Below are positions 1 through 64,000 of a DNA stretch of 64,000 nucleotides, one piece after another (within the stretch, counting starts at the first letter, position 1; every line of letters starts with the position of its first letter). A program made the position numbers and the translations under genes. The notes beneath the pieces were generated by a model. The model saw only the letters and a list, made by a program, of their open reading frames with translations, did not search any database and was not told where the DNA came from. Origin of the DNA: an uncultured delta proteobacterium (GTDB lineage Bacteria > Desulfobacterota > Desulfomonilia > Desulfomonilales > Desulfomonilaceae); the NCBI GenBank assembly GCA_963789265.1, contig CAWBKB010000007.1, positions 192,001 through 256,000 of the forward strand. Reading direction: 5' to 3'.

Positions 1-448
1 CAGGGGCAGCCGCTGCTAACTATTTATGTGCCGTCTACACTGGAGTTAGTGGTGCCGGTGGGAGAGGAGTTCGCCGACTACATACGTACCGGTACGGAGG
101 TTCGGGTCCATATTACCTCTCTCGGGCTCAAGCAAACCACCCACATCCGTGAGGTTGTTCCCCAGACCAACGAGCAGGCAAGGACGATCACCGTGAAAGC
201 GCCGCTTTCGGATGCTCCGGGGTTGACTCCAGGGCTTTATGGGACACTCGCATTCAATACGAAGACGTCTGAAGTCGTTGCCGTTCCGTCAAAGGTCGTC
301 GCGACAGTCGGGCAGTTGGAGAGTGTAAGGGTTTCTAAGAAATGGCCGAGTGGAAACTGTTTACGTGACGACCGGCCGAAAGCTGAATGGGGGGAAAATA
401 GAAATTGTGTCCGGAATCAAGCCGGGCGAACTGGTAGTGACGGATTGA
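1..448 (+). CDS. Efflux RND transporter periplasmic adaptor subunit, 3' part (5' end outside window; apparent indels near 335-395)
   Basis: IREVVPQTNEQARTITVKA..L.PGLYG and VAVPSKVV..GQLESV; a shifted frame continues RVETVYVTTGRK..KIEIVSGIKPGELVVTD-stop at 448. Confidence 0.75.
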
Positions 449-626
449 AGATATCGGGAAGTCGTGACCTTTAAGAACCTGTCTCAAAACTATATTGATA
501 CCTAGAATTGTGGCACGACTGGGTCTGATTCGTATAGCTGTTGCCCTCATTTTTCAACTGCTTGCAGTCTATACCCTCGTATGTTGAAGTTGGCAGCCAG
601 GATCAGTGAGGCCCCCAACCATCCAT

Positions 627-1148
627 TTACGCCTGAATGAATGCCGCAAACACTCCTGAATCCAAACTGGAAATATCGGTGATCTCAAAGCCTGCGAGCG
701 AAGCCTTGTGGGACGTCATGTTTCTCTGGAACCAGCAGCATCTAGCCTCGAATACGATAGTGGTGTTCGCGCCGAAAGGACCCATGCGGACTATGAAATT
801 CTTAACCTCGCCTATTTCCGCCTCAATCCCCTGTACGCAAACACCTTTCTCTGACACGTCCCTAATTACACCGCCTTTGAAAGGGTCGCCGCCATCAAAG
901 ATCTTCATCGGTAATTTCACAGGGTAACGCGGAAATTGCCGCAGCCCCTGAACCGAGACGCCGTGTAATGATTTAAGCTTGTTCAATTCATCTGTGCTCA
1001 TGGCGCCTCCCTTCACCAGTAGCTGGAACGCTTTGCGCATGCCATTTATTGTAAATCGATATTTGACCATGAGGTCGGAAACGTTCATTCCACTGCGAAT
1101 ATCATGAATAACGTCCTTGGCCTTGATTCTCCGTGTCGGTTTCATCAT
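627..1148 (-). CDS. PilZ domain protein with small N-terminal helical domain
   Basis: RQFPR (RxxxR) and DVSEKG (DxSxxG) c-di-GMP-binding motifs; SD AAGGAG upstream. Confidence 0.8.
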   Translation of the reverse strand: MMKPTRRIKAKDVIHDIRSGMNVSDLMVKYRFTINGMRKAFQLLVKGGAMSTDELNKLKSLHGVSVQGLRQFPRYPVKLPMKIFDGGDPFKGGVIRDVSEKGVCVQGIEAEIGEVKNFIVRMGPFGANTTIVFEARCCWFQRNMTSHKASLAGFEITDISSLDSGVFAAFIQA

Positions 1149-1330
1149 TCAATCTCCTTTAAGATCGAAAGTTTATCCAGTTCATTGAATCAGCTTCCCG
1201 GCCGCTACCGAAATCGATTAAACTACATCAAGGTTTCGAAAACGCCTTTGTTGCTGTATGGTTCTAAACTATTACCCCTTGGAATCTCCGTTGACGAAGG
1301 CACGCTACACCTGCTTGGCCTCGACCGGAT

Positions 1331-2380
1331 CTAAACTATTTCGAGATGTCCCACCATATCCGGCTCAAGGACCTCTCCAATCTCGGCAACGGGCTCGACC
1401 CCTTCCGCTATCAACGCGTCAAAGAGATCGCGCACACGTTCACCAGGCACGCCGAATATCAGCCCGCCCGAGGTCTGCGGATCAAACATCAAGTCCGCGA
1501 TTTCAGCGGAAATGCCCGAGTGCACAGTGACCCACGAGCCGAAAAACTTCCTATTAGAGTGCCCTCCGCCCGGAATCAATCCCATAGAAGCACCTTCCAT
1601 GGCCCCTTCAAGAATTGGGACAGATTCTGCGTGAATCCTCAGCTTGCACTTGCCGGCTCGAGCCATTTCCACAAGATGTCCGGCCAACCCAAATCCAGTC
1701 ACATCCGTGCAAGCCTTGACGTCAAATCTGGAAGCAACTTCGGAGGCATTCTTGTTGAGCGTGCAAAGCGAACGCACCATCGCATCCACAGAAGACGCTG
1801 TTGCTAGCTGGGCTTTAAGCGCGGTTGCGACGATACCGGTTCCGATGGCCTTGGTAAGAATTAAACGGTCCCCCGGTTGGAGGGCCGAGTTTGTCATCAT
1901 GCGATCCGGATGAACCAGGCCGGCCACGGACAGGCCGTACTTTAACTCGTCGTCTTCCACACTGTGGCCGCCGACCAGAGCGACTCCGGCCTCCTTGAGG
2001 ATATCCAGCCCTCCCTGAAGGATGCTCTTGAGAGTGGATATCCCGAGCTTTTTACTAGGAAAACAGACCACATTCATGGCCGTTATGGGACGGCCGCCCA
2101 TAGCGTACACGTCGCTTAAAGAATTCGTGGCCGCGGCTCGGCCGAAGATCCTTGGGTCGTCAACGATTGGAGTAAAGAAATCCAGCGTTTGGACAAGCGC
2201 CAGGGATTCGCTGAGGCGATATACACCCGCGTCCTCCGATCCAGCCGGTCCTGCCAGGACATTAGGATCGTAAGGAATGTCAATTCCGTGCAGAGCTTCC
2301 TCCAGGTCCCCTGGAGCTAATTTAGCCGCTCAGCCCGACGCTTGGGTCAGGGCGGTCAGCCTGATGTCATTGCAGGCCAT
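1331..2380 (-). CDS. selD: Selenide, water dikinase (selenophosphate synthetase) with selenocysteine at codon 17
   Basis: ATG 2380 reads MACNDIRLTALTQASG-TGA-AAKLAPGDL..SEDAGVY, in frame with ORF 1331-2110 (GGHSVEDDELKYGL, TDVTGFGLAGH, DPQTSGGL); SD GGAAGG. Confidence 0.95.
2300..2316 (-). promoter_or_regulatory. Bacterial SECIS-like hairpin of selD
   Basis: Minus strand CTCCAGG-GGA-CCTGGAG, a perfect 7-bp stem with G-rich loop starting 13 nt after the in-frame TGA (2332-2330). Confidence 0.75.
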
Positions 2381-2656
2381 TCGGTATCCTTCCCTCGATA
2401 GGTCGCCCCCCCTTCCCTATATTAAATATATGAATCCAGAATGTTACACCAGAGGATTTATCTCAATCTTTTTCCAAGGGGTGCTTTCACACGGAGATAT
2501 GAGGCGGAGCCTCAGTTCGGAAGCCCAATTCGGTCTGCCCTAGCCGGCAAGTAGAGGTAGTTCCGTGCAATTCTCAAACCTTTTCAACTATGCCAATTAC
2601 GTATGAGCAACGGCCTTGCATTGCCGGCTTGGACAAAAGTGGCTGCGTCTCACCAA

Positions 2657-3484
2657 TCATTGAGTCGAGAACGCTCCAACCTTGTTCGTGGAGTTGAAGA
2701 CGGCCGGTATTGCACCGAGTTTGTGACCTGCACTTGCCAAGTGGCACCGTGGCTCCGTCCGGGGTGCGTCCCTGATTAAAGCATCCGTCACCGGGACGCG
2801 GGGGCTCCGCAGGACAGCGGGATTCGGCCCGAAACGCAAGAGGTCCATTCCGGCAGGGCGGCCGTTGTTGGAGACATAGATGAATGCAGTCGCAACCTCG
2901 GTAGGGCGAGTTCCGTTAAAGGTTGCCCCGCTAGCCAGAAGCAGGTCCACCACCTCTCCGTAACCTCTTATAGAAGCCTGGGTCATAGCTGTGTTACCGT
3001 TGCGATCGCTGGCATTAACGGCCGCACCTTTTTCCAACAGGACTTGAACTACGTCGGTATGGCCTTCGGCCGCAGCACCCATGAGAGCAGTTACCCCGCT
3101 CTTGGGTTCTCTGATATCCGCGTTTGCGCCGTGATCGAGCAGTAGTTCCACAACTTCCTTATGTCCCATGACGGAAGCCCACATCAAAGCAGTGTCGCCA
3201 TTGTTATTCCTGGCTTCCAAGTTCGCACCTTGCTCCAGCAATACTCTCACTACTTCCTCATGGCCTTGGATCGCGGCCCAGATCAGAGGCGTCAAGCCGT
3301 CCCGATCCCTTGCGTTCACGTCCGCTCCTTCGTTCAGATAGCCGACAATCTCAAGATAGTCCCCTGTTCTCGCTGCCTCAAAAAGATTGCCGCTCAAGTG
3401 GCGCTCGCCGTAATAGGCATGATGCCAACAAAACAAAAGTAGCGGGAGGACAAACAGCATTGTCACGTTGCTTAGCCATTTCAT
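2657..3484 (-). CDS. Ankyrin repeat protein with N-terminal hydrophobic/signal segment
   Basis: Four to five GxTPL/GxTALMxA...GHxEVVxxLLxxGA repeats; SD GAGGAGG before ATG 3484. Confidence 0.9.
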   Translation of the reverse strand: MKWLSNVTMLFVLPLLLFCWHHAYYGERHLSGNLFEAARTGDYLEIVGYLNEGADVNARDRDGLTPLIWAAIQGHEEVVRVLLEQGANLEARNNNGDTALMWASVMGHKEVVELLLDHGANADIREPKSGVTALMGAAAEGHTDVVQVLLEKGAAVNASDRNGNTAMTQASIRGYGEVVDLLLASGATFNGTRPTEVATAFIYVSNNGRPAGMDLLRFGPNPAVLRSPRVPVTDALIRDAPRTEPRCHLASAGHKLGAIPAVFNSTNKVGAFSTQ

Positions 3485-3812
3485 CTTTCCACCCTCCTCT
3501 CGTTCCACTAACGCAATACTGCAAAAACATAGCAATTCCGGAAAAACGATGTATCAATTGCAATTCCCATTCATGCCTGCTCCAAGGATGCACCACGGTT
3601 TCTTCTGACTTCCTAGTACCGGCACATCTCTGAATATCCATAAGTTTGATGAGCAGGCGCGTCAGATCTCTCCGTGTACTGGCCCTCTGCGTAATATTTT
3701 CACAGTGTAGTCGGAAACTGTTCCCCCGAACTAATGCCCTCTGTGAGAGTGCGCAACCCCTTCTTTTCTCTGTTTCGCTGTTAAAACGATTTGTACGCTC
3801 GTGCATAGATCA

Positions 3813-3828
3813 TGCATTTTTAGTGCCA
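3813..3828 (-). promoter_or_regulatory. Putative sigma54 (-24/-12) promoter upstream of the ankyrin gene
   Basis: Minus strand TGGCAC-TAAAA-ATGCA has the exact GG/GC spacing. Confidence 0.5.
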
Positions 3829-4192
3829 TATCTGAGGAGATTGCAAAATTATACTTTTGAGAGGTTTAAGACAGAGGATTCGCGAATCGGGGCAGTGAGG
3901 TACGCCCCGCCGAAAAAGCCCTCCGCTTACACAGGATTGTGGCAAAACAGCCACATTCACGAATAAATCCAGTAAATCCAGCAAGATAATTTTGGCAGGA
4001 GTGGGGGTTTTTGCTCCATCAGGCGATAGGTGGTCGATTTACGCCCACATCAGATTTGGTGGAAGAGGTTTCGTTAAAGTGTTTGCCAAAAGTAATGTCC
4101 GTTTGGCCGCCCGACGCGAAGAATGCTGAAAACGCGTCCCGATGAGCGTTTCGTCGTCATTTCCGCGTACGCGATCCCGCACGGCGGCTTCA

Positions 4193-4435
4193 GTAGGTCC
4201 GGCATCCTGCCGGCCATTTACACTCTCGTTCACGGGCTCGGCCTAGGAATGCCGGTCTTGGACCAATCGGCCATCAAACAAGTGACAATCTCGGCGAGGA
4301 TATGGTGGGGCATCCCGCGCGGCTGGCGGGACTGCCTGTCCCACGTTCCGCGGGATCACCCCGGACTTCAATCCGGGCTATGTAGGGGCGGACCCGCGTG
4401 TCCGCCCGGGGCAGACACATAGGTCTGCCCCTACA
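4193..4435. repeat. Cluster of REP-like palindromes
   Basis: GTAGGTCCGGCATCCTGCCGGCC, two TCCCGCG/CGCGGGA-type hairpins, and TGTAGGGGCGGACCCGCGTGTCCGCCC..GGGCAGACACATAGGTCTGCCCCTACA (4381-4435). Confidence 0.7.
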
Positions 4436-4493
4436 TTATGTACAACCAGGATAACAAGCTTCAATTTATCGCCTACGAGATTCCGGCACAGGC

Positions 4494-5084
4494 TCACACT
4501 CCGGCCAAAGATCGGCCTTCGTGAAACGCCTTCAGATTGATTTCAACGAGTTTCGGCTTCAAGGACTCCTTCAGCGCCTCTTCGTACTTTTCGGCAGGTA
4601 TATCAAGGTACTTCGAAAGTACTCCAAGAAAGATCACGTTGAGCACTCGCGGATTCCCCATCTTCCGGGCCACCTCGGTCCCGTCGATCACCATTGCGTC
4701 AGGGACCCGCTCCTTGATTCTGGCAGAAACATCGGGTGGATACTCCTGCTTCCCAGTGAATACCGCAGGGGGAAGGACCTTCTGGTCGTTCACAATCACC
4801 TTTCCTTTTTCAGAGAGGTAATGAAAGTACCGCAAGGTCTCTATTTGTTCGAAGGAAAGCAGCACGTCCGCTTCACCGGCTTTAATTATGGGAGAACTGA
4901 CAAGTTTTCCGAAACGAACGTGACTGGATACGGAACCGCCCCGCTGCGCCATCCCGTGGATTTCGTTCTTTTTTACGTCGTATCCGTGACGAGCCGCCAC
5001 TCGGCCCAGCACGTCGCTGGCCAAAATTATCCCCTGGCCGCCGACCCCGACTATCAGGACATTGTAAACGCGGTTCTCGCTCAT
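4494..5084 (-). CDS. iorB: Indolepyruvate ferredoxin oxidoreductase subunit beta
   Basis: GVGGQGIILAS and EIHGMAQRGGSVSSHVRFG; ATGA overlap with the iorA stop. Confidence 0.93.
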   Translation of the reverse strand: MSENRVYNVLIVGVGGQGIILASDVLGRVAARHGYDVKKNEIHGMAQRGGSVSSHVRFGKLVSSPIIKAGEADVLLSFEQIETLRYFHYLSEKGKVIVNDQKVLPPAVFTGKQEYPPDVSARIKERVPDAMVIDGTEVARKMGNPRVLNVIFLGVLSKYLDIPAEKYEEALKESLKPKLVEINLKAFHEGRSLAGV

Positions 5085-6863
5085 GACGCCTCCTCGATGC
5101 AGTTGAACTTGCAGGCCTCCTGACAGGTGCGACACCCTACACAAAGCGCTTCGTTTATTCTGGAAAAGCCTTTGCGTTTCTCACCTTCCGCGGGCTCGTC
5201 TATCTTGACGAATTCCAGTGCCGGACAGCCTGTATTGATGCAGCTTTTGCATCCCTTGCACATATCCGGATCAATTTTCAACGGCCTGTCGGGCAGGATT
5301 CGCCCGGTCTTTAGAAGCGCACAAGGCGCACGGGCTATTATCACTGAAGGTTCGTTGGCTTCCAGCTCTTCGCCGATCACCTTTTCCGTCTCTTTCACTT
5401 CATAGGGGTTGACGATCCGTATTCTCTTGAATCCGAAAGCCTCGGCGAGCTTGGCCATATCCGCACTGATCGTAGGGTCCTGACGAAGCGTGAAGCCTGT
5501 GCCGGGATGCGGCTGAGCGCCGGTCATGGCAGTGGTCCGGTTGTCCATAATGACCACGGTGGTAAAACCGCCATTGTAAGCCAGTTCAAGCAGGGGGGTC
5601 ATCCCGGAATGGAAGAATGTGGAGTCCCCTATCACTGCGACTGCCTTTCCTTTTGCCAGTTCACCGAGGGATCTGTCCAAGCCGGAGGCAATGCCGATTC
5701 CCGCGCCCATGCAGAGGCAATGGTCGAGCATCCCAACTGGGGGGAGCGCTCCGAGGGTGTAACAACCTATGTCACCTGCGACGTAAACCTTCCTTTTCTT
5801 CAAGGCGCTGAAAGTGGCTCTATGCGGACATCCGGGGCACATGTTCGGCGGCCTGAGCGGCAATTCCATTTCTATAGGCGCGACGCTTTTGGAAGTGCTC
5901 TTCCCGGTGAGGGCAACCTCCACTTTTTCCGGAGAAAGCTCTCCACACAGGCCGGTCAGCTCCTTGCCTTCCACCTTTATGCCCATCAAGCGGACCGCTT
6001 CTTCGATGAAAGGGTCCAATTCTTCGACCACGACGAGCCGCTTCACACGGGCAGCAAAGTCCCGAATCATCTTCTCCGGAAGCGGCCATACCATGCCGAG
6101 CTTCAAGAAAGAGGCAGAGGGCATGACTTCCCGGGCGTACTGGAACGCGACGCCTGCCGAGACGATTCCCAGCGAATCGTCCCCCGCGATGACCTGGTTG
6201 AATGGGAAGCTTTCCGCATACTCGGCCAAATCTTTGAGCCTCTGTTCCACAACAGGGTGGCGGCGCCTCGCCATTGCCGGGAGCATCACAAATTTCATTG
6301 GGTCCTTTTTTAGCCCCAACTCCTTAGTCCCTTCCACGCGCTCCTTGACCTCGACAAGAGACATGGAATGGGAAATGCGTGTGCTGCTTCGGACAATCAC
6401 GGGCGTGTCGAACTCTTCGCTTATAGCCAATGCCGCTCCCATGAGGTCTTTGGCCTCCTGGCTGTCGGAAGGCTCAAGGCAAGGCACTTTGCCGAACTTC
6501 GCGAAATTGCGAGTGTCTTGCTCATTCTGGGAGGAGTGCATTTCCGGGTCGTCACAGACCACCAGCACCAGAACCGCCGTTCACGCCAGTATAGGAGAGC
6601 GTCATGAATGGATCTGCCGCCACGTTGAGCCCCACGTGCTTCATCACGGCGATGGCCCTCGATCCCCCGTACGCGGCTCCTGCTGCAACTTCCACGGCGA
6701 CTTTCTCATTCGGGGCCCACCCTGCTATAATTCGGCGGTATTTTTGCCCGATAGATTCCAAGATTTCTGTGCTTGGGGTTCCAGGATACGCGGAGGCCAA
6801 TCGCACGCCGTACTCATAAGCCCCGCGTGCGATGGCTTCATTTCCTGACATAAGCTCTTTCAC
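5081..6863 (-). CDS. iorA: Indolepyruvate ferredoxin oxidoreductase subunit alpha (one apparent 1-nt insertion near 6572)
   Basis: MSGNEAIARGA, YPGTPSTE, MKHVGLNVAAD (ORF 6552-6881) joins LVVCDDPEMHSSQNEQD, CPGCPHR, GDIGCYTL, GDSTFFHSG and two C-terminal 4Fe-4S motifs (ORF 5081-6568). Confidence 0.92.
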
Positions 6864-7018
6864 GGCTCGTCCACCTTTCATTGATTTCCGGTTCTTCAGG
6901 CTCGTGCCGGGACCCGGGAGGAGTGAAAACGTTTCAGGCGAGGCTTGCGTCTATATTTCAATGGCTTGTGCGCACTTACAAGAGGGACTGACTTGACGGA
7001 CCGGTGCCGTTGTTATTT

Positions 7019-7047
7019 ATCCTAGTCTTGGAGAAAAACTGTGTCAA
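7019..7047 (-). promoter_or_regulatory. Putative sigma70 promoter for iorAB
   Basis: Minus strand TTGACA-17 nt-TAGGAT. Confidence 0.5.
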
Positions 7048-7523
7048 GAAGTTCAGCAAAGGACAAAAGAGCTGCAAGAATCACCGTTTTGATGATCTTT
7101 TAGAATTAGCGACTGAAGCAGCTTTTGGTGCGGTTGATTCCGAAATAGGCGGTTGCGGGACATTCATTATAGCGAATAATCGGTTCAAAGATGGAGTGAG
7201 AAAAGATAGGATTCGCGGTGCAGCCGAAACCCTCCCCTCAGAAAACTGTCTAATACGAACAAAGCGCGCTGTCGTAGTGTTGCACATTGCCTTCTTCTGG
7301 AAATGAGGTTTTCTTGATGGGGCAAATTGGCTCGTAAGTATTTACGGACGTCAGGTTGCGGGGGGCGCTCTTCTAATTGATGGCTCTGTTACTGCTCTTT
7401 GGACGGCAGGAAAAAAAAGGATTACAGACCGGGCGTTTTTCTTATTGACTTTTTGTGTTGCAACATGCTAGTTGTACTAATCATTTTTATTATAATGCGC
7501 ACGTAGAGTGCTGAGAGATTGTC

Positions 7524-8387
7524 ATGTCTCGTGTTTTTGTTGGGATGGGTATAGGGTTGGTGGTGTTCTCTCTCCTTGCGTCGCCTCTCGAGGCCGCGCG
7601 ATCGGCCACCGTCAAACATGCAAAGTACCGAATTTCCCGGGGCTCGCGATTGGGGGAACGGGTCGTGCTTCGTGCTTCCCCTGTGCCTGCGAGGGGACCT
7701 ATTGCCGTACCCGCGTCCGCCGGACCGGCGGGAGCGGCCGCGACACCGGCCCTTATCGACCGGAGCCGCATGGAAAGTCGGCTCACGCCCTCGGATTCCC
7801 TCAAGTCTGACAAGGGACTTCCTACAGGCCTTGACGGAGGATTGAGCTACCTCGAAATCCAGGTAAGCCATTCGGCACACGATTTCAAGTTATATGCCAA
7901 CACCTTGACCGGGAAGCGAGAAAAGCTCTATGAATGCAAGGTCGGCCTTGGTTCATCAGAGTTTCCTACGCCGGTCGGAGTTTACTTCGTGACCCACATC
8001 TACGATCAGGACCCCTGGTGGATACCCCCACCAGATCGGTGGTGGGCCGCCGGCCAAAGACCCAGTCGCAAGGTGTACGGCGGAACCATGGCACCTCTTC
8101 TCAAAAAGCGGCCTGTCAGGGTGAAAAAGCATAAGCCCGACCCCGAGGACAAGATCGCGGGGCAGGTCCGATTGGACGACTACGGATACAGGTTCCATGG
8201 AACCAACGCGCCGAGAAGTATCGGTCAGAATCAATCGCACGGTTGTGTTAGAATGCGGCCTGACGATGCCCGGAAGGTCGCCGGCTTGATCAGAGAATAT
8301 GTGGGTCAGCCGGAGCACAGAGCCGATGACGAAAACGGGTCATACTTCATACTGAATGCCCCTGTGCGTCTCAATCTGGTGAAGTAA
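7524..8387 (+). CDS. L,D-transpeptidase family protein (YkuD domain), secreted
   Basis: Signal peptide; VGLGSSEFPTPVG; FHGTNAPRSIGQNQSHGCVRM catalytic motif. Confidence 0.9.
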   Translation: MSRVFVGMGIGLVVFSLLASPLEAARSATVKHAKYRISRGSRLGERVVLRASPVPARGPIAVPASAGPAGAAATPALIDRSRMESRLTPSDSLKSDKGLPTGLDGGLSYLEIQVSHSAHDFKLYANTLTGKREKLYECKVGLGSSEFPTPVGVYFVTHIYDQDPWWIPPPDRWWAAGQRPSRKVYGGTMAPLLKKRPVRVKKHKPDPEDKIAGQVRLDDYGYRFHGTNAPRSIGQNQSHGCVRMRPDDARKVAGLIREYVGQPEHRADDENGSYFILNAPVRLNLVK

Positions 8388-8419
8388 CACCGCGAAATTC
8401 TTGAAATGCCCGCCGGACA

Positions 8420-8475
8420 TAGGGCGGGCCGTTGCCGCCATTAATTTATTCCCGGCGGGCACAGGCCCGCCCTAC
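8420..8475. repeat. Inverted REP pair between convergent genes
   Basis: TAGGGCGGGCCGTTGCCGCC ... GGCGGGCACAGGCCCGCCCTAC. Confidence 0.7.
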
Positions 8476-8479
8476 CCAA

Positions 8480-8869
8480 CTAACGTTGCGGAATTCCCGT
8501 CAAATTGCTCCGACAGTGGCGGTCGATAATTTCCAGCCATTTTTCCAGGTCCACGCCGCACGCGTAATGATCGCGGCCGATTCCCGGTGATGAGCATTCT
8601 TCGAAGATGGTATCCGAATTGACGAGGCAGACGGGCCATCCTGTGACGTGATGTCTCACGCGGCTGTTCGTATTCACGCGGTAGACCATAAACGCCGTGT
8701 TATCGCAGAAGACCCGGTACCAAATTCCCTCATATTCCACGGATAAGTCCGAGCCAAGGACCCCCAGATCCTGAAATACCTTCCGAATGCGGGCGAAGAC
8801 CATACGGGGAGATCTTTCGGGACGCGAGTCCCTTTCCAAGGGCGGCAGGTTTCCTGAATTGCTCGGCAT
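8480..8869 (-). CDS. Hypothetical protein
   Basis: 129-aa ORF with SD GGAGG, co-directional with the upstream kinase. Confidence 0.65.
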   Translation of the reverse strand: MPSNSGNLPPLERDSRPERSPRMVFARIRKVFQDLGVLGSDLSVEYEGIWYRVFCDNTAFMVYRVNTNSRVRHHVTGWPVCLVNSDTIFEECSSPGIGRDHYACGVDLEKWLEIIDRHCRSNLTGIPQR

Positions 8870-8936
8870 GAACGGCCTCCAAACCGGTCATTTTGGGCTT
8901 GCCGGCGGTTTACTCGCGTAGCGACTGTGCTTAACT

Positions 8937-9872
8937 CTAGCCTATAGGCCCAAAGCATGCCTCGTACCTGGCCCAGAACTCTTCCTGGGAAAAGCGATGG
9001 CATTGGGTCCCTTGGCACTCCACTGAATAACCCGCACACACCGCGCCTATCCGACTCGCCGCCACCAGATCTTTTCCCATTACCAAACCCTTGATCAGAC
9101 CGGCCCTGAATGCATCACCCGCGCCCGTGGGGTCCAGCACTCGTTTAGTCGGTACGGCGGGTATTTGCACCTCTTTTTCAGGAGTTGAAATCAGAGAACC
9201 TTTTTCCCCGAGAGTGGTGATTATGGCTCCGGTCTTCTCGAGCAAGTCGCTTTTTTGCAAGCCACTGGACCGCATGACCATTTCAAGCTCGTAATCGTTC
9301 GAGATGAATATCATCGAGCCGCTGAGCGCCTCTATCAGCGCATCGGTCGATAAAGCCGGAATGCTTTGTCCCGGGTCGAAGATGTAAGGTAAGCGTCGGT
9401 CTCTATAAATTTTTGGAAAAGTGAGCATCTCGTCAAGATTTCCCGGTGACACGATGGCGAGGGAATTCTGAGGTTCTGCTCCATCAATCTGGTACAGGCA
9501 AGGATACTTCATTGCCCCGGGATTAAACCCGGTAATCTGGTTGTCGGCCTTATCTGTGGTGATGTACGCTCCTGCGGTGAATTCTTCCGAAATTATCCGG
9601 ATACCATCCAGGCTCAACCCTTGCTCGGACAACCAATTCTTGTAGCTATGGAAATCCTTGCCCGCAGTGGCCAGTATGAATGGCTGTTCTCCGAGGAGGG
9701 CAAGGCTGTAGGCGATATTTCCTGCGGTACCTCCGAATTGTTCTTTCAAGCCGTTCACCTGGAAGCAGACATTTAGGATATGGATCTTGTCAGGAAGAAT
9801 ATGGTCCGAAAATTTTTCAGGGAAATCCATAATTTTATCATAAACTAAAGACCCGGAGACAAAGATTTGCAT
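8937..9872 (-). CDS. PfkB family carbohydrate/nucleoside kinase (adenosine kinase-like)
   Basis: GGTAGNIAYSL, FDPGQ, DPTGAGDAFRAG; SD AGGAG; upstream TTGACA-17-TATCCT at 9949-9921. Confidence 0.92.
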   Translation of the reverse strand: MQIFVSGSLVYDKIMDFPEKFSDHILPDKIHILNVCFQVNGLKEQFGGTAGNIAYSLALLGEQPFILATAGKDFHSYKNWLSEQGLSLDGIRIISEEFTAGAYITTDKADNQITGFNPGAMKYPCLYQIDGAEPQNSLAIVSPGNLDEMLTFPKIYRDRRLPYIFDPGQSIPALSTDALIEALSGSMIFISNDYELEMVMRSSGLQKSDLLEKTGAIITTLGEKGSLISTPEKEVQIPAVPTKRVLDPTGAGDAFRAGLIKGLVMGKDLVAASRIGAVCAGYSVECQGTQCHRFSQEEFWARYEACFGPIG

Positions 9873-10000
9873 CCCACACTCCTGAACTGCACGCATGAAT
9901 TCTAGTATTTGTCAGTTCAGAGGATATGAGAAGCGCGTTAGGGTGTCAAGAACCATCTAAGGCGACCTGGTAATCCCTCAGTTACGGGCGGCAAAAGATT

Positions 10001-10085
10001 GTCATTGCGAGCGAAGCGAGGCAATCTCATTTCTGGAGAGCGTCCAGAACCGAGATTGCTTCGTCGCTTTGCTCCTCGCAATGAC
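10001..10085. repeat. Palindromic element of the GTCATTGCGAG...CTCGCAATGAC type
   Basis: GTCATTGCGAGCGAAGCGAGGCAATCTC ... GAGATTGCTTCGTCGCTTTGCTCCTCGCAATGAC, long imperfect inverted repeat. Confidence 0.85.
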
Positions 10086-10290
10086 ATGAGAAAGAAAGTT
10101 CCCCGCACATACAAATGATTCCGGTGAACCGTTCCGTCTTACGTTCTTTGCCTCTGATTCTCGATGCTGTTGCGCGGGTGACTGAATTTGGTGTAACGTA
10201 CTCTCAATTAAGAAAGGCGCACTTCCTTGCTGGTTTACTGAGGTCCCACCTTTCGCGCACGAGGCTCCTTAATGGCCAGGCACCGCAGAG

Positions 10291-12693
10291 ATGATTGAGC
10301 GAACGATAAAGACGAGCATATACGCGCACATATCAGTGTGGGCCCTAATATTTTGCTGCTTGTACCTCACGAGCCTTCACAGCTATCTATTGTTCCACAC
10401 GCTGGTAGAGCTATTCAGCATCGCGGTGGCGTGGGACATATTCTTCATCGCCTGGAACTCACGCCGACTGTTGGCCAACAATTATCTTCTTTTCCTGGGG
10501 ATTTCCTACCTCTTTGTCGGTTGTATCGATCTGGCGCACACCATGGCCTACAAAGGCATGGGCATTTTTGCGGCATCCAGGTCCGACTTGGCCTCTCAAC
10601 TCTGGATTGCGGGTAGGTTTGTCCAAAGCTTCTCTTTGTTGGCTGCACCCTTTTTTCTAGGGCGACGGCTAAGACCGTATGTAGTCATTGCCGCCTTTTC
10701 ACTGGTTTGTGCTGCGCTATTCGCATCCATCTTCTACTGGAAAATTTTCCCCGACACCTACCTGGACGGTGTTGGGCTCACAGGGTTCAAGATCTGGAGT
10801 GAGTACGGCATCTGTCTGATTCTCGTTGCAGCCGCACTGCTGCTGTACAAACACAGGGACCGGTTCGATCCAGGTGTGTTGAAGCTGTTGATCGGCTCCA
10901 TGTGTGTCACTGTGGCCTCGGAATTGGTGTTTACCGTATACGTGGACGTGTACGGCTTTTCCAATCTAGTCGGTCATTATCTTAAGGTCATTTCCTTCTA
11001 CCTGGTCTACAGGGCAATCATACAGACCGGCTTGAATAAGCCTTACGATCTGATGTTCAGGGAACTTAAGAAAGGGCAGGAAGCGCTGGCCGCCGGCCTT
11101 GCCGATCTGCAAAGGTCCAGTGCGGAGACAAACGCTTTGCTCGTCGCCTCACGAGCGCTTCTGAAGCATCGCGATTTTGCCGCATCGGCACGGACAATCT
11201 TTGATGCGTGCAAGGAGGCCATTGGAGCCAAGTCCGGGTACATTGCACTGTTGGATAGCCACTGCACGGATAATGACGTTATGTTTCTTGATTCAGGCGA
11301 ATTGCCTTGCAGCGTCGATCCCAAGCTCCCTATGCCGATTCGAGGTCTTCGCGCGGAAGCGTATCGTACTGGAGAGGTAGTCTGCGAAAACAACTTCTCC
11401 GAGAGCAAATGGGTGAAATTCCTCCCTCACGGCCATGTCTGCCTCGAAAACGTTATGTTCGCTCCGCTGATGCTCGAGGAAAAAGCTGTGGGCCTGCTCG
11501 GTCTGGCAAACAAACCGGGAGGCTTTACCGATAATGACGCCCGCACAGCCGCTGCTTTTGCCGAGTTCGCTTCCATCGGCCTGCTTAATAGCCTGACCCT
11601 CGAATCCCTTGCGCACAGTGAAGAGCGTTTTAGGACAGTTGTAGAAACTGCGAATGATGCTATCATATCCGTTGACAGCCACGGCAACGTGGTTTACTGG
11701 AACAAAGCCGCCGAGCATATCTTCGGCTATTCGGCCAAGGAAATTGTGGGCGAGCCCCTCTCCCTGATAATTCCTGAACAATTCCGTGCAGCCCACCAAA
11801 ACGCATTGCAAGATGTAGTCTCAAACTCGAAATCGCACCCTCCTGCAAGGACTGTTGAGGTAGCGGGTCTGAGAAAAGATGGCGAGGAATTTCCGGCAGG
11901 ATTGTCAATTGCAGCTTGGGAAACAAGAGAAGGGAGATTTTTTACCGGTATCCTGCGGGACATCACTACACGCAAGCGCGCCCAAGAGGCTTTGCAGAGC
12001 ACATTGGCCGAACTGGAACGCTCCAATGCCGAGTTGCAGCAATTTGCCTATGTCGCGTCACATGACCTGCAGGAGCCCCTGCGCATGGTATCAAGTTACG
12101 TTCAACTTCTCGACCGTCGCTATAAAGACAAACTTGACAAAGATGCAGCCGAATTCATGGGCTACGCGGTCGAGGGTGCCCGACACATGCGGCGACTCAT
12201 CAACGGCCTGCTGCAATACTCCCGTGTAGGAACACATGGAAAGGCCTTCGAGATTGTTCCCTGTGAGAAGGTATTGGATACGGCATTAGCCAACTTGCGG
12301 ATGTTGCTCGCCGAATCGGGCGCCCAAGTTACCCGTGATCCGCTCCCGACAGTGAATGCGGACTTTACGCAACTCCTGCAACTCTTTCAAAATCTGATCG
12401 ACAATGCTTGCAAATTTCGCGATGATGATCCTCCGCAGATTCACATCTCCGCAAGGCAAGCGTATAATCAATGGCTTTTCTCGGTGCGTGACAACGGGAT
12501 AGGAATTGATCCGGAGTATGCGGAACGGATATTTATTATATTTCAACGCTTGCACAATAGAGAAGAATTTCCCGGTACCGGCGTAGGATTGGCGATTTGC
12601 AAGAAGATTGTCGAGCGCCACGGCGGCAAGATTTGGGTTGAATCGGAACCGGGTGCGGGTACCTACTTTCTGTTTCACCATGCCCGGAAATGA
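10291..12693 (+). CDS. Sensor histidine kinase MASE3-GAF-PAS-HisKA-HATPase (last codons probably frameshifted; corrected stop ~12715)
   Basis: SYLLFHTLVELFSI..HTMAYKGMGIF (MASE3 membrane domain); [18 protein letters not shown]-box; DNGIGI and GTGVGLAI G-boxes. Confidence 0.92.
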   Translation: MIERTIKTSIYAHISVWALIFCCLYLTSLHSYLLFHTLVELFSIAVAWDIFFIAWNSRRLLANNYLLFLGISYLFVGCIDLAHTMAYKGMGIFAASRSDLASQLWIAGRFVQSFSLLAAPFFLGRRLRPYVVIAAFSLVCAALFASIFYWKIFPDTYLDGVGLTGFKIWSEYGICLILVAAALLLYKHRDRFDPGVLKLLIGSMCVTVASELVFTVYVDVYGFSNLVGHYLKVISFYLVYRAIIQTGLNKPYDLMFRELKKGQEALAAGLADLQRSSAETNALLVASRALLKHRDFAASARTIFDACKEAIGAKSGYIALLDSHCTDNDVMFLDSGELPCSVDPKLPMPIRGLRAEAYRTGEVVCENNFSESKWVKFLPHGHVCLENVMFAPLMLEEKAVGLLGLANKPGGFTDNDARTAAAFAEFASIGLLNSLTLESLAHSEERFRTVVETANDAIISVDSHGNVVYWNKAAEHIFGYSAKEIVGEPLSLIIPEQFRAAHQNALQDVVSNSKSHPPARTVEVAGLRKDGEEFPAGLSIAAWETREGRFFTGILRDITTRKRAQEALQSTLAELERSNAELQQFAYVASHDLQEPLRMVSSYVQLLDRRYKDKLDKDAAEFMGYAVEGARHMRRLINGLLQYSRVGTHGKAFEIVPCEKVLDTALANLRMLLAESGAQVTRDPLPTVNADFTQLLQLFQNLIDNACKFRDDDPPQIHISARQAYNQWLFSVRDNGIGIDPEYAERIFIIFQRLHNREEFPGTGVGLAICKKIVERHGGKIWVESEPGAGTYFLFHHARK

Positions 12694-12796
12694 TACTCAG
12701 ATGCGGCGACAATAGAGCTTAAATGGTAAACCGGCCTGGACGGCACCTCCTGTCGGAACAGCGCGACTACGCACAATTCCGGGTGTTCCGGACACA

Positions 12797-13444
12797 ATGA
12801 GGAAAATGAGTACGCCGATGGATCTACTAGTGAAGGCATTGCTTGACGGCGATCAGATTCAGGCTGTTGCCGCAGCCAGAAGCCTTCGTGACACGGGGGT
12901 CGAACACGAGCGCATGGTCACTGAGGGGATAGAAGTGGCGATGGGGCAATTGGACACCAAGTGCACGATGGAGCAGTTCAACTTACTGGAAATCATGCTT
13001 GTGGGGCGTGCAGCGATGGGAGTCATAAAGGAGCTCTTTCCAGCGGGCACACCTTCACTTCGGACTAAGGGAACGGTTGTGCTGGCCAGTCCGGAGGGGG
13101 ACGTACACGACTTGGGGAAGAACGTCCTCAAGGCAGTATTGACGGCAAAAGCCTACCATGTCGTGGATTGTGGCAAGGATTGTCCCGTAGAGAGACTGAT
13201 TAGCGCAGCGGAACAAGAAGGAGCGCTTGCTGTCGCAGTCAGCGGCTTGATGACCAGCCTGATCCCACAGGTGCGACAGATCAGGGACAAAATGACTAAA
13301 CGGGGACTCGGTCACATTAAGGTGATGGCCGGCGGAGCAGCATTGAAGCAAGCTTCCGCAGAGAGTCTAAACGTCGATTTCGTAGCTCAGACCGCTTTCG
13401 ATGGCGCACGCTATCTTGATCGGATAGCCGGAGGTGGGCAATGA
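12797..13444 (+). CDS. Corrinoid (cobalamin-binding) protein, MtaC/MtbC-like
   Basis: Helical cap domain plus EGDVHDLGKN (DxHxxG), SGLMT and MAGGA base-off/His-on B12 motifs. Confidence 0.9.
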   Translation: MRKMSTPMDLLVKALLDGDQIQAVAAARSLRDTGVEHERMVTEGIEVAMGQLDTKCTMEQFNLLEIMLVGRAAMGVIKELFPAGTPSLRTKGTVVLASPEGDVHDLGKNVLKAVLTAKAYHVVDCGKDCPVERLISAAEQEGALAVAVSGLMTSLIPQVRQIRDKMTKRGLGHIKVMAGGAALKQASAESLNVDFVAQTAFDGARYLDRIAGGGQ

Positions 13445-14454
13445 ACAGCGTCGACCGGATCAAGGCCGCGGTGAATTTCGACCCGCCCGATTACGTGCCG
13501 GTGATCGCTCAGGTTTTCGGCCATGCCGCGACTTTGGCTGGGATTCCCCTGGGCGATTATGTCAAAAGTGGCAAACTGTTGGCGCGTTGTCAGATTCAAG
13601 CCCTGAAACACTATGACTACGATGCGGTCTTTGCTTTGATGGATGCGAATGTTGAAACTGAGGCCGCGGGCTCTGCCCTGACCTATCGAGCTGACCGGTA
13701 TCCAAGTGTCGCGACTTATGCTTTTTCGGATGGAACTAACCTGGACAGAGCAGAGGTACCTGATCCGCACCGAGCGGGGCGCATGCCGGAATTGCTGGAA
13801 GCCGCCGGGATTCTGCGCCGAGAGGTGGGCGATGATGTGCTTGTTGTGGGCTGCGTGTTAGGACCCATGACCCTGGCAACACAACTGCTCGGCATCGAAG
13901 CGACCCTCTATTTGGCCGCGGACGATCCGGAACGATTCTCCTGTTTGCTTGACTTTGCCACCGAAATTGCCATTCGGTTCGGCATTTCACAGATCGAAGC
14001 CGGCGCGCATCTACCCATAGTTTTCAACCCGTCGGCCTCGCCCGCTGTTATTCCGTATCAATTCTTCCGCGAAATTGAACTGCCTCGTCTCAGGAAAGTC
14101 TTCGCAGCCTTTAAGCTGGCTGGGGCTGCGGCCAACTGGCTTCATGTTGCGGGGCCGGCCGAGCCTATCCTATCCCTTTATCCTCAGGCCGGGGTGGACA
14201 TCGCGAATATTGATTACGAGGTTGATCCGGAGGATGCCCGGAGAGCGCTTCCACAGACTTGCCTCAATGGCAACATCAAACCCCTGGCCTTTGTTGAGGC
14301 GACTCCTGATGTGATTGCCGATGAGTCTTCCAGATTGATGAATCTTTTCGGAGATCGTGGAGGCTTTATCATGTCGTCCGGTTGTGAGATTCCGCCGGAA
14401 TCAAGACCTGAAAATATTTCCGCTATGGTTGCGGCAGCGAGAGAGAGAATGTAA
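13441..14454 (+). CDS. Uroporphyrinogen decarboxylase superfamily protein, MtaA/CmuA-like methylcobamide methyltransferase
   Basis: VETEAAGS, PDPHRAGRMP, GPMTLA, LNGNIKP, GFIMSSGCEIP; ATGA-coupled to the corrinoid protein. Confidence 0.85.
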   Translation: MNSVDRIKAAVNFDPPDYVPVIAQVFGHAATLAGIPLGDYVKSGKLLARCQIQALKHYDYDAVFALMDANVETEAAGSALTYRADRYPSVATYAFSDGTNLDRAEVPDPHRAGRMPELLEAAGILRREVGDDVLVVGCVLGPMTLATQLLGIEATLYLAADDPERFSCLLDFATEIAIRFGISQIEAGAHLPIVFNPSASPAVIPYQFFREIELPRLRKVFAAFKLAGAAANWLHVAGPAEPILSLYPQAGVDIANIDYEVDPEDARRALPQTCLNGNIKPLAFVEATPDVIADESSRLMNLFGDRGGFIMSSGCEIPPESRPENISAMVAAARERM

Positions 14455-14491
14455 CTCAGTGAGCTTTAAAGCAAGCCACGCGAAAAGTTGA

Positions 14492-14577
14492 TTTCCCCTC
14501 CTTTTTAATGGGAGGCAGAGGAGTTTTTTGGGATAACCTATTGAAAATCCCCCTTTAGAGAAGGGGGACTTTGAGGG
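14492..14577. repeat. CCCCCTTT..AAGGGGG-type palindromic repeat
   Basis: TCCCCCTTTAGAGAAGGGGGA hairpin; related copies at 46062-46104 and 51430-51534. Confidence 0.6.
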
Positions 14578-14649
14578 CCTGACGGGACGCCTGAGGTGCC
14601 CACGACCGAAGCAACCAGCTCTAAATTAATGCCTGTGGGAGGTAATACT

Positions 14650-16261
14650 CTGCCGACCCTGACCATCAAATCGGAAAAAATCGAACGTCGTATCCCGTTT
14701 GACCCCGGAGCATCCTTGCGTGAAATCCTGGACGAGGCCGACGTGCGGGTTCGTGCAGGATGCAAAGGGACTGGTGCATGCGGTCTGTGTCTCGTGCGGA
14801 TTGAAGCCGGACGAGTCGGTGCACCGGGGCCGAATGAGAATACCCATCTGGATAGCTCACAACTTGCTCAGGGCATTCGATTGGCCTGCCAAGTAATTCC
14901 CGAGCAAGATTTGCAGATTGTGATCCTTGCCCCAGCTCCCAAAGCGGATTGGAAAAGCCTTCCCCAAGGAGACAGACGACGTAACGGTCGAGGCCGCGCC
15001 TTCCCACTGGGAGATGCGCCGACAGACGTGAAAGAACCTTATGGTGTGGCAGTGGATCTGGGCACAAGTCACCTAAGTCTTTCGCTGCTCGATCTTGCCG
15101 GCGGCGAATGCCTGGCAGGGCGTTATGGCCCCAACCCTCAGATGCTTTTCGGTTCAGATGTCATGACACGGCTTATCACCGCGTCTGAGTCTTCCCAGCA
15201 GGCGCAGGTGATGAGCCGACAAATCGTCATAGCAATAGGCGAAGCACTGTTGGATATCGCCTCCAGAGAGGGGATCGATCTTCAACGAGTGGTGAGGCTT
15301 GCTCTGGTCGGAAACACTGCAATGCTGGCACTGTTGTCAGGGCGAAATTACAGTCGGTTGATTCAACCGAGCCACTGGACCAAAGCCGTCGATTGTCTGC
15401 CTCAAAACACGGAAACGTGGGCTGAAGCTTGGGGCATTCATCCCAAGGCGAGCATACAGGTCATCCCGCCTCTGGCCGGCTTTGTGGGCTCCGATTTGCT
15501 GGCGGGCGTGGTTACGACCCGCCTGACTGAAGACGGAGTCGGCTGCCTTCTCATTGATTTCGGCGCCAATTCCGAGATAGCCCTGTGGGACGGACAAGCC
15601 TTGTGGGTCACCTCTGCCGCTGGGGGGCCTGCCTTTGAACGGAGTGGCATCGAATGCGGACTGCCCGCGGAAACGGGAGCCATTTATAGGGTACAGCGTG
15701 CAGCAGAATGGAATGCTTAATTTTGCAGTCATCGGCGACCAACAAGCGCGCGGCATCTGCGGTTCGGGCTTGGTAGATCTGATTGCCAACCTGGTCAGGA
15801 CAGGTAGATTGACTAACATGGGCCGGTTCACACCGTCTGTTCCGGGAAACGAATTTACGCTCGTGCGAGGTGAGCCGGACATCATTCTGACCAAGAGGGG
15901 TGTAGACGTTTTTCAGCGCGGCAAAGCAGCCATTGGGGCAGGCGTGCATGTATTGCTGAAGCAGGCGGGCATGAGGTACAAGGATTTGCAGCGAATTTGC
16001 GTCGGCGGCGCTTTCGGCAGTTTCCTGGATATCGCCAACGCCCAGGAGATCGGGTTGCTGCCCAAGATTCAACCAGAGCTTGTGGAGCTTCACGGAAACA
16101 CGGCATTGGCCGGTTGCGAAGACGCGATACTGTCACACTTGGCTTCTCAACGTCTCGCGAACCTCAGAGATCGCCTAAAAGTTATCAATTTATCGCAGTG
16201 TCTCAATTTTGACGACATATTCTTGGAGCATTTGTACCTCCAACCGTCGCAAGGAGAGTGA
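14650..16261 (+). CDS. Reductive activator of corrinoid proteins (RACo/RamA-like; 2Fe-2S plus ASKHA ATPase); apparent 1-nt insertion near 15693; start uncertain
   Basis: CKGTGACGLC..RLACQ ferredoxin; AVDLGTS, NPQ..FGSDVMTR, GFVGSD, IDFGANSEI, SAAGGPAFE, then GICGSGL, GGAFGSFL, GNTALAG in ORF 15635-16261. Confidence 0.9.
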
Positions 16262-16264
16262 GCT

Positions 16265-18004
16265 ACGGATACCGGATCTCCAGGACAGGCGAATTATCTT
16301 GATGCCTTTATCAAGACCGCCCAATACCTCGCCGGCTTGACGATCCAACAGGATTTGTGGATCGAGACGGGAAAACTTCTGGTCAATTTTTGGGGAGCGG
16401 ATCTAGGCGCCTTTGGAGAACGCCTTACAAACGGGGAAATAGTAATTCGCCCTTGGATCTTCTCGGATGAGTTTTCCAAACGAATGGACTTTGCATCAGA
16501 GGCCCAGGAAAGTGTCGCCGAGGTACTGGATGGTGGTTTCCTAACATGGCGAATAATTTCGTCTTCGCCGGAAACGCTGGTGGTAGCCTTCTTGCCGGTC
16601 ACCGGGGAAAACCGGGTCATGAGAGTGTTGCTGGTGGCGCACAGGATGTCTGGACCACCTCCAAGAGATCTGCTCAATGTGTACCTAGCTCTCGCAGGTC
16701 TTGTGGGAACAACAGCCGAGCGTCTGGCTTCGGAAGCGGAACTGAGGAAACAGCGCCGGCATCTCGAGATACAGATTGCTCAACGTAAGAGTGCGGAAGA
16801 GGCTCTGCGGGAAAAAGAACAGTTTCTTACCAATATTTTTGAGAGCATCCAAGATGGTATAAGCATACTAGATAGCGAGCTGAACATTGTACGAACCAAT
16901 TCGACAATGGATCGATGGTATTCAACCTCAATGCCTCTCGTTGGCAAAAAATGCTTTGAAGCATACCATAATGCAAATCACCCTTGTGAAAAATGCCCTG
17001 TTGCTCAGGCTCTAAAGACCGGCCAAACCACCTTCGAAATTGTTCCCCGAGAAGGAGCGAAAGGTCATATTGAAGGATGGCTCGAACTGTATGCTTTTCC
17101 TCTTGTAGCTCCAGGCTCGGATCAAGTCATGGGTGTAATCGAATACTTCCGGGATATCAGTGACCGCAAGAAAGCAGAAGAAGCGCTACGTACCAGCGAA
17201 GAGCGCCATCGGGCTGAGCTTGAGCAACGAATCAAAGAACGCACCTCCGAGTTACATGTAGCCAATGAACGATTAAGGGATGAAATTACCGAGCGGAAAC
17301 GGACAGCATCTGAATTGGAACGGTCTAACGCCGAGTTGCAGCAATTTGCTTACGTCGCGTCCCATGACTTGCAAGAGCCGCTCCGCATGGTCTCAAGCTA
17401 CGTGCAGCTTCTCGATCGCCGCTACAGAGACAAACTTGATGAGGACGCGGACGAGTTTATGGCTTACGCTGTTGACGGAGCCAAACGCATGCAGGGTCTC
17501 ATTAATGGTCTGCTGCAATATTCCCGTGTAGGAACTCACGGTAAGGCTTTCGAGTCTGTTGACTGTGAAACGGTCCTGGATAAGGCGTTGGCCAACTTGC
17601 GGATGTTGCTCGCCGAATCGGGCGCGCAGGTCACCCGAGATCCTCTCCCCACAGTGGATGCGGACTTTACACAACTCTTGCAACTGTTTCAAAATCTGAT
17701 CGACAACGCTTGCAAATTTCGCGATGATGAGCCCCCTCAGATTCACATCTCCGCCGGGCAGGCGCACAATCAATGGCTCTTCTCAGTGCGTGACAACGGG
17801 ATAGGGATTGATCCGGAGTATGCGGAGAGAATATTTGTCATATTTCAACGCCTGCACAATAGAATGGAATTTCCGGGAACCGGTCTCGGGCTGGCAATTT
17901 GCAAGAAGATCGTTGAGCGCCACGGCGGCAAAATTTGGGTTGAGTCCCAAGACGGCAAGGGCACAACCTTCTACTTCACAATCCCGGAAAGAAAGGCATG
18001 CTGA
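16265..18004 (+). CDS. Cytoplasmic sensor histidine kinase (GAF-like, PAS, HisKA, HATPase); start uncertain (ACG 16265 or TTG 16337)
   Basis: No TM segments; PAS with [35 protein letters not shown]. Confidence 0.88.
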
Positions 18005-18453
18005 TGTACGGTAGAAGCAACATCCACGCTATCGAGATCCTTCTGGTTGAAGATAATCCCGGTGATGTGCGCCTCACTCGAGAAGCGCTCAAAGATGGCA
18101 AGATAGTCAATAATTTGCACGTGGCCGAGGACGGCGTAGAAGCCCTCGCATATCTCAGGCGTGAGGGAAAGTTTCACGATTCGGTACGGCCGGAACTCAT
18201 TCTCCTGGACCTCAACCTCCCCAAGAAAGACGGCCGGCAAGTTTTAGCTGAAATCAAAGCGGACAAGACCTTGAAACGCATCCCCGTCGTGATCTTAACC
18301 TCTTCGGAGGCTGAACAGGACATTGTCAAGAGCTATAATCTTCACGCAAATTGCTACGTAACGAAGCCCGTCGACCTCGATCAGTTTATTAGTGTAGTAA
18401 AATCTATTGAATATTTCTGGTTATCGGTCGTTAAGCTTCCGCCGGAGGAATGA
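17998..18453 (+). CDS. Single-domain response regulator (Rcp1/CheY-like)
   Basis: [29 protein letters not shown]. Confidence 0.93.
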
Positions 18454-18454
18454 A

Positions 18455-20510
18455 ATGAGAGACGGCCCACTCCGAGTGCTACTGATCGAAGATAATCCCG
18501 GGGACGTCCGCCTAATCAAAGAAATGCTGGTTGAGGCCGGAAAGACGAACATAAGCATTGAATCCGCCGACACCTTGTCAGCCGGCCTGGACCTGCTTAC
18601 CACAGGCGATTTCGACGCAGCCCTGCTGGATCTCGGATTGCCCGACAGCCAAGGTCTCGCCACCTTGGGCAAAGTCTATGTCAGAGCCCCCGGCATCCCT
18701 ATCGTGGTTCTAACAGGCCAAGAGGATGAGGCCGTGGCGCTTGAAGCAGTAAAACAAGGAGCCCAGGATTATCTCGTCAAGGGAGAGGTGGACGAAAAGC
18801 TTCTCGTTCGGTCCATTCACTACGCGGTTGAACGGCGGCGACTCCTGGCCGAGTTGGAAATCAGCCGGGCTAGTTTCACCAGCATAGTGGAAAAGAGCGC
18901 TGACGGCATATTCGTGCTGGGAAACGACAGCTCCGTGCTCTATGCCAATCCGGCGGCGACTGAGCTGATGGGCAAGTGCGGAGAAGATCTTCTGGGCACG
19001 TACTTTCCCCTTCCCGCTGTCCCGGGCGAGAGGACGGAATTGGAAATAGCACACGGTGAAGGCGCCGCAGGCACCGGTGAAATACGAGTGAGACGCACCG
19101 ACTGGAATGGAAACCCTGCATTTTTGACCGTGTTGCGTGACATTACCAAGCGCAAACGAGCAGAGGAGGCTTTGCGCCAAAGCGAGGGAAGATTTCGTGC
19201 CATTTTCGAGAGCGCTCAGGACACCATGTTCATTAAGGATCGGCAATTGAAATACACGATGGTAAATCCTGCAATGGCGAAGCTCTTGAACCGCCCTACC
19301 TCTGAAATAGTGGGCCGCACCTCTGAAGAGATCTTTGGGCGGCAGACCGGTAAACACCTCAGAGAGGTAGACCTGCGCGTTCTGGACGGACAGACCATCG
19401 AAGAAGAGCGGGTGCGACCGATAAACGGCATCCCCCTTACCTTTCACGATGTACGAGTCCCTTTGCGAGACGGCACCGGGGTGATTGTCGGCGTGTTTGG
19501 AATAAGCCGCGACATAACCGGCCGCAAGACGGTGGAGCTTCCACACCGACAAGCTGCCGACGAATACCCGTCAAAGGCCATGAAGGCGATCATGAGGCGA
19601 GTCAGCTTCGCGGCGGAAACTGAATCCACAGTATTGCTGCTGGGAGAGAGCGGCAGCGGCAAAGACTTCCTGGCCAGATACATCCACGATCACTCCAAGC
19701 GCGCGGACGGTCCCTATTGGGCCATCAACTGCGCTGCGGTCAGCGCTCAACTTGCGGAATCGGAGCTTTTCGGCCACGAACGCGGTGCTTTCACCGGAGC
19801 GCAAAGCCGTAAGCGAGGACATTTGGAACTTGCCGAAGGCGGAACTCTGCTACTGAACGAAGTCGGGGAACTCCCCCTCCCCTTGCAGGCGAAACTGCTG
19901 ACTTTTCTTGATACCAGGCAGTTTACCCGTGTGGGCGGAGAAAAGAACATCACTGTCAATGCAAGACTCATCGCTGCCACGAATCGGGACTTGGAGAAGG
20001 AAGTCGACGCCGGATGCTTCAGACAGGACCTTTTCTATCGCCTGAATGTGCTGAGTGTCACGGTTCCTCCGCTAAGGGAGAGGCGTGAAGATATCCCAAT
20101 ACTCATTCGAGAGATGATGACGCTACTTTGCACGGACATGCAGCTCCACGAAGTTCCTACTATCGACGCGGCGACCGTGAACGTGCTGAAAAGCTACGAC
20201 TGGCCGGGGAATGTGCGAGAACTTCGCAATGTGCTGGAGAGGGCGCTGATGTTGTCGGGCGGAGAGTGTATTAGCCTCGCGGGCCTTGGATTGGATACAA
20301 ACAATGGAAATGCCAAAGACTGGTCTCTCACGGTATGTTTCCCCTCTGGAGAATCCCTGAATGACATTACTCATAATGTGAAGCGTTCTCTTGTCACAGA
20401 GGCGCTTAGGCGCTCGGGAGGCAGCAGACAGGGAGCATCACGCTTGCTGGGTATTTCGCGGGTACTCACTCAAACATTACATGAAGGCATTGGGCCTGTC
20501 GTGGGATTGA
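18455..20510 (+). CDS. Sigma54-dependent activator REC-PAS-PAS-AAA+-HTH (apparent 1-nt insertion near 20461; ORF track runs to 20557)
   Basis: Receiver LLDLGLPDSQG; GESGSGK; ESELFGHERGAFTGA; FRQDLFYRL; WPGNVRELRN; Fis HTH ASRLLGISR then YSLKHYMKALG in the shifted frame. Confidence 0.92.
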
Positions 20511-20515
20511 GTCAC

Positions 20516-20713
20516 GTGGCGCAGGCTTTCCAGCCTGCGTTTTCTCGATTCGGATGATAGCAGACTGGAAAGTCTGCTCCACAGGTATAAGAGCTGGCCG
20601 CACAAATAACATTCCATGTCTCGCGGGCTCTGCCCGCAAACTGGCTCTATTTTACTGTTATAGTCGAGGCAGAGCCTCGCGATAGGCATTCCCAGGCAGA
20701 GCTTGGGAACGAG
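20516..20713. repeat. REP pair plus partial CCCAGGCAGAGCCTGGGAAC-family element
   Basis: GTGGCGCAGGCTTTCCAGCCTGC..CAGACTGGAAAGTCTGCTCCAC; TTCCCAGGCAGAGCTTGGGAACGAG. Confidence 0.7.
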
Positions 20714-20949
20714 AAAAACGATTCAGACGGAGAATCATGGATCGGAACTACTGACCGTCATCGAATTCTTGATGCGGAAATTATATCCCTTTTTTCCAGA
20801 TTGCCGAAACGCCTTTGCTCGTCCCAATGTCTTAAATCATGATGGCAAACGGCGGACTGGCGTCACAATTCTCGTAGAGAATAGAAGATTTCTGCTATAA
20901 GGAACCTTAAGATTTCAAGGAATCTCCTGATTGTCCCCTAAAGGAACAG

Positions 20950-22374
20950 ATGGGACAAAGGAACCTAGTGTTGAAGAGGATGTGCATGATTTTGCCGTCA
21001 GGTCTTGAACAGATCGAAGCTGAACAGCTCAGTCTTTTTAGGGTGGACAGACAGACGTATGGTCCACCGGAAAAGGACAAACCTTCGGCCTTCAGCGACC
21101 CTGCGTTTGCCAACAACAAGATAATGCCTATTCATCGATGGGTACCTTGGATAGCCGGATTCTCTGCTGATTTCGTTCGGAACGCTTTATCTAACTATTT
21201 GAATCGGAAATCAACCGTCCTTGATCCGTTTGCTGGAGTTGGTACAACTGTGGTCGAAGGGGTTATGGCGGGTCATAATGCTATAGGTTTTGAGATCAAC
21301 CCTTACGCGGCTTTGGCGTGTCGCGTCAAGGTCAACGCATCCAGGATGTCTGCAGATGCTTTAAGGAACTGCATTTTACGGTTCCAAAATTTCTATAAGC
21401 AAAAAGTCTCTGGCGCATACACTCCCGTTAGCTCCCCCCCGTTAGGCTTCCGGACCAGAGCCTCGTTTTATAGCCCGGATGTATTACACAAGGTCCTGAC
21501 AATTCAAGATTTTATAAACCTTATCGAAGAGGATGATCTTCGAGACCTGTACAAGCTCGCCTTCGCTTCCACGATGGTCCGGTACTCGAATTATTCATAT
21601 GAGCCAAGCTTGAGCAGGCGTGTAAGCGCTGGGAAAAAGGATATCGACGACTTTCCTGTAGCCCGGACGATTTTGGAAAAACTGACGGAAATGCTGGAAG
21701 ATGTTGTCTGGTGCCAAGCTCATCCCGCCAAGGATCGGGTTTTCTCCAGAATCATCAATGATTCCTTTTTCCAGTATGAGAGGCACTTGGAGGCCGAGTC
21801 GGTTGATCTGATAATTACGTCGCCACCATACCTGAACAACTATCATTACAATCGGAATACTCGACCACACTTATACTGGTTAGGATACGTCAATAGTCCC
21901 AGAGACATGATACCCTTGGAGCAAGCAAACTTCGGCAAGTACTGGCAAACTGTTCGAGATGCTGAGAGAGTCGACTTGGACTTTTCCGCGCCGGATACCG
22001 ATCTAGCCGAACAGATTGAATTTCTGAGGACTCTTAATCCTGAAAAAGGAGTGTACGGTGGCAATGGCTGGGCCAACTACGCTGCATCATACTTTAATGA
22101 TTGTTACAAGTTTGCAAATGGCATCCGCTATGCGCTCAGACGCGGAGGTACGGCCTTAGTTGTCATCGGAAACAGTATATTACAGGGGACATTGATCGCA
22201 ACAGATCGGCATTTCGGCAAAATAGCCGAGTCCATCGGACTGGAATTGACCAATATTCACGTGCCGCGACCAACAAGAGTCGGAAATAGCATCATACAAT
22301 CGGAAGTCCGTGTAAAGAAAGCTAAGAGCTCTCATCAATTGTATGAGGCTGTAGTAGAAATCAGAAAACACTAA
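20950..22374 (+). CDS. Site-specific DNA amino-methyltransferase (probably N4-cytosine)
   Basis: IHRW..W.AGFS; motif I VLDPFAGVGTT precedes catalytic ITSPPY. Confidence 0.88.
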   Translation: MGQRNLVLKRMCMILPSGLEQIEAEQLSLFRVDRQTYGPPEKDKPSAFSDPAFANNKIMPIHRWVPWIAGFSADFVRNALSNYLNRKSTVLDPFAGVGTTVVEGVMAGHNAIGFEINPYAALACRVKVNASRMSADALRNCILRFQNFYKQKVSGAYTPVSSPPLGFRTRASFYSPDVLHKVLTIQDFINLIEEDDLRDLYKLAFASTMVRYSNYSYEPSLSRRVSAGKKDIDDFPVARTILEKLTEMLEDVVWCQAHPAKDRVFSRIINDSFFQYERHLEAESVDLIITSPPYLNNYHYNRNTRPHLYWLGYVNSPRDMIPLEQANFGKYWQTVRDAERVDLDFSAPDTDLAEQIEFLRTLNPEKGVYGGNGWANYAASYFNDCYKFANGIRYALRRGGTALVVIGNSILQGTLIATDRHFGKIAESIGLELTNIHVPRPTRVGNSIIQSEVRVKKAKSSHQLYEAVVEIRKH

Positions 22375-22986
22375 TCACGTAAAGTGGCCTAGCACCTCCT
22401 CAACAATTCTTTCCAGCGACGGTGCGGTTCCGGTCAAGCGATCCGCCCATGGTCTTCCTGGATGGAGAACATCCCACTCCGATTTTGCTTGATTGTACCT
22501 CCCCGCTCCAGGATCATGATTGCCGAAGCCATCGACAACCGTATTCCAGATAGGGGCAAATCTTCTAATAAGTTCTGCCTCAACCGCCCCGATCAGGTCA
22601 CTTTCAATGCCTCGAAGAATCATGAACCTGCAACGGAACTGGACGACCTGCAGGTTTGATGCCTGTGCAATGTTCCGAGCATGTTGTTTCAGTCTATTGA
22701 ACAAGGTTGAGCCTTCGCTTTGAGCAGTCTTACCGGTTCGCCATCCAGCAGGGACCGTTTTGCCGACATAAATTGGCTGTGCAGACGAATCCCGATTGAG
22801 GTCGGCCAAAGCGGCGTACAACTCAAAATCACCAGCGTAGTATAAAGCATAAATCCCGCTCCCTGAGAATCGATCAGTCGGTGGTAATTCGTGGACAGGG
22901 GTATGAGTAAAAAAGCGGATGGCTTCATCTACTACTCTTTGGAATTGAGCAGACCTGAAAATATGTAAAGCCAAGTTTACGGGCAT
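22375..22986 (-). CDS. Eco29kI-family (GIY-YIG) restriction endonuclease
   Basis: GSGIYALYY..PIYVGK..L..RL.QH..E..LI..F.PIWNTVVDGFGNHDPGAGRY.Q..S.WDVLHPGRPWA; stop codon abuts the MTase stop. Confidence 0.92.
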   Translation of the reverse strand: MPVNLALHIFRSAQFQRVVDEAIRFFTHTPVHELPPTDRFSGSGIYALYYAGDFELYAALADLNRDSSAQPIYVGKTVPAGWRTGKTAQSEGSTLFNRLKQHARNIAQASNLQVVQFRCRFMILRGIESDLIGAVEAELIRRFAPIWNTVVDGFGNHDPGAGRYNQAKSEWDVLHPGRPWADRLTGTAPSLERIVEEVLGHFT

Positions 22987-23140
22987 AACAGTGGGTCTCC
23001 GTCATCCCGGTTTGCACAGCAATAAGACCGGAATCAAAGCCATCCATAACTATCACAGATCCCGGTGAAGAGAAAACTCTGAATAGAGTCCAGACTTTTC
23101 GAAAAGATCAGTAAGGATACATGAGCGGTGCGCACGAGGC

Positions 23141-23959
23141 CTAACGAAGGTCGGAATGCCGATCTTCTATATACGATCTGACAAGATTCCTTCCGCTGAA
23201 ATGCCCGAGCGTGTAATAGGCTATCGCGGTTTCCCGGCCGAACAGGAGCAGTCTTATTCGGCGACGGTTCCAACCCTGCCGATATAGATCCAGTACCCGT
23301 TCCCCCAACTCTTCGAGATACTCGATCTTGCGCAGTAATTCTTCACGAGGAGAAACCCGCGTAGTGCCGCTCCCCGAAAAAAGAACCTTCACGTCCAAGT
23401 AGGTCAGTCGTTTCAGAGAATCAATGATTTGCCAGATGTTGTAATCACGCCTGAGCGCACGATCGCGGCCTCCGATATACAGATCTCCGGTGAAGAGCCA
23501 TCCTTGTTTTGCCTCGTACCGGCAGATATGCTCGGGGCTGTGGCCCGGCGTGTGAATGACGTCGAAACGATGGTGCCCGGTTTCTACATAATCTCCGATA
23601 GCCCTTGCATCTGACGGTTCCGGATAGCCCCACATGACCAATTGATACGGGCGCAGCCGCTTCATGCGCGGCTGAGTGAGTGTCGGCAGGCCTTCAGGGT
23701 GGACAAGTATCTCGCATTTGAACTTCGTCTGCAATGCCGCGTTCCCCGCAACATGATCTTCATGGCAGTGTGTATTGACAATACAGCGCACGGGCAGATC
23801 GTTCAGAGCTTGGACCAACTCAGAGACAGTATAGGCGCAACCCGTATCCACCATGAGGCCGTCAACCCAGTAGGCCGACGTGTAGTACAAGCCGCGGCCG
23901 GCCAGCGTGCGGGCCATTCGAAATTTTGTCACCTCGCCGATTTGTTCGATTTGAATCAC
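23141..23959 (-). CDS. MBL-fold metallo-hydrolase
   Basis: THCHEDH, HTPGH, LFTGD. Confidence 0.9.
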   Translation of the reverse strand: MIQIEQIGEVTKFRMARTLAGRGLYYTSAYWVDGLMVDTGCAYTVSELVQALNDLPVRCIVNTHCHEDHVAGNAALQTKFKCEILVHPEGLPTLTQPRMKRLRPYQLVMWGYPEPSDARAIGDYVETGHHRFDVIHTPGHSPEHICRYEAKQGWLFTGDLYIGGRDRALRRDYNIWQIIDSLKRLTYLDVKVLFSGSGTTRVSPREELLRKIEYLEELGERVLDLYRQGWNRRRIRLLLFGRETAIAYYTLGHFSGRNLVRSYIEDRHSDLR

Positions 23960-24039
23960 GAAAGCATCCTCAAAAGCTCTCAGGACGGTAGCTTCTCAGG
24001 TGGGCGAATGATTTCGTAGCGACGATCATCCCGGCCGTC

Positions 24040-24248
24040 GCCATTCCCGCGTGGGAGATCAAACCGGTCTCCGAACAGCGCTAGGAACAGAGGTAAAGCA
24101 CCAGAGGAGCCACAAACTCATGCTTCAGCTTTGCCGGAAGATAAGGCGGCATTACACTGCCCCAAGCGTGCAGGACCACGTCTTTCCAGTCACAGTCACT
24201 GGTGACGGGACCGATTTACTTCCCGGTGCTGTCCAAGTTCAGGGCCAT
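24040..24248 (-). pseudogene. Decayed remnant of a MaoC dehydratase/SDR fusion gene
   Basis: MALNLDSTGK*IGPVTSDCDWKDVVLHA (MaoC-like N-terminus) joined to MPP..AKLKHEFVAPLVLYLCS*RCSETG (SDR-like C-terminal part); internal stops and a large deletion. Confidence 0.55.
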
Positions 24249-24320
24249 CGCATCCCTTCCGTTCGATTTCCGAAGCACTTGAAGGATCGCAGGATGTCGA
24301 TCCGCTGATTGGTTCGCCCC

Positions 24321-25169
24321 CTAGTCCGGAGCCGCGTCCCTAATCAGACCATGTGTACGTGCGGGTTGATTACGGCGGCGATCCGGGTGATCCCGCTCGC
24401 GAAACTGTCGCAGACCCTCGATTGTTGCCGGATCGTGAATCGATCGATTGAAGCACTCTGCTTCGATACGCAATCCCTCTGCCAGTGGAAGACCATACCC
24501 GCGGAGAGCGGCTTCCTTGTCGGTACGGAGCGCAGGTTGGGGTAGAGCACAAATGAACTCTGCAAGCTCGAGGGCTCTGCCAAGGGATTTGCCTTTCGGA
24601 ACCACTTCGTTGACCAAACCGATTCGCTCGGCTTCCCGCGCGTCGATCACCCTACCCGTGATGATAAGCTCCATTGCACGGCCCATCCCAATGATCCGCG
24701 GGAGCCGTTGGGTTCCTCCGTCGGCCAGTCCAATGTTCCATCGCCGACAGGTGACCCCGAATGACGCATGCTCTTCTGCGATTCTGATGTCCGCGAAGCA
24801 TGCCCATTCGAGCCCTCCGGCATAAGCAGCCCCGTTGACGGCTGCAATTATCGGCTTGTAGATATCAGTCCAACGGCTGGGACCGAGTATCCCGGGCCGT
24901 TCACCTCGATTGTGCGCGGCGATCTCGGCGGGCGTAATGGGAACCAGGGCATCTCCAGCCATGAGATCGCCTCCCGTGCAGAAAGCCTTGTCCCCTGTTC
25001 CGGTAATGATGGCGACCTTCGCATGGCTGTCATCGCGAAAATGCGCCCAGGCACTAACGAGTTCCTGGTGGGTGGTCGGACCGATGCAGTTGCGCACTTC
25101 CGGCCTATCGAACCGGATTATTGTCACGGAGCCGCGCTTTTCGTAGACTATCTGGGTGTATTCCGTCAT
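24321..25169 (-). CDS. Enoyl-CoA hydratase/isomerase family protein
   Basis: AFCTGGDL, KPIIAAVNGAAYAGGLE, DGGTQRLPRIIG; SD AGGAG. Confidence 0.92.
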   Translation of the reverse strand: MTEYTQIVYEKRGSVTIIRFDRPEVRNCIGPTTHQELVSAWAHFRDDSHAKVAIITGTGDKAFCTGGDLMAGDALVPITPAEIAAHNRGERPGILGPSRWTDIYKPIIAAVNGAAYAGGLEWACFADIRIAEEHASFGVTCRRWNIGLADGGTQRLPRIIGMGRAMELIITGRVIDAREAERIGLVNEVVPKGKSLGRALELAEFICALPQPALRTDKEAALRGYGLPLAEGLRIEAECFNRSIHDPATIEGLRQFRERDHPDRRRNQPARTHGLIRDAAPD

Positions 25170-25243
25170 TTGAATCTCCTTCACGGGCTCTGCCTTCGCG
25201 ACTTGCGTTCCCGGAGGGAGCATAGGAACGAGACGTCAAGAAG

Positions 25244-25903
25244 TCATAGGCCCTGCTCGTTCTTCCGGACAGTCTTGGGTCGAGTTCCGGCGAACGCGGG
25301 TAAGAGAACGAATTTCAGGGTCTCTTTCACCATTGAAATGTACTCGTCCCTCGGAAGCTTGAGCATGGTTCGGAAGTAGTTTTCGCCCGACACGAAGTTA
25401 TGGATGGAATTCATTAGAGCAAGCACTTGCATTCTGACAGAGTCGGGAATATTTCTCTTGTCCTTACAGAGGCCCATGGAGCGGGCGATGTCAGAAACAC
25501 GTTCGGGCACCTGAAAATCGGTGATTGATTCGTCCCTAGTCTTTCCGAAGTACCGGAAGAGGATCAGGTTCGAAATTTCTGAATGCTCGAAGAGGTAATC
25601 GGTCATGAGGTCGAGCGATATGCCAAGTCTCTCGGCAATAGGAAGGCCGTGAATCATATTTTCCACTTCAAGCAGCTTCTGCCGCATGTCCTCGTTTATG
25701 TCCCGGATAACTGCTTCGTATAGATCCCCCTTTTCACCCCAGTGATAATAGAGTGTGGAGATGTCGATCCCGACTCCTTCCGCGATCATGCGGGTAGTGG
25801 CGCCATGAAAGCCATATTCGCCGAAGATCCGGCGAGCCTTGGCCAGGATTCTCCCCTTCATGGAATCGGGGTCTTTCCGGGCTTTTTCCAGGGGTGACAC
25901 CAT
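25244..25903 (-). CDS. TetR/AcrR family transcriptional regulator
   Basis: HTH IFGEYGFHGATTRMIAEGVGIDISTLYYHW. Confidence 0.9.
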   Translation of the reverse strand: MVSPLEKARKDPDSMKGRILAKARRIFGEYGFHGATTRMIAEGVGIDISTLYYHWGEKGDLYEAVIRDINEDMRQKLLEVENMIHGLPIAERLGISLDLMTDYLFEHSEISNLILFRYFGKTRDESITDFQVPERVSDIARSMGLCKDKRNIPDSVRMQVLALMNSIHNFVSGENYFRTMLKLPRDEYISMVKETLKFVLLPAFAGTRPKTVRKNEQGL

Positions 25904-25924
25904 CGCTTTATTCCAGTATATCTT

Positions 25925-25940
25925 TCCATCAATTGATGGA
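25925..25940. promoter_or_regulatory. Putative TetR operator
   Basis: Perfect 16-bp palindrome TCCATCAATTGATGGA about 20 nt upstream of the tetR start. Confidence 0.6.
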
Positions 25941-26045
25941 TACACTGAAGGAGGTCGAGGAAGAAGTCAAGAGGAAAATGGCAGATCCCATAAGCATTTA
26001 GTTTTCAACGAGAAAGAGTTGTTAAACTTGTGGGGCGGGCTTTCC

Positions 26046-26253
26046 GAAACTGTCTCAAAAACAATGAAACGGTCGGAATCGTAGCACGAATCCCTCACCC
26101 TGTGTCCCTCTCCCAGAGGGCGAGGGAAGTGCAGAACTGCCCTGGATATGCTCCCTCTCCCTCTGGGAGAGGGTTGGAGTGAGGGAAACAAAATACATGG
26201 CAGCCTCAATCGCGCCACGATTCGAACCTTGTGCGGAATTTTGAGACACTTTC
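26046..26253. mobile_element. MITE with 15-bp terminal IRs and 4-bp TSD, nested in a REP
   Basis: GAAACTGTCTCAAAA / TTTTGAGACACTTTC, flanked by TTCC on both sides; internal CCCTCACCC..CCCTCTCCC..GGGAGAGGG..GTGAGGG palindrome (26091-26186). Confidence 0.75.
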
Positions 26254-26418
26254 TTCCAGCCTGCCATCGGCCAAGTCAGGAAGAAGGCGGGCTGGCAAGC
26301 CCGCCCCACGTGAGTAAATGGTTACACTCCAGTGGAGGATTATGATTGACCGCAACCAGCCGAGGCTGTATGAATAGGCTAGATGGGGCTCAAACACAGT
26401 CTGCCAAAGGGGGGCACA

Positions 26419-28149
26419 ATGCCGTACGACTCAAGACCCTGGCTCAAGTGGTATGATGACGGAATACGTTCCGACGTGGTCACCCCGGACATCTCGCTTG
26501 TCGATCACTTCAATGACGTGGCGAACCAAGTCGCCCGCCGGCCCGCGGTTTTCTTTCTGGGGACCGTTCTTACCTACGCAGACTTGATGGCCGCTGCCGA
26601 CAGCTTGGCCAACGCGTTGATCGATGCGGGCTGCGGACCGGGCAATGTGGTCGGCATCAATCTTCCCAATATTCCCCAATATCTGATTGCCCAACTCGGA
26701 GTCATGAAGGCTGGTTGTGCAGCATCCGGCTTGTCTCCTCTGCTGACTCCGCGCGAGATGGCTCACCAACTGCTAGACTCCGGGGCCAAAGGCCTGGTGA
26801 CGTTGGACGCGATATTCGAGCACAAATTTGCGGGGATAGCGAATCAGGTCCCTGACTTGAAATTTGTCGCCGTTACCGGAATCCTCGACTACGCCTCGCC
26901 TATAAAACGAACTCTGGCCAAGCTCTTGAAGAAGGTCCCGACCGGAAAAGTGGGGCCTCTTCCCGGCAAGAGCGTATTGAAATTCAAGGATATCCCGACC
27001 CGATACTCCTCGCATGACCCAGGCGTCAAGGTCCTTTCCCACGATCATTTTCTGATCCAGTACACCGGAGGAACCACTGGTGTGCCCAAAGGGACCATTC
27101 TCACCCACCGCAACATGTTCGCGGAACTCACGTTCGTTACGGAGTGGCTTGATATGAAATGGGGTGAGGAGGTTATCCTATCCGGATTCCCGTTTTTTCA
27201 CATAGCCGGATTGGCTCTCGGCCTGGGATCTATATTTCAGGGGCACACTCAGATCCTAATCCCCGATCCGCGCAACACGAAGCACATTTTGAAGGAAATG
27301 GCGCGGTACATGCCAACGATGCTGGTTAACGTCCCTTCATTGTACATGATGCTTCTCGAAGAGCCTGGTTTTCGCCGCCTCGATTTCTCCGGGCTGGAGT
27401 TTTGTCTGTCCGCGGCGTCGCCGTTTCCTGCCGAATCGCTCAAACACCTTGAATCCGTGGTGGGGGAAGACAAGGTTGTGGAGGCCTACGGTCTGACCGA
27501 GGGATGCGCCCTGGTCACGTCCAATCCCAGAAGAGGCACGAAAAAAGTGGGAAGTGTAGGCCTTCCGCTGCAAAACACAACAATCAGACTGGTTGATATC
27601 GAGACCGGCGAGCATCAGGTCCCGGTGGGCGAAGAAGGCGAGATCATCGTTTCCGGCCCTCAGGTGATGAAAGGCTACCTCAACAATCCGCAGGAGACCT
27701 CCCTGGTCCTGCGCGAACACGACGGCAAGGTCTGGCTTCACACAGGAGATGTGGCCCGTATGGATGAAGATGGTTTTTTCACCATAGTGGACCGTTCGAA
27801 GGACATGCTTAACGTCGGAGGGTTCAAGGTCTTCTCCCGTGAAGTAGAAGACAAGATGTACGAGCACCCGGCGATCGAGTTCTGCGCGATCATAGGGATT
27901 TCCAATCCCAAAAGACCCGGCACGGATATTGTCAAGCTTGTCGTTCAGTTGAAGCAGGCTTTCAAGGATAGAGATCAGGACAAGCTCAAAGAGGATTTGC
28001 TGGGATATGCCCGCGATAACTTCTCTCCATACAAGATTCCCAAGATGATAGAGATATTGGATGCGATGCCGTTAACTTCGGTCGGCAAAGTAGACAAGAA
28101 AGCGTTACGCGTGAAGCATGGGGCCGCGAGCGTGGATCTGGGTACGTAG
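26419..28149 (+). CDS. Long-chain fatty acid--CoA ligase (FadD-like)
   Basis: QYTGGTTGVPKG, EAYGLTEG, GPQVMKGY, WLHTGD, VGKVDKK. Confidence 0.92.
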   Translation: MPYDSRPWLKWYDDGIRSDVVTPDISLVDHFNDVANQVARRPAVFFLGTVLTYADLMAAADSLANALIDAGCGPGNVVGINLPNIPQYLIAQLGVMKAGCAASGLSPLLTPREMAHQLLDSGAKGLVTLDAIFEHKFAGIANQVPDLKFVAVTGILDYASPIKRTLAKLLKKVPTGKVGPLPGKSVLKFKDIPTRYSSHDPGVKVLSHDHFLIQYTGGTTGVPKGTILTHRNMFAELTFVTEWLDMKWGEEVILSGFPFFHIAGLALGLGSIFQGHTQILIPDPRNTKHILKEMARYMPTMLVNVPSLYMMLLEEPGFRRLDFSGLEFCLSAASPFPAESLKHLESVVGEDKVVEAYGLTEGCALVTSNPRRGTKKVGSVGLPLQNTTIRLVDIETGEHQVPVGEEGEIIVSGPQVMKGYLNNPQETSLVLREHDGKVWLHTGDVARMDEDGFFTIVDRSKDMLNVGGFKVFSREVEDKMYEHPAIEFCAIIGISNPKRPGTDIVKLVVQLKQAFKDRDQDKLKEDLLGYARDNFSPYKIPKMIEILDAMPLTSVGKVDKKALRVKHGAASVDLGT

Positions 28150-28217
28150 GTCACCCACTAGAGCGGTTCTCGAAAATATTGTCGTCACAAGTGGTGCGTG
28201 TTGGCATCAATTTAGAT

Positions 28218-28531
28218 TGGTGGGACAGGCTTCCAGCCTGTCGTTGATGGACGGGCAGGATGCCCATCTCCACTGCAAGGTATCAGCGGGCATCGAGTAG
28301 GACCGGCCTCCGTGCCAGTCATTGTTGGGACAGGCTTCCAGCCTGTCACCAAATGGCAGGCAGGATGCCTGCCCCACTAGGCCGGCAGAGACGCCGGCGC
28401 TACTCCCGAAGCGGAGACGCATCGAATTTCTCGTTCCCAGGCTCTGCCTCGATTATGATCATGAAACAAAGAGAGGCGCCAGGCAGAGTCCCGCGTCCCG
28501 CGGGATTACCAGGCGGAGCCCGGGAACCAGA
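28218..28531. repeat. Two REP pairs followed by a CTCGTTCCCAGGCTCTGCC..GGGAACCAG element
   Basis: GGGACAGGCTTCCAGCCTGTC repeated at ~28222 and ~28327; element 28428-28531. Confidence 0.75.
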
Positions 28532-28584
28532 AACAGCGTGGAATATCGGACAAGAATTTTGACAATTACTTCATGCGGAATTAA

Positions 28585-29733
28585 TCAAAGAATCATCTTG
28601 GAAATCATTTCTTTCATGATCTCGGTCGTCCCGCCGCCGATGGAAAGGATGCGGCTGTCCCGGTACAATCGTTCCACCAGATACTCTCGCATGTACCCGT
28701 AACCGCCATGAATTTGCACCGCTTGATGGCAGACTCGATCGCAAATTTCAGCGGAAAAGATCTTGGCCATCGAGACTTCCTTGACCGCGTTGGCGCCGGC
28801 CTGGATTTTAGCAGCAACTCGGTATGTGAACTCTCGGCTGACCTCGACTAATGTGGCCATATCCACCAGCTTGTGTCTTGTGACCTGGAAGCCTGTAAGC
28901 GGCTTGCCGAAAGCCTCTCTTATCCGAGCGTATTTGATGGATTCTTCAAGGGCCAACTGAGCGGTTGCGTTGGCCATAAGTGCCAGGTAGAGCCTCTCTT
29001 TCTGGAAGTTGTGCATCAGGCCGTAAAATGCCGATCCTTCAGCACCGAGGCGATTTTCCACAGGCACTCGCACATCTTGGAGAGCCAATTCCGCAGTATC
29101 CGACGCCCACCAGCCCATCTTTCTGAGTTTCTTGGAAACAGTGAATCCCGGGCTATCGGTTTCCACGACAAGGAGGCTTAATCCGTGATGGCCCGGCCCC
29201 CCTGTTCGCACGGCCATGGTCACAAGGTCAGCCCGTGTCCCCGAGGTGATCATGGTCTTCGAGCCGTTGACAATGTAGCAGCCACCATCTCGCACCGCGC
29301 GAGTGCGGATGTTGGCAACATCAGATCCGCCTCCTGGCTCGGTAACGCCCAGGGCTGCGATCTTTTCCCCCTGCAGAACAGGAGGCACGAATCGCTCTTT
29401 CTGCTCTTCGTTTCCCAGAGCGAGAATCGGCGGCAGAGCAATCCCGTGAGACATGAGCCCTGCCGCCACTCCACCTGATCCTGACCGAGTTAATTCTTCG
29501 GTTACCACCGCCTCGTGGAAGATGTCGGTCTCGATGCCGCTCCACTGCTGAGGGTAGCAGACACCGAGAAGGCCAACCTCGGCAGCCTTTCGATAAAGCT
29601 CCCGTGGGAACTCGCCCGCCTCCTCCCATGATTCGACGTGAGGCTTGATCTCCCGGTCGACAAACCTGGCAACCGTTTGCCTGAGGATATGATGAGTCTC
29701 CTGGAAATAATCAGGACTGCCGCTCATACCCAT
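28585..29733 (-). CDS. Acyl-CoA dehydrogenase
   Basis: TEPGGGSDVA, NGSKTMITSG, KMGWWASDTAEL, QIHGGYGY, IGGGTTEIM. Confidence 0.95.
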   Translation of the reverse strand: MGMSGSPDYFQETHHILRQTVARFVDREIKPHVESWEEAGEFPRELYRKAAEVGLLGVCYPQQWSGIETDIFHEAVVTEELTRSGSGGVAAGLMSHGIALPPILALGNEEQKERFVPPVLQGEKIAALGVTEPGGGSDVANIRTRAVRDGGCYIVNGSKTMITSGTRADLVTMAVRTGGPGHHGLSLLVVETDSPGFTVSKKLRKMGWWASDTAELALQDVRVPVENRLGAEGSAFYGLMHNFQKERLYLALMANATAQLALEESIKYARIREAFGKPLTGFQVTRHKLVDMATLVEVSREFTYRVAAKIQAGANAVKEVSMAKIFSAEICDRVCHQAVQIHGGYGYMREYLVERLYRDSRILSIGGGTTEIMKEMISKMIL

Positions 29734-29759
29734 TCCTTTACAGCCTTACAGTGGGATGC

Positions 29760-30089
29760 TCAGGCCAATGGGAAAAGATTCGGGATGCGCTGGGCCGCCA
29801 TGATGTCTCCGGTAGCCTTAAGCTTGCCGGTCATAAACGCAGTCATGCCGTTCAGGGTGCCGTTGCACATGGCAATCCAGTCCACGTCGGCCATGGTAAG
29901 GCTTACGTTCGGGCTCGCGTGAACACCCTGACTAACCTGGCAAGCGTTGTCCTTGACGACCACATGCCAGTCGCCGGCCTGGTCGCCCGTAATATGGAAC
30001 TGAAAAATCATATCCAGGCCGGCCGCGGCCGCGGGATTGAACACCTCCGGCATCTTCTCGAAGACTTCATTCACAGTGCTAAGGGCCAT
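29760..30089 (-). CDS. SCP2 sterol/lipid-binding domain protein
   Basis: FNPAAAAGLD..FQFHITG..AFMTGKLKATGDIM; SD AGGAA. Confidence 0.88.
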   Translation of the reverse strand: MALSTVNEVFEKMPEVFNPAAAAGLDMIFQFHITGDQAGDWHVVVKDNACQVSQGVHASPNVSLTMADVDWIAMCNGTLNGMTAFMTGKLKATGDIMAAQRIPNLFPLA

Positions 30090-30281
30090 TTCTTTTTCCT
30101 TTCTCTTTTTGAGCAGTTTTTCCTTTTTGGGCGAAGGTATGACAATTACCTCCCCTATTGCCAAGGTCCCACCCCACTCGTTGGGACATACAAACGATTT
30201 TGCCATAATCTCCGGGAACAAGTAAGAATTATATTTCAGCCCTACCTACCTGTCTCGGAGAAAAGTAGAAAAAACACAATC

Positions 30282-30475
30282 CTCTGCGATCTCTGCGTTC
30301 TCCGCGGTTGACTATTTTCTCGTTCCCGGGCTCTGCCTCAATTTTCATATCGAAATAAGGGCAGTTAGCGGGCGGAGCCCGCAAGATATGGATTCCCAGG
30401 CGGTCCCGCGAGACGCGGAATTGGGAACCAGAACCTCTAACCAGAATTCTCCGCGATCTCTGCGTTCTCCGCGGT
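30282..30475. repeat. Direct repeats CTCYGCGATCTCTGCGTTCTCCGCGGT enclosing a CTCGTTCCC..GGGAACCAG element
   Basis: Copies at 30282-30308 and 30449-30475; inner element ~30317-30432; same family as the inverted pair at 44341-44534. Confidence 0.7.
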
Positions 30476-30494
30476 GAATGTTTACAATTATCCG

Positions 30495-31115
30495 TCAGCC
30501 CTTTGGACGCGCGCCGTTCAAGAAAACCTCCATGAGCCCCCGCTCGATGCGTTCCTTCTGGCCGCTGCCCCTGAGGGGTTGGTTTTCGAGCACCATAGCA
30601 GATATAAAGCTCTCTATCCCTCCCAGAAAGATGTGTGTGAGATATCGCGGCCGTATGTCGGCTCGCAGAGTTTTCCGTTCTTGTGCTTGTGCAATGATTC
30701 TCTCCATCCGATCCCTGAACGTCTTGAACCATTCCAAACGCTCCGGCGTCAGGTTTGTTGTCGAACGCGAGATCTCGGTAATGAAAATGTGTACAAGGTC
30801 CGGCCGTTTTTCGTACTGGTCGAGGAAATATCTGACGATCGATCGCAATTTTTCTTCCACCGGCTGAGACAATTTGTCGCACTGGTCCATCATTTCAAGA
30901 AGATCGTCCCACCGCTCTTTGAGGATCGCGTCGAACAGATCTGCTTTGCTCTTGAAATAGTGGTATACCAGCCCGTACGAGATACCCGCGGCCGTGGCAA
31001 TGTCCGTGACACGTGCCTCATGGAACCCCTTTTCACGGAAAACGCGGCATGCCGCATCAAAGATAGCGACCACCTTGTCCTTCTTGTTGTTCTGAACGGG
31101 CTCAGACAGTTGCAT
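30495..31115 (-). CDS. TetR/AcrR family transcriptional regulator
   Basis: FREKGFHEARVTDIATAAGISYGLVYHYFKSK. Confidence 0.92.
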   Translation of the reverse strand: MQLSEPVQNNKKDKVVAIFDAACRVFREKGFHEARVTDIATAAGISYGLVYHYFKSKADLFDAILKERWDDLLEMMDQCDKLSQPVEEKLRSIVRYFLDQYEKRPDLVHIFITEISRSTTNLTPERLEWFKTFRDRMERIIAQAQERKTLRADIRPRYLTHIFLGGIESFISAMVLENQPLRGSGQKERIERGLMEVFLNGARPKG

Positions 31116-31134
31116 GCGCGAGGACTATCAGTTG

Positions 31135-31154
31135 TTGATTGATTTGTCAATCAA
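31135..31154. promoter_or_regulatory. Putative TetR operator overlapping a -35 box
   Basis: TTGATTGA-TTTG-TCAATCAA inverted repeat about 20 nt upstream of the start; includes minus-strand TTGACA. Confidence 0.6.
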
Positions 31155-31351
31155 TTTTTCACATGGCTGTTCCTTGTTCAATACCTTTATTGGTGTAGGC
31201 TTTTTGCGAGCAGCGGTTCGGTATGGTTGCAAATGGCGACGGATTCTTGGCAACTGGCTGTTCCCACAAACAGTTCAAATCACAATCGCTACTATTCTCT
31301 TTGCCGACCATATACGTCAGCGTTTCAAGACCCGGCTGGCATAATTTGTGC

Positions 31352-31380
31352 TTGACCGAGAATTTTCAGTGAAATATCAT
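31352..31380 (+). promoter_or_regulatory. Putative sigma70 promoter for the FRG gene
   Basis: TTGACC-17 nt-TATCAT; an adjacent sigma54-like TGGCAT-N7-GC at 31337-31352. Confidence 0.45.
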
Positions 31381-31415
31381 CGGACACCGTCAAGAAGGTA
31401 TAAGAAGGGGTCCTC

Positions 31416-32417
31416 ATGAACCAAGACCATGATGAGACGTACCATATGAGTCGTAATCCCAAAAGGGATTTGTTTCCTTATACAGAGTTGGCGACATCAC
31501 GACCGGACGCGGAACCATACGAATTGTCAGATGACTTGCTAAATTGGCTGGCTTGGGAATTTGTGGAACCTGACAAGTGGGGTTGGGTATTTAGAGGTAT
31601 CAGAAAGCACTACTATCCGCTGAAGAGTGTGCTGGACAGAAGAATAGACAACAGAAGAATATTTGGAAGTGCGCACTCCTACTCCGAAATTGATAGACAG
31701 ACCGCCGAGGGTTATCTCCTCAGCCAGTTCAAGAAAGGGGCACATCATTTTATTGAGGCTTCGATGGTCCCAGACGACAACAACACCTTAGAATGGTTAG
31801 CGCTAATGCAACATTACGGGACTCCCACACGGCTACTCGACTTCACGCGTTCGCCGTACGTAGCTTGTTTTTTTGCTCTAGAAGAAATCTCTACTAAACA
31901 AGCACAACCAAAAGACACAATAAAGGAAGATAAGAACGCTGCTGTTGAAAATTGCGCAATCTGGGCTGTTGATACCCTCTGGTTGATAAGAAACAGTTTT
32001 CGCCGTATTGCCAAGAAGTTTCCAGGATATACAGAGGACAGTCTCTTGGATTCCGGGTTCATGGCCAAGAATTTCGATACACTTTCTGTGAAGTACCAAA
32101 AGCCTCTGATTTTACCAATTGTACCGTCGCGATCAAACCCGAGACTCCTAGTTCAACAGGGCCTTTTTCTGTGTCCAAGCATAGCTGAGGGAGGTCTTGA
32201 GAAGAACCTCCTATCCTACAACGATGACACGCAGGATATGGATCAGCACGTGTGCAAAATTATAATTGAAGGCCGAATTCGGACAGAAGTCCTATCTGAA
32301 CTTCGTCTCATGAATATCAGCCGCGCAAGCCTTTTTCCGGATCTGCAAGGATATGCAAGCTCACTATCTCACGAGCTAGAATACAGATCATCAGATGAGA
32401 TAAAACGGTTGAGGTAG
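31416..32417 (+). CDS. FRG domain protein
   Basis: WVFRG, WLALMQHYGTPTRLLDFT.SPYVA.FFA, NPRL..QQGLF, LFPDLQG. Confidence 0.92.
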   Translation: MNQDHDETYHMSRNPKRDLFPYTELATSRPDAEPYELSDDLLNWLAWEFVEPDKWGWVFRGIRKHYYPLKSVLDRRIDNRRIFGSAHSYSEIDRQTAEGYLLSQFKKGAHHFIEASMVPDDNNTLEWLALMQHYGTPTRLLDFTRSPYVACFFALEEISTKQAQPKDTIKEDKNAAVENCAIWAVDTLWLIRNSFRRIAKKFPGYTEDSLLDSGFMAKNFDTLSVKYQKPLILPIVPSRSNPRLLVQQGLFLCPSIAEGGLEKNLLSYNDDTQDMDQHVCKIIIEGRIRTEVLSELRLMNISRASLFPDLQGYASSLSHELEYRSSDEIKRLR

Positions 32418-32582
32418 ATCTCAGCACGAGTGGCAGTGCCAGACTTACAAGTGAATGAATTCCGGCTTATGACCGATGAGCATCTAGGGGGGCCTGACGA
32501 CCGCATCGACGCCGGCACACGCAACAGCGATGCGAGCGTGCGAAGCCCAACGTGATCTTGACAAATCGAAAGGAGATCGACG

Positions 32583-32984
32583 GTGAGCGCCAAGCTTGGG
32601 CAAGACCCGGACGCTTTGCTTCGAGATACTGTGCGTAAGGACCAGATCGAGTACCGTAAGTGGATCGTGAGCTTGTCCATTTTCGTTCTAACGGTTTCGC
32701 TTGGCCTGATTGGCCTCCTGGTGAAGGCACATCCTCTCCGGTACAAATGGCTCTTAGTTGTCGGTTGGCTATTCTTGGGGGCCTGTATTTTCTTCAACTG
32801 GTTAATCATCAAGAGACTTGTCGGCATTTCGCTTGTCGCAGCCGCATCGCGTGAAGAGCCTAGCTTTGGCAACCTCCTCACGATTCTTACCAAGCTAGAT
32901 TTGCAGTTGTACGCTCTGGTTCAGAACCTCGCCTTCCTTGTAGGTGTGTTCGCCGTGGGCCTTGGTTTTGTCCTGAATGTCTGA
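32583..32984 (+). CDS. Small multi-pass membrane hypothetical protein
   Basis: GTG start with SD AAGGAG; three hydrophobic helices. Confidence 0.7.
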   Translation: MSAKLGQDPDALLRDTVRKDQIEYRKWIVSLSIFVLTVSLGLIGLLVKAHPLRYKWLLVVGWLFLGACIFFNWLIIKRLVGISLVAAASREEPSFGNLLTILTKLDLQLYALVQNLAFLVGVFAVGLGFVLNV

Positions 32985-33353
32985 ATATGAAGCTGGAGTA
33001 ATGCCTATTAAGTTGACATTGGAGCCACATCCGTTAGAGATTAGCCAATGCACGTCCGTGAGAATCGACACGCCTTTCTCGGTATCATTGGTGAGGTGAT
33101 GCGATCAGAGGGACACTGAGAGAGGACGGCAAGAACGGATCAATGCCAATAAAGTGGACTAGGGCGTGAAGCGAGTATGAAACGTCAAAGAGGCCCAGCG
33201 TGTCATTCCAGCGTGCTCGGCAATCCGTGGCCTAGTCGGAATTGGCGTTGTTTTCCGGCCCCTTAGACTGCTCCAACCGCGCCGCTGAATTGGGCGCTGA
33301 GCAGATTCAGTCGCCACTGAACGTGAGTGACTGTGGGTGTGAAGGAAGTCAAC

Positions 33354-34313
33354 ATGGCATCTGCAGATTGGGTACCGCTGGTAGGTGAGTTCGATGTCGT
33401 CGAGGGGGAAGTGCAATTTCATGGCAAACGTGTGCCCTTTGTCGAGCCGCCTGGAGGATTGGAGACGGACCAGAAAGATCAACCGGCTTTCGGGATCATC
33501 CTGAGCAGTTTGGCGCTTGCTGATGGCAAAGTCAGCGCCGAGGTGGAATTCGCGCAGGTCACGGCCCATTCGATCTGCGAATTGGCCATCGTTTACGATG
33601 TCAGCAGCCGCCACTTTGTCACTGCTGGCTTGGGGGGCGAAACATGGGCGATGTACGGCATTCGCGAGTTCGGAGGCCCAAGAACGGGCGGACAGGGATG
33701 GTGGGGCCATCTTGCAGGCGGGGACCGCGCGAATCTTAAACCGGGCCGGGTATATCGAGTCGCGGTTCAGCTTCGGGGTGCATTCGTGACGCTTCACGTT
33801 GACGGCGTTGCCGTTGGAACCGCACAGGTTAGTTCCCCAATGGGTCGCGCCCGTCAAGTCGGATTTTTGTGCAGAGCGGACCACCTCATCAGCATACGCA
33901 ACTTGACGGTCGAAGGCACTAAGCCGAAAGCATTCGTAGTGATGCAGTTTGGTGAGGGGTATGACGAGGTATATGAGGATGTTGTAAAAGAGGTCTGCAA
34001 ATCCTACGAAGTCAACGTGCTGCGGGCTGACGAAGTGTCAGGGCCCGGTCTGATCATTAGCGATGTGGTTCGCGAAATCGCCGCCTCGCAACTGATCATT
34101 GCTGATATCACCCCCGAAAACCCCAACGTCTACTTTGAGGTGGGATACGCACTCGCGCTCGGAAAGCCGACTGTCCTTCTCGCACAGAAAGGCACCTCGC
34201 TGCCTTTCGATGTTGCCGGGTTTAGGGTGCTGTTCTATGAAGACACGATCGGCGGAAAGAAACGGCTGGAAGAGGGTATGAGAAGGCATTTGGCCGCCAT
34301 TCTTGCCGAGTGA
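33354..34313 (+). CDS. Beta-sandwich (ConA-like) domain fused to a nucleoside 2-deoxyribosyltransferase-like domain
   Basis: C-terminal AFVVMQF..RADE..IIADIT.ENPNVYFEVGYALALGKP..LPFDV; N-terminal half rich in predicted beta strands. Confidence 0.75.
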   Translation: MASADWVPLVGEFDVVEGEVQFHGKRVPFVEPPGGLETDQKDQPAFGIILSSLALADGKVSAEVEFAQVTAHSICELAIVYDVSSRHFVTAGLGGETWAMYGIREFGGPRTGGQGWWGHLAGGDRANLKPGRVYRVAVQLRGAFVTLHVDGVAVGTAQVSSPMGRARQVGFLCRADHLISIRNLTVEGTKPKAFVVMQFGEGYDEVYEDVVKEVCKSYEVNVLRADEVSGPGLIISDVVREIAASQLIIADITPENPNVYFEVGYALALGKPTVLLAQKGTSLPFDVAGFRVLFYEDTIGGKKRLEEGMRRHLAAILAE

Positions 34314-34322
34314 TCGTGCTCA

Positions 34323-34470
34323 GGGAATTTCGGCTACACCATGCTCAATTCCCTTTGGAGATTCCTTTCCGTCCGAGTTTGCGCCTATGCAAAACTCTGG
34401 TAAGCTCGTTTATTATGAAATCTTCCGTTCTTGTGTCAACAATTAAGTATGGAGTGCCTTGAACCCTCCC
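34323..34470. mobile_element. Non-autonomous REP-bounded element carrying a RAYT 3' tail
   Basis: GGAATTTCGGCTACACCATGCTCAATT ... AATTAAGTATGGAGTGCC; interior reads EDFI..L.RVLHRRKLGRKGISKGN on the minus strand, homologous to 41176-41319. Confidence 0.65.
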
Positions 34471-34674
34471 AAGGGAAGACCAGCTTTGGTCTCCGGTTTT
34501 CAATTCAAGGCCTGATCCCAATTCAAGATTGCCTTGCGTCAAAGAAAAGTATACTTTTTGAACAAGGTTGCGCTTCAGGAACCTTGAAGATAGAAGTAGT
34601 CAAGAAGAAGCTGTCTTTGAGAGACTCAACAATTTTGATGAGCGCCGAAGCAAGCGATAGAAAGGAGACCGCGC

Positions 34675-34890
34675 ATGCAGATGATTCTTGAAGCCACATA
34701 CAGAAACGGCGTTCTTGTTCCCGACAGGAGCCTGGGCCCCGAAAAAGAAGGCAAGAAGTTTAAGCTCATCGTTGTCGAAGAGAAGGAATTAGAGGCCAAA
34801 CGGGACCAATTCTTCCAGTTTGTCAAGGATCACAGGTTCAGTCTGCCCGAAGATTTCCGGTTCAGCAGGGACGAAATCCATGAAAGATAG
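34675..34890 (+). CDS. Antitoxin, AF2212/DUF104-like
   Basis: ILEATYRNGVLVP; C-terminal FSRDEIHER overlapping a PIN gene; SD AAGGAG. Confidence 0.8.
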   Translation: MQMILEATYRNGVLVPDRSLGPEKEGKKFKLIVVEEKELEAKRDQFFQFVKDHRFSLPEDFRFSRDEIHER

Positions 34891-35308
34891 GATCCTGATC
34901 GACACGAACCTCTGGATTTAACTCTATGCACTAGATCCGCAGGCCAAACGCAATAGGATCGAAGAGTTGGTCCAACAAAATTTCGCGAAAATCATAGTGA
35001 GCACGCAGATTCTGGGAGAATTTTATCACGTTGTAACAAGAAAAGGGCTCCTGACACGCGAATCTGCTAAGGATATTATTATCGAGATGGTAGCGACCTT
35101 TCCGGTGTCGGAAATCGGAACAGCAAATGTCTTGAAGGCCCTCAAGATTCAGGAAATCTTTCATTACTAGTATTGGGACAGCCTAGTCATGGCGACAGCA
35201 ATCCTTACCGATTGCGATATCCTTTATTCAGAGGACATGCAGCACGGTCAATCTGTGCAAGGGAGAACCAGGATCATCAACCCATTTCTCGAAGTACCCG
35301 AAATCTGA
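34880..35308 (+). pseudogene. PIN-domain (VapC-like) toxin with two nonsense codons
   Basis: MKDRILIDTNLWI*LY..STQILGEFY..HY*YWDSLVMATA..LYSEDMQHG..INPF; TAA 34919 and TAG 35168 in frame. Confidence 0.85.
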
Positions 35309-35311
35309 AAA

Positions 35312-35412
35312 TCTCCGTCAAGGTCGTCTCTAGACTTTCCTTCCGCAAAGTGCACCGCCTCGCAGGCCGCGTCGAGCATGTGTCTCAGCCGAATCCGGTC
35401 ATCCTCCCGCAT
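35312..35412 (-). pseudogene. Truncated HEPN/DUF86 (HepT-like) toxin, N-terminal ~32 codons only
   Basis: MREDDRIRLRHMLDAACEAVHFAEGKSRDDLD, then runs into the antisense of the PIN gene; no RxxxxH motif. Confidence 0.75.
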
Positions 35413-35707
35413 ATTGCACCTCAGCCTCAGCAATTACTTTGTCCCTGAAATAACGACTCAGCTCTTGAGGGGTCCGAAGATCCACCTTGCGACCGCCGAG
35501 ACCGTCTGAGAGTTCTTGCTCCATATCAGCAAGCTCAAAATAACCCGGCGTGCTCCCTTGCTCGAATTCGACGAGGAAATCCAGGTCGCTTTCAGCTCCG
35601 AAATCGTCGCGTAGATACGACCCGAAAATGGATAGCTTCCTGACATGGTGTCGGCGGCAAAAGTCTTTGATGAAATCACGAGGAATGACCGGACGCTCTT
35701 GGTTCAT
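35399..35707 (-). CDS. Minimal nucleotidyltransferase (MntA-like antitoxin)
   Basis: LSIFGSYLRDDF..ESDLDFLVEF..GRKVDLRT..LSRYFR. Confidence 0.9.
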   Translation of the reverse strand: MNQERPVIPRDFIKDFCRRHHVRKLSIFGSYLRDDFGAESDLDFLVEFEQGSTPGYFELADMEQELSDGLGGRKVDLRTPQELSRYFRDKVIAEAEVQYAGG

Positions 35708-36356
35708 CGGACCCTCCTTCCTCACGGGGCCACCGGAGCATAGTCTTGTTCACAAAAAATATCCTTTTATCAGATGGAAGGCAACCGGGAAAGCCTCGAT
35801 TGAAGTCAGGCACCGGCCTAGCCTAGCCAAACATCTCATATTATGGCCCACTCATACCCGCATGGATTTGACTGACCGGCTTATGGGCGTCACTAAATAC
35901 AGCTAAAGCGGAACGCGACATTCTTTCTCAATCCCTTACTCAATGCTTCTCGGGGGCACTTTTGGCCTGAGTTTCTCATATGCAATACGCCGGCGGGCTC
36001 GCCTTTCATGAGATCTTCCATTTGTCTGTCAACAATTAAGTCGCCCGGGGCGCATGCCATTCCATCCTGCGGTTCCTCGCATACGCTGGGTGTCATGTTT
36101 TCCAATGAATCATTGACGCGTTGCCTGTCTATGATACAATTAAATTAGAGGGTCCTACTTTTATTAGGCCAACCCACGGAAGGGCGAAGACCCGATACTT
36201 CGTCATAGAGTGGCCTACAAGGATAACTTTCTGAAAAAATGGTACGGGCACCCGTTGAGAATTCAGATCCACGGGTCCAAAGAAACTCCTTCTTTCATTC
36301 ATCTCTGACATAGGCTTGTCGGCCTGGCATCAAACTGTCTGCAAAGGAAAGGGGCT

Positions 36357-37574
36357 ATGGGTGAAACTGCTTTCGATTTCATGAAAATCTGGACCCAAGG
36401 CGACCAGGAATCGGAATTCAAGCTCAAGAGCGTATTGCTCGACGGATTGGATTCCGTGGTCCAAGCACAGGGCGATGTGCTCTCAAAAATCCGAGTGGAT
36501 CGCTCGATAGCCACTCCTGTGGTTCGCTGGATGGAAGAAAGGGGTTATCCTTCTGCTGTCACTACCCAATTGACGGAAAAAACTATGGTCTTTAGCGGCC
36601 TACTTTTCGGTCGGAGTGTCAATGCAGACTCAATCCGCAAGGTGATCCGAGCAGGGACCATTCTCGAACGTCCGCGAGATGGCTGCCAAGTGAAGATTTC
36701 ATCGCTCGACGGGCTTTCGGCCGCGGTGACGGCATACGGCAACACCAGTTTGGCCGATGATCCGGCACCTGTCGCTTGGGATGTCATTTCCGAGGTATGG
36801 TCTGACTTTCGAGATGCTTCCGGGCCCCGATCGCTTGACAGGAAATCCCGCGAGGTCGGCACACAGATATTCGCCGAGACATTTGAGATTCCCAAAACCA
36901 GGAAGAATACCAAGTACGAAATCATTGAATTTGAATCAGAGCATCAGATTCTCGCACTGATTGCCAAGCTCAGGCGTCAACTCGCGTATGCCATACTCAG
37001 ATCCCGGCCTTTCCATGACGGATCGCAATTCGTATGGGGGAACAAGACCGAAGAGCCGACCCTATGCGGTCTCTGCACTTGGCCGGTTGTAACTTACGAT
37101 GAAATTCCCAATCCGAATGTGTACGTCAACAAAAACGGGCAGGCTCTTACCAAGACTGATCTGGACAATCTTGTCCGCGGGCTTTGGCTTGACGAGCATG
37201 CGGACTACAACAAGGGCGACTGGTGGATCGCCTGTCATCCTGCCGTCCACCAATTCATCCAGGACTTTGACATTTGCTATCGACGAATCGAGAAAAAAGA
37301 CAAAACTGTCGGTTTTCATGTAGATGAATTCCATTCCAAGATCGGCAAAACCTTTCCCATCCTATCCGAGCCGTTTATGCGGCCCGGCGTGCTGATCGCG
37401 GTGAATTTCAAGGCCTTCAAATATGGCTATTATGCTAACGATTCTCTGGAACGCCAGGAGATTCCCACTCAGGGCCGATATCAACGCTGGCTTATTTCCT
37501 TCCAAACGTACGGCGTGGTAGCTCGCAATCCCAGGGCCAATATCGGCATGATCTACGGACTGCCGGTCAGTTAG
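36357..37574 (+). CDS. Putative phage major capsid protein (DUF5309/SU10 MCP-like, HK97 fold)
   Basis: 405 aa; RWMEE followed by a beta insertion, GTQIFAETFEI (cf. NxTQIF), TLCGL, terminal beta strands QTYGVVARNP..GMIYGL; SD AAGGGG. Confidence 0.7.
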   Translation: MGETAFDFMKIWTQGDQESEFKLKSVLLDGLDSVVQAQGDVLSKIRVDRSIATPVVRWMEERGYPSAVTTQLTEKTMVFSGLLFGRSVNADSIRKVIRAGTILERPRDGCQVKISSLDGLSAAVTAYGNTSLADDPAPVAWDVISEVWSDFRDASGPRSLDRKSREVGTQIFAETFEIPKTRKNTKYEIIEFESEHQILALIAKLRRQLAYAILRSRPFHDGSQFVWGNKTEEPTLCGLCTWPVVTYDEIPNPNVYVNKNGQALTKTDLDNLVRGLWLDEHADYNKGDWWIACHPAVHQFIQDFDICYRRIEKKDKTVGFHVDEFHSKIGKTFPILSEPFMRPGVLIAVNFKAFKYGYYANDSLERQEIPTQGRYQRWLISFQTYGVVARNPRANIGMIYGLPVS

Positions 37575-37698
37575 TTCAAATAAGCTAAACCCCGTTAATT
37601 ATCAAATATCTGCGTTAAATCAACTCCATAACTACTTTTTGTCTTATCCGCTTCACGTGTGGTTTCACGTTTTCCATTTGATGAAAGGAGAATAATGC

Positions 37699-38622
37699 AT
37701 GATCGAAACCGAGGACCAACGGCGCTGGTGGTTCGCCACTCACCCGGAGTTTAGCTGGAGCCGTCGAGGTATAAGAGGTGACAACAAGGTAGATCCGGCG
37801 GAAGTCGATCAATATGTAAACAGGGCACTCAAGTACGAAAGCGGGCCTGTCGGGGAGCTGCTGAAATCGGTGAAGAAGCATTTTGGTACGGAAGCCTACC
37901 CCAACGAGCATGACAAATTAGCCGACAACCGTGGTACTGATTCGTCGTCCCAGCAGCCGAAGCAACCTCAGGCAACGATTGGACCACCCGAACCGCCCGG
38001 CCTTAGTGATCGTGCTCGATATGTTTTGGACATTGTGTGTCCCGGCCTAACCAAGGCGTATGATAGGTGGCGAACGGGCTATTACAACGCATATCCGTGG
38101 GCCCCAGGTCCTGTTTACGATGCACTTGGCGATTTGATGAGTCTGGTGCCCATCGGCCTTGCGAAAATTCAAGCCACCCTGGCGAAGGCAGTAAACCCGG
38201 CCGAGATTGCTGCTTTACAGAATGCTCGCCAAGAGTTACTTAAAATCTGGGATCACGCAAATTTCCCTCGAGGATGGGCCATTGAAGACCACTTGGGCCG
38301 GGATCTTCCCCGTACCTTCAAGGGTATTGACGGGTTTGAGAATGGAGTGGCCACGAGTATCAAGAGCATGGACCTCCGCCTAAACTCGTATCAAGATCCT
38401 GCCAAGATTCTCTCGCAAGGCCGGAAGTATGTTGATCAGGTGGCCAACTTTGACGGAGCGCGCATGGGAGACACCCGGATTAGCGCCGAACAGATAACCG
38501 AAAGGGTCTTACGCCTCGGTGTGCCCCCCGGTGCTACAAAGACCCAGCAGTCGGCTCTGAAAAGTCTGGTTGAATACGGTAAACAAAACGGCGTGAAAGT
38601 GGAGGTTATTAGAGTGCCATGA
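37699..38622 (+). CDS. Polymorphic toxin: unrecognised N-terminal leader, Pro/Gln linker, EC869-type CdiA-CT PD-(D/E)XK DNase
   Basis: RGWAIEDHLG..LP.TFKGID.F..GVATSIKSMD (E..D..SxK), I..RVL.L.VP, YGKQNGVKVEV; SD AAGGAG. Confidence 0.8.
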   Translation: MIETEDQRRWWFATHPEFSWSRRGIRGDNKVDPAEVDQYVNRALKYESGPVGELLKSVKKHFGTEAYPNEHDKLADNRGTDSSSQQPKQPQATIGPPEPPGLSDRARYVLDIVCPGLTKAYDRWRTGYYNAYPWAPGPVYDALGDLMSLVPIGLAKIQATLAKAVNPAEIAALQNARQELLKIWDHANFPRGWAIEDHLGRDLPRTFKGIDGFENGVATSIKSMDLRLNSYQDPAKILSQGRKYVDQVANFDGARMGDTRISAEQITERVLRLGVPPGATKTQQSALKSLVEYGKQNGVKVEVIRVP

Positions 38623-39062
38623 AATGCGCAGGAGCATACAAAAGAGAGAAGAAGATATATCTTAACCCTAGTTCGAAAACGACGAAGGGCCTTTGGATCG
38701 GTACGTCTCCACGAATTATTTTTGATGAGACGGAACCTCCCTCAGTAAAAGGTAAATATCTAAAAGAAGTTCTGAGCCATTCCCAAGAGGGTGTACCTCA
38801 TCCTACAGACTGGGACAGCTTGCTCCAGAAGTTTCTGAAGGAGGTAGGCGTTAAATCATGGAGCAAATTCGCTAATACTGCCCTTTCATGCACATTTGAC
38901 CTTAAAGGAGATCAGTTGGAATTTCTTCCGTGGCGGAATTCGGGTCCCCGGGAGCACTACAATTTTGTGCCAATTAGGGATCGAAAAATGACCATTTCCT
39001 TCGATGCTTCCGATGAAGAGTTGGGCCTCTTTTTGGAAAAGGCGTTCGAGGCTTGTGAATAG
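38619..39062 (+). CDS. Cognate immunity protein, CdiI (DUF1436/EC869-like)
   Basis: ATGA overlap with the toxin; GVKSWSKF..A..C and terminal ASDEELG.FL.KAF..C. Confidence 0.75.
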   Translation: MKCAGAYKREKKIYLNPSSKTTKGLWIGTSPRIIFDETEPPSVKGKYLKEVLSHSQEGVPHPTDWDSLLQKFLKEVGVKSWSKFANTALSCTFDLKGDQLEFLPWRNSGPREHYNFVPIRDRKMTISFDASDEELGLFLEKAFEACE

Positions 39063-39273
39063 AAGAGGGAAAGAGCCTCATTGCATGCCCGAGCCGAAAG
39101 AGCAGTAGTGAACCTCCAAGGGAATTGGCGCGGAAGAACAAGCATGGGGTCAGCTCTTTCCATTTGGCATTCACACGAATCTCTGATGTCTGATCTGAAC
39201 CGACTGCCATTACCTGAATATTTGGACTCAAGTAATATTGAAGCTCATGCCGCGACCTACAGTGATATTTTTA

Positions 39274-39409
39274 TTCTCGTTCCCAGGCTCCGCCTGGGAA
39301 TGCCCGCCTTGGAGGCTCTGCCTCGCCTTTGACTGCTAAATGAAGGCGATTTGCGGGCAGAGCCCGCGAGATATGAGTTCCCAGGCAGAGCCTGGGAACC
39401 AGAATAAAA
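39274..39409. repeat. REP-derived element CTCGTTCCCAGGCTCCGCCTGGGAA..TTCCCAGGCAGAGCCTGGGAACCAG
   Basis: Terminal hairpins in inverted orientation; internally deleted direct copy at 40974-41053; relatives at ~20620, 28428 and 30317. Confidence 0.85.
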
Positions 39410-39701
39410 CGCAACAAAATCGAGGCAGCTAGAAACTCGTGGGATAAAAGCAAAGCAGGCGGATGAACTTAATGATATTCGCAGCGGCGGCAAAGGGAGC
39501 GGAGTGTGGACGGAAGAAGAATTGGAGAGGATCCGGAAGACTGGGAAATTCCCGGATGATGCAGTATGGCATCATGACCCTACAGTTGCCAATGCTCCTG
39601 ATAGGGCCGTCGATCAGAATGCAGTACATACAATGCGCGGAGGACCAAAAGCTCATTTGCGAGACGGTCACCACGGGAATTATCAGAATCCAAAAAAATA
39701 G
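39408..39701 (+). pseudogene. Orphan toxin C-terminal module, Tox-GHH-like HNH/EndoVII nuclease (no leader)
   Basis: Open frame ..ELNDIRSGGKGSGVWTEEELERIRKTGKFPDDAVWHH..TVANAPDRA.D..AHLRDGHHGNYQN* beginning at the repeat edge. Confidence 0.7.
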
Positions 39702-39763
39702 GTACATTGAAAGTATAAAATCATTTCATCGTTCGCATGAACGAATTGGAGGAAGCCGCAAAA

Positions 39764-40265
39764 ATGAAACCAGGACTTCTGGAAAGTGTGCTGATTCGGC
39801 GGTACCGGTAGACCTAAAATCTCTGTCAATAGCGCCTTGGTTCAACAATGCTGGAAGCTCGACGAACCCGATAATTCCTCCCTGTTGTACATGGGAATGA
39901 AATGGGAGGGACGCTTGGGCACCCGTTTTGCTGGCCTAAAGGGAATTTACGGTAATGCTTTCGGTGGATTCTTGGTCGGGAATTCCCTCAAGATTGCGGT
40001 ACTGCTGCCCCGCAAAGTGTGGGGTCTCTGGCGGATAGATGAGCTCCAAATGCTCCGTCCGGTGAGAATAGCTTTGGCAATTGATCCTGCCATTGATTTC
40101 TTTATGGACGCGGCCAACGTCTGGTATTACGGTCATAAGGAAGGTGAGCTGTACGTCTTCGATGCTGAGACGGATGAACTGGATTCGTTAGGGCCAATTG
40201 AACCGGCTCTGGACAGCCTTATCGATCAATGGGAAGAAGCCGGCCAACCGCTTCCGAAAAATTAG
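39764..40265 (+). CDS. Probable immunity protein of the orphan toxin (apparent frameshift near 39794)
   Basis: SD GGAGG, ATG 39764 MKPGLLESVL then GGTGRPKIS.. joining ORF 39837-40265; FFMD..NVWYYG..GELYVFDAE resembles SUKH-like C-termini; position after a toxin. Confidence 0.55.
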
Positions 40266-40280
40266 ACCCGTACGGCGGCA

Positions 40281-40928
40281 TTGATGAGTCCGAGCCGGCG
40301 AAAAGCACGAACTGAAGCGATATTGAGGAAGGAAGGTATTCCCTTTCTTCCATCGCTTCCGTGCATTGAGTCTGAGGACGACACTGAATTGCGCAGTGCG
40401 GAAGAGGTCGGTCTGCGAATGCTCTGCCTGTTCAGTGTCATTGGCACCGCTTACGACCCGTCCGACGCATCATATAAACGGTATCTCAAGAAATACCGCC
40501 TCTGGGGCTACCTCACTCCTGATGAACTGTCTTTCATGTCCAATCCCGCGCCGGACCACAGGACTTGTATGATTTTGACTTGGCGGGTAGAAGCACTACT
40601 GGTGCTGATGTGGGCGGTGCGTCTGTTCAAAATGCTGCCATTCCCCACCCATCAAGTAGACAACCCAAAAATTATCGCCAAATTTCCCAGCTTTGACAAA
40701 TCTCCGCAGCCTTTTATCCTTAGCCTCAAACTGCGCCCTAAACCTACAATTCTGAATAACTCCGATCTCATATATCGGCTCCACTGGGCCACTACCCAAG
40801 CAAAGATAGAGGGACAGCCTCCGCCCGGCGGACTCGATCCGGAAATTGTCTATGAGTGGCATTATGCGATAAATTGGATTACAAAATATGATGATGCGGA
40901 TTGGGATGATGTCGCGACTGATACTTAG
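40281..40928 (+). CDS. DUF4272 domain protein
   Basis: WRVEALLVLMWA, DLIYRLHWA, VYEWHYAINW, DWDDVATDT. Confidence 0.85.
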   Translation: MMSPSRRKARTEAILRKEGIPFLPSLPCIESEDDTELRSAEEVGLRMLCLFSVIGTAYDPSDASYKRYLKKYRLWGYLTPDELSFMSNPAPDHRTCMILTWRVEALLVLMWAVRLFKMLPFPTHQVDNPKIIAKFPSFDKSPQPFILSLKLRPKPTILNNSDLIYRLHWATTQAKIEGQPPPGGLDPEIVYEWHYAINWITKYDDADWDDVATDT

Positions 40929-41123
40929 CCTCTACTTGCAATAATTGGGGCTACCATAAAGCGTTCCGAGGTTTTCTCGTTCCCAGGCTCCGCCTCGCCT
41001 TTGACTGCTAAATGAAGGCGATTTGCGGGCAGAGCCCGGGAACCAGAATAAAAAACGATCCCATAGCTGTCTCGAAGGGAAAAGAGACCAAACCTCCGTC
41101 CTAGTGAGACAGAAGGGAGAGCT

Positions 41124-41159
41124 AAACAATAGGGGCATCACGATGCCCCTATTGTTTTT
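41124..41159. terminator. Bidirectional intrinsic terminator-like hairpin
   Basis: AAACAATAGGGGCATC-AC-GATGCCCCTATTGTTT followed by further Ts. Confidence 0.65.
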
Positions 41160-41194
41160 CTGATTTCAAATTAGGAATTCCGGGTACACCATAC

Positions 41195-41539
41195 TCAATT
41201 CCCTTTGGCGATTCCTTTTGGTCCGGGTTTCCATCTATACAATACTTTGGCAGGCTCTTCTTCCAGCCGACTTATGAAATCTTCCATTTGTTTGTCAATT
41301 AAGTATGGCGTACCCAGGATTAGGCGTGAAATTACAGCGGGCACCGCTACAAAATGAACATGCTTCGGCATGAGACAGTGCGCCCAAATCTCCACGTGAA
41401 GCTTCCTGCGCCGTTGAGCCATCAGATCGATATAGGCGCCGTAATCTTCATGACGAAAAAAGGTCAGCAGTCTGCGATTGCCTCGCTGTGTGACATGATG
41501 AGGCATTCCCGGCGCCACGACTCGTGCTACTTGACCCAT
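41195..41539 (-). pseudogene. REP-associated tyrosine transposase (RAYT/Y1) with large internal deletion, flanked by REPs
   Basis: ARVVAPGMPHHVTQRGNRR..CLMPKHVH (HUH) fused through a REP to the KPGPK tail; REPs at 41176-41200, 41297-41319 and 41574-41600. Confidence 0.85.
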
Positions 41540-41634
41540 AAGCGTGTCTCAGAGAATCAGACTCGTTTGGCCTAATTAGGTATGGTGTATCCGGAACTCC
41601 GCGATGCATCCATGAAGAGCCCAAGAGATCTTTC

Positions 41635-42105
41635 TTAGCGCCCCCTCTTAGGTTCCGGAATGATTTTGGGCAAATACCGGAAATTCTCCGGTTTGGCAAC
41701 GCCTGCATCCGGACTATCCGGACCAGCAGCACCAAAAGGATAGGACTCTACGCCCAACTGCGACGGCAAAGAAGCGGGCGGTGGGCCCGGCGGTGGAGGC
41801 GCTGGAAGTAACGCCTCACCAGCTTTCAGTTCCGCTATGACATCTTTTGGAATCGGCACTGGAGAGTTCGCATTCAGCATATCTACCGCCCATGCGCGGA
41901 GTCCAGGAGTCAGCTTCTTCGGGTCCTTCTCTGTCAATACCGAGACAGCTAGTCTCACATAGTCCCGGTTTAGATTGCGTGCTGCTAGTGTTTCCTGCCC
42001 AATCCATCCCAGAATCGCTATCACTGTGGGAATTGCAACCAGAGAAAGCACTTTGGCTGGGGTCTCGATTCTTTCCCAGAAGCTTTCTTTTGGGTTGTCG
42101 CTCAT
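41635..42105 (-). CDS. Hypothetical membrane-anchored protein with Pro-rich tail
   Basis: One TM helix (VLSLVAIPTVIAILGWI), RDYVRLAVSVL..LRAWAVDML. Confidence 0.7.
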   Translation of the reverse strand: MSDNPKESFWERIETPAKVLSLVAIPTVIAILGWIGQETLAARNLNRDYVRLAVSVLTEKDPKKLTPGLRAWAVDMLNANSPVPIPKDVIAELKAGEALLPAPPPPGPPPASLPSQLGVESYPFGAAGPDSPDAGVAKPENFRYLPKIIPEPKRGR

Positions 42106-42138
42106 GAGGGCCCCTTTTTAGCAGTGTCTGAATTCTTG

Positions 42139-43503
42139 CTATTGTTTTGCCTTTTCATAGCATGGAGGTTCGCGCGTGGAGCGCGCGGTCGTGATTTTCA
42201 CGGGGTTGTCGTGTACGCCGGGCTCGCGCGAAATTCTGGGTATAAAATATGAGCGCCTCGCCTCAGTCAGCATGTCGGAAAATGTGATGGTCTTCTTTCC
42301 GAAATACCAAGGGGCTCGTTGGAACAGTGGAACCCTTCCCATTCTGAATTGGGTAACAAACCAGAGCACCAAGAGAGAATAGGCCCAATAGGCGATCAGA
42401 GCAGCCCGAGTGACGGATCTTTCTCGTCGGCACTGGGGGTCGGCGCTTCCCAGAAGGCTCTTCGTTTCCCGGTTGGTAATTTCCGTGCTCCATCTGTGTG
42501 AGTATCTCTCAACTACCTCTTGGTCATGGGCTTGGCTATCAGTGTCGAAGAATGCCGTGTCAGGGTATTTGCCACAGGGATCACGGACCAAGACAACGGT
42601 GAGGGGTTCATTGCCGGCCGCACCGTGCCAGATGGCGTCGAATTGAAACAGTCCCACGATGGTCTCTTTCCCGTAAAGGCGGGTCCAGATCCATTCCCAT
42701 TGGATCCCGGTATGCCTGAAGAGAGTCGGGAGAGAAACCAGCCGTGCACCCTTCTGCCTTGGGCGGCCCCTGGTCTTGGGTCGGTCGGGCTCCACGAGGT
42801 CGTACAGCGCAGCGTTCCGAGGCAACTTACCGGTGATGTGAACACCCTTGTGTCGCCTCTTGAGCAGCTTCTTGTTTGAGTACCCTCCGTCGACGATGAC
42901 TCGAAGCCTCATGGAAGGGCCAAGCCACGAACGTGTCAACTCAACCAAGTCGGCAGCCAATTCCGATTTTGACCTGTACGTGCTGCCATGAGGTTTGATT
43001 TTGGCCTTCTCAGGCCACCACAGACGGGCAGCATACGGCAGGCAAAAGACCCTTTCGGAGATGCCCGGCAAACGCACGGCTACTCCTATGATTACAAAGC
43101 AAACCCCATATCCGATGGGCTTGCCGCCCTTGGGAGCGTCGCCGTCATGTTGGAATCCCGCCCCGCAGATCTTCTGGCCCACTCGAGGATTCAGGGTATC
43201 GTCCACAATAGTCTCCACCTCGGAGGCGTCCGGCAAGAGCGTTTCCACGATCATCCTGAAGACCTTAAAGGCCACTTTGTCCGGGTCCCATCCGGCCCTC
43301 ATCAGGAATTTGTACACGCTTGCGAAGTGCTCCGACTCATGGAGCCCCATCGTGAGAATTACTTGACTGACAGTGTGCGTCCCAACGGTGAGCACCCACC
43401 CTGTTATCAGCACGACAAAGTGCCGGAGACTCGGCTCCGTGAAGCAATCCTTGAAACGGATCTTGTCAATCTCAAACGGCTGTGGCACATTCCGCTTGGC
43501 CAT
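42139..43503 (-). CDS. DDE transposase
   Basis: IVDDT, IVDGGY, RGRPRQKG, YSHRWSTEITNRETK. Confidence 0.9.
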   Translation of the reverse strand: MAKRNVPQPFEIDKIRFKDCFTEPSLRHFVVLITGWVLTVGTHTVSQVILTMGLHESEHFASVYKFLMRAGWDPDKVAFKVFRMIVETLLPDASEVETIVDDTLNPRVGQKICGAGFQHDGDAPKGGKPIGYGVCFVIIGVAVRLPGISERVFCLPYAARLWWPEKAKIKPHGSTYRSKSELAADLVELTRSWLGPSMRLRVIVDGGYSNKKLLKRRHKGVHITGKLPRNAALYDLVEPDRPKTRGRPRQKGARLVSLPTLFRHTGIQWEWIWTRLYGKETIVGLFQFDAIWHGAAGNEPLTVVLVRDPCGKYPDTAFFDTDSQAHDQEVVERYSHRWSTEITNRETKSLLGSADPQCRRERSVTRAALIAYWAYSLLVLWFVTQFRMGRVPLFQRAPWYFGKKTITFSDMLTEARRSYFIPRISREPGVHDNPVKITTARSTREPPCYEKAKQ

Positions 43504-43615
43504 CGGCGTTCCTCCCCCTGTTTGTTTCCAAACCGTCTATGGCAGGAACGCCGATCATTTTCAACCGTTTCCCGTGACATATCCACATATTGAGTCGAAA
43601 AAGGCAAAACTATAG
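42139..43615 (-). mobile_element. Complete insertion sequence (1477 bp), DDE transposase of IS701/IS4-like type
   Basis: IRs CTATTGTTTTGCCTTTT / AAAAGGCAAAACTATAG; 7-bp TSD ATTCTTG at 42132-42138 and 43616-43622. Confidence 0.9.
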
Positions 43616-43712
43616 ATTCTTGGGACACCTTACTTAATTCTCAGACCGCCGCTCCAATTCGGTATGGTGCCCTCGTAATCTCCCCGGCGGTGGGGCACAT
43701 GTGTATAGGTGT

Positions 43713-44186
43713 TCAGGTTCTGAGCTTATCCAAGAGTTCACCTGCGCTGCAGGCGGCTTCATCAAATGCCGAAATAACAGCTTCAACTTCTGCTGCTGGC
43801 CACTGCATGTCAGACAGCGGTTTTGATAGGCTGGTCTGATAGGCGAGTATCTGTGCGCCACCTGAGTCAGTGCTTGGGTGCGCATGAATCAGTGCATTGC
43901 GCCGAATAATTAGATCGCTGAATTTCTCGAGGCAGTCTGTCAGTTCTTCTTGAGTCACCTTGGTAAAGCTGGTCGCTGGATTACCGATTACATCGCGAAG
44001 GTGGTCCCGTACCGCTCCAGAAGTCATTGTCTTAACTCGGCAGTACTCACCGAGAAAACCGTTGTCCAGTAATTCTATGATGCAGATAATAGTCCACTCA
44101 TAGTACGCAAACACATACACGGCTTTGCCGACAAGAGCGGCATATTGGTCGTCCACGGGCACTCGGGTCGTGCTGTTAAGTGGCAT
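43713..44186 (-). CDS. Hypothetical protein, HEPN-like helical
   Basis: SD GGAGG; RNALIH (RxxxxH) motif. Confidence 0.65.
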   Translation of the reverse strand: MPLNSTTRVPVDDQYAALVGKAVYVFAYYEWTIICIIELLDNGFLGEYCRVKTMTSGAVRDHLRDVIGNPATSFTKVTQEELTDCLEKFSDLIIRRNALIHAHPSTDSGGAQILAYQTSLSKPLSDMQWPAAEVEAVISAFDEAACSAGELLDKLRT

Positions 44187-44340
44187 CGTTACAGCCTCCC
44201 GTAACATGGAGTAAGATTCATCGAAAAAGATCGAGGCGCACAATACCATTATTGTGTTTACATGTCAGAGGTTTTTTCTTGCCACTGTTTTATATCATCG
44301 GCAAATCCACCGGCAGCCGCAACCGAAAAAAGCAATAGCT

Positions 44341-44534
44341 CACCGCAGAGAACGCGGAGGGCGCAGAGAAGAAGGGTAGCTTGTTCAGCGCCACGAGAGT
44401 GGCCGGGGCGCACAATTAAGCCGGAATTGCGCCTTCCGCGTCTCGGTGGATTACAGACTAGAATTTGCTATGCTCCATCGGATAGACGTGCGGCGAAATC
44501 AGAATTATCCGCGTTCTCTGCGCGCTCTGCGGTG
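44341..44534. repeat. Inverted-repeat element CACCGCAGAGAACGCGGAG..CTCTGCGGTG
   Basis: Inverted copies at 44341-44368 and 44508-44534. Confidence 0.7.
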
Positions 44535-44635
44535 AACCCTGGAGCGTCTCACCCGACGATAATTGACTTTCTTGCCAATCCAAAATAGTCTGCCAAGACT
44601 GGCTTATCATGCCGGATTTTTTTTCGGAGTACAGA

Positions 44636-44836
44636 ATGGAACGCAAGAACTGCTGGGAGTTTACAAAGTGTGGACGAGAGAAGGAATGTCCCGCATACCC
44701 GAAACATGGCCGTAACTGTTTTGCCGTCACCGGGTCCATGTGTAGAGGCCAAAAGCAAGGCACTTATGACGAAAAGATAGCGAAGTGCAGAGAACTTTGT
44801 GATTTCTACAAAGAGATGATGGAAGGCAAAGCGTAA
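44636..44836 (+). CDS. Small Cys-rich two-CW-type domain protein
   Basis: NCWEFTKCGRE.ECPAY..GRNCFAVTGSMC..KC..CDFY; SD GGAG; upstream TTGACT-17-TAGTCT. Confidence 0.75.
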   Translation: MERKNCWEFTKCGREKECPAYPKHGRNCFAVTGSMCRGQKQGTYDEKIAKCRELCDFYKEMMEGKA

Positions 44837-44930
44837 GATACGGGCAACGGGACAAGCCATCTACCCGAGTCCGTTGCCAGCCATTCCCACGTCAGATTAA
44901 CCGGTCAAGTCACAGTGGAGAGAATTTGCA

Positions 44931-46043
44931 ATGCGCAAATCGACCGCCAGACGTGCAAGAGCCGCAAACAGGTCTTCGGCAGCCCGCATCAGTGCGAAAC
45001 GATCCAAAAAGATCGGCCTGCCGCCGGGCACGCTCGTGCATGTGGGGGAGAAGTTCGGCGAGAAAGTCAGAGTTTCTGTAATCGACTACGATGAAACATC
45101 TTGCCGGCAAAGGGAAGTTACCAATATCTCCGATCTGGCGCCATTTAGAGACAGCCCTGCCACGACCTGGATCAATATCGACGGAATCCACGACATGGCC
45201 ACCATTGAGGCGATCGGCGGTCTGTTTCATTTGCATCCTCTTGTGCTTGAAGATATTGTCAACGCGACTCAGCGACCGAAGATAGACGAAGCCGGTGATT
45301 ACGTCTTCATGGTTTTGAGAGTCCTCGATTATTGTGAAGAATCGGACGAGATAACTTGCAGGCAATTGAGCCTGATCCTCGGTTCTACTTTTTTGCTCTC
45401 CTTCCAGGAGGAGGCAGGAGACCTGTTCAATCCGGTCAAGGAAAGAATAAAAGGCGGCTCGGGCCGTGTCAGGAAGAACGGCCCGGATTACCTAACGTAC
45501 TGCCTAATTGATACTGTCGTAGACAACTATTTTGCCATCCTGGACAAGCTCTCCGAAAAGATAGAATTGCTGGAAGAAGAGGTGGTAACAAACCCGGGGC
45601 GTGAAACCTTGCAGGCAATCCACAAGTTAAAGACCGACATGGTCTATCTGCGCAAGTCAATATGGCCTTTAAGAGAGGTAATCAACGTGTTGGGACGAGA
45701 AGATTCGGCCCTGATCAAGGATTCCACACAACCATACCTCAAGGACGTTTACGATCACACGATTCATGCTATTGATACAACGGAGACATTTAGAGATATA
45801 GTTTCTGGCATGCTGGACATATATTTATCGAGTGTAAGCAATAGGCTCAATGAAATCATGAAAGTTCTGACAATTATTGCAACGATTTTCATACCTTTGT
45901 CCTTTTTATGCGGATGGTACGGAATGAATTTCAAGAACATGCCCGAATATGGCTGGCGCTGGGGATATCCTATGGTAATCGGCATCGCGCTTGCTATTGT
46001 GGCTTCCATGCTCATTTATTTTAGACGTAAGAATTGGTTGTGA
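44931..46043 (+). CDS. corA: Magnesium/cobalt transporter CorA
   Basis: KIGLPPGTL, LHPLVLEDI..QRPK, NEIMKVLT, YGMNF..MPE. Confidence 0.95.
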   Translation: MRKSTARRARAANRSSAARISAKRSKKIGLPPGTLVHVGEKFGEKVRVSVIDYDETSCRQREVTNISDLAPFRDSPATTWINIDGIHDMATIEAIGGLFHLHPLVLEDIVNATQRPKIDEAGDYVFMVLRVLDYCEESDEITCRQLSLILGSTFLLSFQEEAGDLFNPVKERIKGGSGRVRKNGPDYLTYCLIDTVVDNYFAILDKLSEKIELLEEEVVTNPGRETLQAIHKLKTDMVYLRKSIWPLREVINVLGREDSALIKDSTQPYLKDVYDHTIHAIDTTETFRDIVSGMLDIYLSSVSNRLNEIMKVLTIIATIFIPLSFLCGWYGMNFKNMPEYGWRWGYPMVIGIALAIVASMLIYFRRKNWL

Positions 46044-46207
46044 TGTCGATTCGCATTCAGAATCCCCCCGTCCCCACTTTACTAAAGGGGGGTTAGAGGG
46101 GATTTTCTTACAATTTTGAAAGCGAATCGGTGTGAATCGTCTGTTCTTCGGCAATCCTTCGGTTTGGAACTGTCAATTCAATGCCCCTGCTTCCCTGACC
46201 GGCCGTG

Positions 46208-46236
46208 TTGACAATGCCTTGCACGGCGGTAATAAT
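46208..46236 (+). promoter_or_regulatory. Putative sigma70 promoter for the protease/transglutaminase/ATP-grasp operon
   Basis: TTGACA-17 nt-AATAAT. Confidence 0.55.
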
Positions 46237-46263
46237 CAGAATTCTGAATGTCCGGAGGACATA

Positions 46264-46774
46264 ATGAACGTATTGTCTTGCCTGTATCTTGGCGTGCTCG
46301 GATCTCTTCTTTTTGCCGCGACCGCGTCCGCTGGGAACAAGCAGGTGGTGGGTTGGGTGGAAAAAGCCCGAATTTCACCGGGCAACATTGTTCTCTGCAG
46401 CCAAAATGGACAGCGGCGCGGACAATTCGTCATTGAACGTCCCGGATTTTACCGAGTTCGAGCGCAACGGCGAAAAATGGGTTCGATTCGAGTTGGTCAG
46501 CGATAATGGGCATAACACAGTGATTGAACGCAAGTTGGTGCGAGTGGCTAAGATAAAACGCCACGGAGGCTCGCGTCAGAAAAGACCGGTCGTCCTCATG
46601 GGAATTTGCGTTGGCAACTACTACAGGCAGGTTGAAGTGAATCTCGTGGACCGAAGCAATTTCAAATATCCTTTGCTCATCGGCCGCAGCTTCATGCAGG
46701 ACAAGATACTAATAGATCCATACGTGCAGTATACCCTGGAGCCCGCGTGCGAGGAGCGACAAGGCGTTGAATAA
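46264..46774 (+). CDS. Secreted retropepsin-like protease (RimK-associated family; apparent frameshift near 46395)
   Basis: Signal peptide, VVGWVEKA, then AKMDSGADNSSL..FERNGEKWVRF..RPVV..LVDRSNFKYPLLIGR. Confidence 0.85.
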
Positions 46775-48302
46775 ACTTCATCTCTACTTGTTGGCCTTGA
46801 TCCTCGCGGCCCTTGGCCTGGGGCTCTTTTTCTACAAGGCTTATGTTCTCGGATTTCCTCTGGTGCCCCGGACCAAAGTCCGAGTATGGAACGTCGAGGC
46901 ACGGATCGATTTTGTTGCTAAGAACAAACCTGTCAAAGTGTCAATGTTTATCCCCAACAGCACGAAACGGTTCGCTATTGCAGACGAACACTTCATCTCC
47001 AGCGGCTATGGGCTCGTAGCCTCAGCGGAATCCGGCAATCGCAAGGCGGTATGGTCGATCCGCCAGGCCCGTGGAAAGCAACGCATTTATTATCAGGCCG
47101 TCGTGCGCGCAGTGCGTACCAAGGCCCAGGGAATAGAAGAGGAAAAGCCGGAAGCGATCACTCCCGGCTTTGCGGGCTCTCATCTGCATGCGGCCAAATC
47201 TCTGGTGGCCGAAATAAAGGCCAAGTCCGCGGATACTCACACCTTCGTGGCCGGACTAATAAAGAGGCTCAACGACCCTAAGCCCGCCGGCAATGTGACC
47301 TTGCTCTTAGGGCCTAAGCCCACTATTCGGACTAAGGTGGAGGTGGCAACACAGCTTCTGGCATACGACGGTGTACCCGCGAGAGTGGTACAAGGCATCC
47401 GTCTTCAGGAAGAAAAACACGATTTCTTCAGGAAAACTAATTTACTAAATTGGTTGGAGGTTTATGACCAGAGCAAATGGCTCTCCTTCGATCCATTACG
47501 CGGGAAGACTCCTGTGCCGAAGGACTGGCTTCGCTGGTGGAGCGGACCGCAGAATCTTGTTTCTCTGAAAGGCGGTAGTAAACTCCAATCGATAGTATCG
47601 GTGAGCCCAAAGGTGGAAGAGGGGATCACCGTAGCAGTCTCGCACGGAGAAATTTCCAAGCCGCTCCTGCTGAAGTTTTCTCTCTTCAGCCTCCCGGTGA
47701 ATACTCAAGCCGTATATCGCATCATGCTCCTGGTGCCTCTTGGGGCATTTGTCGTGGTAATACTGCGCAATATTGTGGGAATTAAAACTTTCGGAACCTT
47801 TATGCCGGTGCTGATTGCCCTTGCATTCCGGGATTCAGGTCTCTTGTGGGGGATTTTCCTCTTCATAGTGGTAGTGGCCGTGGGGCTGGCCATTCGATTT
47901 TACATGGAACGCCTCAAATTGCTGCTCGTACCCAGGCTCGCCGCGGTCCTCACGGTTGTGGTCCTGTTGCTCGCGGCACTGAGCATCTTGACTCACGGCC
48001 TGGGGATGCACCGCGGCCTTTCCGTGGCCCTCTTTCCCATGGTGATTCTAACTATGACCATCGAAAGAATGTCCATCGTGTGGGAGGAACGGGGTCCGGC
48101 AGAAGCGCTTGTGGCAGGATTCGGCAGCCTGATGACCGCGGCTCTCGCGTTCCTAATCATGAACGCAAAATTTGTGGAGCATCTGGTGTTTGTGTTTCCT
48201 GAACTGCTGCTGGTCCTTTTGGCTGCTATCGTGCTCCTGGGACGATATTCAGGCTATCGTTTGATGGACATCTACCGATTCCGCGTAATGGCCAAAGGGT
48301 AA
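46767..48302 (+). CDS. Inactive transglutaminase family protein with 7TM domain
   Basis: WNVEARIDF, FSLFSLP, GIKTFGTFMPVLIALAF, LFPMVILTMTIERMSIVWEE, GRYSGYRL. Confidence 0.92.
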   Translation: MNKLHLYLLALILAALGLGLFFYKAYVLGFPLVPRTKVRVWNVEARIDFVAKNKPVKVSMFIPNSTKRFAIADEHFISSGYGLVASAESGNRKAVWSIRQARGKQRIYYQAVVRAVRTKAQGIEEEKPEAITPGFAGSHLHAAKSLVAEIKAKSADTHTFVAGLIKRLNDPKPAGNVTLLLGPKPTIRTKVEVATQLLAYDGVPARVVQGIRLQEEKHDFFRKTNLLNWLEVYDQSKWLSFDPLRGKTPVPKDWLRWWSGPQNLVSLKGGSKLQSIVSVSPKVEEGITVAVSHGEISKPLLLKFSLFSLPVNTQAVYRIMLLVPLGAFVVVILRNIVGIKTFGTFMPVLIALAFRDSGLLWGIFLFIVVVAVGLAIRFYMERLKLLLVPRLAAVLTVVVLLLAALSILTHGLGMHRGLSVALFPMVILTMTIERMSIVWEERGPAEALVAGFGSLMTAALAFLIMNAKFVEHLVFVFPELLLVLLAAIVLLGRYSGYRLMDIYRFRVMAKG

Positions 48303-48307
48303 GAGCC

Positions 48308-49264
48308 GTGTTCCAAATTATTAAAGCGTTCAGAAAAAAAGGTGTAATGGCCATAAATAAGCGGAATGCAGACTACACGTTGAAATACAATCCACGCAGG
48401 CTGTATCCGCTTGTTGACGATAAATTGCGCACGAAACAACTCGCTCAAATGAACGGTATCGCAGTTCCCGACTTGTATGCCGTGATCGAGGTGCCGGGGC
48501 AGGTCCGAGCATTACCCGAGAAACTCAAGGAGTTTTCCGATTTCGTAATTAAGCCGGCTCACGGAAGTGGCGGAGAAGGGATTTTGGTCATCTCGGACCG
48601 TCTAAATGACAGGCTCAGGAAACCTGATGGAGTTATCATTACCTGGGACGAACTGCATCACCACGTACTTAATGTGCTGAGCGGGTTATACAGCCTGGGG
48701 GGCCAACCCGATCAAGCTCTGGTGGAGTATTACGTCCAATTCGCGCCGGTGTTCGAAAAAATCAGCTATCAGGGTGTACCGGATATTCGCATCATTGTGT
48801 TCATGGGGGTTCCGGTCATGTCCATGGTCCGCCTTCCGACGCGTATGTCGGACGGGAAAGCCAATCTGCACCAGGGCGCATTAGGAGCGGGAATCGATAT
48901 GGCCACAGGGACTACTTTGAGTGCTGTCCTGGGTAATGAGATAGTCTCCGATCATCCGGACACCGGCCACCCTGTAACCGGCGTGACCATTCCTCACTGG
49001 GACGACCTACTGAACCTGGCTGCTCGGTGCTTTGAATTGACCGGCCTGGGATATCAGGGGGTCGATATCGTCCTGGACCGAGACAAGGGGCCTCTTATTC
49101 TCGAACTGAATGCTCGACCCGGCCTCAATATTCAGATAGCAAACAATGCCGGTCTTTTGTTGCGACTGGAACTTGTGGAGCGGTGTCATTTCGAATTGCA
49201 GACGGTTGAGGAGCGTGTCGCATTCGCGAAGCGCCGGTTCGACGTTGCCGGTACAGGCCTATAG
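48308..49264 (+). CDS. Alpha-L-glutamate ligase-like ATP-grasp protein
   Basis: YPLVDDKL.TK, IKPAHGSGGEGI, GVPDIRII, GKANLHQG, LELNARPGL.IQIAN. Confidence 0.93.
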   Translation: MFQIIKAFRKKGVMAINKRNADYTLKYNPRRLYPLVDDKLRTKQLAQMNGIAVPDLYAVIEVPGQVRALPEKLKEFSDFVIKPAHGSGGEGILVISDRLNDRLRKPDGVIITWDELHHHVLNVLSGLYSLGGQPDQALVEYYVQFAPVFEKISYQGVPDIRIIVFMGVPVMSMVRLPTRMSDGKANLHQGALGAGIDMATGTTLSAVLGNEIVSDHPDTGHPVTGVTIPHWDDLLNLAARCFELTGLGYQGVDIVLDRDKGPLILELNARPGLNIQIANNAGLLLRLELVERCHFELQTVEERVAFAKRRFDVAGTGL

Positions 49265-50332
49265 GGGACAATGGCATTAGCTCGCGGCGACCCCACGCCT
49301 CGCGGGATGCCTACACCGACCCCGGATCGGAATCCCGGCCCATCCGGTGAAACGCGAGCCGAACCGGAGGAAGATTTAGGCGTCTCCGATGAGGATTGCC
49401 ACTTAACATTATTCCGAGTCACGCCGCCCGCGATATGAGCCGGTTCGCGAAAGTGCCCGGACGAGATTCGATTCAGATGTGCTGTAACCCTTCGACGGGC
49501 CAGTTTCAATGCTGACAGGTGCGGACGAGCGGCCGGCTTGCGAACCGCTGCACCGACCTTGGTTCTTGTAACTGTCGGCAGCATTTTGCGAGGACCTATC
49601 TTCTCACCTTGGGCTGAGGGCCTAGCCCAACTTCGTCCCGGTCCGGCAGCTAATGTGCTTCTGTTTCGGTGTCCTCCAACCGGACAGACATTCGCTTCAT
49701 TGAAGCCCAGATTCTGAAAGTCAACGCCTATATCAATCCGGTAGACATGTCGCGGTTGGGTTCTCTTTGCTGCTTTCAGAAACAATCACACCGTTCTCTT
49801 CTTCAACAGATTTTATCAGGAGGGTTGAACCGGCACCGTGAGTGACGAACCGGGGCTTTTGACGAGGGGCGGCAACGGCCTGCTTTTCATTGGTTCTTAC
49901 ATTCTTGGCCGGGGTCTGGGCTCGCGGTTCCGGCTGCCATTCTCCGAGAAGAACAATCAAGTAGTTGTCTATCTGATGAAGCTTGTGATCGGGAACCGGG
50001 GCTCCCCCAAAATCCAATACCACCTGAGCCCCATTGCCGGATTTGGCAATCCGGACCCGGAGCGCCGAGTTCCTTTCGAGTCCGATGATTTGCGGCGCCG
50101 GTGGTACGGTCGCTCCGGGAACATCTATCACTAATCTTGACGGCCGACTCATCTCCGAAGCAGTTGGGACACCGGTCCTTGCCTCTGTTTTTATGGCTAC
50201 TCGTCGCAAATCGGAAGAGACGCTCACTTCAGTTATAGAATTTGCAGCCAATATATTGGAAGTCCAAAATAAAGAGCATAGGCAAGATGCGACGAAAACA
50301 ATCGGAATTCGGAATTGGTTCCGGGCGATCAC
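49260..50332 (-). CDS. Secreted AMIN-domain-like protein with low-complexity tail (frameshift near 49780; 3' end uncertain)
   Basis: Signal peptide; PSRLVIDVPG..VRIA..QVVLD. Confidence 0.6.
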
Positions 50333-50497
50333 GGCAACCTCACATGGCTTGGGCAGCCCCAGGACAGCTAAGCTTGCCGAGATACTATCATAAACTTCAG
50401 GGATTAGTCAAATAATATGGTGAAATACATTATACTGTCTATTGATATTATTGCAAGAACTGGCGTTTAAAAGGTGTGTTCCTGGGCAGGTCCCTAA

Positions 50498-51163
50498 TCA
50501 GCGCGTCTTGGAAGGTGGATCCAATATTTCGCACGGTTTGTCGGGCTCTTCTTCGGTCAGTCTCTGCTGGAGTTGAGTTATGGGGAACCTTTTGACGACG
50601 AGAAAAGGCTGGAGCATTTGCGATTGATCGTTCCAAATGTACTGCTCCAGTTCGATAAATTCGCCATCTTGCTCATAAAGAATGACCCACCATTCGTGTT
50701 CCTTCACGTCATAGCAAAGCTTTATCTTTTTCACTCCCTGGGCTGCTTTCGCCTTCTCAAAGGCAGCCTCTCTAACTTTCTGGTCTTCCCATGCTTGTTT
50801 TGCAGGTTGGTTTTGCGGTTTGGAAGATGTGGCCGACCTGTCGCGCCTTGCTTTCTCTCCTTGGCGTGAGGTCTTTCCATCAAAAGGATTGTCGCTTCCC
50901 GAGGACAATGGTTGTGCGGTTCCCTCGGCCTTGAGAAGACCGTTTCCGAAAGTCTTTGCCGCCTGTGAAGTTCCTTCAGGTTCTTCAGGGATCGTGGGAT
51001 GGATAAGCGACCCGCCGGGGGTGGTCTTCACCTGTTTGGAATTCTGCGAGTTCTGCGGAGGCAAACCCGGTTTTAGCACGGCCTCCTGTGAAGGGACTAT
51101 GCACCCCGAAACTAGCAGAGCTACAGTCCAAAGTGCGGCTGCCCCGACAGTCCGACGCCTCAT
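50498..51163 (-). CDS. Hypothetical lipoprotein
   Basis: MRRR + hydrophobic stretch + VSGC lipobox. Confidence 0.7.
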   Translation of the reverse strand: MRRRTVGAAALWTVALLVSGCIVPSQEAVLKPGLPPQNSQNSKQVKTTPGGSLIHPTIPEEPEGTSQAAKTFGNGLLKAEGTAQPLSSGSDNPFDGKTSRQGEKARRDRSATSSKPQNQPAKQAWEDQKVREAAFEKAKAAQGVKKIKLCYDVKEHEWWVILYEQDGEFIELEQYIWNDQSQMLQPFLVVKRFPITQLQQRLTEEEPDKPCEILDPPSKTR

Positions 51164-51607
51164 AGATTTCCCGCTTACCTCGCTCGAATATGTTTCTGCC
51201 CGGTGGGTTTCCCAAAAGAAACGCATGTCGGCTTTCCGGCTCCTTTCCCCGGAGGGTTATACTTAATCCTATTTTCCTGGCAGTGGCTAGAAAAAAATGA
51301 CCGGGAAGGAACTTCGGCTGGGTGGGAGAATATCCCCGGCGCTCTCCGGAAGTGTTAAACCAAGCGTGTACTGTGATCCGGTATGATAGAGGCTGGGTTC
51401 AACCCAATTCGCGTTCAAAGTTGAAATGAAATCCCCTGTACCCGCCCTTTAATGAAGGGGAGAAGGGTATAGGCGTTAAAAATTGGCTCCAAGTGCTCTT
51501 CGTCCCGGAGGTCTATGCGGGGGAAGGGGGGATATTGAATGCGAATTGGTTTGAAACCCCGCCCCTATCTCGTTGACGGGCACGGTAAGAGGCAAGGTGA
51601 TACGCGC

Positions 51608-51853
51608 TCAAAATCCTTCTGCCTGAATGTAAATCCTTTGAGGGCCGGGATATTTGGCCGCAAGGGAAGGCAAAGGGCCGGAACCTTGTGGGAGCACCTT
51701 TGGAAGGGCCTTGGGAATCGGGCCGCGATCCAGGCCCAACTGATTTGCCGCAGCATCGAAGATGTACCTCAGGAGCCCGAGTGCATGTGACGGGGCTGGA
51801 GAGCTTAACGATAAAAAAGCTATAATGATTCCGATAAAGATCTTTGTCTTCAT
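51608..51853 (-). CDS. Small secreted hypothetical protein
   Basis: Signal peptide ending PSHA; SD AAGGTGG; upstream TTGACA-17-TATATA. Confidence 0.6.
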   Translation of the reverse strand: MKTKIFIGIIIAFLSLSSPAPSHALGLLRYIFDAAANQLGLDRGPIPKALPKVLPQGSGPLPSLAAKYPGPQRIYIQAEGF

Positions 51854-51929
51854 GACATTTTCCACCTTTATTCTAACTAATTATATATAATTTATAATTT
51901 TATATGTCAAGAATAATCTGTGTGATCTT

Positions 51930-52062
51930 GTAACCATTCAATCTTGTGGGGCAGTCCCGCGAGGCGCGGGACAGCCTGCCGAGGAAACCCCTGTTCAATG
52001 GCGGGCTAGAAAGCCCACCCTACGAAGCCACCCGCAAATTCCGGCTGTAACTGAATGCATAC
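51930..52062. mobile_element. 133-bp MITE with 8-bp TSD
   Basis: IRs GTAACCATTCA / TGAATGCATAC; GTGATCTT at 51922-51929 and 52063-52070; internal REP hairpins. Confidence 0.75.
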
Positions 52063-52114
52063 GTGATCTTGTAACCATAAACTTACGCGGCCTCGCACGG
52101 TTTCAGACGACCCA

Positions 52115-52384
52115 TCAACGTTTGCCGTGTCTCCACGGTATCGGCCCGCATGGGGGGGGACAATACGGCGGTGGAGGTGGCCCGTAAGTCAGATAATGAG
52201 GAGGTATGCGACAGGGATACATCGGCGCTGTGCACAGGAAGTACCAAGCTCCCTGCTCTAGGAAACCCATCAAGGTGGGATCCAACGGCGGCTGAGAGGC
52301 TGCCGCGGGGCCACCGGCCTGCGTAGCCGTGCAGATTTGCAGGACACAGATGACTATAATCAAAACAACAACGAGAGCCTTCAT
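52115..52384 (-). CDS. Small secreted Pro/Cys-rich hypothetical protein
   Basis: Signal peptide; WYFLCTAPMYPCRIPPHY..PPPPPYCPPPC. Confidence 0.6.
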   Translation of the reverse strand: MKALVVVLIIVICVLQICTATQAGGPAAASQPPLDPTLMGFLEQGAWYFLCTAPMYPCRIPPHYLTYGPPPPPYCPPPCGPIPWRHGKR

Positions 52385-52603
52385 TTCCTTACCCTATCGT
52401 GATTACACTGTGATATGAAGCAATTATAACATAATTGAAGCTTGTTTTCAAGTATATATATTCTTAATCATAGGATATCACGGTAACATTTGGTAATTTA
52501 TATCCATTTCATACGCAAGCTGCGCGGTCTCGGACAATTGTAGCCGAATAGCCCTGGATGATTTACAATCCGCAAATCAAGCATCCGATTAGTGAGGCCA
52601 AGC

Positions 52604-53390
52604 ATGGAATGGGCGTCGTTTGTGGTGAAGAACCTTGTTGGGCGTATGCTTAACCCCATTTGCGCGGCGCTTCTGCTCAGTTTCATCGGAACGATTATTT
52701 GGGTGCTGAGACCTGACCGACGTACGGGCTTGATCCTCGTGGTGAGCGGCGCGTTACTCCTGCTTGTCATGTCTCTGCCCATGACCGGTGGCCTGATGGT
52801 GCACTCACTCGAGCTGAAGGCGGGCATGTACGCCGACCCGGCGGAGCTGTCCCGCGCCGGCGTGAGGTGGATCGTGGTTCTAGGGGGGGACTTGCGGGGG
52901 GGAGATTTATCGCCGGCAGATCGTGTGGCCTGCACTTCGCTGGTAAGGGTGATGGAAGGGGTACGCCTGTGGAAAGAATTACCCAAAAGCAAGTTGGTGC
53001 TTTCGGGCGGAACAATCTCTTCTCGAAAAATGGCCACCGGTATGGGTATGGCACTCCTGGCGCAGGAAATTGGTGTGCCCAAAGATGCGATCGTGGTGGA
53101 GAGCCAATCCTGGGATACTGAAGACGAGGCACGACTTCTGAAGCCTGTTTCTGGGGAGAGACAAATTCGCGCTGGTCACGTCTGCCTGCCACATGAGGCG
53201 ATCGGTTTTGCATTTCAAGCGTATGGGTCTCGACCCGATCCCCGCGCCCGCAGATTTCCTAACGAAAGACTTCCAGCAAGGTTTCGGGGGCTTGATTCCC
53301 TCGCCGGACGCTCTGGCCATGTCTCAAGCGGCAATTCACGAAGTACCTCGGGACCCTGTGGCTCGAGATAAAACAACTCTTTTCAGTTCA
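52604..53390 (+). CDS. ElyC/SanA/YdcF (DUF218) family protein (frameshifts near 53150 and 53343; end approximate)
   Basis: IVVLGG, LVLSGG, SWDTEDEA, then LVTSACHMRRS..P.PAPADF..AIHE. Confidence 0.85.
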
Positions 53391-54076
53391 CGACAGGTCG
53401 TTGCCGGCCAACGCCGTCAGAAACGCGGGCTCCACTTCCCGGACAAAGGTCCAGGTGACCGTATTGTTCAGGGGGAGACCGGCAATTCCTGTAAGCCAGC
53501 GCCTGTAAGACCGAACCGGGGCGAGATTCATTTCGAAGAAGGCACCGAGCACCTGGCTTTCAACATGGCCTTCAACGCGGTCAGTTTCTCGTTCGCCTCG
53601 GCCAACTCATGCTTTTCAGCGTCTGTGAGCCTCGAAAACAAGCTGTGCTGCCGTCTTTGCAGAGCATTGACTCGGCCCAACAATTGAACGAGCAACAGCC
53701 TGAGTTCCGCGGAATTTGCAGTCAAGTAATCTTCCGGTTCCGGGCCGCCTATGATCGCCTTACGAGCCTTCGAGGCTGGAGGTGGTTGACTATTACTACT
53801 GCCGACCTCTCCCGCGGGCGGCTGCGTGCGCCTCAGTATCCGCTCCTTCTGTTCCTCCGCGGTATAAGCCAGGAGGACCCGGAAAGGGGCGTAGCTCTTA
53901 CCTGCCTGCATGTTCGGTACGCGGCCATCGCCCGCACGAGCTTCCCGAAAAAATTCGACGGCTTCTTTTTTTGTCCCGCCTGAATTCGCAACTGCCGCGG
54001 GGAAATTTCCCATGCACCAGAGCAAGAGCGCTCCCATGATTAACAGGTTCCTGCAATGAATGCATCGATCTCTCAC
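53387..54076 (-). CDS. Secreted hypothetical protein (probable frameshift near 53560)
   Basis: Signal-like N-terminus and coiled coil in ORF 53528-54076; a shifted frame continues open to 53387. Confidence 0.5.
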
Positions 54077-54292
54077 AGGGGCCGCCTCCGTTCGGAACTT
54101 TCCTTAGTTATACTTAATAATATCACAGCCGGCCCTAAAACTTGAGGCTTTGAAGAGGGGCGCGGGATTCGTAGTAATCGGACTGGATGGACCCGATAAG
54201 ATGGCTGTAAAAGTTATCTATTTACATTTATCCTTCAATTATGCTATGATACGTCCAGTTTTCAATGGCATTCAGTATTTAAAGGCCATACA

Positions 54293-55381
54293 TTGCTTAA
54301 TTTATTTGTTAATTTTCGCTTGGCATGGATCGGTATCCTGGCTCTCATGCTCGCAGGGTGCATCGGACTCTTGCCCTCCCCTTTTAGGCCTTCACCCGGG
54401 CCGCAAAAGGCCCCACAAACCGAGGATCTTGCCGAAGCCTTTGACATCGTGTGCAGAAACTATCGACTCGGTCCGAGCGACCAGATTGGCGTACTCTTTC
54501 AAACTGAATGGAACATCCCAGCGGGGAGCTACAAGCTCGACACGCTCGATCAGATCGCCATCAAGTTCATCCTCGATCCCCAACTCAATGAAACCGTCAC
54601 CATTCGTCCGGATGGCATGATCACTCTTCAGGCTATCGGGGAGGTCCAGGCCGCAGGTCTGACTCCCGACCAACTTGCCAAAAATATCGAGAAAAAATTT
54701 CTGGAAGCCAAGATATTCAGTAAGCAGGAAACACGCGGGGAGCTTAGAAATTACCGGCTCGTCACGGTTCATGTCATTACCTTCTATGAAAAGGTCAAGA
54801 AGCTTACCGATTCCCTTACCACTCTTGTTGGCGGCAGCCAGACTGCAATCACGATCAAACCTGATGGTACCATAGACCTGCCGCTCATCCACGAACGGGT
54901 TATGTGCGCAGGGCACACTGTCAGAGAAGTTGAGGACACCGTTAACAGGCTTTACAGAGAAGGACCGTTACAGCATGTGGTAGCCTCGGTTTCGCTTGGC
55001 GCGGCCAAGTCCCGGAACTTTTACGTCATCGGCGAAGTGGGTACTCAGGGGGCTTTCCCCTACACTCAGCCGATTACGGCTCTGCACGCGCTCGCCATGG
55101 CTGGGGGGCCAAACACGACGACTGCTGACCTTACCAGTGTGATCCTCATATCAAAGAACATTTACGGCAAACCCATCGGCAGGCGTTTGGACCTGAAAAG
55201 AATCTTCGACATTGGAGATTTGAGTTGTAACATCATGATCAAACCCTATGATGTTCTCTATGTTCCAAGGACTTACATACAGGATCTCAACCTTTTCATC
55301 AGCCAGTACCCTCAATGCCATCAGCAGTATAAAGGGCTTTGCCGATACCCTGCGCGGCCCGTAACGCGTAATTGCTCCTGA
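54293..55381 (+). CDS. Polysaccharide biosynthesis/export lipoprotein (Wza-like)
   Basis: LAGC lipobox; IRPDGMITL..IGEVQAAGLT; FYVIGEV..G; ALAMAGG; DVLYVP. Confidence 0.9.
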   Translation: MLNLFVNFRLAWIGILALMLAGCIGLLPSPFRPSPGPQKAPQTEDLAEAFDIVCRNYRLGPSDQIGVLFQTEWNIPAGSYKLDTLDQIAIKFILDPQLNETVTIRPDGMITLQAIGEVQAAGLTPDQLAKNIEKKFLEAKIFSKQETRGELRNYRLVTVHVITFYEKVKKLTDSLTTLVGGSQTAITIKPDGTIDLPLIHERVMCAGHTVREVEDTVNRLYREGPLQHVVASVSLGAAKSRNFYVIGEVGTQGAFPYTQPITALHALAMAGGPNTTTADLTSVILISKNIYGKPIGRRLDLKRIFDIGDLSCNIMIKPYDVLYVPRTYIQDLNLFISQYPQCHQQYKGLCRYPARPVTRNCS

Positions 55382-55577
55382 TTCATTCACTATTCCGGAG
55401 AACTGAAAAACCAGCATCGGCCTCGGCCTTAAGATTTGCACTGTCACGTTTGTCCCCCGGACCTCGTTCACTCTCTTGACCTCTTCACGCCGGATGGTGA
55501 CATCTCGGACAATTGCCGCCAATGCAGAAACTTGCACTTCCAAATGGGGTACTACGTGCAGCCGAGACCCTCCTGCG

Positions 55578-57504
55578 TCACTTGTCGTGCGGCAACTTCG
55601 ACCTGAAAATCAGGTCGAAAAGCACGCTTCGGTCACTCTTCCTGCCGTGTATTGCCAGATCTTCCTCCGGGTGATAAAGGGGCTCGCTGAGCTGAATGGA
55701 GATCGGCAACCGCACTGCTGCATTCGCGGGGAATATGGTAAATTTGTATGTCCTGCCTTTTGACTGGAAGATCGGGTCAAACAAGATATCCACGTGCAAT
55801 CGCTTATCTAAAGTGAAAGCCTGGATGCCGACCTCGCGGACCACCTCGCCTGATGCAGCGTCTTTCAGTGCAAACGTGTAATCCGTCGATTCCTTGCCGT
55901 GAGGAAGACCGGGATCGACAAAAGCCACCGATATCCCGGTCAGGCCGTTCATTGGGCACGCGAACGCCTGATAGAAATCGCCGGGGGCACTCAGCACAAT
56001 GTGAAATCTGGGGTCCCGGGCCAATCTGAGATCCTGCCACAATTTCCAAGTAGGTTGCTCTTTCCCATAGTATCTGTTTATGACGGTTGAGAGAGTCGTG
56101 GGAATGACAACCAACATAAATGCTACTATTACGAATGGGATGAGAGAAATAAAGCGCGATCTCAAGATAGGCCGGCGAATATGGAACAAGAGAAAAAAAG
56201 CCGGCCCCAGGGGAATGAGGTATCTGCCTTGGAGGCCATGGATGACCGTCGCGTGGGGGCGAGAGAATGAGATGTACTGCGTAGTCATAATAAAAACATA
56301 AACAAAAACGGCCACTAAACCCACTATTATCTTGCCCGGCACGCCAACTCCTGATTTCCCGGGGTCTTCCATAATTGCACTTGCAAAGATTAGGGAAAGG
56401 TACGCCACGATAATCGTACGGGGCAAAACCGTATCCACCCACCCCAATACTCCAACAAATTGCGCTACATAGCCCCTGTACAATCCGGTTGTGGTCTTGG
56501 CGACCAGCCACAAATATTGGAGTGGAGCCTCCCCAATTCCCACCAAGAGAGACCGTTCAACTGGTGCTTTAATGGCAGGCACGGAACCAAAGATTGGCGG
56601 CAACTGGTGAAGAGACACCATCGTCCACGAGCCCAGGGTGACCGCTGCCGGAATCGCTCCCATGGCAACGAGTCCAAGATACTTCGGGAGTGAACCCGCC
56701 TTACGGACCGGAATCAAAAGTAAAAAGGCAAGCATGGGCGCGTAAACTCCGGCTTTCGCAGGAGCCAACAATGCACCCACGATCGCCGGTAACAAAACCG
56801 ATCCAGCCGTGAACTCCTTTTCGGGTGACAATGCCAGATCAAGGACAGATGCTGTGAAGAGAAATGCCAGTCCATTTATGACGGCGTCCTGTGAGCAGGA
56901 AGCTGCTAAAGACATGTTAATGGGGGTGGCCGCTAGTAGGCAAAAGACCCATTTAAGTATTGGGGTCTTTTTTATGCTCCAGTAAAAAAGACACACGCAA
57001 AAAACCAGTGCGCTAAGTCTGGCAAGGTAAAGTAGCGCCAGCGGACCCAATCCGAGATTCCGCCCTACAATCACTCCAAAAGCCTGCGGAAAGTAAAAAT
57101 GTGGGCTGTAGAGACCCGAGTACGAGGCGATGTACCGATCTGTCATCCGGGTTCAAGGGGATCTGGAATGCGGATAAAATGGTAGCCGGTGTAATTTTCC
57201 GGTCCAGGTCTCCGGGAATAAGCCGACTTGTCGCCTGCCAAGCCAGTTTCAGGCTCTTGGGTAGCAACTCTGCTTCAAAATGGTTGCCCAGCATGATCCC
57301 TTCGGACACCTGGTACGCTCTAAAGAAATGATGCTCCTCATCCGGGGCCTGAAAGGGAGGCATTATCACCAGCACCGAGCAACCGAACACCAGCGCAAAA
57401 TATAGAAATACCGCCTCTGGTTTTAGCCTTCGCGTCACACGAGACAAATAGCTGCACTCCGAAGATAAGCTGACTAGAGTGTCAAGTTTCGGGAAAGGAT
57501 TCAT
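55578..57504 (-). CDS. DUF2142 family membrane protein (GT-C-like; frameshift near 57140)
   Basis: PPFQAPDEEHHFFRAYQ, YSPHFYFPQA.G, GVLGWVD, GLQGRYLIP. Confidence 0.85.
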
Positions 57505-57785
57505 CAGTTGACGCACGTTTCACTGGGAGAAGGAATTTGGGGCTTGATGTTATTATGATGCCATAAAGTTGGTTTGCCGGCAATTGGGAGATTCTGCCGG
57601 GAAATTCTCAACGGCTTCGGGAACCAAGAAGCCCCGGTTCGGGAAATATCTCCCGCACACGCGGGTTGCCTCGTCAACTGGAGTACTGGCATAATCCACC
57701 GGATCGGCGAAGCGCGGAGTCGACGCGACGAATCGCCGGTTCTGACACTTCTTACTAAAAGAATGGAAAATCCGGAGAACTTGTT

Positions 57786-59214
57786 GTGGATCATGCTATT
57801 GAAACAGTCCATGTGCGGACAGCAACACCTATTCGGATGGTTTTGCTTCTAGCCCTAGCGATCAGAATTGCCCTTCCTCTTCTCAGTTTTGCACTTACGC
57901 AAAATCCCAAGGTTTTTCACGCGAGCGACACCGAGCTTTACCTTAACCCAGCACTTTCCTTGTTCCAGACTGGCAGCTTCTTGACGTCGCCTGACAATCC
58001 CACCCCTGAAATAACTCGACCTCCGGGATATCCGGTTTTTCTCTTGCCGGCGATACTGGTCGGCAAGGTTGAACTCTTGACCATTTCAATCCAAATATTG
58101 CTAAGTTGTTTGACTGTGTATCTGGTTTACAGGATCGCGTTGCTGTTGTTCGTCAAGAATTCAGTAGCAGTGTTGTGCGCTTTGTTGTACGCGATTGAAC
58201 CTATGTCGGTGATATTCACCAGCCTACTAATGACCGAGACTTTATTCACGACCATATTAACAGCCTCGCTATTCTTCTTAACAAAGTACTTGGAGCGCGG
58301 TGCCTTAGCAGACCTACTGGTTGCCGGCCTTGCAATGGCCGTATCTGCCTTTGTCCGACCGGTTTCGACACTTTTGCCTCTATGGTCCGGCCTGCTGCTG
58401 CTTATTGCCGGCTGGATCAAAAAAACAAACAAAGTCAGGGCAGTAACCCATTTGTGTGTTTTCATGGCGGTTTCTATGACGCCGATCTTCATCTGGCAGG
58501 CCCGAAACAGAATTGAGACCGGATATCCAGGCTTCTCGGCCATATTTGATCTGGGCATGTACTGGTTACGTCCAAGCTGGAATTGAAGCAAAGCTGCTGG
58601 GAAAAACAACGGAGCACCAACAGATTGACATGGGGTTCAGTAGTAAAGAAAGGTATTTCCAACTGCATCCTGAACAGCGGTCATGGAACCAAGCGAAACT
58701 CCTCCGCTACTACAGGAGTGAAGCTATAAAGACTATTCTCAGGGAACCCGTCTGTTTTCTAACCCTGTACCTTAAGAGCCAGGTCAAATTCTTGTTGGCC
58801 CCGGGAGCAGGAGAATTGTTAGGATTGTTCGGGGCAACACGCTCGTTTCGATCTCCTGAATTTGCCTCGGACCCGGACGCGCTTATGGCCGGCAAAGGGA
58901 TTGTCGGCCGGCAACTGGTGTATGCGAAACACTGGCCCATCTTTTTTTGGACCGGCGCAGTTCTTGGATCATGGCTGTTTGCGTATCTGCTCTTGTCCAC
59001 GATTGCGATGTCTTCAAAGAAATTCTTCACGCTCCCGGGTGTGGTTGTTCTCGGCATTGCGGCCTATTTCATGCTCGTCCATTTTGATACCGGCAGCCCC
59101 TACAGATTCAGGCTTCCAATCATGCCCATAATATGCTTGTTTGCAGGATACGGGCTGTCTTTGGTCGTGGATCGCATCAAACGGCTGACAAATTCAGAGC
59201 AGACCACTCATTAA
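57786..59214 (+). CDS. ArnT/GT39-like membrane glycosyltransferase (frameshift near 58575)
   Basis: DTELY..A, RPPGYPVFL, LMTETLF, VRP, RFRLPIMP; many TM helices. Confidence 0.8.
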
Positions 59215-59554
59215 ATCTTGCAATGTCTACTACTCCACACGCTTTTGTGGTAATCCTCGCTGCTCGTTCAGCGAGATTACCTCATATTGTCTTACGCCGA
59301 TTCGCTTTCAAGCAAGTGAGAATGGGCCGACAGCAAACGGCACTGACCTGGCGCCATGATGGTGCTCAGGTCAGTGGCACCCAACATCCAGTCAAGATCG
59401 GGTCCTGGGTGCCATCCCGCGTCCCGCGGGAGGCTTTGTCAGCTCCGTGCTGTATTTCCTTGATTGTTCACCGTTTGATCGCGCACTGGTATTATACCGC
59501 CCGCTAGAGTAGTTTGTGTCCACTGAGAAGCTCGTCCAAAAAGAGGCAATTCGC

Positions 59555-60072
59555 ATGGAAAAGTGCGTCAAGGACCTGGAAAGGTCGATGACGGTGGCGG
59601 GAATATGTATAGCTTGCTGAGCCCTGTTTGCACTTTACACGGCGCTCGACACCAGAGGTTTCTCCCGCTTCCCGGAACGGCCCGGCTTGATAAACTACGG
59701 GATGCTGGCCGAGGCCTTTGCGTCAGGGCAGGTTTATCTTAAACAGAAGGTTGACCGGCAGCGACTCAACTCGCGCCGCCCATTAGACCCCACGACGCCT
59801 TGGCCGTTCATGTTCGACGCCATAATCTGGAACGGCAGATATTACCTTCACCAGGAACCACTTCCAGGATTGATTCGTGCCGTGGTACTTTACACCACAG
59901 GTCTTGCACCGCCCACAGGGGCTGTTGTGGTAACGTTCACTTTCGGAGTATTGATCCTTCTTGGTGTGCTGCTTCGACTTATTCGGCGAATCTACTTTCC
60001 CGAATCACCAACTTGGATGGCTTGGTACATCTGGCTCTCATTCGGCCTTTCCGGCATTCAACTCTTTATTGC
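59555..60072 (+). pseudogene. Truncated duplicate of the 62738 membrane gene
   Basis: Near-identical to 62738-63255; TGG>TGA at 59618; cut by an ISL3 end at 60073. Confidence 0.9.
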
Positions 60073-60376
60073 GGCTCATCCGGTATTTGCGTAGTTGGTT
60101 CCAAGGATGGGCAACTTCTTTGATATTCCTAAGCATTTGATCCGCCGGGTCCCGTCAAGGAGGAACGCTGAAGGCGTAGTGTCCTCGACGGGTGACGGAC
60201 CAAAATCATAATGCTGTCGATTGGTTGGAAGGAAAAGGCGGAATTGCATCAGACTAGCTGGCATACTGCAAAGCCAATAACCGAGAGGACCTCCGGACCT
60301 GATCTTGAAACCCTTTTCTTCCAACCCCGTTCCCATACTTTCCAAAGTTCGCAAATACGCACTTGTCGGATGAGCC
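60073..60376 (+). mobile_element. Mini-ISL3 (non-autonomous, 304 bp)
   Basis: IRs GGCTCATCCGGTATTTGCGTA / TACGCACTTGTCGGATGAGCC; the right IR is the exact reverse complement of the ISL3 end at 62028. Confidence 0.75.
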
Positions 60377-60597
60377 CGTTTTCAGTAATATGAAACCGGT
60401 TTTGCCGTCCTCTTGTCTCTTCAAGGACCATTCGGGGTCTTTCTGGGTTCCAGGGAGACAATGGATCGACCCGATTCTCACTCAAGGGCCTAAGGAGGGC
60501 AAGAAACGCGGCATAATCCCGGATAACACCAGTGGTTGAGACGCAGCGGCGGGCAGAGAGGACTTTTGCTCTGAGCAAGTTGGAAAAAGGTTATGAG

Positions 60598-61938
60598 ATG
60601 CGGAAGCTAGTAACAAAAGCGATGAATGTCCTATTGGTTTTGGGCGCGGTATTTTCCATAGGCATGCTGTACTCGTTAATTAAGATGAGCGATCGATATC
60701 CCAGTGGGTGGCTAAATCTCTATTTGGCAATTGCAGCAGTTCTATTGTTAGCCTGTTTGGTGACTCTTGCATTACCTACCCGCGCAAAAGCGACCGTCGT
60801 GCTTTTAGGGGTGAGTGTAGCGGTAGGATGCTATTTGGCAGAGATAACTGTATTCATTTTATATTATTCCGATCTCGGAGCCGCGCTGAGAACAAGACTC
60901 CACTGGCAAAATCCTGCCCCAGAGGGAGTAGGAAAGCTCCGGGCGGTTGACGCTCTCCGAGCGTCGGGGCTAGAGGCGTACCCATCATTTCACCCTTGCC
61001 AGTGTCTAGGTTTCGGTGGTTTCGTCTACCAAGGGTCAACGCTGTTCCCACTTGCAGGGGTATCGAGAAAACCGACGGTTTTCTGCACAGGTAAGCACAC
61101 AGTTACTTATCAGAGCGATAGATACGGATTTAATAACCCAGATCGCGTGTGGGATCTGGAAAAGATCGACACCGTACTGATTGGGGATTCCTTCGCCCAG
61201 GGCTCATGTGTCGAAAGAGAAGAGAACGTTGCTGGACACCTTTCCCAAGAAGGATGCGACGATGTGATAAATTTGGGCCAGGCTGGATCAGGGCCCCTCC
61301 TCGAACTCGCTGTACTGATTGAATACGCTCAACATTTGAAGCCCCGGAATCTCGTGTGGTTCTATTTCGAAGGTGCTTATATGACCCGTTTGTTGCGAGA
61401 ACGTAAATCCCCGCTCCTCATGAGGTACCTTGAAGCTGATTTCAGCCAGAATCTTATCAAAAGGCAGGATGATATCGATCGCGTATTGATATCGTATATC
61501 GAAAAGGAAAAGGTCGGTGCCGAGATCTTTCCTGAACATCTGAAACAAGTTTTGACGTTGTTCCATCTGCGCAGAAGGTTTGTTTCGAGGCCTATCCCTA
61601 CCTATGGAGATGATTCGTATCAACTGCTGAAAGCAATCTTCACCAAAGGTAGAAAAAAGACGGATTCTTGGAACGGACGGCTGATTCTTGTCTACATCCC
61701 ATACTTCGAGAGGTACATTTCGAGAGATGTGGTAAAGGAAGCCGACAAGCAAAAGCAAAAGTGCCGTTCAATAGCTATCGACCTGGGGCTTGCATTTTGC
61801 GATGTGGACGAAGCACTGACTCGGCAGCGTCATCCTCTTGATTTCTTTGACAACAGAACCAGTATGCATTTCAATTCAAGGGGCTACAAATTGGTAGCCA
61901 ATTTGGTGAGGCAATGTGCAGGTCTTAATTGTAAATGA
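60598..61938 (+). CDS. Membrane-anchored SGNH/GDSL hydrolase-family protein (AlgJ/AlgX-like)
   Basis: Three N-terminal TM helices; DRYGFNN, IGDSFAQG, NLGQAGSGP, MHFNSRGY. Confidence 0.8.
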   Translation: MRKLVTKAMNVLLVLGAVFSIGMLYSLIKMSDRYPSGWLNLYLAIAAVLLLACLVTLALPTRAKATVVLLGVSVAVGCYLAEITVFILYYSDLGAALRTRLHWQNPAPEGVGKLRAVDALRASGLEAYPSFHPCQCLGFGGFVYQGSTLFPLAGVSRKPTVFCTGKHTVTYQSDRYGFNNPDRVWDLEKIDTVLIGDSFAQGSCVEREENVAGHLSQEGCDDVINLGQAGSGPLLELAVLIEYAQHLKPRNLVWFYFEGAYMTRLLRERKSPLLMRYLEADFSQNLIKRQDDIDRVLISYIEKEKVGAEIFPEHLKQVLTLFHLRRRFVSRPIPTYGDDSYQLLKAIFTKGRKKTDSWNGRLILVYIPYFERYISRDVVKEADKQKQKCRSIAIDLGLAFCDVDEALTRQRHPLDFFDNRTSMHFNSRGYKLVANLVRQCAGLNCK

Positions 61939-62027
61939 TGGCAGATGCGGAGACTGGGAAAGCCGGACAGATACTGCTATGATACAAAACTCATCGGGCA
62001 ACGCAGAAGAAATGCAGTATCTTTTCT

Positions 62028-62685
62028 GGCTCATCCGACAAGTGCGTACGTGGTCAGATGTATGGCGTAAATCTTGAGTGTAAAGAATACTGGGTCCCGA
62101 AAGCCATAGGCCTGTCGCTGGAGAGTCTTGATCTTATTGTTCGTACCTTCCAGGGGGCCAGTGGAGATCCGGTGATCGTAGTAGGCCAGAATCCCGGGTC
62201 GGTATGAGGCCAAGGTTTTGGCAAACTTCTTGAGCATTCCGATACCCGAGGTGTCTGCTCGACGAATCCAGTCCTCCGGCACGGCCTCGGCGGTAGCCTT
62301 GTCAGGTTGGTTCTAGATCTGCCGAAGGTCCTCCTTGAGGTAGTAGGCGCATGCGAGCGGCTGATTCAGACGGAGGGCTTCCTCCAGGCGTTGGCGCTCA
62401 TTTCGCTTGTCATCGAGGTTCTCCGGGTTCTTCAGAAGAAGCCACCGGATGCCTTTCAACACCTCTTTGTGCAGCAGATCGGTGATTTCCCGGTACAACT
62501 CCCGGCGCAAGTCCGTGATTTTTTCGTTGAAAAGTTTGACGACATGAAAGTCATCGGAAACCAGCACGGCTCGGGGAAGGTTGGTCGTAACCGCTTGGAT
62601 GTATGCTCTCGACATGTCGATCGCCACCGCTTCTATCCTTTTTCTGGCACTCTTGAGTCGTTTCCAGAAGGGTTCCAGGGCATCA
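62028..62685 (-). mobile_element. ISL3 family element, 3' fragment; transposase pseudogene with TAG at 62315
   Basis: IEAVAIDMSRAY, DFHVVK, RWLLLKN, AYYLKEDLRQI*, ISTGPLEGTNNKIK..RQAYGFRD; terminal IR GGCTCATCCGACAAGTGCGTA. Confidence 0.9.
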
Positions 62686-62737
62686 GCTAGGGTAGTTTGT
62701 ATCCGCTGAGAGGCTCGTCCAAAAAGAGGCAATTCGC

Positions 62738-64000
62738 GTGGAAAAGTGCGTCAAGGACCTGGAAAGGTCGATGACGGTGGCGGGAATATGTATAGCTTGC
62801 TGGGCCCTGTTTGCACTTTACACGGCGCTCGACACCAGAGGTTTCTCCCGCTTCCCGGAACGGCCCGGCTTGATAAACTACGGGATGCTGGCCGAGGCCT
62901 TTGCGTCAGGGCAGGTTTATCTTAAACAGAAGGTTGACCGGCAGCGACTCAACTCGCGCCGCCCATTAGACCCCACGACGCCTTGGCCGTTCATGTTCGA
63001 CGCCATAATCTGGAACGGCAGATATTACCTTCACCAGGAACCACTTCCAGGATTGATTCGTGCCGTGGTACTTTACACCACAGGTCTTGCACCGCCCACA
63101 GGGGCTGTTGTGGTAACGTTCACTTTCGGAGTATTGATCCTTCTTGGTGTGCTGCTTCGACTTATTCGGCGAATCTACTTTCCCGAATCACCAACTTGGA
63201 TGGCTTGGTACATCTGGCTCTCATTCGGCCTTTCCGGCATTCAACTCTTTGTTGCCAGTGGTCCTGTTGTGTACAATGAAGCGATAGCGGAAGGATGCTT
63301 TTTTGTTTTGGCGGGGTGCACGTTGCTGGTTCGCGGCTTAAGCGGCGCTCGTCACAGCCTGATGGCGGTGGCAGGGTTTGGAGCATGCTTCGGCGCGGCT
63401 ATTGCTTGCAGAGTTTTTCTGGTTTTGTATCCAATGTGTTTTTTGCCGATTTTTCTCGTCTTTTCGATCATCCGTAGGGAATCTGTCGGCATGATGACAA
63501 AGTGGGCCTTATCATTTGCCTGCCCTGTTTTCTTGTCAATTACGGGCCTGCTCACCTACAACTATCTTAGGTTTGGAAACTGTCTGGACTTCGGCAAGTC
63601 GCACATAATCTTTCCAGGATATTCGGGCTATCTATACATTACCATCGGTGGCCACTTTTTCAATTGGAGACACGTTCCACATCAGCTTTATTACTACCTT
63701 CTCTCGCTACCGCGGATAGTGAGAAAATTCCCTTACCTCCGCTATCCTGACGAGAGTCTGTGGACTAATGGTGTTTACATTTGCAGAGAGTTGGTCTGTT
63801 CGATATTCGTTACTATGCCTGTTTCTGTTGCTTTCGCTGCCTTCCCCGCTTGTTTTCAGACATCGCAATGCAGGTAATGACCTGACTTTAATTCTGGCAT
63901 TTTTTGGGGTGTCATCTCTGACAATCCTTGCAGCTTTGTCTTCTTATTACTATGCTTCAGCTCGCTATTATTACGATTTTGCTCCTATCCTCTTCGTTCT
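62738..64000 (+). CDS. Polytopic membrane protein, GT-C-like (frameshift near 63825; runs off window)
   Basis: NY..LAEAF.SGQ, FDAI.WNGRYYL, YNYLRFG..LDFG; many TM helices. Confidence 0.7.

Follow-up and report, generated by a model that had tools for sequence, protein, structure and literature searches.

Within the 64,000-nucleotide stretch of Desulfomonilaceae DNA analysed here (the window), the region 12797-18004 probably encodes a self-contained signalling cassette (rough probability 0.55), in which the cobalt state of a corrinoid protein (CP) would be read by the sensor protein encoded at its end. The conserved unit is four genes, encoding the CP, an MtaA-like protein (MT), a reductive activase (RACo) and the sensor. 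Here and in a wide range of unrelated anaerobes, this B12 cassette lies directly in front of the sensor, an arrangement suggesting that the cell may use the chemical state of a B12 cofactor as a signal. In line with an idea put forward in an earlier sequence-only reading of this DNA, we infer that the cobalt state may be the input to the kinase and that information would flow from the CP to the sensor. Literature searches turned up no description of such a cassette.

Organization of the locus

The locus contains the following features.

10291-12693, + strand: HK1, kinase with MASE3-GAF-PAS-HisKA-HATPase domain content
12440-12468, + strand: sigma70-like promoter match (11/12 positions), within the 3' end of HK1
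12797-13444, + strand: CP, corrinoid protein, 215 aa (Pfam B12-binding, 73 bits; DVHDLG motif)
13441-14454, + strand: MT, URO-D/MtaA-like protein, 337 aa (Pfam URO-D, 226 bits)
14596-16261, + strand: RACo-type reductive activase of corrinoid proteins (Pfam Fer2, Raco_middle, RACo_C_ter)
16337-18004 from a TTG start, frame open from 16262, + strand: HK2, cytoplasmic sensor histidine kinase (GAF-like N-domain, PAS_4, HisKA, HATPase_c)
16262-16801, + strand: N-terminal sensor domain of HK2 (N-domain), predicted GAF fold, undescribed family
17998-18453, + strand: REC-only response regulator, lineage-specific, kept only in L005
18407-20557, + strand: REC-PAS-PAS-sigma54 AAA+-HTH_8 activator, lineage-specific, kept only in L005

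The seven genes that the sequence-only reading had described as co-directional all lie on the + strand at the coordinates listed. The MT start overlaps the CP stop by 4 nt, and a promoter/terminator scan detected no terminator-like site on the + strand between 12693 and 20557. The sigma70-like site, a consensus match only, is a possible promoter of the cassette, and no sigma54 promoter or other regulated target was found near it. The reported lack of an MT1, a folate enzyme and a transporter holds throughout 10291-20557, and none of the 21 further ORFs scanned in positions 1-38622 of the window encodes an MT1 (MtaB/MttB type), a pterin-binding enzyme or a transporter.

In the assembly, the RACo gene falls into two frames (14596-15720 and 15635-16261) due to one extra base at 15694/15695 compared with the related loci L005, L006 and L008; it is a single ORF in 17/18 related loci. 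The extra base is absent from a short-read contig of public run X1 (one contig, depth 2.9), and thus the split is probably an assembly error.

Conservation of the four-gene unit

The sequence-only reading had raised the question of whether CP orthologues with the KCTMEQFNLLEIML cap adjoin this GAF-kinase family. They do: the order CP-MT-RACo-sensor is intact in 18 of the 21 CP-seeded genome loci, the other three being one divergent locus and two decayed remnants. The 18 intact loci are labelled Desulfomonilaceae, Syntrophobacteraceae, Thermodesulfovibrionales, Oscillochloris, Fermentibacteria, Acetobacterium and Dongiaceae, and the order is retained at 57-93% CP identity over several phyla with entirely different flanks. 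Since the arrangement recurs across phyla, it is not due to chance. Linkage also holds in the reverse direction, with cassette genes directly upstream in 44 of 46 genuine N-domain-seeded metagenome loci. CP orthologues were not seen to sit mainly in metabolic operons and only now and then beside a kinase, the pattern that would have spoken for ordinary metabolism. Of the 44 linked metagenome loci, 35 have RACo between MT and sensor and nine lack it there, so it cannot be an obligatory contact. The cassette is rare and patchy: 8 of the 70 family genomes carry it, as do 2 of 401 sampled across the phylum, and the only other full-length N-domain in the phylum sample also has RACo upstream; a decayed copy is present in a Lamprocystis-labelled record. 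The matrices of pairwise identity for CP, MT and N-domain are correlated over 36 loci (r 0.85-0.88), a figure that is descriptive only because the rows share ancestry.

Of the seven-gene signalling module originally proposed, the four-gene core recurs, whereas HK1 and the two regulators (REC-only and sigma54) are lineage-specific and lie outside the conserved unit; all three are conserved only in L005, the closest relative. Over 242 aa, the transmitters of HK1 and HK2 share 85% identity, and for this reason HK1 probably feeds the same regulators. Among 99 ORFs flanking 18 loci there was no MT1, pterin-binding MT2 or recurrent transporter, and no methyl acceptor enzyme or DNA-binding regulator was conserved beside the cassette.

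Natural fusions join parts of the unit. CP and MT form one ORF in L015, and of 19 longer proteins related to the cassette RACo, 11 fuse RACo to an output. In both fusions tested with hhalign, the N-domain follows right behind RACo (P0271, probability 99.95%; P0278, 99.2%). A further protein, P0165, has the architecture Fer2-N-domain-kinase, in which only the 2Fe-2S domain of RACo precedes the N-domain.

Corrinoid protein, MtaA-like partner and activase

The CP motif DVHDLG corresponds to the base-off/His-on motif DxHxxG, which is invariant in a 36-sequence alignment, as are three cysteines (C56, C125 and C129, the last two within DCGKDC). Its cap motif is unusual (KCTxEQFNLLEIML). The best PDB match is MtaC (2i2x_B, E 1.9e-21), and the score against TIGR02370 is 105.9 bits, below the cut-off of 215.3.

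The earlier assignment of the second protein as MtaA-like stands with regard to the URO-D/MtaA-like fold family: its best solved-structure match is MtaA (4ay7, E 1.2e-25, full length). The protein is not a canonical MtaA, since the zinc motif HxC...C is HxA...C in the orthologues examined (LHICG in 4ay7, LHVAG here), and it scores 151 bits against TIGR01463 mtaA_cmuA, below the cut-off of 235.4. The Cys at this position is absent from all 18 sequences compared (the window and 17 orthologues), whereas the SGCE Cys is kept in all 18; H[IVT]AG is found in 16, and the His itself is replaced in the other two. MT is the most conserved part of the cassette, with a mean pairwise identity of 64% and 56 invariant columns over 36 sequences. 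RACo retains the 2Fe-2S Cys pattern and the ASKHA motifs DLGTS, DFGANSE, GNTAM and GICGSG. Judged by these RACo motifs, the DxHxxG motif of the CP and the invariant columns of MT, the cassette parts look functional.

The sensor domain

The HK2 frame is open directly from the RACo stop (TGA, 16259-16261) and spans 580 aa. Within it, no ATG, GTG or TTG comes before the TTG at 16337, and a conserved N-terminal helix is encoded upstream of that codon. The N-domain, approximately the first 175 residues of the sensor, bears this helix. Pfam gave no match on the first 165 residues of HK2 in the window protein, followed by PAS_4, HisKA and HATPase. The GAF domain ascribed to HK2 in the sequence-only reading was thus undetected by Pfam, but it is recovered by predicted fold: in the AlphaFold model (pLDDT 88.7), the top Foldseek matches are GAF domains (probability 1.00, TMq 0.54-0.63), including cAMP- and ligand-binding ones. 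The N-domain is the hallmark of the cassette and represents an undescribed family of predicted GAF fold.

The family comprises 445 cluster representatives at E<=1e-3, and the domain is N-terminal in 146 of the best 150. Among 75 of these 150 (every second one), scanned for output domains, we found HATPase_c (53), HisKA (38), HisKA_3 (5), HisKA_2 (2), GGDEF (7), SpoIIE (3), HD (1) and REC (18). At the genome loci, the sensor outputs are kinase, hybrid kinase, GAF-GGDEF and PAS-GGDEF; Acetobacterium tundrae DSM 9173 (L022) has a GGDEF homologue. The N-domain therefore behaves as an input module recombined with varied outputs. At a 90% threshold, the N-domain alignment shows neither a conserved Cys nor a conserved His, which argues against direct cobalt or haem ligation by these two residues. 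The window copy lacks Cys entirely.

Comparison with known systems

The premise that methyl-transfer systems always need a separate MT1 was too strong. In MtsA/MtsB, one MtaA-like enzyme suffices and the pair is a complete catabolic unit. MtpA/MtpC, likewise one MtaA-like enzyme with a CP, is reported to be catalytically complete (10.1101/548461). Given such one-enzyme systems, the absence of an MT1 is not decisive. MtaA, MtbA, MtsA and MtpA (4ay7) share the size and fold of the cassette MT and are likewise paired with an MtaC-like CP; they carry the zinc motif HxC...C, in contrast to HxA...C and an NCBIfam score below the family cut-off in the cassette MT. The cassette holders are bacteria, in which, to our knowledge, no CoM-type acceptor is expected.

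Bacterial three- or four-component corrinoid methyltransferase systems, namely the Odm/Vdm/Mtv O-demethylases and the chloromethane system CdmBCA with its activating enzyme, likewise bring together a UroD-superfamily methyltransferase, a small MtaC-type CP and a RACo-type activase that depends on ATP. CdmB contains no zinc, and CH3-Co(III)-CP can be formed by CdmB, CdmC and the activating enzyme alone (PMC13222342). These systems are catabolic and have a pterin-binding MT II, whereas the cassette has no MT II nearby in 18/18 loci. Their MT I is N-terminally extended, in contrast to the 337-aa full-length URO-D core of the cassette MT, and the cassette CP differs in its cap and three invariant cysteines; the cassette is, moreover, always followed by a sensor protein. 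Elsewhere in the same genome there are four ordinary clusters with a URO-D-type MT1 and a capped CP, three of them with a pterin-binding MT2, two with transporters and one beside a separate intact RACo.

The mec cassette for anaerobic dichloromethane use (MecA-J) resembles the present locus in clustering a CP, MtaA/CmuA-family enzymes, RACo and a sensor histidine kinase. It differs in its ten genes, which also encode an MtrH-type MT, additional methyltransferases and a transporter, in a PocR-domain kinase paired with a DNA-binding regulator, and in products that are highly abundant catabolic enzymes (10.1101/2021.08.30.458270). In the cobalamin-based photoreceptors and regulators CarH and AerR, a B12-binding domain protein is the sensory element of a signalling pathway, as proposed here. 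They are reported to rely on light-driven Co-C cleavage of bound AdoCbl or MeCbl, without a methyltransferase or reductive activase, whereas the cassette CP is of the methyl-transfer type and is accompanied by enzymes able to set and reset its state. The Methanosarcina kinases MsmS and RdmS carry covalent haem on a Cys and regulate the expression of catabolic fused enzymes. Unlike their GAF domains, the N-domain has no conserved Cys or His. These GAF kinases are reported to be genomically tied to CP/MtaA-type methyl-sulfide methyltransferase genes (10.1101/2021.03.04.434021).

Proposed mechanism and alternatives

In the proposed cassette, the CP would be the sensing element. MT, with its URO-D fold and without the zinc triad, would load or unload a methyl or alkyl group on the Co(I) of the CP, and RACo would use ATP and its own 2Fe-2S cluster to re-reduce any CP that has fallen to Co(II). 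There is a precedent in a zinc-free UroD-type MT I that needs only a CP and an activating enzyme to turn Co(II)-CP into CH3-Co(III)-CP with chloromethane in vitro (PMC13222342). The N-domain of the next gene product would read the cobalt state (Co(I), Co(II) or alkyl-Co(III)), either directly or via a RACo-CP complex, and switch the output domain, which is a histidine kinase (HK2) here and elsewhere a diguanylate cyclase, PP2C phosphatase or HD domain. In this genome, the likely phosphorylation targets of HK2 and HK1 would be the two regulators encoded downstream, REC-only and sigma54. Given this wiring, the signal is tentatively a methyl or alkyl donor, for example a methyl halide or other small methylated compound; an oxidant or the redox state is possible, and light is improbable, as is something else altogether. 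Against the cassette reading, kinases are often encoded beside the enzymes that they regulate, and a GAF pocket might take up a small ligand by itself. The complete one-enzyme systems, the loci lacking RACo, the lack of a conserved Cys or His in the N-domain, the lack of a regulated target found near the cassette and its patchy occurrence also count against it.

Nested within the proposed mechanism, and differing only in the signal, is an unlikely variant in which the sensor would respond not to a methyl donor but to the active cobalt state being lost. Oxidants (O2, N2O, NO) or light would turn Co(I) or methyl-Co(III) into Co(II), RACo would bind this form tightly, the GAF-like domain would report the complex, and MT and RACo would restore the resting state. 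RACo binds its corrinoid protein stably when the latter is in the Co(II) form, and the RACo-output fusions, the 2Fe-2S remnant in P0165 and the frequent presence of RACo at linked loci all fit this variant. Most holders are labelled as anaerobic lineages, where oxidant sensing would be useful, and the Oscillochloris holder and the decayed Lamprocystis copy come from phototrophs; that most labels are non-phototrophic speaks against light. The variant is also weakened by the nine loci lacking RACo and by the strong conservation of MT, which fits recognition of a specific substrate better than housekeeping re-methylation.

We consider equally unlikely that CP, MT and RACo form a stand-alone methyl-transfer or dehalogenating system (for detoxification or scavenging) whose substrate or product is also bound by the GAF pocket of the sensor, so that a common ligand links the genes and the CP is not a sensor. 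GAF domains commonly bind small molecules, the fold matches of the N-domain include cAMP- and ligand-binding GAFs, an MtaA-like enzyme and a CP can be catalytically complete, and the mec cassette joins comparable genes. The mec kinase, however, uses a PocR domain and is encoded among methyltransferases of the MtrH and other types, unlike here, and the conserved neighbours of the present cassette include no methyl acceptor enzyme, transporter or DNA-binding regulator. Furthermore, GGDEF, SpoIIE and HD outputs do not directly regulate an operon, and covalent RACo-N-domain fusions are hard to explain by a common ligand alone.

Finally, linkage without function, through mobile-element hitch-hiking or biased locus collection, is very improbable: family-specific peptide patterns served as seeds for both sets of loci, and the patchy cassette is sometimes flanked by transposase or phage-like genes (IS66 in L017; phage-type or nuclease genes in L012, L014 and L015), but the order persists across several phyla with unrelated flanks, linkage is two-way, fusions exist, and the genes overlap or abut.

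Gene Content of the Corrinoid Locus

Pfam and NCBIfam annotation resolves seven co-directional genes between window positions 10291 and 20557, in which a corrinoid protein (CP), a URO-D/MtaA-like protein (MT) and a reductive activase (RACo) are embedded among two-component signaling genes.

Genes of the locus (window coordinates; annotated with Pfam and NCBIfam)
10291-12693, + strand, HK1, histidine kinase with MASE3, GAF and PAS domains
12797-13444, + strand, CP, MtaC-type corrinoid protein with a DVHDLG motif
13441-14454, + strand, MT, full-length MtaA-like protein of URO-D fold
14596-16261, + strand, RACo-type reductive activase
16337-18004, + strand, HK2, cytoplasmic kinase whose residues 1-165 lack a Pfam match
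17998-18453, + strand, REC-only regulator
18407-20557, + strand, sigma54 activator with REC-PAS-PAS architecture

Pattern scans detected no terminator-like site on the + strand between 12693 and 20557 and a single sigma70-like match at 12440-12468, and neither relaxed nor strict GG-N10-GC patterns, searched around the cassette (CP, MT, RACo and sensor), revealed a sigma54 promoter upstream of HK1 or CP. The sensor parts of the two kinases are unrelated; their transmitters (DHp and catalytic domains; 11950-12690 vs 17275-18000) are 85% identical over 242 aa, a likeness that points to a recent duplication or gene conversion. Judging from these sequences, both kinases probably feed the REC-only regulator and the sigma54 activator.

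The stretch 10291-20557 encodes no substrate methyltransferase (MT1), pterin-binding enzyme or transporter, and neither do the 21 additional ORFs that were scanned between window positions 1 and 38622. The window cassette stands apart from four further corrinoid clusters of the same 6.06-Mb genome (G000), which are of the ordinary catabolic O-demethylase type.

Ordinary corrinoid clusters of G000 (contig:positions)
L001, C7:396997-398456
L002, C1:1290360-1291828
L003, C4:248802-250282
L004, C1:2224319-2230571

Each of these encodes a URO-D-type MT1 together with a corrinoid protein carrying a B12-binding_2 cap. Three of the four have an adjacent pterin-binding methyltransferase (MT2), two have a transporter of the MFS or ABC type, and two have GntR regulators. 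Beside one cluster lie a separate, intact RACo of 593 aa and, next to it, a DUF1638 protein.

Linkage and Distribution of the Cassette

The sequence-only reading had taken the corrinoid protein for part of a B12-based sensor and asked whether its orthologues consistently sit beside this sensor-kinase family. They do: a CP-seeded scan using one genome per species returned 21 loci, and 18 of these (L005-L022) retain the gene order CP, MT, RACo, sensor. Of the remaining three, L023 is a diverged pair (CP 42% identical), and L024 and L025 are the remains of decayed cassettes. An undivided RACo ORF of 531-605 aa is present in 17 of the 18 conserved loci, whose holders are labeled Desulfomonilaceae, Syntrophobacteraceae, Thermodesulfovibrionales, Oscillochloris, Candidatus Fermentibacteria, Acetobacterium and Dongiaceae. 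The closest relatives of the window CP are labeled Desulfomonilaceae, and the Desulfomonile tiedjei protein is 81% identical to it. Only L005, the closest relative, also carries HK1, the REC-only regulator and the sigma54 activator. The flanks of the 18 loci have nothing in common, and their 99 ORFs include no MT1, no pterin-binding MT2 and no recurrent transporter.

The reverse scan, in which metagenomes were searched with the sensor domain at the N-terminus of HK2 (N-domain), returned 47 loci, one of which (L081, a 28-residue chance match) was left out. Cassette genes lie directly upstream of the N-domain in 44 of the other 46, as far as the contigs extend.

Genes upstream of the N-domain in the reverse scan
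CP, MT and RACo: 21 loci (one truncated)
MT and RACo, contig cut upstream: 3 loci
RACo only, contig cut upstream: 11 loci
CP and MT, no RACo: 6 loci
MT only, contig cut, no RACo: 3 loci
None within 6 kb: 2 loci (L060, L073)

A full-length N-domain occurs in just two of 401 sampled genomes of the phylum, G000 and G273, the latter also with RACo upstream, and in 8 of 70 genomes of the family (4 of 26 genera, a single match each). Thus, the cassette is rare and patchy, and it occurs in several phyla. Over 36 loci, the pairwise identities of CP, MT and N-domain are correlated (r 0.85-0.88), which fits genes that are passed on and move between genomes as one unit. Decayed or truncated cassettes (L024, L025, L077) were seen in Acetobacterium paludosum, a Lamprocystis MAG and one metagenome contig.

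The RACo Frame, the HK2 Start and Gene Fusions

The Fer2, RACo_middle and ASKHA domains are all present in the window RACo. In the assembly, the gene is split into two frames. Alignment to three relatives (L005, L006, L008) places one base too many at 15694/15695, and an otherwise identical short-read contig from public run X1 (one contig, depth 2.9) has one base fewer at 15695. Because the base is absent from both the relatives and the X1 contig, and because the 2Fe-2S Cys pattern and the nucleotide-binding (ASKHA) motifs are intact, the split is probably an assembly error and not a pseudogene. The MT gene lies in two frames in L007 and L021, both MAGs of the MFD series, and the RACo of L007 is split as well; these look like assembly indel errors, as in the window.

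No stop interrupts the HK2 frame after the TGA that ends RACo (16259-16261), and the codons for the conserved HK2 N-terminal helix follow this TGA directly in the same frame, ahead of the TTG at 16337 (window 16259-16340). In the helix-coding stretch, third codon positions account for most of the differences from four relatives. Neither the window nor L005 offers an ATG, GTG or TTG ahead of the helix; at one position, L006 and L007 have ATA and L008 has ATG, and 'GGAGAGTGAGC[TC]ACG' is invariant in five loci. HK2 might begin at a non-canonical start codon or by re-initiation, or the TGA might be read through to yield a RACo-kinase fusion.

Such fusions exist elsewhere. In 11 of 19 longer relatives of the cassette RACo, the activase is fused to kinase or PAS-GGDEF(-EAL) outputs, and in two proteins the N-domain follows immediately behind the ASKHA domain (P0271, hhalign probability 99.95%; P0278, 99.2%). 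The single in-frame TGA at the RACo/N-domain junction of the window is a split form of this RACo fusion. The fusions surfaced only with RACo as the query; a word-based search among long N-domain proteins gave one match, without a RACo fusion. Further, CP and MT form a single 557-aa ORF in L015 (9980-11653; Thermodesulfovibrionales), and in P0165 only a 2Fe-2S domain stands ahead of the N-domain and kinase.

A Zinc-Less MtaA-Like Protein and Its Corrinoid Partner

MT has the URO-D (TIM-barrel) fold over its full length (PF01208, 226 bits, residues 5-335) and aligns end to end with MtaA (4ay7, E 1.2e-25); the MT1s of the four ordinary clusters match the C-terminal half of the profile only. The zinc ligands of MtaA, which we take to be His-x-Cys ... 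Cys, were placed by alignment to 4ay7. LHICG of MtaA corresponds to LHVAG in the window MT, and the zinc-motif Cys is absent from all 17 MT orthologues examined. In L015 and L023 the His has changed as well. The distal Cys, in SGCE, is invariant. Because the zinc-motif Cys is lost and the NCBIfam scores lie under the MtaA/CmuA cut-offs (TIGR01463, 151.2 bits vs 235.4; MtaA equivalog, 116 bits vs 400), MT is, as judged from its sequence, not a canonical zinc-dependent thiol methyltransferase.

CP comprises a Rossmann B12-binding domain with DxHxxG (PF02310, 73 bits), whose D102, H104 and G107 are the same in all 36 sequences aligned, and it carries the invariant cap motif CT..FNLLEIML.GRA. The helical-cap model PF02607, precomputed for some orthologues, has no match in the window CP at E ≤ 0.01, and the alignment to TIGR02370 (residues 12-202) reaches 105.9 bits, where the cut-off is 215.3. 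All 36 cassette proteins share three Cys, namely C56, C125 and C129, the last two within 'DCGKDC'. The two solved corrinoid proteins displayed alongside them, MtaC (2i2x_B) and MttC (7xcn_M), have Leu and Val where the cassette CP has C125 and C129. The invariant Cys could be a redox-active pair or a metal site.

A GAF-Like Sensor Domain With Many Outputs

Alignments show that the region common to the downstream sensor proteins is their first ~175 residues, in which Q21, Y22 and F93 are invariant in one of these alignments (A8) and G92, P112, N139, Y141 and L142 nearly so. The Pfam GAF model has no match in HK2 residues 1-165, and among the relatives only L018 shows a weak GAF_3 hit (E 1.6e-4, below cut-off). 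The domain is nonetheless predicted to have a GAF fold: its model (pLDDT 88.7) gave 77 PDB matches at E ≤ 0.001 with GAF domains at the top, the best being the GAFs of Nlh1, NifA and histidine kinases (probability 1.00, TMq 0.54-0.63).

When 1.84 billion cluster representatives were searched with a profile of the domain, 445 proteins matched at E ≤ 1e-3, 220 of them at E ≤ 1e-30, and the domain is N-terminal in 146 of the 150 best representatives. What follows it in the cassette loci varies, from HisKA-HATPase with or without PAS and hybrid kinase-REC to GAF-GGDEF (Oscillochloris) and PAS-GGDEF (Acetobacterium). Pfam output domains, counted in every second of the 150 best representatives (75 proteins), were HATPase_c (53), HisKA (38), HisKA_3 (5), HisKA_2 (2), REC (18), GGDEF (7), SpoIIE (3) and HD (1). 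Recombination with this many outputs is what marks out a sensory input module.

A Candidate Sensor of Corrinoid State

The cassette combines conserved linkage, a modular sensor, gene fusions and a lack of catabolic partners, and its best-supported reading is that CP, MT and usually RACo are the input apparatus of the GAF-like sensor domain. We infer which way information flows, what the sensor domain contacts and what the signal is: the cobalt state of CP would be set and restored by MT and RACo and read by the sensor. Co-folding of CP, MT and the N-domain (residues 1-165) with separate alignments returned 'no answer' (score 0.00), which counts neither for nor against binding.

At a probability of about one in two, we read the cassette as a new bacterial and archaeal sensor class with the state of an organometallic cofactor as its signal. 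CP would be alkylated by the zinc-less URO-D-fold enzyme from an environmental methyl or alkyl donor, or be oxidized or photolyzed, and the ATP-driven activase would reset it. The Co(I), Co(II) or alkyl-Co(III) state would then be passed via the new GAF-type domain to kinases, c-di-GMP enzymes or PP2C phosphatases. In G000, activase and kinase may form one chain, through read-through or re-initiation at TGA 16259-16261.

Two main rivals bear on this reading. One holds that a small molecule binds the GAF pocket and that the triad is merely a co-located enzyme; the predicted GAF fold would suit it, and the RACo-N-domain fusions speak against it. The other holds that the signal is oxidation or light and not a methyl donor. 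A 2026 paper (PMC13222342) shows that a zinc-free UroD-type MT I, a corrinoid protein and an activating enzyme suffice to convert Co(II)-CP to CH3-Co(III)-CP with chloromethane. By analogy, the triad should thus have the chemistry needed to mark the cofactor with a substrate signal. Methylation of a Cys or a covalent haem on the GAF domain was rejected, as no Cys is conserved at ≥90% in the N-domain alignment and the window N-domain has no Cys at all; no His reaches this level of conservation either.

Full-text literature searches, with most subscription journals outside their coverage, found no description of the cassette. The nearest published systems are catabolic: the mec cassette, which has a PocR kinase (10.1101/2021.08.30.458270), and the Cdm and O-demethylase systems (PMC13222342), the regulation of such methyltransferase systems being called 'largely unexplored' in the latter source. 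Cobalamin photoreceptors are the other near kind; the flanking ORFs of the 18 loci hold no conserved MerR or CrtJ partner, a MerR gene being found in L011 only and on the opposite strand.

Should our reading hold, corrinoid methyl-transfer chemistry would have been co-opted for signaling, and two-component and c-di-GMP signaling would gain a new input principle, an enzyme-set, ATP-reset cofactor state. It would also define a new GAF-type sensor domain family of about 220 clusters at E ≤ 1e-30, give anaerobes a possible means to sense methyl halides, methylated compounds or oxidants, and offer a starting point on the regulation of the many methyltransferase systems in acetogens and sulfate reducers. 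To our knowledge, this chemistry has so far been known only from catabolism, methionine synthesis and acetogenesis. The cassette is directly testable, since the cultured strain Acetobacterium tundrae DSM 9173 holds it complete, with a PAS-GGDEF output (L022).

Neighboring Elements in the Window

Between the sigma54 activator and a metallo-beta-lactamase-fold gene, the window encodes an N6_N4_Mtase DNA methylase and an Eco29kI-type restriction endonuclease (20950-22986). This pair looks like an insertion, because in L005 the activator directly precedes the metallo-beta-lactamase-fold gene. Further downstream, positions 31416-38622 are phage-like or defense-like, with an FRG-domain protein, a nucleoside deoxyribosyltransferase-like ORF, an SU10-type major capsid protein (36357-37574) and an ORF with a CDI-toxin nuclease-like C-terminus (37699-38622).

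Follow-up and report, generated by a model that had tools for sequence, protein, structure and literature searches.

A capsid paralogue beside leader-bearing nuclease toxins: a candidate auxiliary island of an SU10-like, phage-derived particle

Why does a single phage-type capsid gene head a polymorphic toxin/immunity array with no other phage gene near it? The window, the whole 64-kb stretch of DNA analysed here, contains such an array, and a sequence-only reading had proposed that a domesticated capsid, or a head built in trans, encapsulates or delivers the toxins. The capsid gene, the toxin gene starting 124 nt past its stop, the overlapping CdiI gene, the probable immunity gene and the DUF4272 gene on which that reading was built are all present on the plus strand (Table 1). 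Its statement that the window contains no terminase, portal, tail, integrase, CdiB, Rhs, VgrG/PAAR, LXG or MuF gene agrees with a Pfam scan of 51 other ORFs across it, whose matches were confined to housekeeping, defence, toxin-antitoxin and transposase genes (ORFs shorter than about 130 aa outside 30-46 kb were covered in part). The promoter-like site before the capsid gene is a weak candidate, as the region holds 7 such sites against a shuffle mean of 5.2, that is, not above shuffles.

Table 1. Features of the array in window coordinates
Feature	Position	Strand	Basis
Promoter-like site 5' of the capsid gene	36113..36140	+	TTGACG-16-TACAAT, 10/12 matches, with TG; consensus match only
MCPtox: SU10-type (HK97-fold) major capsid protein paralogue, 405 aa	36357..37574	+	PF17236
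Ribosome-binding site GAAAGGAG, 8 nt before the toxin ATG	37683..37690	+	Alignment of 17 capsid-to-leader junctions
Toxin N-terminal leader, about 70-78 aa	37699..37932	+	Homologue alignments; no Pfam family
Leader-toxin, 307 aa: leader, middle region and EC869-type restriction-endonuclease-fold DNase (residues 200-303)	37699..38622	+	PF21111
CdiI-type immunity gene, 147 aa, 4-nt overlap with the toxin stop	38619..39062	+	PF07262
Orphan GHH (HNH/EndoVII) toxin tip, without leader and middle part	39399..39698	+	tblastn
Probable GHH immunity protein, 142 aa, without family	39837..40265	+	Recurrence after GHH modules
DUF4272 protein	40281..40928	+	PF14094, 3.9e-61
Terminator-like hairpin at the array end, 15-bp stem and T run	41124..41157	+	Consensus scan only

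The capsid protein, MCPtox, matches the Pfam family SU10_MCP (E 5.8e-28, 98.7 bits against a cut-off of 24.1) and the PHROG major head protein family phrog_1328 (6.8e-10). The HK97 fold anticipated from the sequence was recovered in an AF2 model of low to moderate confidence (pLDDT 62.4), whose closest structure by Foldseek is the SU10 capsid 7z48_F (E 2.5e-11); at this pLDDT, clade-specific residues cannot be placed on the shell interior. MCPtox is 70% identical to the capsid protein of a phage-type module on the same contig. The two kinds of capsid are collinear, with 62-70% identity over all 405 residues, and the pair from this contig aligns without gaps. In genus g4, a lone capsid gene of the module type survives amid housekeeping genes.

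The toxin's residues 200-303 match CDI_toxin_EC869_like (2.5e-22), the sole Pfam family found in the protein, and its C-terminus matches the solved CdiA-CT chains 4zqu_A (E 1.4e-13) and 4g6u_A (E 1.5e-13). The defining feature of the system, which the sequence-only reading had missed, is the conserved N-terminal leader common to a polymorphic family. Alignments revealed two conserved blocks, residues 1-25 (including QRRWWFATHP) and 32-66, with M1, T4, Q7, R8, R9, W10, W11, F12, A13, T14, H15 and P16 invariant. The leader heads 93 small homologues of about 200-320 aa with polymorphic C-termini of EC869-like, GHH, AHH, LHH, NucA/B or DUF2380, Tox-REase-5, WHH/colicin-DNase and Col-Pyo DNase type, at least eight of them different DNases. 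Since nearly all recognised C-termini are nucleases, these proteins need to reach a cytoplasm in order to act. Among 1.84 billion proteins the leader has 158 representatives, with the match N-terminal in nearly all, and in a sample of the phylum it occurs in 3 of 401 genomes, all of the host bacterial family. Leader codons vary synonymously and the 124-nt capsid-toxin spacer is unconserved except for the ribosome-binding site, indicating that conservation of the leader acts at the protein level. Judged by sequence, the leader-headed toxins are a new family, defined by an unannotated leader of about 70 aa.

The CdiI match lies just above threshold (PF07262, 7.7e-6, 26.3 bits against a cut-off of 25), and homologues 69-81% identical to it follow EC869-type toxins or toxin tips in two other genomes (G062 and G063), in G063 as three tandem copies. 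The orphan Tox-GHH module is real by tblastn, its translation sharing 68% identity with P0045 (residues 133-230), which carries both a leader and a PF15636 GHH domain, though the 65-aa ORF at this site (39504-39701) has no Pfam match at E <= 0.1; an in-frame stop lies near 39405, toward the 5' end of the tip. The 142-aa protein that follows has no Pfam, PHROG or PADLOC match, and its direct recurrence 3' of GHH modules in five other loci (L038, L041, L042, L044, there twice, and L049) makes it a probable GHH immunity protein. The DUF4272 gene is probably a further orphan immunity gene; in G049 a homologue (L055:10067-10711) separates the portal gene from a short-leader gene, and in G063 one adjoins a capsid fragment.

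Capsid and toxin genes are linked well beyond this window. Of the 47 two-part leader genes found in 70 genomes, 20 have the 3' end of a capsid gene no more than 1 kb upstream on their own strand, as do 31 of the 73 metagenomic leader genes with at least 400 nt of upstream sequence, and the spacing is 123-156 nt in 17 of the 22 cases measured in genomes. Recurrence in so many independent leader-toxin loci shows that the adjacency is not due to chance. The neighbourhood survey proposed in the sequence-only reading located the pattern to which that reading had looked for support, capsid, leader-toxin and immunity genes without other phage genes, in nine further places within the fetched loci. The toxin-linked capsids form a separate clade (SH-aLRT 100), in which 13 of 14 rows are followed by a leader gene; these 13 come from nine genera, ten with the fourteenth. 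Their median dN/dS is 0.087 (78 pairs, 15 of which had saturated dS and were left out of the median), against 0.081 for module capsids. This purifying selection (dN/dS about 0.09), together with a clade of their own, indicates that the toxin-linked copies are functional. Most leader genes have no capsid 3' end upstream (27/47 genomic, 42/73 metagenomic) and a leader gene comes after just 14 of the 57 full-length capsid genes, so that a capsid gene is not obligatory beside each toxin.

If MCPtox contributes to a head, the remaining parts could come from an SU10-like head, tail, lysis and terminase module (C7:124783-146157) on the same contig, 100 kb from the array. The module encodes SU10_portal, scaffold, capsid, SU10_adaptor, a Kelch fibre, NlpC/P60, M15 peptidase, a small membrane protein and a large terminase, and is conserved between genera, which also share the host genes on its flanks. 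No integrase or replication genes are visible in it and no prohead protease was recognised. The module is presumably domesticated; in this genome its fibre gene appears as two overlapping frames, and the module may not be intact. Gene transfer agents and defective phage-like killing particles such as PBSX resemble it as structural, terminase and lysis modules conserved across genera without visible integrase or replication genes; we know of no gene transfer agent or PBSX-type particle that carries polymorphic toxins with immunity genes. In relatives, leader toxins lie within the module or at its edge. They follow the portal gene in G032 and G049, the module capsid gene in G032, and both p107mp and p241 in G027 and G029; in G034 and G049 they also precede the portal gene, with a copy or fragment of MCPtox ahead of them. 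A single head block of G032 contains the two capsid paralogues in the same direction, in the order portal, toxin and immunity genes, MCPtox, p94, scaffold, module capsid, toxin. A portal gene occurs in 21 of 22 leader-positive genomes, the exception (G028) being 84% complete, and the leader in 0 of 11 genomes from four genera without portal; being drawn from relatives, these counts are not independent. Of the two options in the sequence-only reading, a head in trans thus gains from the module and the toxins inside it, while a stand-alone shell is less favoured.

Complex prediction, run on our own alignments, gave MCPtox with leader residues 1-78 an in-silico score of 0.40, against 0.00 for the best of three controls, with runs agreeing in at least 81% of contacts and a partner pLDDT of at least 60. 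This is a weak pass: the mark is reached by 116 of 157 solved complexes and 2 of 215 mismatched pairs, and at scores of 0.60 or less by only 18 of the 157 together with both passing mismatches. The model thus hints faintly that MCPtox may bind the leader.

The explanation we favour, tentatively and at slightly less than an even chance, is that the locus is an auxiliary island of capsid paralogue, cargo toxin and immunity gene belonging to a phage-derived particle, with the leader as loading signal. The strongest competitor, itself unlikely, is that the leader toxins are colicin-like bacteriocins released by lysis, morons of the module in which the leader is an uptake or translocation domain and the capsid gene supplies a strong late promoter and an upstream homology arm. 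Nuclease colicins and S-pyocins consist of an N-terminal constant part and a nuclease followed by an immunity gene, the order seen here; the junctions behind portal, capsid, p107mp and p241 genes are typical of morons, and NlpC/P60, M15 peptidase and the small membrane protein are at hand in the module. Many of the capsid pieces before toxin genes consist of the last 20-90 codons only, which a pure recombination-handle role would also explain, and the 27 genomic leader genes lacking a capsid gene upstream fit this reading too. The bacteriocin reading leaves unexplained, however, why a full-length capsid paralogue with its own clade and constrained sequence is kept off-module in at least nine fetched loci; leader proteins, at their small size, have no recognisable receptor-binding domain, and the weak MCPtox-leader pass points the opposite way.

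Encapsulins are HK97-fold shells with tagged cargo, and a self-assembling MCPtox compartment that sequesters the leader-tagged nuclease independently of the module would reproduce their operon layout, in which a shell gene adjoins the gene for a product with a conserved terminal tag. Family 2 encapsulins are indeed among the Foldseek matches of MCPtox (8t6r, 6x8m; E 3e-8 to 6e-8), the array has no phage neighbours in the window, and the solitary capsid gene of genus g4 would suit such a compartment. We nevertheless consider it improbable: MCPtox belongs to SU10_MCP and has no match to an encapsulin Pfam family, is collinear with a paralogue inside a portal-to-terminase module, and lacks a fused scaffold-like extension. 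Portal genes accompany the leader in nearly all leader-positive genomes, leader toxins occur inside the head module, and a cargo of polymorphic tips with immunity genes and orphan cassettes indicates conflict between cells rather than storage.

A role in defence or exclusion, with the capsid paralogue as decoy or dominant-negative subunit against related phages and the nuclease and immunity protein as an abortive-infection toxin-antitoxin pair, has about the same small likelihood. The array does sit in a defence-island-like stretch, amid an Eco29kI restriction-modification pair, an FRG protein (PDC-S15), a TIR-like effector, a PDC-S09 nucleotidyltransferase and an IS4-like transposase. PADLOC models, however, matched none of the five array proteins tested, the leader, polymorphic tips and orphan cassettes are the signature of exported toxins, and the same toxins occur inside the element's own structural module. 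Chance proximity of a decaying prophage capsid to an unrelated toxin island, akin to one of the refutations named in the sequence-only reading, could account for the broken capsid genes (one MCPtox copy with an internal TGA and three more split; split or stop-containing copies occur in G047 and G030) and for leader genes truncated behind intact MCPtox in 3 of 13 toxin-linked loci (G025:C182, G049:C4, G062:C137). These broken copies also count against the auxiliary island. Chance proximity is nevertheless contradicted by the recurrent, near-fixed spacing, the separate clade and a level of purifying selection that matches that of module capsids, and is highly improbable.

Several known systems share parts of this arrangement. 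The MuF toxins of temperate phages are polymorphic toxin/immunity pairs encoded in head-morphogenesis regions, and their constant N-terminal part is proposed to position the toxin within the capsid (Jamet et al. 2017, PMC5576092), as we suppose for the leader. The constant part here is a new leader of about 70 aa in place of a head protein of about 300 aa, and the window toxin has no MuF domain. Here, moreover, a dedicated major-capsid paralogue is coupled to the toxin, and the SU10-like module has no visible integrase, with toxin modules also occurring as islands away from phage genes.

T4 internal proteins enter the prohead through a short N-terminal capsid targeting sequence of about 10-20 aa, which binds the scaffolding core and is cleaved by the prohead protease, and are ejected with the DNA into the target cell. 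Leader toxins would resemble them as small proteins taken into the prohead through an N-terminal signal and ejected into the target cell; they differ in being polymorphic toxins with immunity genes, encoded with a module in which no such protease was recognised. The C-terminal DNase is homologous to that of the CdiA-CT/CdiI pair of E. coli EC869 (PDB 4g6u), and a CdiI-family gene comes next, but CdiB and the filamentous-haemagglutinin region of CdiA are missing from the window, and the toxin is free-standing with another N-terminus. Auxiliary vgrG/PAAR islands of type VI secretion systems place a structural paralogue off the main cluster beside a cargo toxin and immunity gene. The likeness, by analogy only, is that of an off-cluster paralogue from a phage-derived machine; here the machine is a capsid, not a contractile tail, and the window has no T6SS gene.

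On the auxiliary-island explanation, the particle would be the conserved SU10-like module of the bacterial family, and its cargo the small proteins in which the conserved leader joins an exchangeable DNase C-terminus, followed by an immunity gene. The capsid 3' end and the leader would form a constant region at which recombination swaps toxin/immunity cassettes, leaving orphans behind. The leader would act as the signal by which the toxin is loaded into the procapsid, where MCPtox, as a toxin-specific structural partner, may co-assemble with portal, scaffold and main capsid protein of the module. Ejected from the particle, the nuclease would enter the cytoplasm of nearby cells and kill those without the immunity protein.

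Polymorphic toxins linked to a phage head are encoded in the window, with a leader domain that is new and a capsid paralogue dedicated to them. The six genes concerned lie co-directionally on the + strand at window 36357-40928, in the arrangement that a sequence-only reading had correctly described: a capsid gene, a toxin, a CdiI gene, a GHH toxin tip with its partner gene, and DUF4272.

Genes of the capsid-toxin array and candidate signals around it (window coordinates)
Feature	Position	Strand	Evidence and remarks
SU10-type major capsid protein, 405 aa	36357-37574	+	PF17236 E 5.8e-28; phrog_1328 'major head protein' 6.8e-10
Toxin, 307 aa	37699-38622	+	EC869-type DNase at residues 200-303: PF21111 2.5e-22
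CdiI-family gene	38619-39062	+	PF07262 7.7e-6, barely above cut-off; 4-nt overlap with toxin stop
GHH nuclease toxin tip, final ~98 residues	39399-39698	+	N-terminal two thirds missing; early in-frame stop
142-aa gene	39837-40265	+	Same gene after GHH modules at five other loci, twice in one
DUF4272	40281-40928	+	3.9e-61
Promoter-like site	36113-36140	+	Consensus scan only; count not above chance
Strong terminator-like hairpin	41124-41157	+	Consensus scan only; count not above chance

The capsid and toxin genes are separated by 124 nt. Comparison with solved chains matched the toxin to 4zqu_A (E 1.4e-13) and 4g6u_A (E 1.5e-13), and the CdiI-family protein gave no match in the PDB at E <= 0.1. 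With a length of only 307 aa and PF21111 as its sole match, the toxin lacks the make-up of a contact-dependent inhibition protein, and the scanned window ORFs yielded neither a CdiB nor a haemagglutinin family. The earlier statement that the 64 kb contain no other phage or secretion gene holds for the ORFs scanned, the remainder of which are metabolic, regulatory, defence, toxin-antitoxin or transposase genes. Three public DNA runs are listed for window 36357-39062, all soil metagenomes of a single study, and two of them contain part of the segment; no RNA runs covering it are listed.

Several features of the surrounding DNA were recorded. Just before the array lies a stretch resembling a defence island (window 20950-22986, 31416-32417, 33327-34313 and 35248-35725), with genes for an Eco29kI endonuclease and methylase, a protein with an FRG domain (PADLOC candidate PDC-S15), another with a TIR-like effector domain, and a nucleotidyltransferase (PDC-S09) paired with a small ORF. 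Directly after the array lie a short unclassified 114-aa ORF and a 454-aa IS4/DDE_5-type transposase (window 41195-41539 and 42139-43503, both on the − strand), as would fit a variable, mobile region. Farther away, a RACo-type (corrinoid activation) gene occupies two overlapping + strand frames (14596-15720 and 15635-16261) matching RACo_C_ter profile positions 3-55 and 60-251, respectively, maybe through a frameshift or an assembly error.

The proposal that 36357-37574 encodes an HK97-type fold is supported by a PF17236 match far above the curated cut-off (98.7 bits against 24.1) and by Foldseek, whose best matches to an AF2 model of moderate quality (pLDDT 62.4, pTM 0.55) were SU10 capsid chains (7z48_F, E 2.5e-11, probability 1.00). 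TM-scores were low (0.34-0.45) owing to the moderate quality of the model, and the next matches were other phage capsids, encapsulins, P4 and a gene-transfer-agent capsid. A single-sequence phmmer search of the PDB with the capsid protein returned nothing meaningful.

To define the toxin family, residues 1-195 were used as a query, retrieving 93 proteins of about 170-360 aa that have their first ~70 residues in common and diverge thereafter. This leader opens with a nearly invariant block bearing the motif QRRWWFATHP and ends in another conserved block, the two joined by a variable charged linker; in some members the first block occurs alone, and a Pfam scan found no family covering the leader. 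The C-termini that follow include EC869-like (PF21111), GHH, AHH, LHH, NucA/B and DUF2380 domains (PF15636, PF14412, PF14411, PF14040 and PF09533) as well as Tox-REase-5, WHH/colicin-DNase and Col-Pyo DNase domains (PF15648, PF14414/PF12639 and PF21431); nearly all recognised cargoes are nucleases. Cognate immunity genes lie downstream, as with CdiI overlapping the window toxin's stop and Imm11 following an AHH toxin at C7:112216-113625 (C7 being the contig of the window); immunity-like paralogues follow toxins in the fetched loci, and orphan arrays akin to the window's leaderless GHH tip and 142-aa partner occur at L041 and L044. A polymorphic toxin system was reportedly defined in these terms by Zhang, Aravind and colleagues in 2012. 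With its constant N-terminus and variable tips, downstream immunity and orphan cassettes, the family is a polymorphic toxin family, and the leader is a new N-terminal domain of such toxins whatever its mechanism.

At E <= 0.001, a leader profile matched 158 of 1.84 billion cluster representatives, almost all of them small proteins with the match at or near the N-terminus. Two long repeat proteins, P0184 and P0229, were treated as spurious, their matches to the second block being sums of many weak repeats; no single stretch of their Pfam matches passes alone. Of the 70 genomes of the order, all belonging to one family, 22 carry the leader, spanning 12 of 26 genera, as do 3/401 genomes of a phylum-wide sample, all three from this same family; close homologues carry the source names Desulfomonilaceae and Thermodesulfobacteriota, the phylum name in public records. 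Leader codons vary synonymously between loci and the capsid-toxin spacer is unconserved save for a ribosome-binding site, indicating that the leader is kept for protein function.

Other explanations of these sequences were rejected. Because the ribosome-binding site is all that is conserved in the spacer, a conserved promoter, terminator or RNA element was ruled out there; a weak 5-bp hairpin at 37655-37670 is unconserved. Inspection ruled out RR-W-W-F as a twin-arginine (Tat) signal, a hydrophobic h-region being absent after it. Mimicry of the coat-binding part of the scaffold was dismissed after hhalign of leader and scaffold alignments paired 29 columns with scaffold residues 14-43 at a non-significant probability of 0.5% (E 0.12).

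The window toxin is the sole intact leader gene of its genome. A second, AHH-type leader toxin, G000:C7:112216-113625 (−; L035), has an in-frame TGA past the first leader block, its interrupted leader gene spanning C7:113407-113625, and a 27-codon leader remnant lies at C7:146926, shortly beyond the end of the head module described next.

A second SU10_MCP gene resides on the same contig, 100 kb upstream, and its product is identical to the window copy at 283 of 405 residues. Around it extends a co-directional module of ~21 kb (C7:124783-146157; loci L003 and L034) encoding, from the front, SU10_portal, a 94-aa protein, a scaffold-like protein and the capsid; then a 431-aa protein, NlpC/P60, a small membrane protein and an M15 peptidase; and further on SU10_adaptor, a Kelch-repeat fibre, several unknowns, a small HExxH protein and the large terminase (phrog_2, 4e-22). 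The ORFs scanned in the module and its flanks, which include structural and packaging genes, showed no integrase or replication family. Gene order is kept in most genera, and the portal gene is present in 49/70 genomes. The source genome and G066, from another genus, have a Mut7-C gene and a 1227-aa kinase gene flanking the portal gene in common, and an EamA transporter gene flanks it in four genera. Such shared host flanks would fit vertical inheritance of a domesticated element, and the module may be gene-transfer-agent-like.

Other observations concern individual module genes. The 94-aa protein encoded between the portal and scaffold genes (L003:8913-9197 and homologues) is 76-95% identical in 19 of the 20 module loci in which tblastn detected it and 54% identical in the twentieth, L066; it is unusually well conserved, more so than the portal, and is without family assignment. 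The fibre gene occupies two overlapping frames, L003:16761-17513 and L003:17215-20000 (C7:134761-138399), maybe through a frameshift, which makes the integrity of the module in the source genome uncertain. Single in-frame TGA codons occur in portal frames of six genomes (G020:C38:38212, G023:C6:273195, G021:C41:501155, G061:C14:9894, G027:C1:831 and G062:C135:50915). In several genera, GT2 and GT9 glycosyltransferase and NAD-dependent epimerase genes lie inside the structural module (L052:6810-8522 and L072:17451-18557, with homologues in L061, L062, L073 and L074).

Matches to the capsid protein occur in 47/70 genomes. Forty full-length sequences went into a tree (IQ-TREE quick search, LG+G4), with fragments under ~380 residues and capsid genes of genomes with unfetched loci left out; it separated two sides with an SH-aLRT of 100. 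On one side are 14 capsids, 13 directly followed by a leader gene and the fourteenth inside the head block of genome G032; the other comprises 26 sequences, made up of phage-like module capsids and four lone copies from genus g4. Median dN/dS was 0.087 for the toxin-linked capsids (78 pairs, 15 with saturated dS kept out of the median) and 0.081 for the module capsids (91 pairs, 63 so excluded), the window capsid differing from its nearest relative by a dN of 0.073 and a dS of 0.846. Seven sites (23, 172, 227, 326, 332, 338 and 344) are fixed differently between the two. The toxin-linked capsids, hereafter MCPtox, are thus a distinct paralogue under selection. The lone g4 genes, of module type and intact (L067:9838-11043, L068:8439-9644, L069:8058-9263 and L070:10160-11365), share a syntenic position among housekeeping genes for a PocR/PAS histidine kinase, DsrC, an acyl-CoA ligase and an ABC ATPase; the same genomes have a portal gene on other contigs, some with an in-frame TGA, and no leader toxin was found in this genus.

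Across the 70 genomes, a capsid 3' end lies within 1 kb upstream on the same strand in 20 of 47 two-part leader genes and in only 2/27 short-leader matches, at a spacing of 123-156 nt in 17 of 22 measured cases; conversely, a leader gene follows 14 of 57 full-length capsid genes. In metagenomes, 31/73 leader starts have a capsid 3' end upstream (79 loci with 87 starts, 14 with <400 nt upstream set aside). The flanks of lone capsid-toxin loci have no gene in common, implying that capsid, toxin and immunity gene are the moving or persisting unit. Within the module, relatives carry leader toxins at four junctions, after the portal, the module capsid, the HExxH protein gene and the gene following the terminase. 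A further site is immediately ahead of the portal gene, where the toxin gene is preceded by a complete or fragmentary MCPtox. One head block of G032 contains both capsid paralogues, and a toxin and immunity set follows each block end. Of 22 leader-positive genomes, 21 have a portal gene, the exception being 84% complete, and the leader is absent from all 11 genomes of four genera without a portal match; the genomes being related, these counts are descriptive only. Among IMG/VR viral contigs, the same module was found once, with a short-leader gene after the module protein p241 (L076/L081), alongside more distant capsid relatives of 50-58% identity in a different gene order, and no complete phage with leader toxins was found.

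Given that nuclease cargoes need access to the cytoplasm, that leader genes lie among head genes and that a capsid paralogue is maintained alongside them, we propose a model in which the leader would load the toxin into the procapsid, MCPtox would serve as its toxin-specific structural partner, and a particle completed in trans by the module would inject the toxin into neighbouring cells. The constant part of the system is the capsid 3' end with the leader, and the variable part the nuclease tip with its immunity gene. The conserved linkage and the separately selected capsid clade uphold the capsid-toxin association originally suggested, while loading, co-assembly and delivery are steps that we infer, and we hold the model tentatively, at somewhat less than an even chance. 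Complex prediction with our own alignments weakly suggests that MCPtox binds leader residues 1-78, at a score of 0.40 (best control 0.00) on a mark reached by 116/157 solved complexes and 2/215 mismatches, and reached at 0.60 or under by only 18 of the 157 and by both passing mismatches; the runs showed at least 81% contact agreement and a partner pLDDT of at least 60. Two kinds of orphan occur, leaderless tips (39399-39698) and complete leader toxins behind no more than the final 20-90 capsid codons. Recombinational cassette replacement yields this pattern in CDI and Rhs loci.

A broader reading, which we consider rather unlikely, is that the whole family domesticated an SU10-like podovirus as a toxin-injecting particle, with a core cluster (portal, scaffold, capsid, adaptor, fibre, terminase and lysis genes) that would build the machine and dispersed islands of capsid paralogue, leader-tagged nuclease and immunity gene. 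If so, islands of the window type would be to capsids what vgrG-effector islands are to the T6SS.

The majority of leader genes have no capsid upstream (27/47 in genomes, 42/73 in metagenomes), many of the upstream capsid pieces are short fragments, a truncated leader gene follows an intact MCPtox at three loci, and MCPtox itself is in some copies split or interrupted by a stop. These features would be expected of a colicin-like toxin released by lysis, for which the capsid gene acts as promoter and homology arm only, but that explanation leaves a full-length, selected and separately evolving capsid paralogue unaccounted for, and we judge it improbable. A stand-alone, encapsulin-like shell would accord with the operon layout, with an HK97-fold shell gene unaccompanied by other morphogenesis genes inside the window, and with the lone g4 capsid. 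However, the window capsid has a 70% identical paralogue in a full head module on the same contig, and leaders are confined to portal-bearing genomes and present inside the module itself, making such a shell very unlikely. Of the two possibilities first envisaged, a domesticated capsid or a head built in trans, the head module favours the latter over a stand-alone shell, and the original interpretation is in part supported. A role in defence or exclusion, suggested by the defence-island setting, is of similarly low probability; PADLOC matched none of the five array proteins tested. That the capsid gene merely adjoins a toxin island by chance is contradicted by the recurrent linkage and scarcely credible.

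T4 internal proteins, encapsulins, T6SS vgrG islands, gene transfer agents and PBSX offer functional analogies. The nearest described system is that of the MuF toxins, which one study describes as polymorphic toxins carried by temperate phages, the MuF part being a portal-bound head protein (PMC5576092). In contrast to this SPP1 gp7-like fusion, the window toxin and 12 other leader proteins have no MuF match at E <= 0.1, in agreement with the initial view of a non-MuF system. In the full-text literature, subscription journals and supplements lying outside it, we found no description of the capsid, leader-toxin and immunity arrangement, nothing on Desulfomonilaceae prophages and, for encapsulins with toxin-immunity cargo, only an unrelated review.

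To our knowledge, the delivery route of phage-linked polymorphic toxins, MuF toxins included, has so far only been proposed. A ~70-aa leader, a dedicated capsid paralogue and a defined head module provide a compact, testable case. If the leader does load an HK97-type capsid that injects, this would be a new interbacterial weapon derived from a phage head, showing how duplication of a capsid gene can create cargo specificity and providing a natural tag with which proteins could be loaded into phage-like particles; domestication of a podovirus by the whole family would add a new delivery route for polymorphic toxins. The module itself points to a probably domesticated SU10-like element in the environmental family Desulfomonilaceae (Thermodesulfobacteriota).
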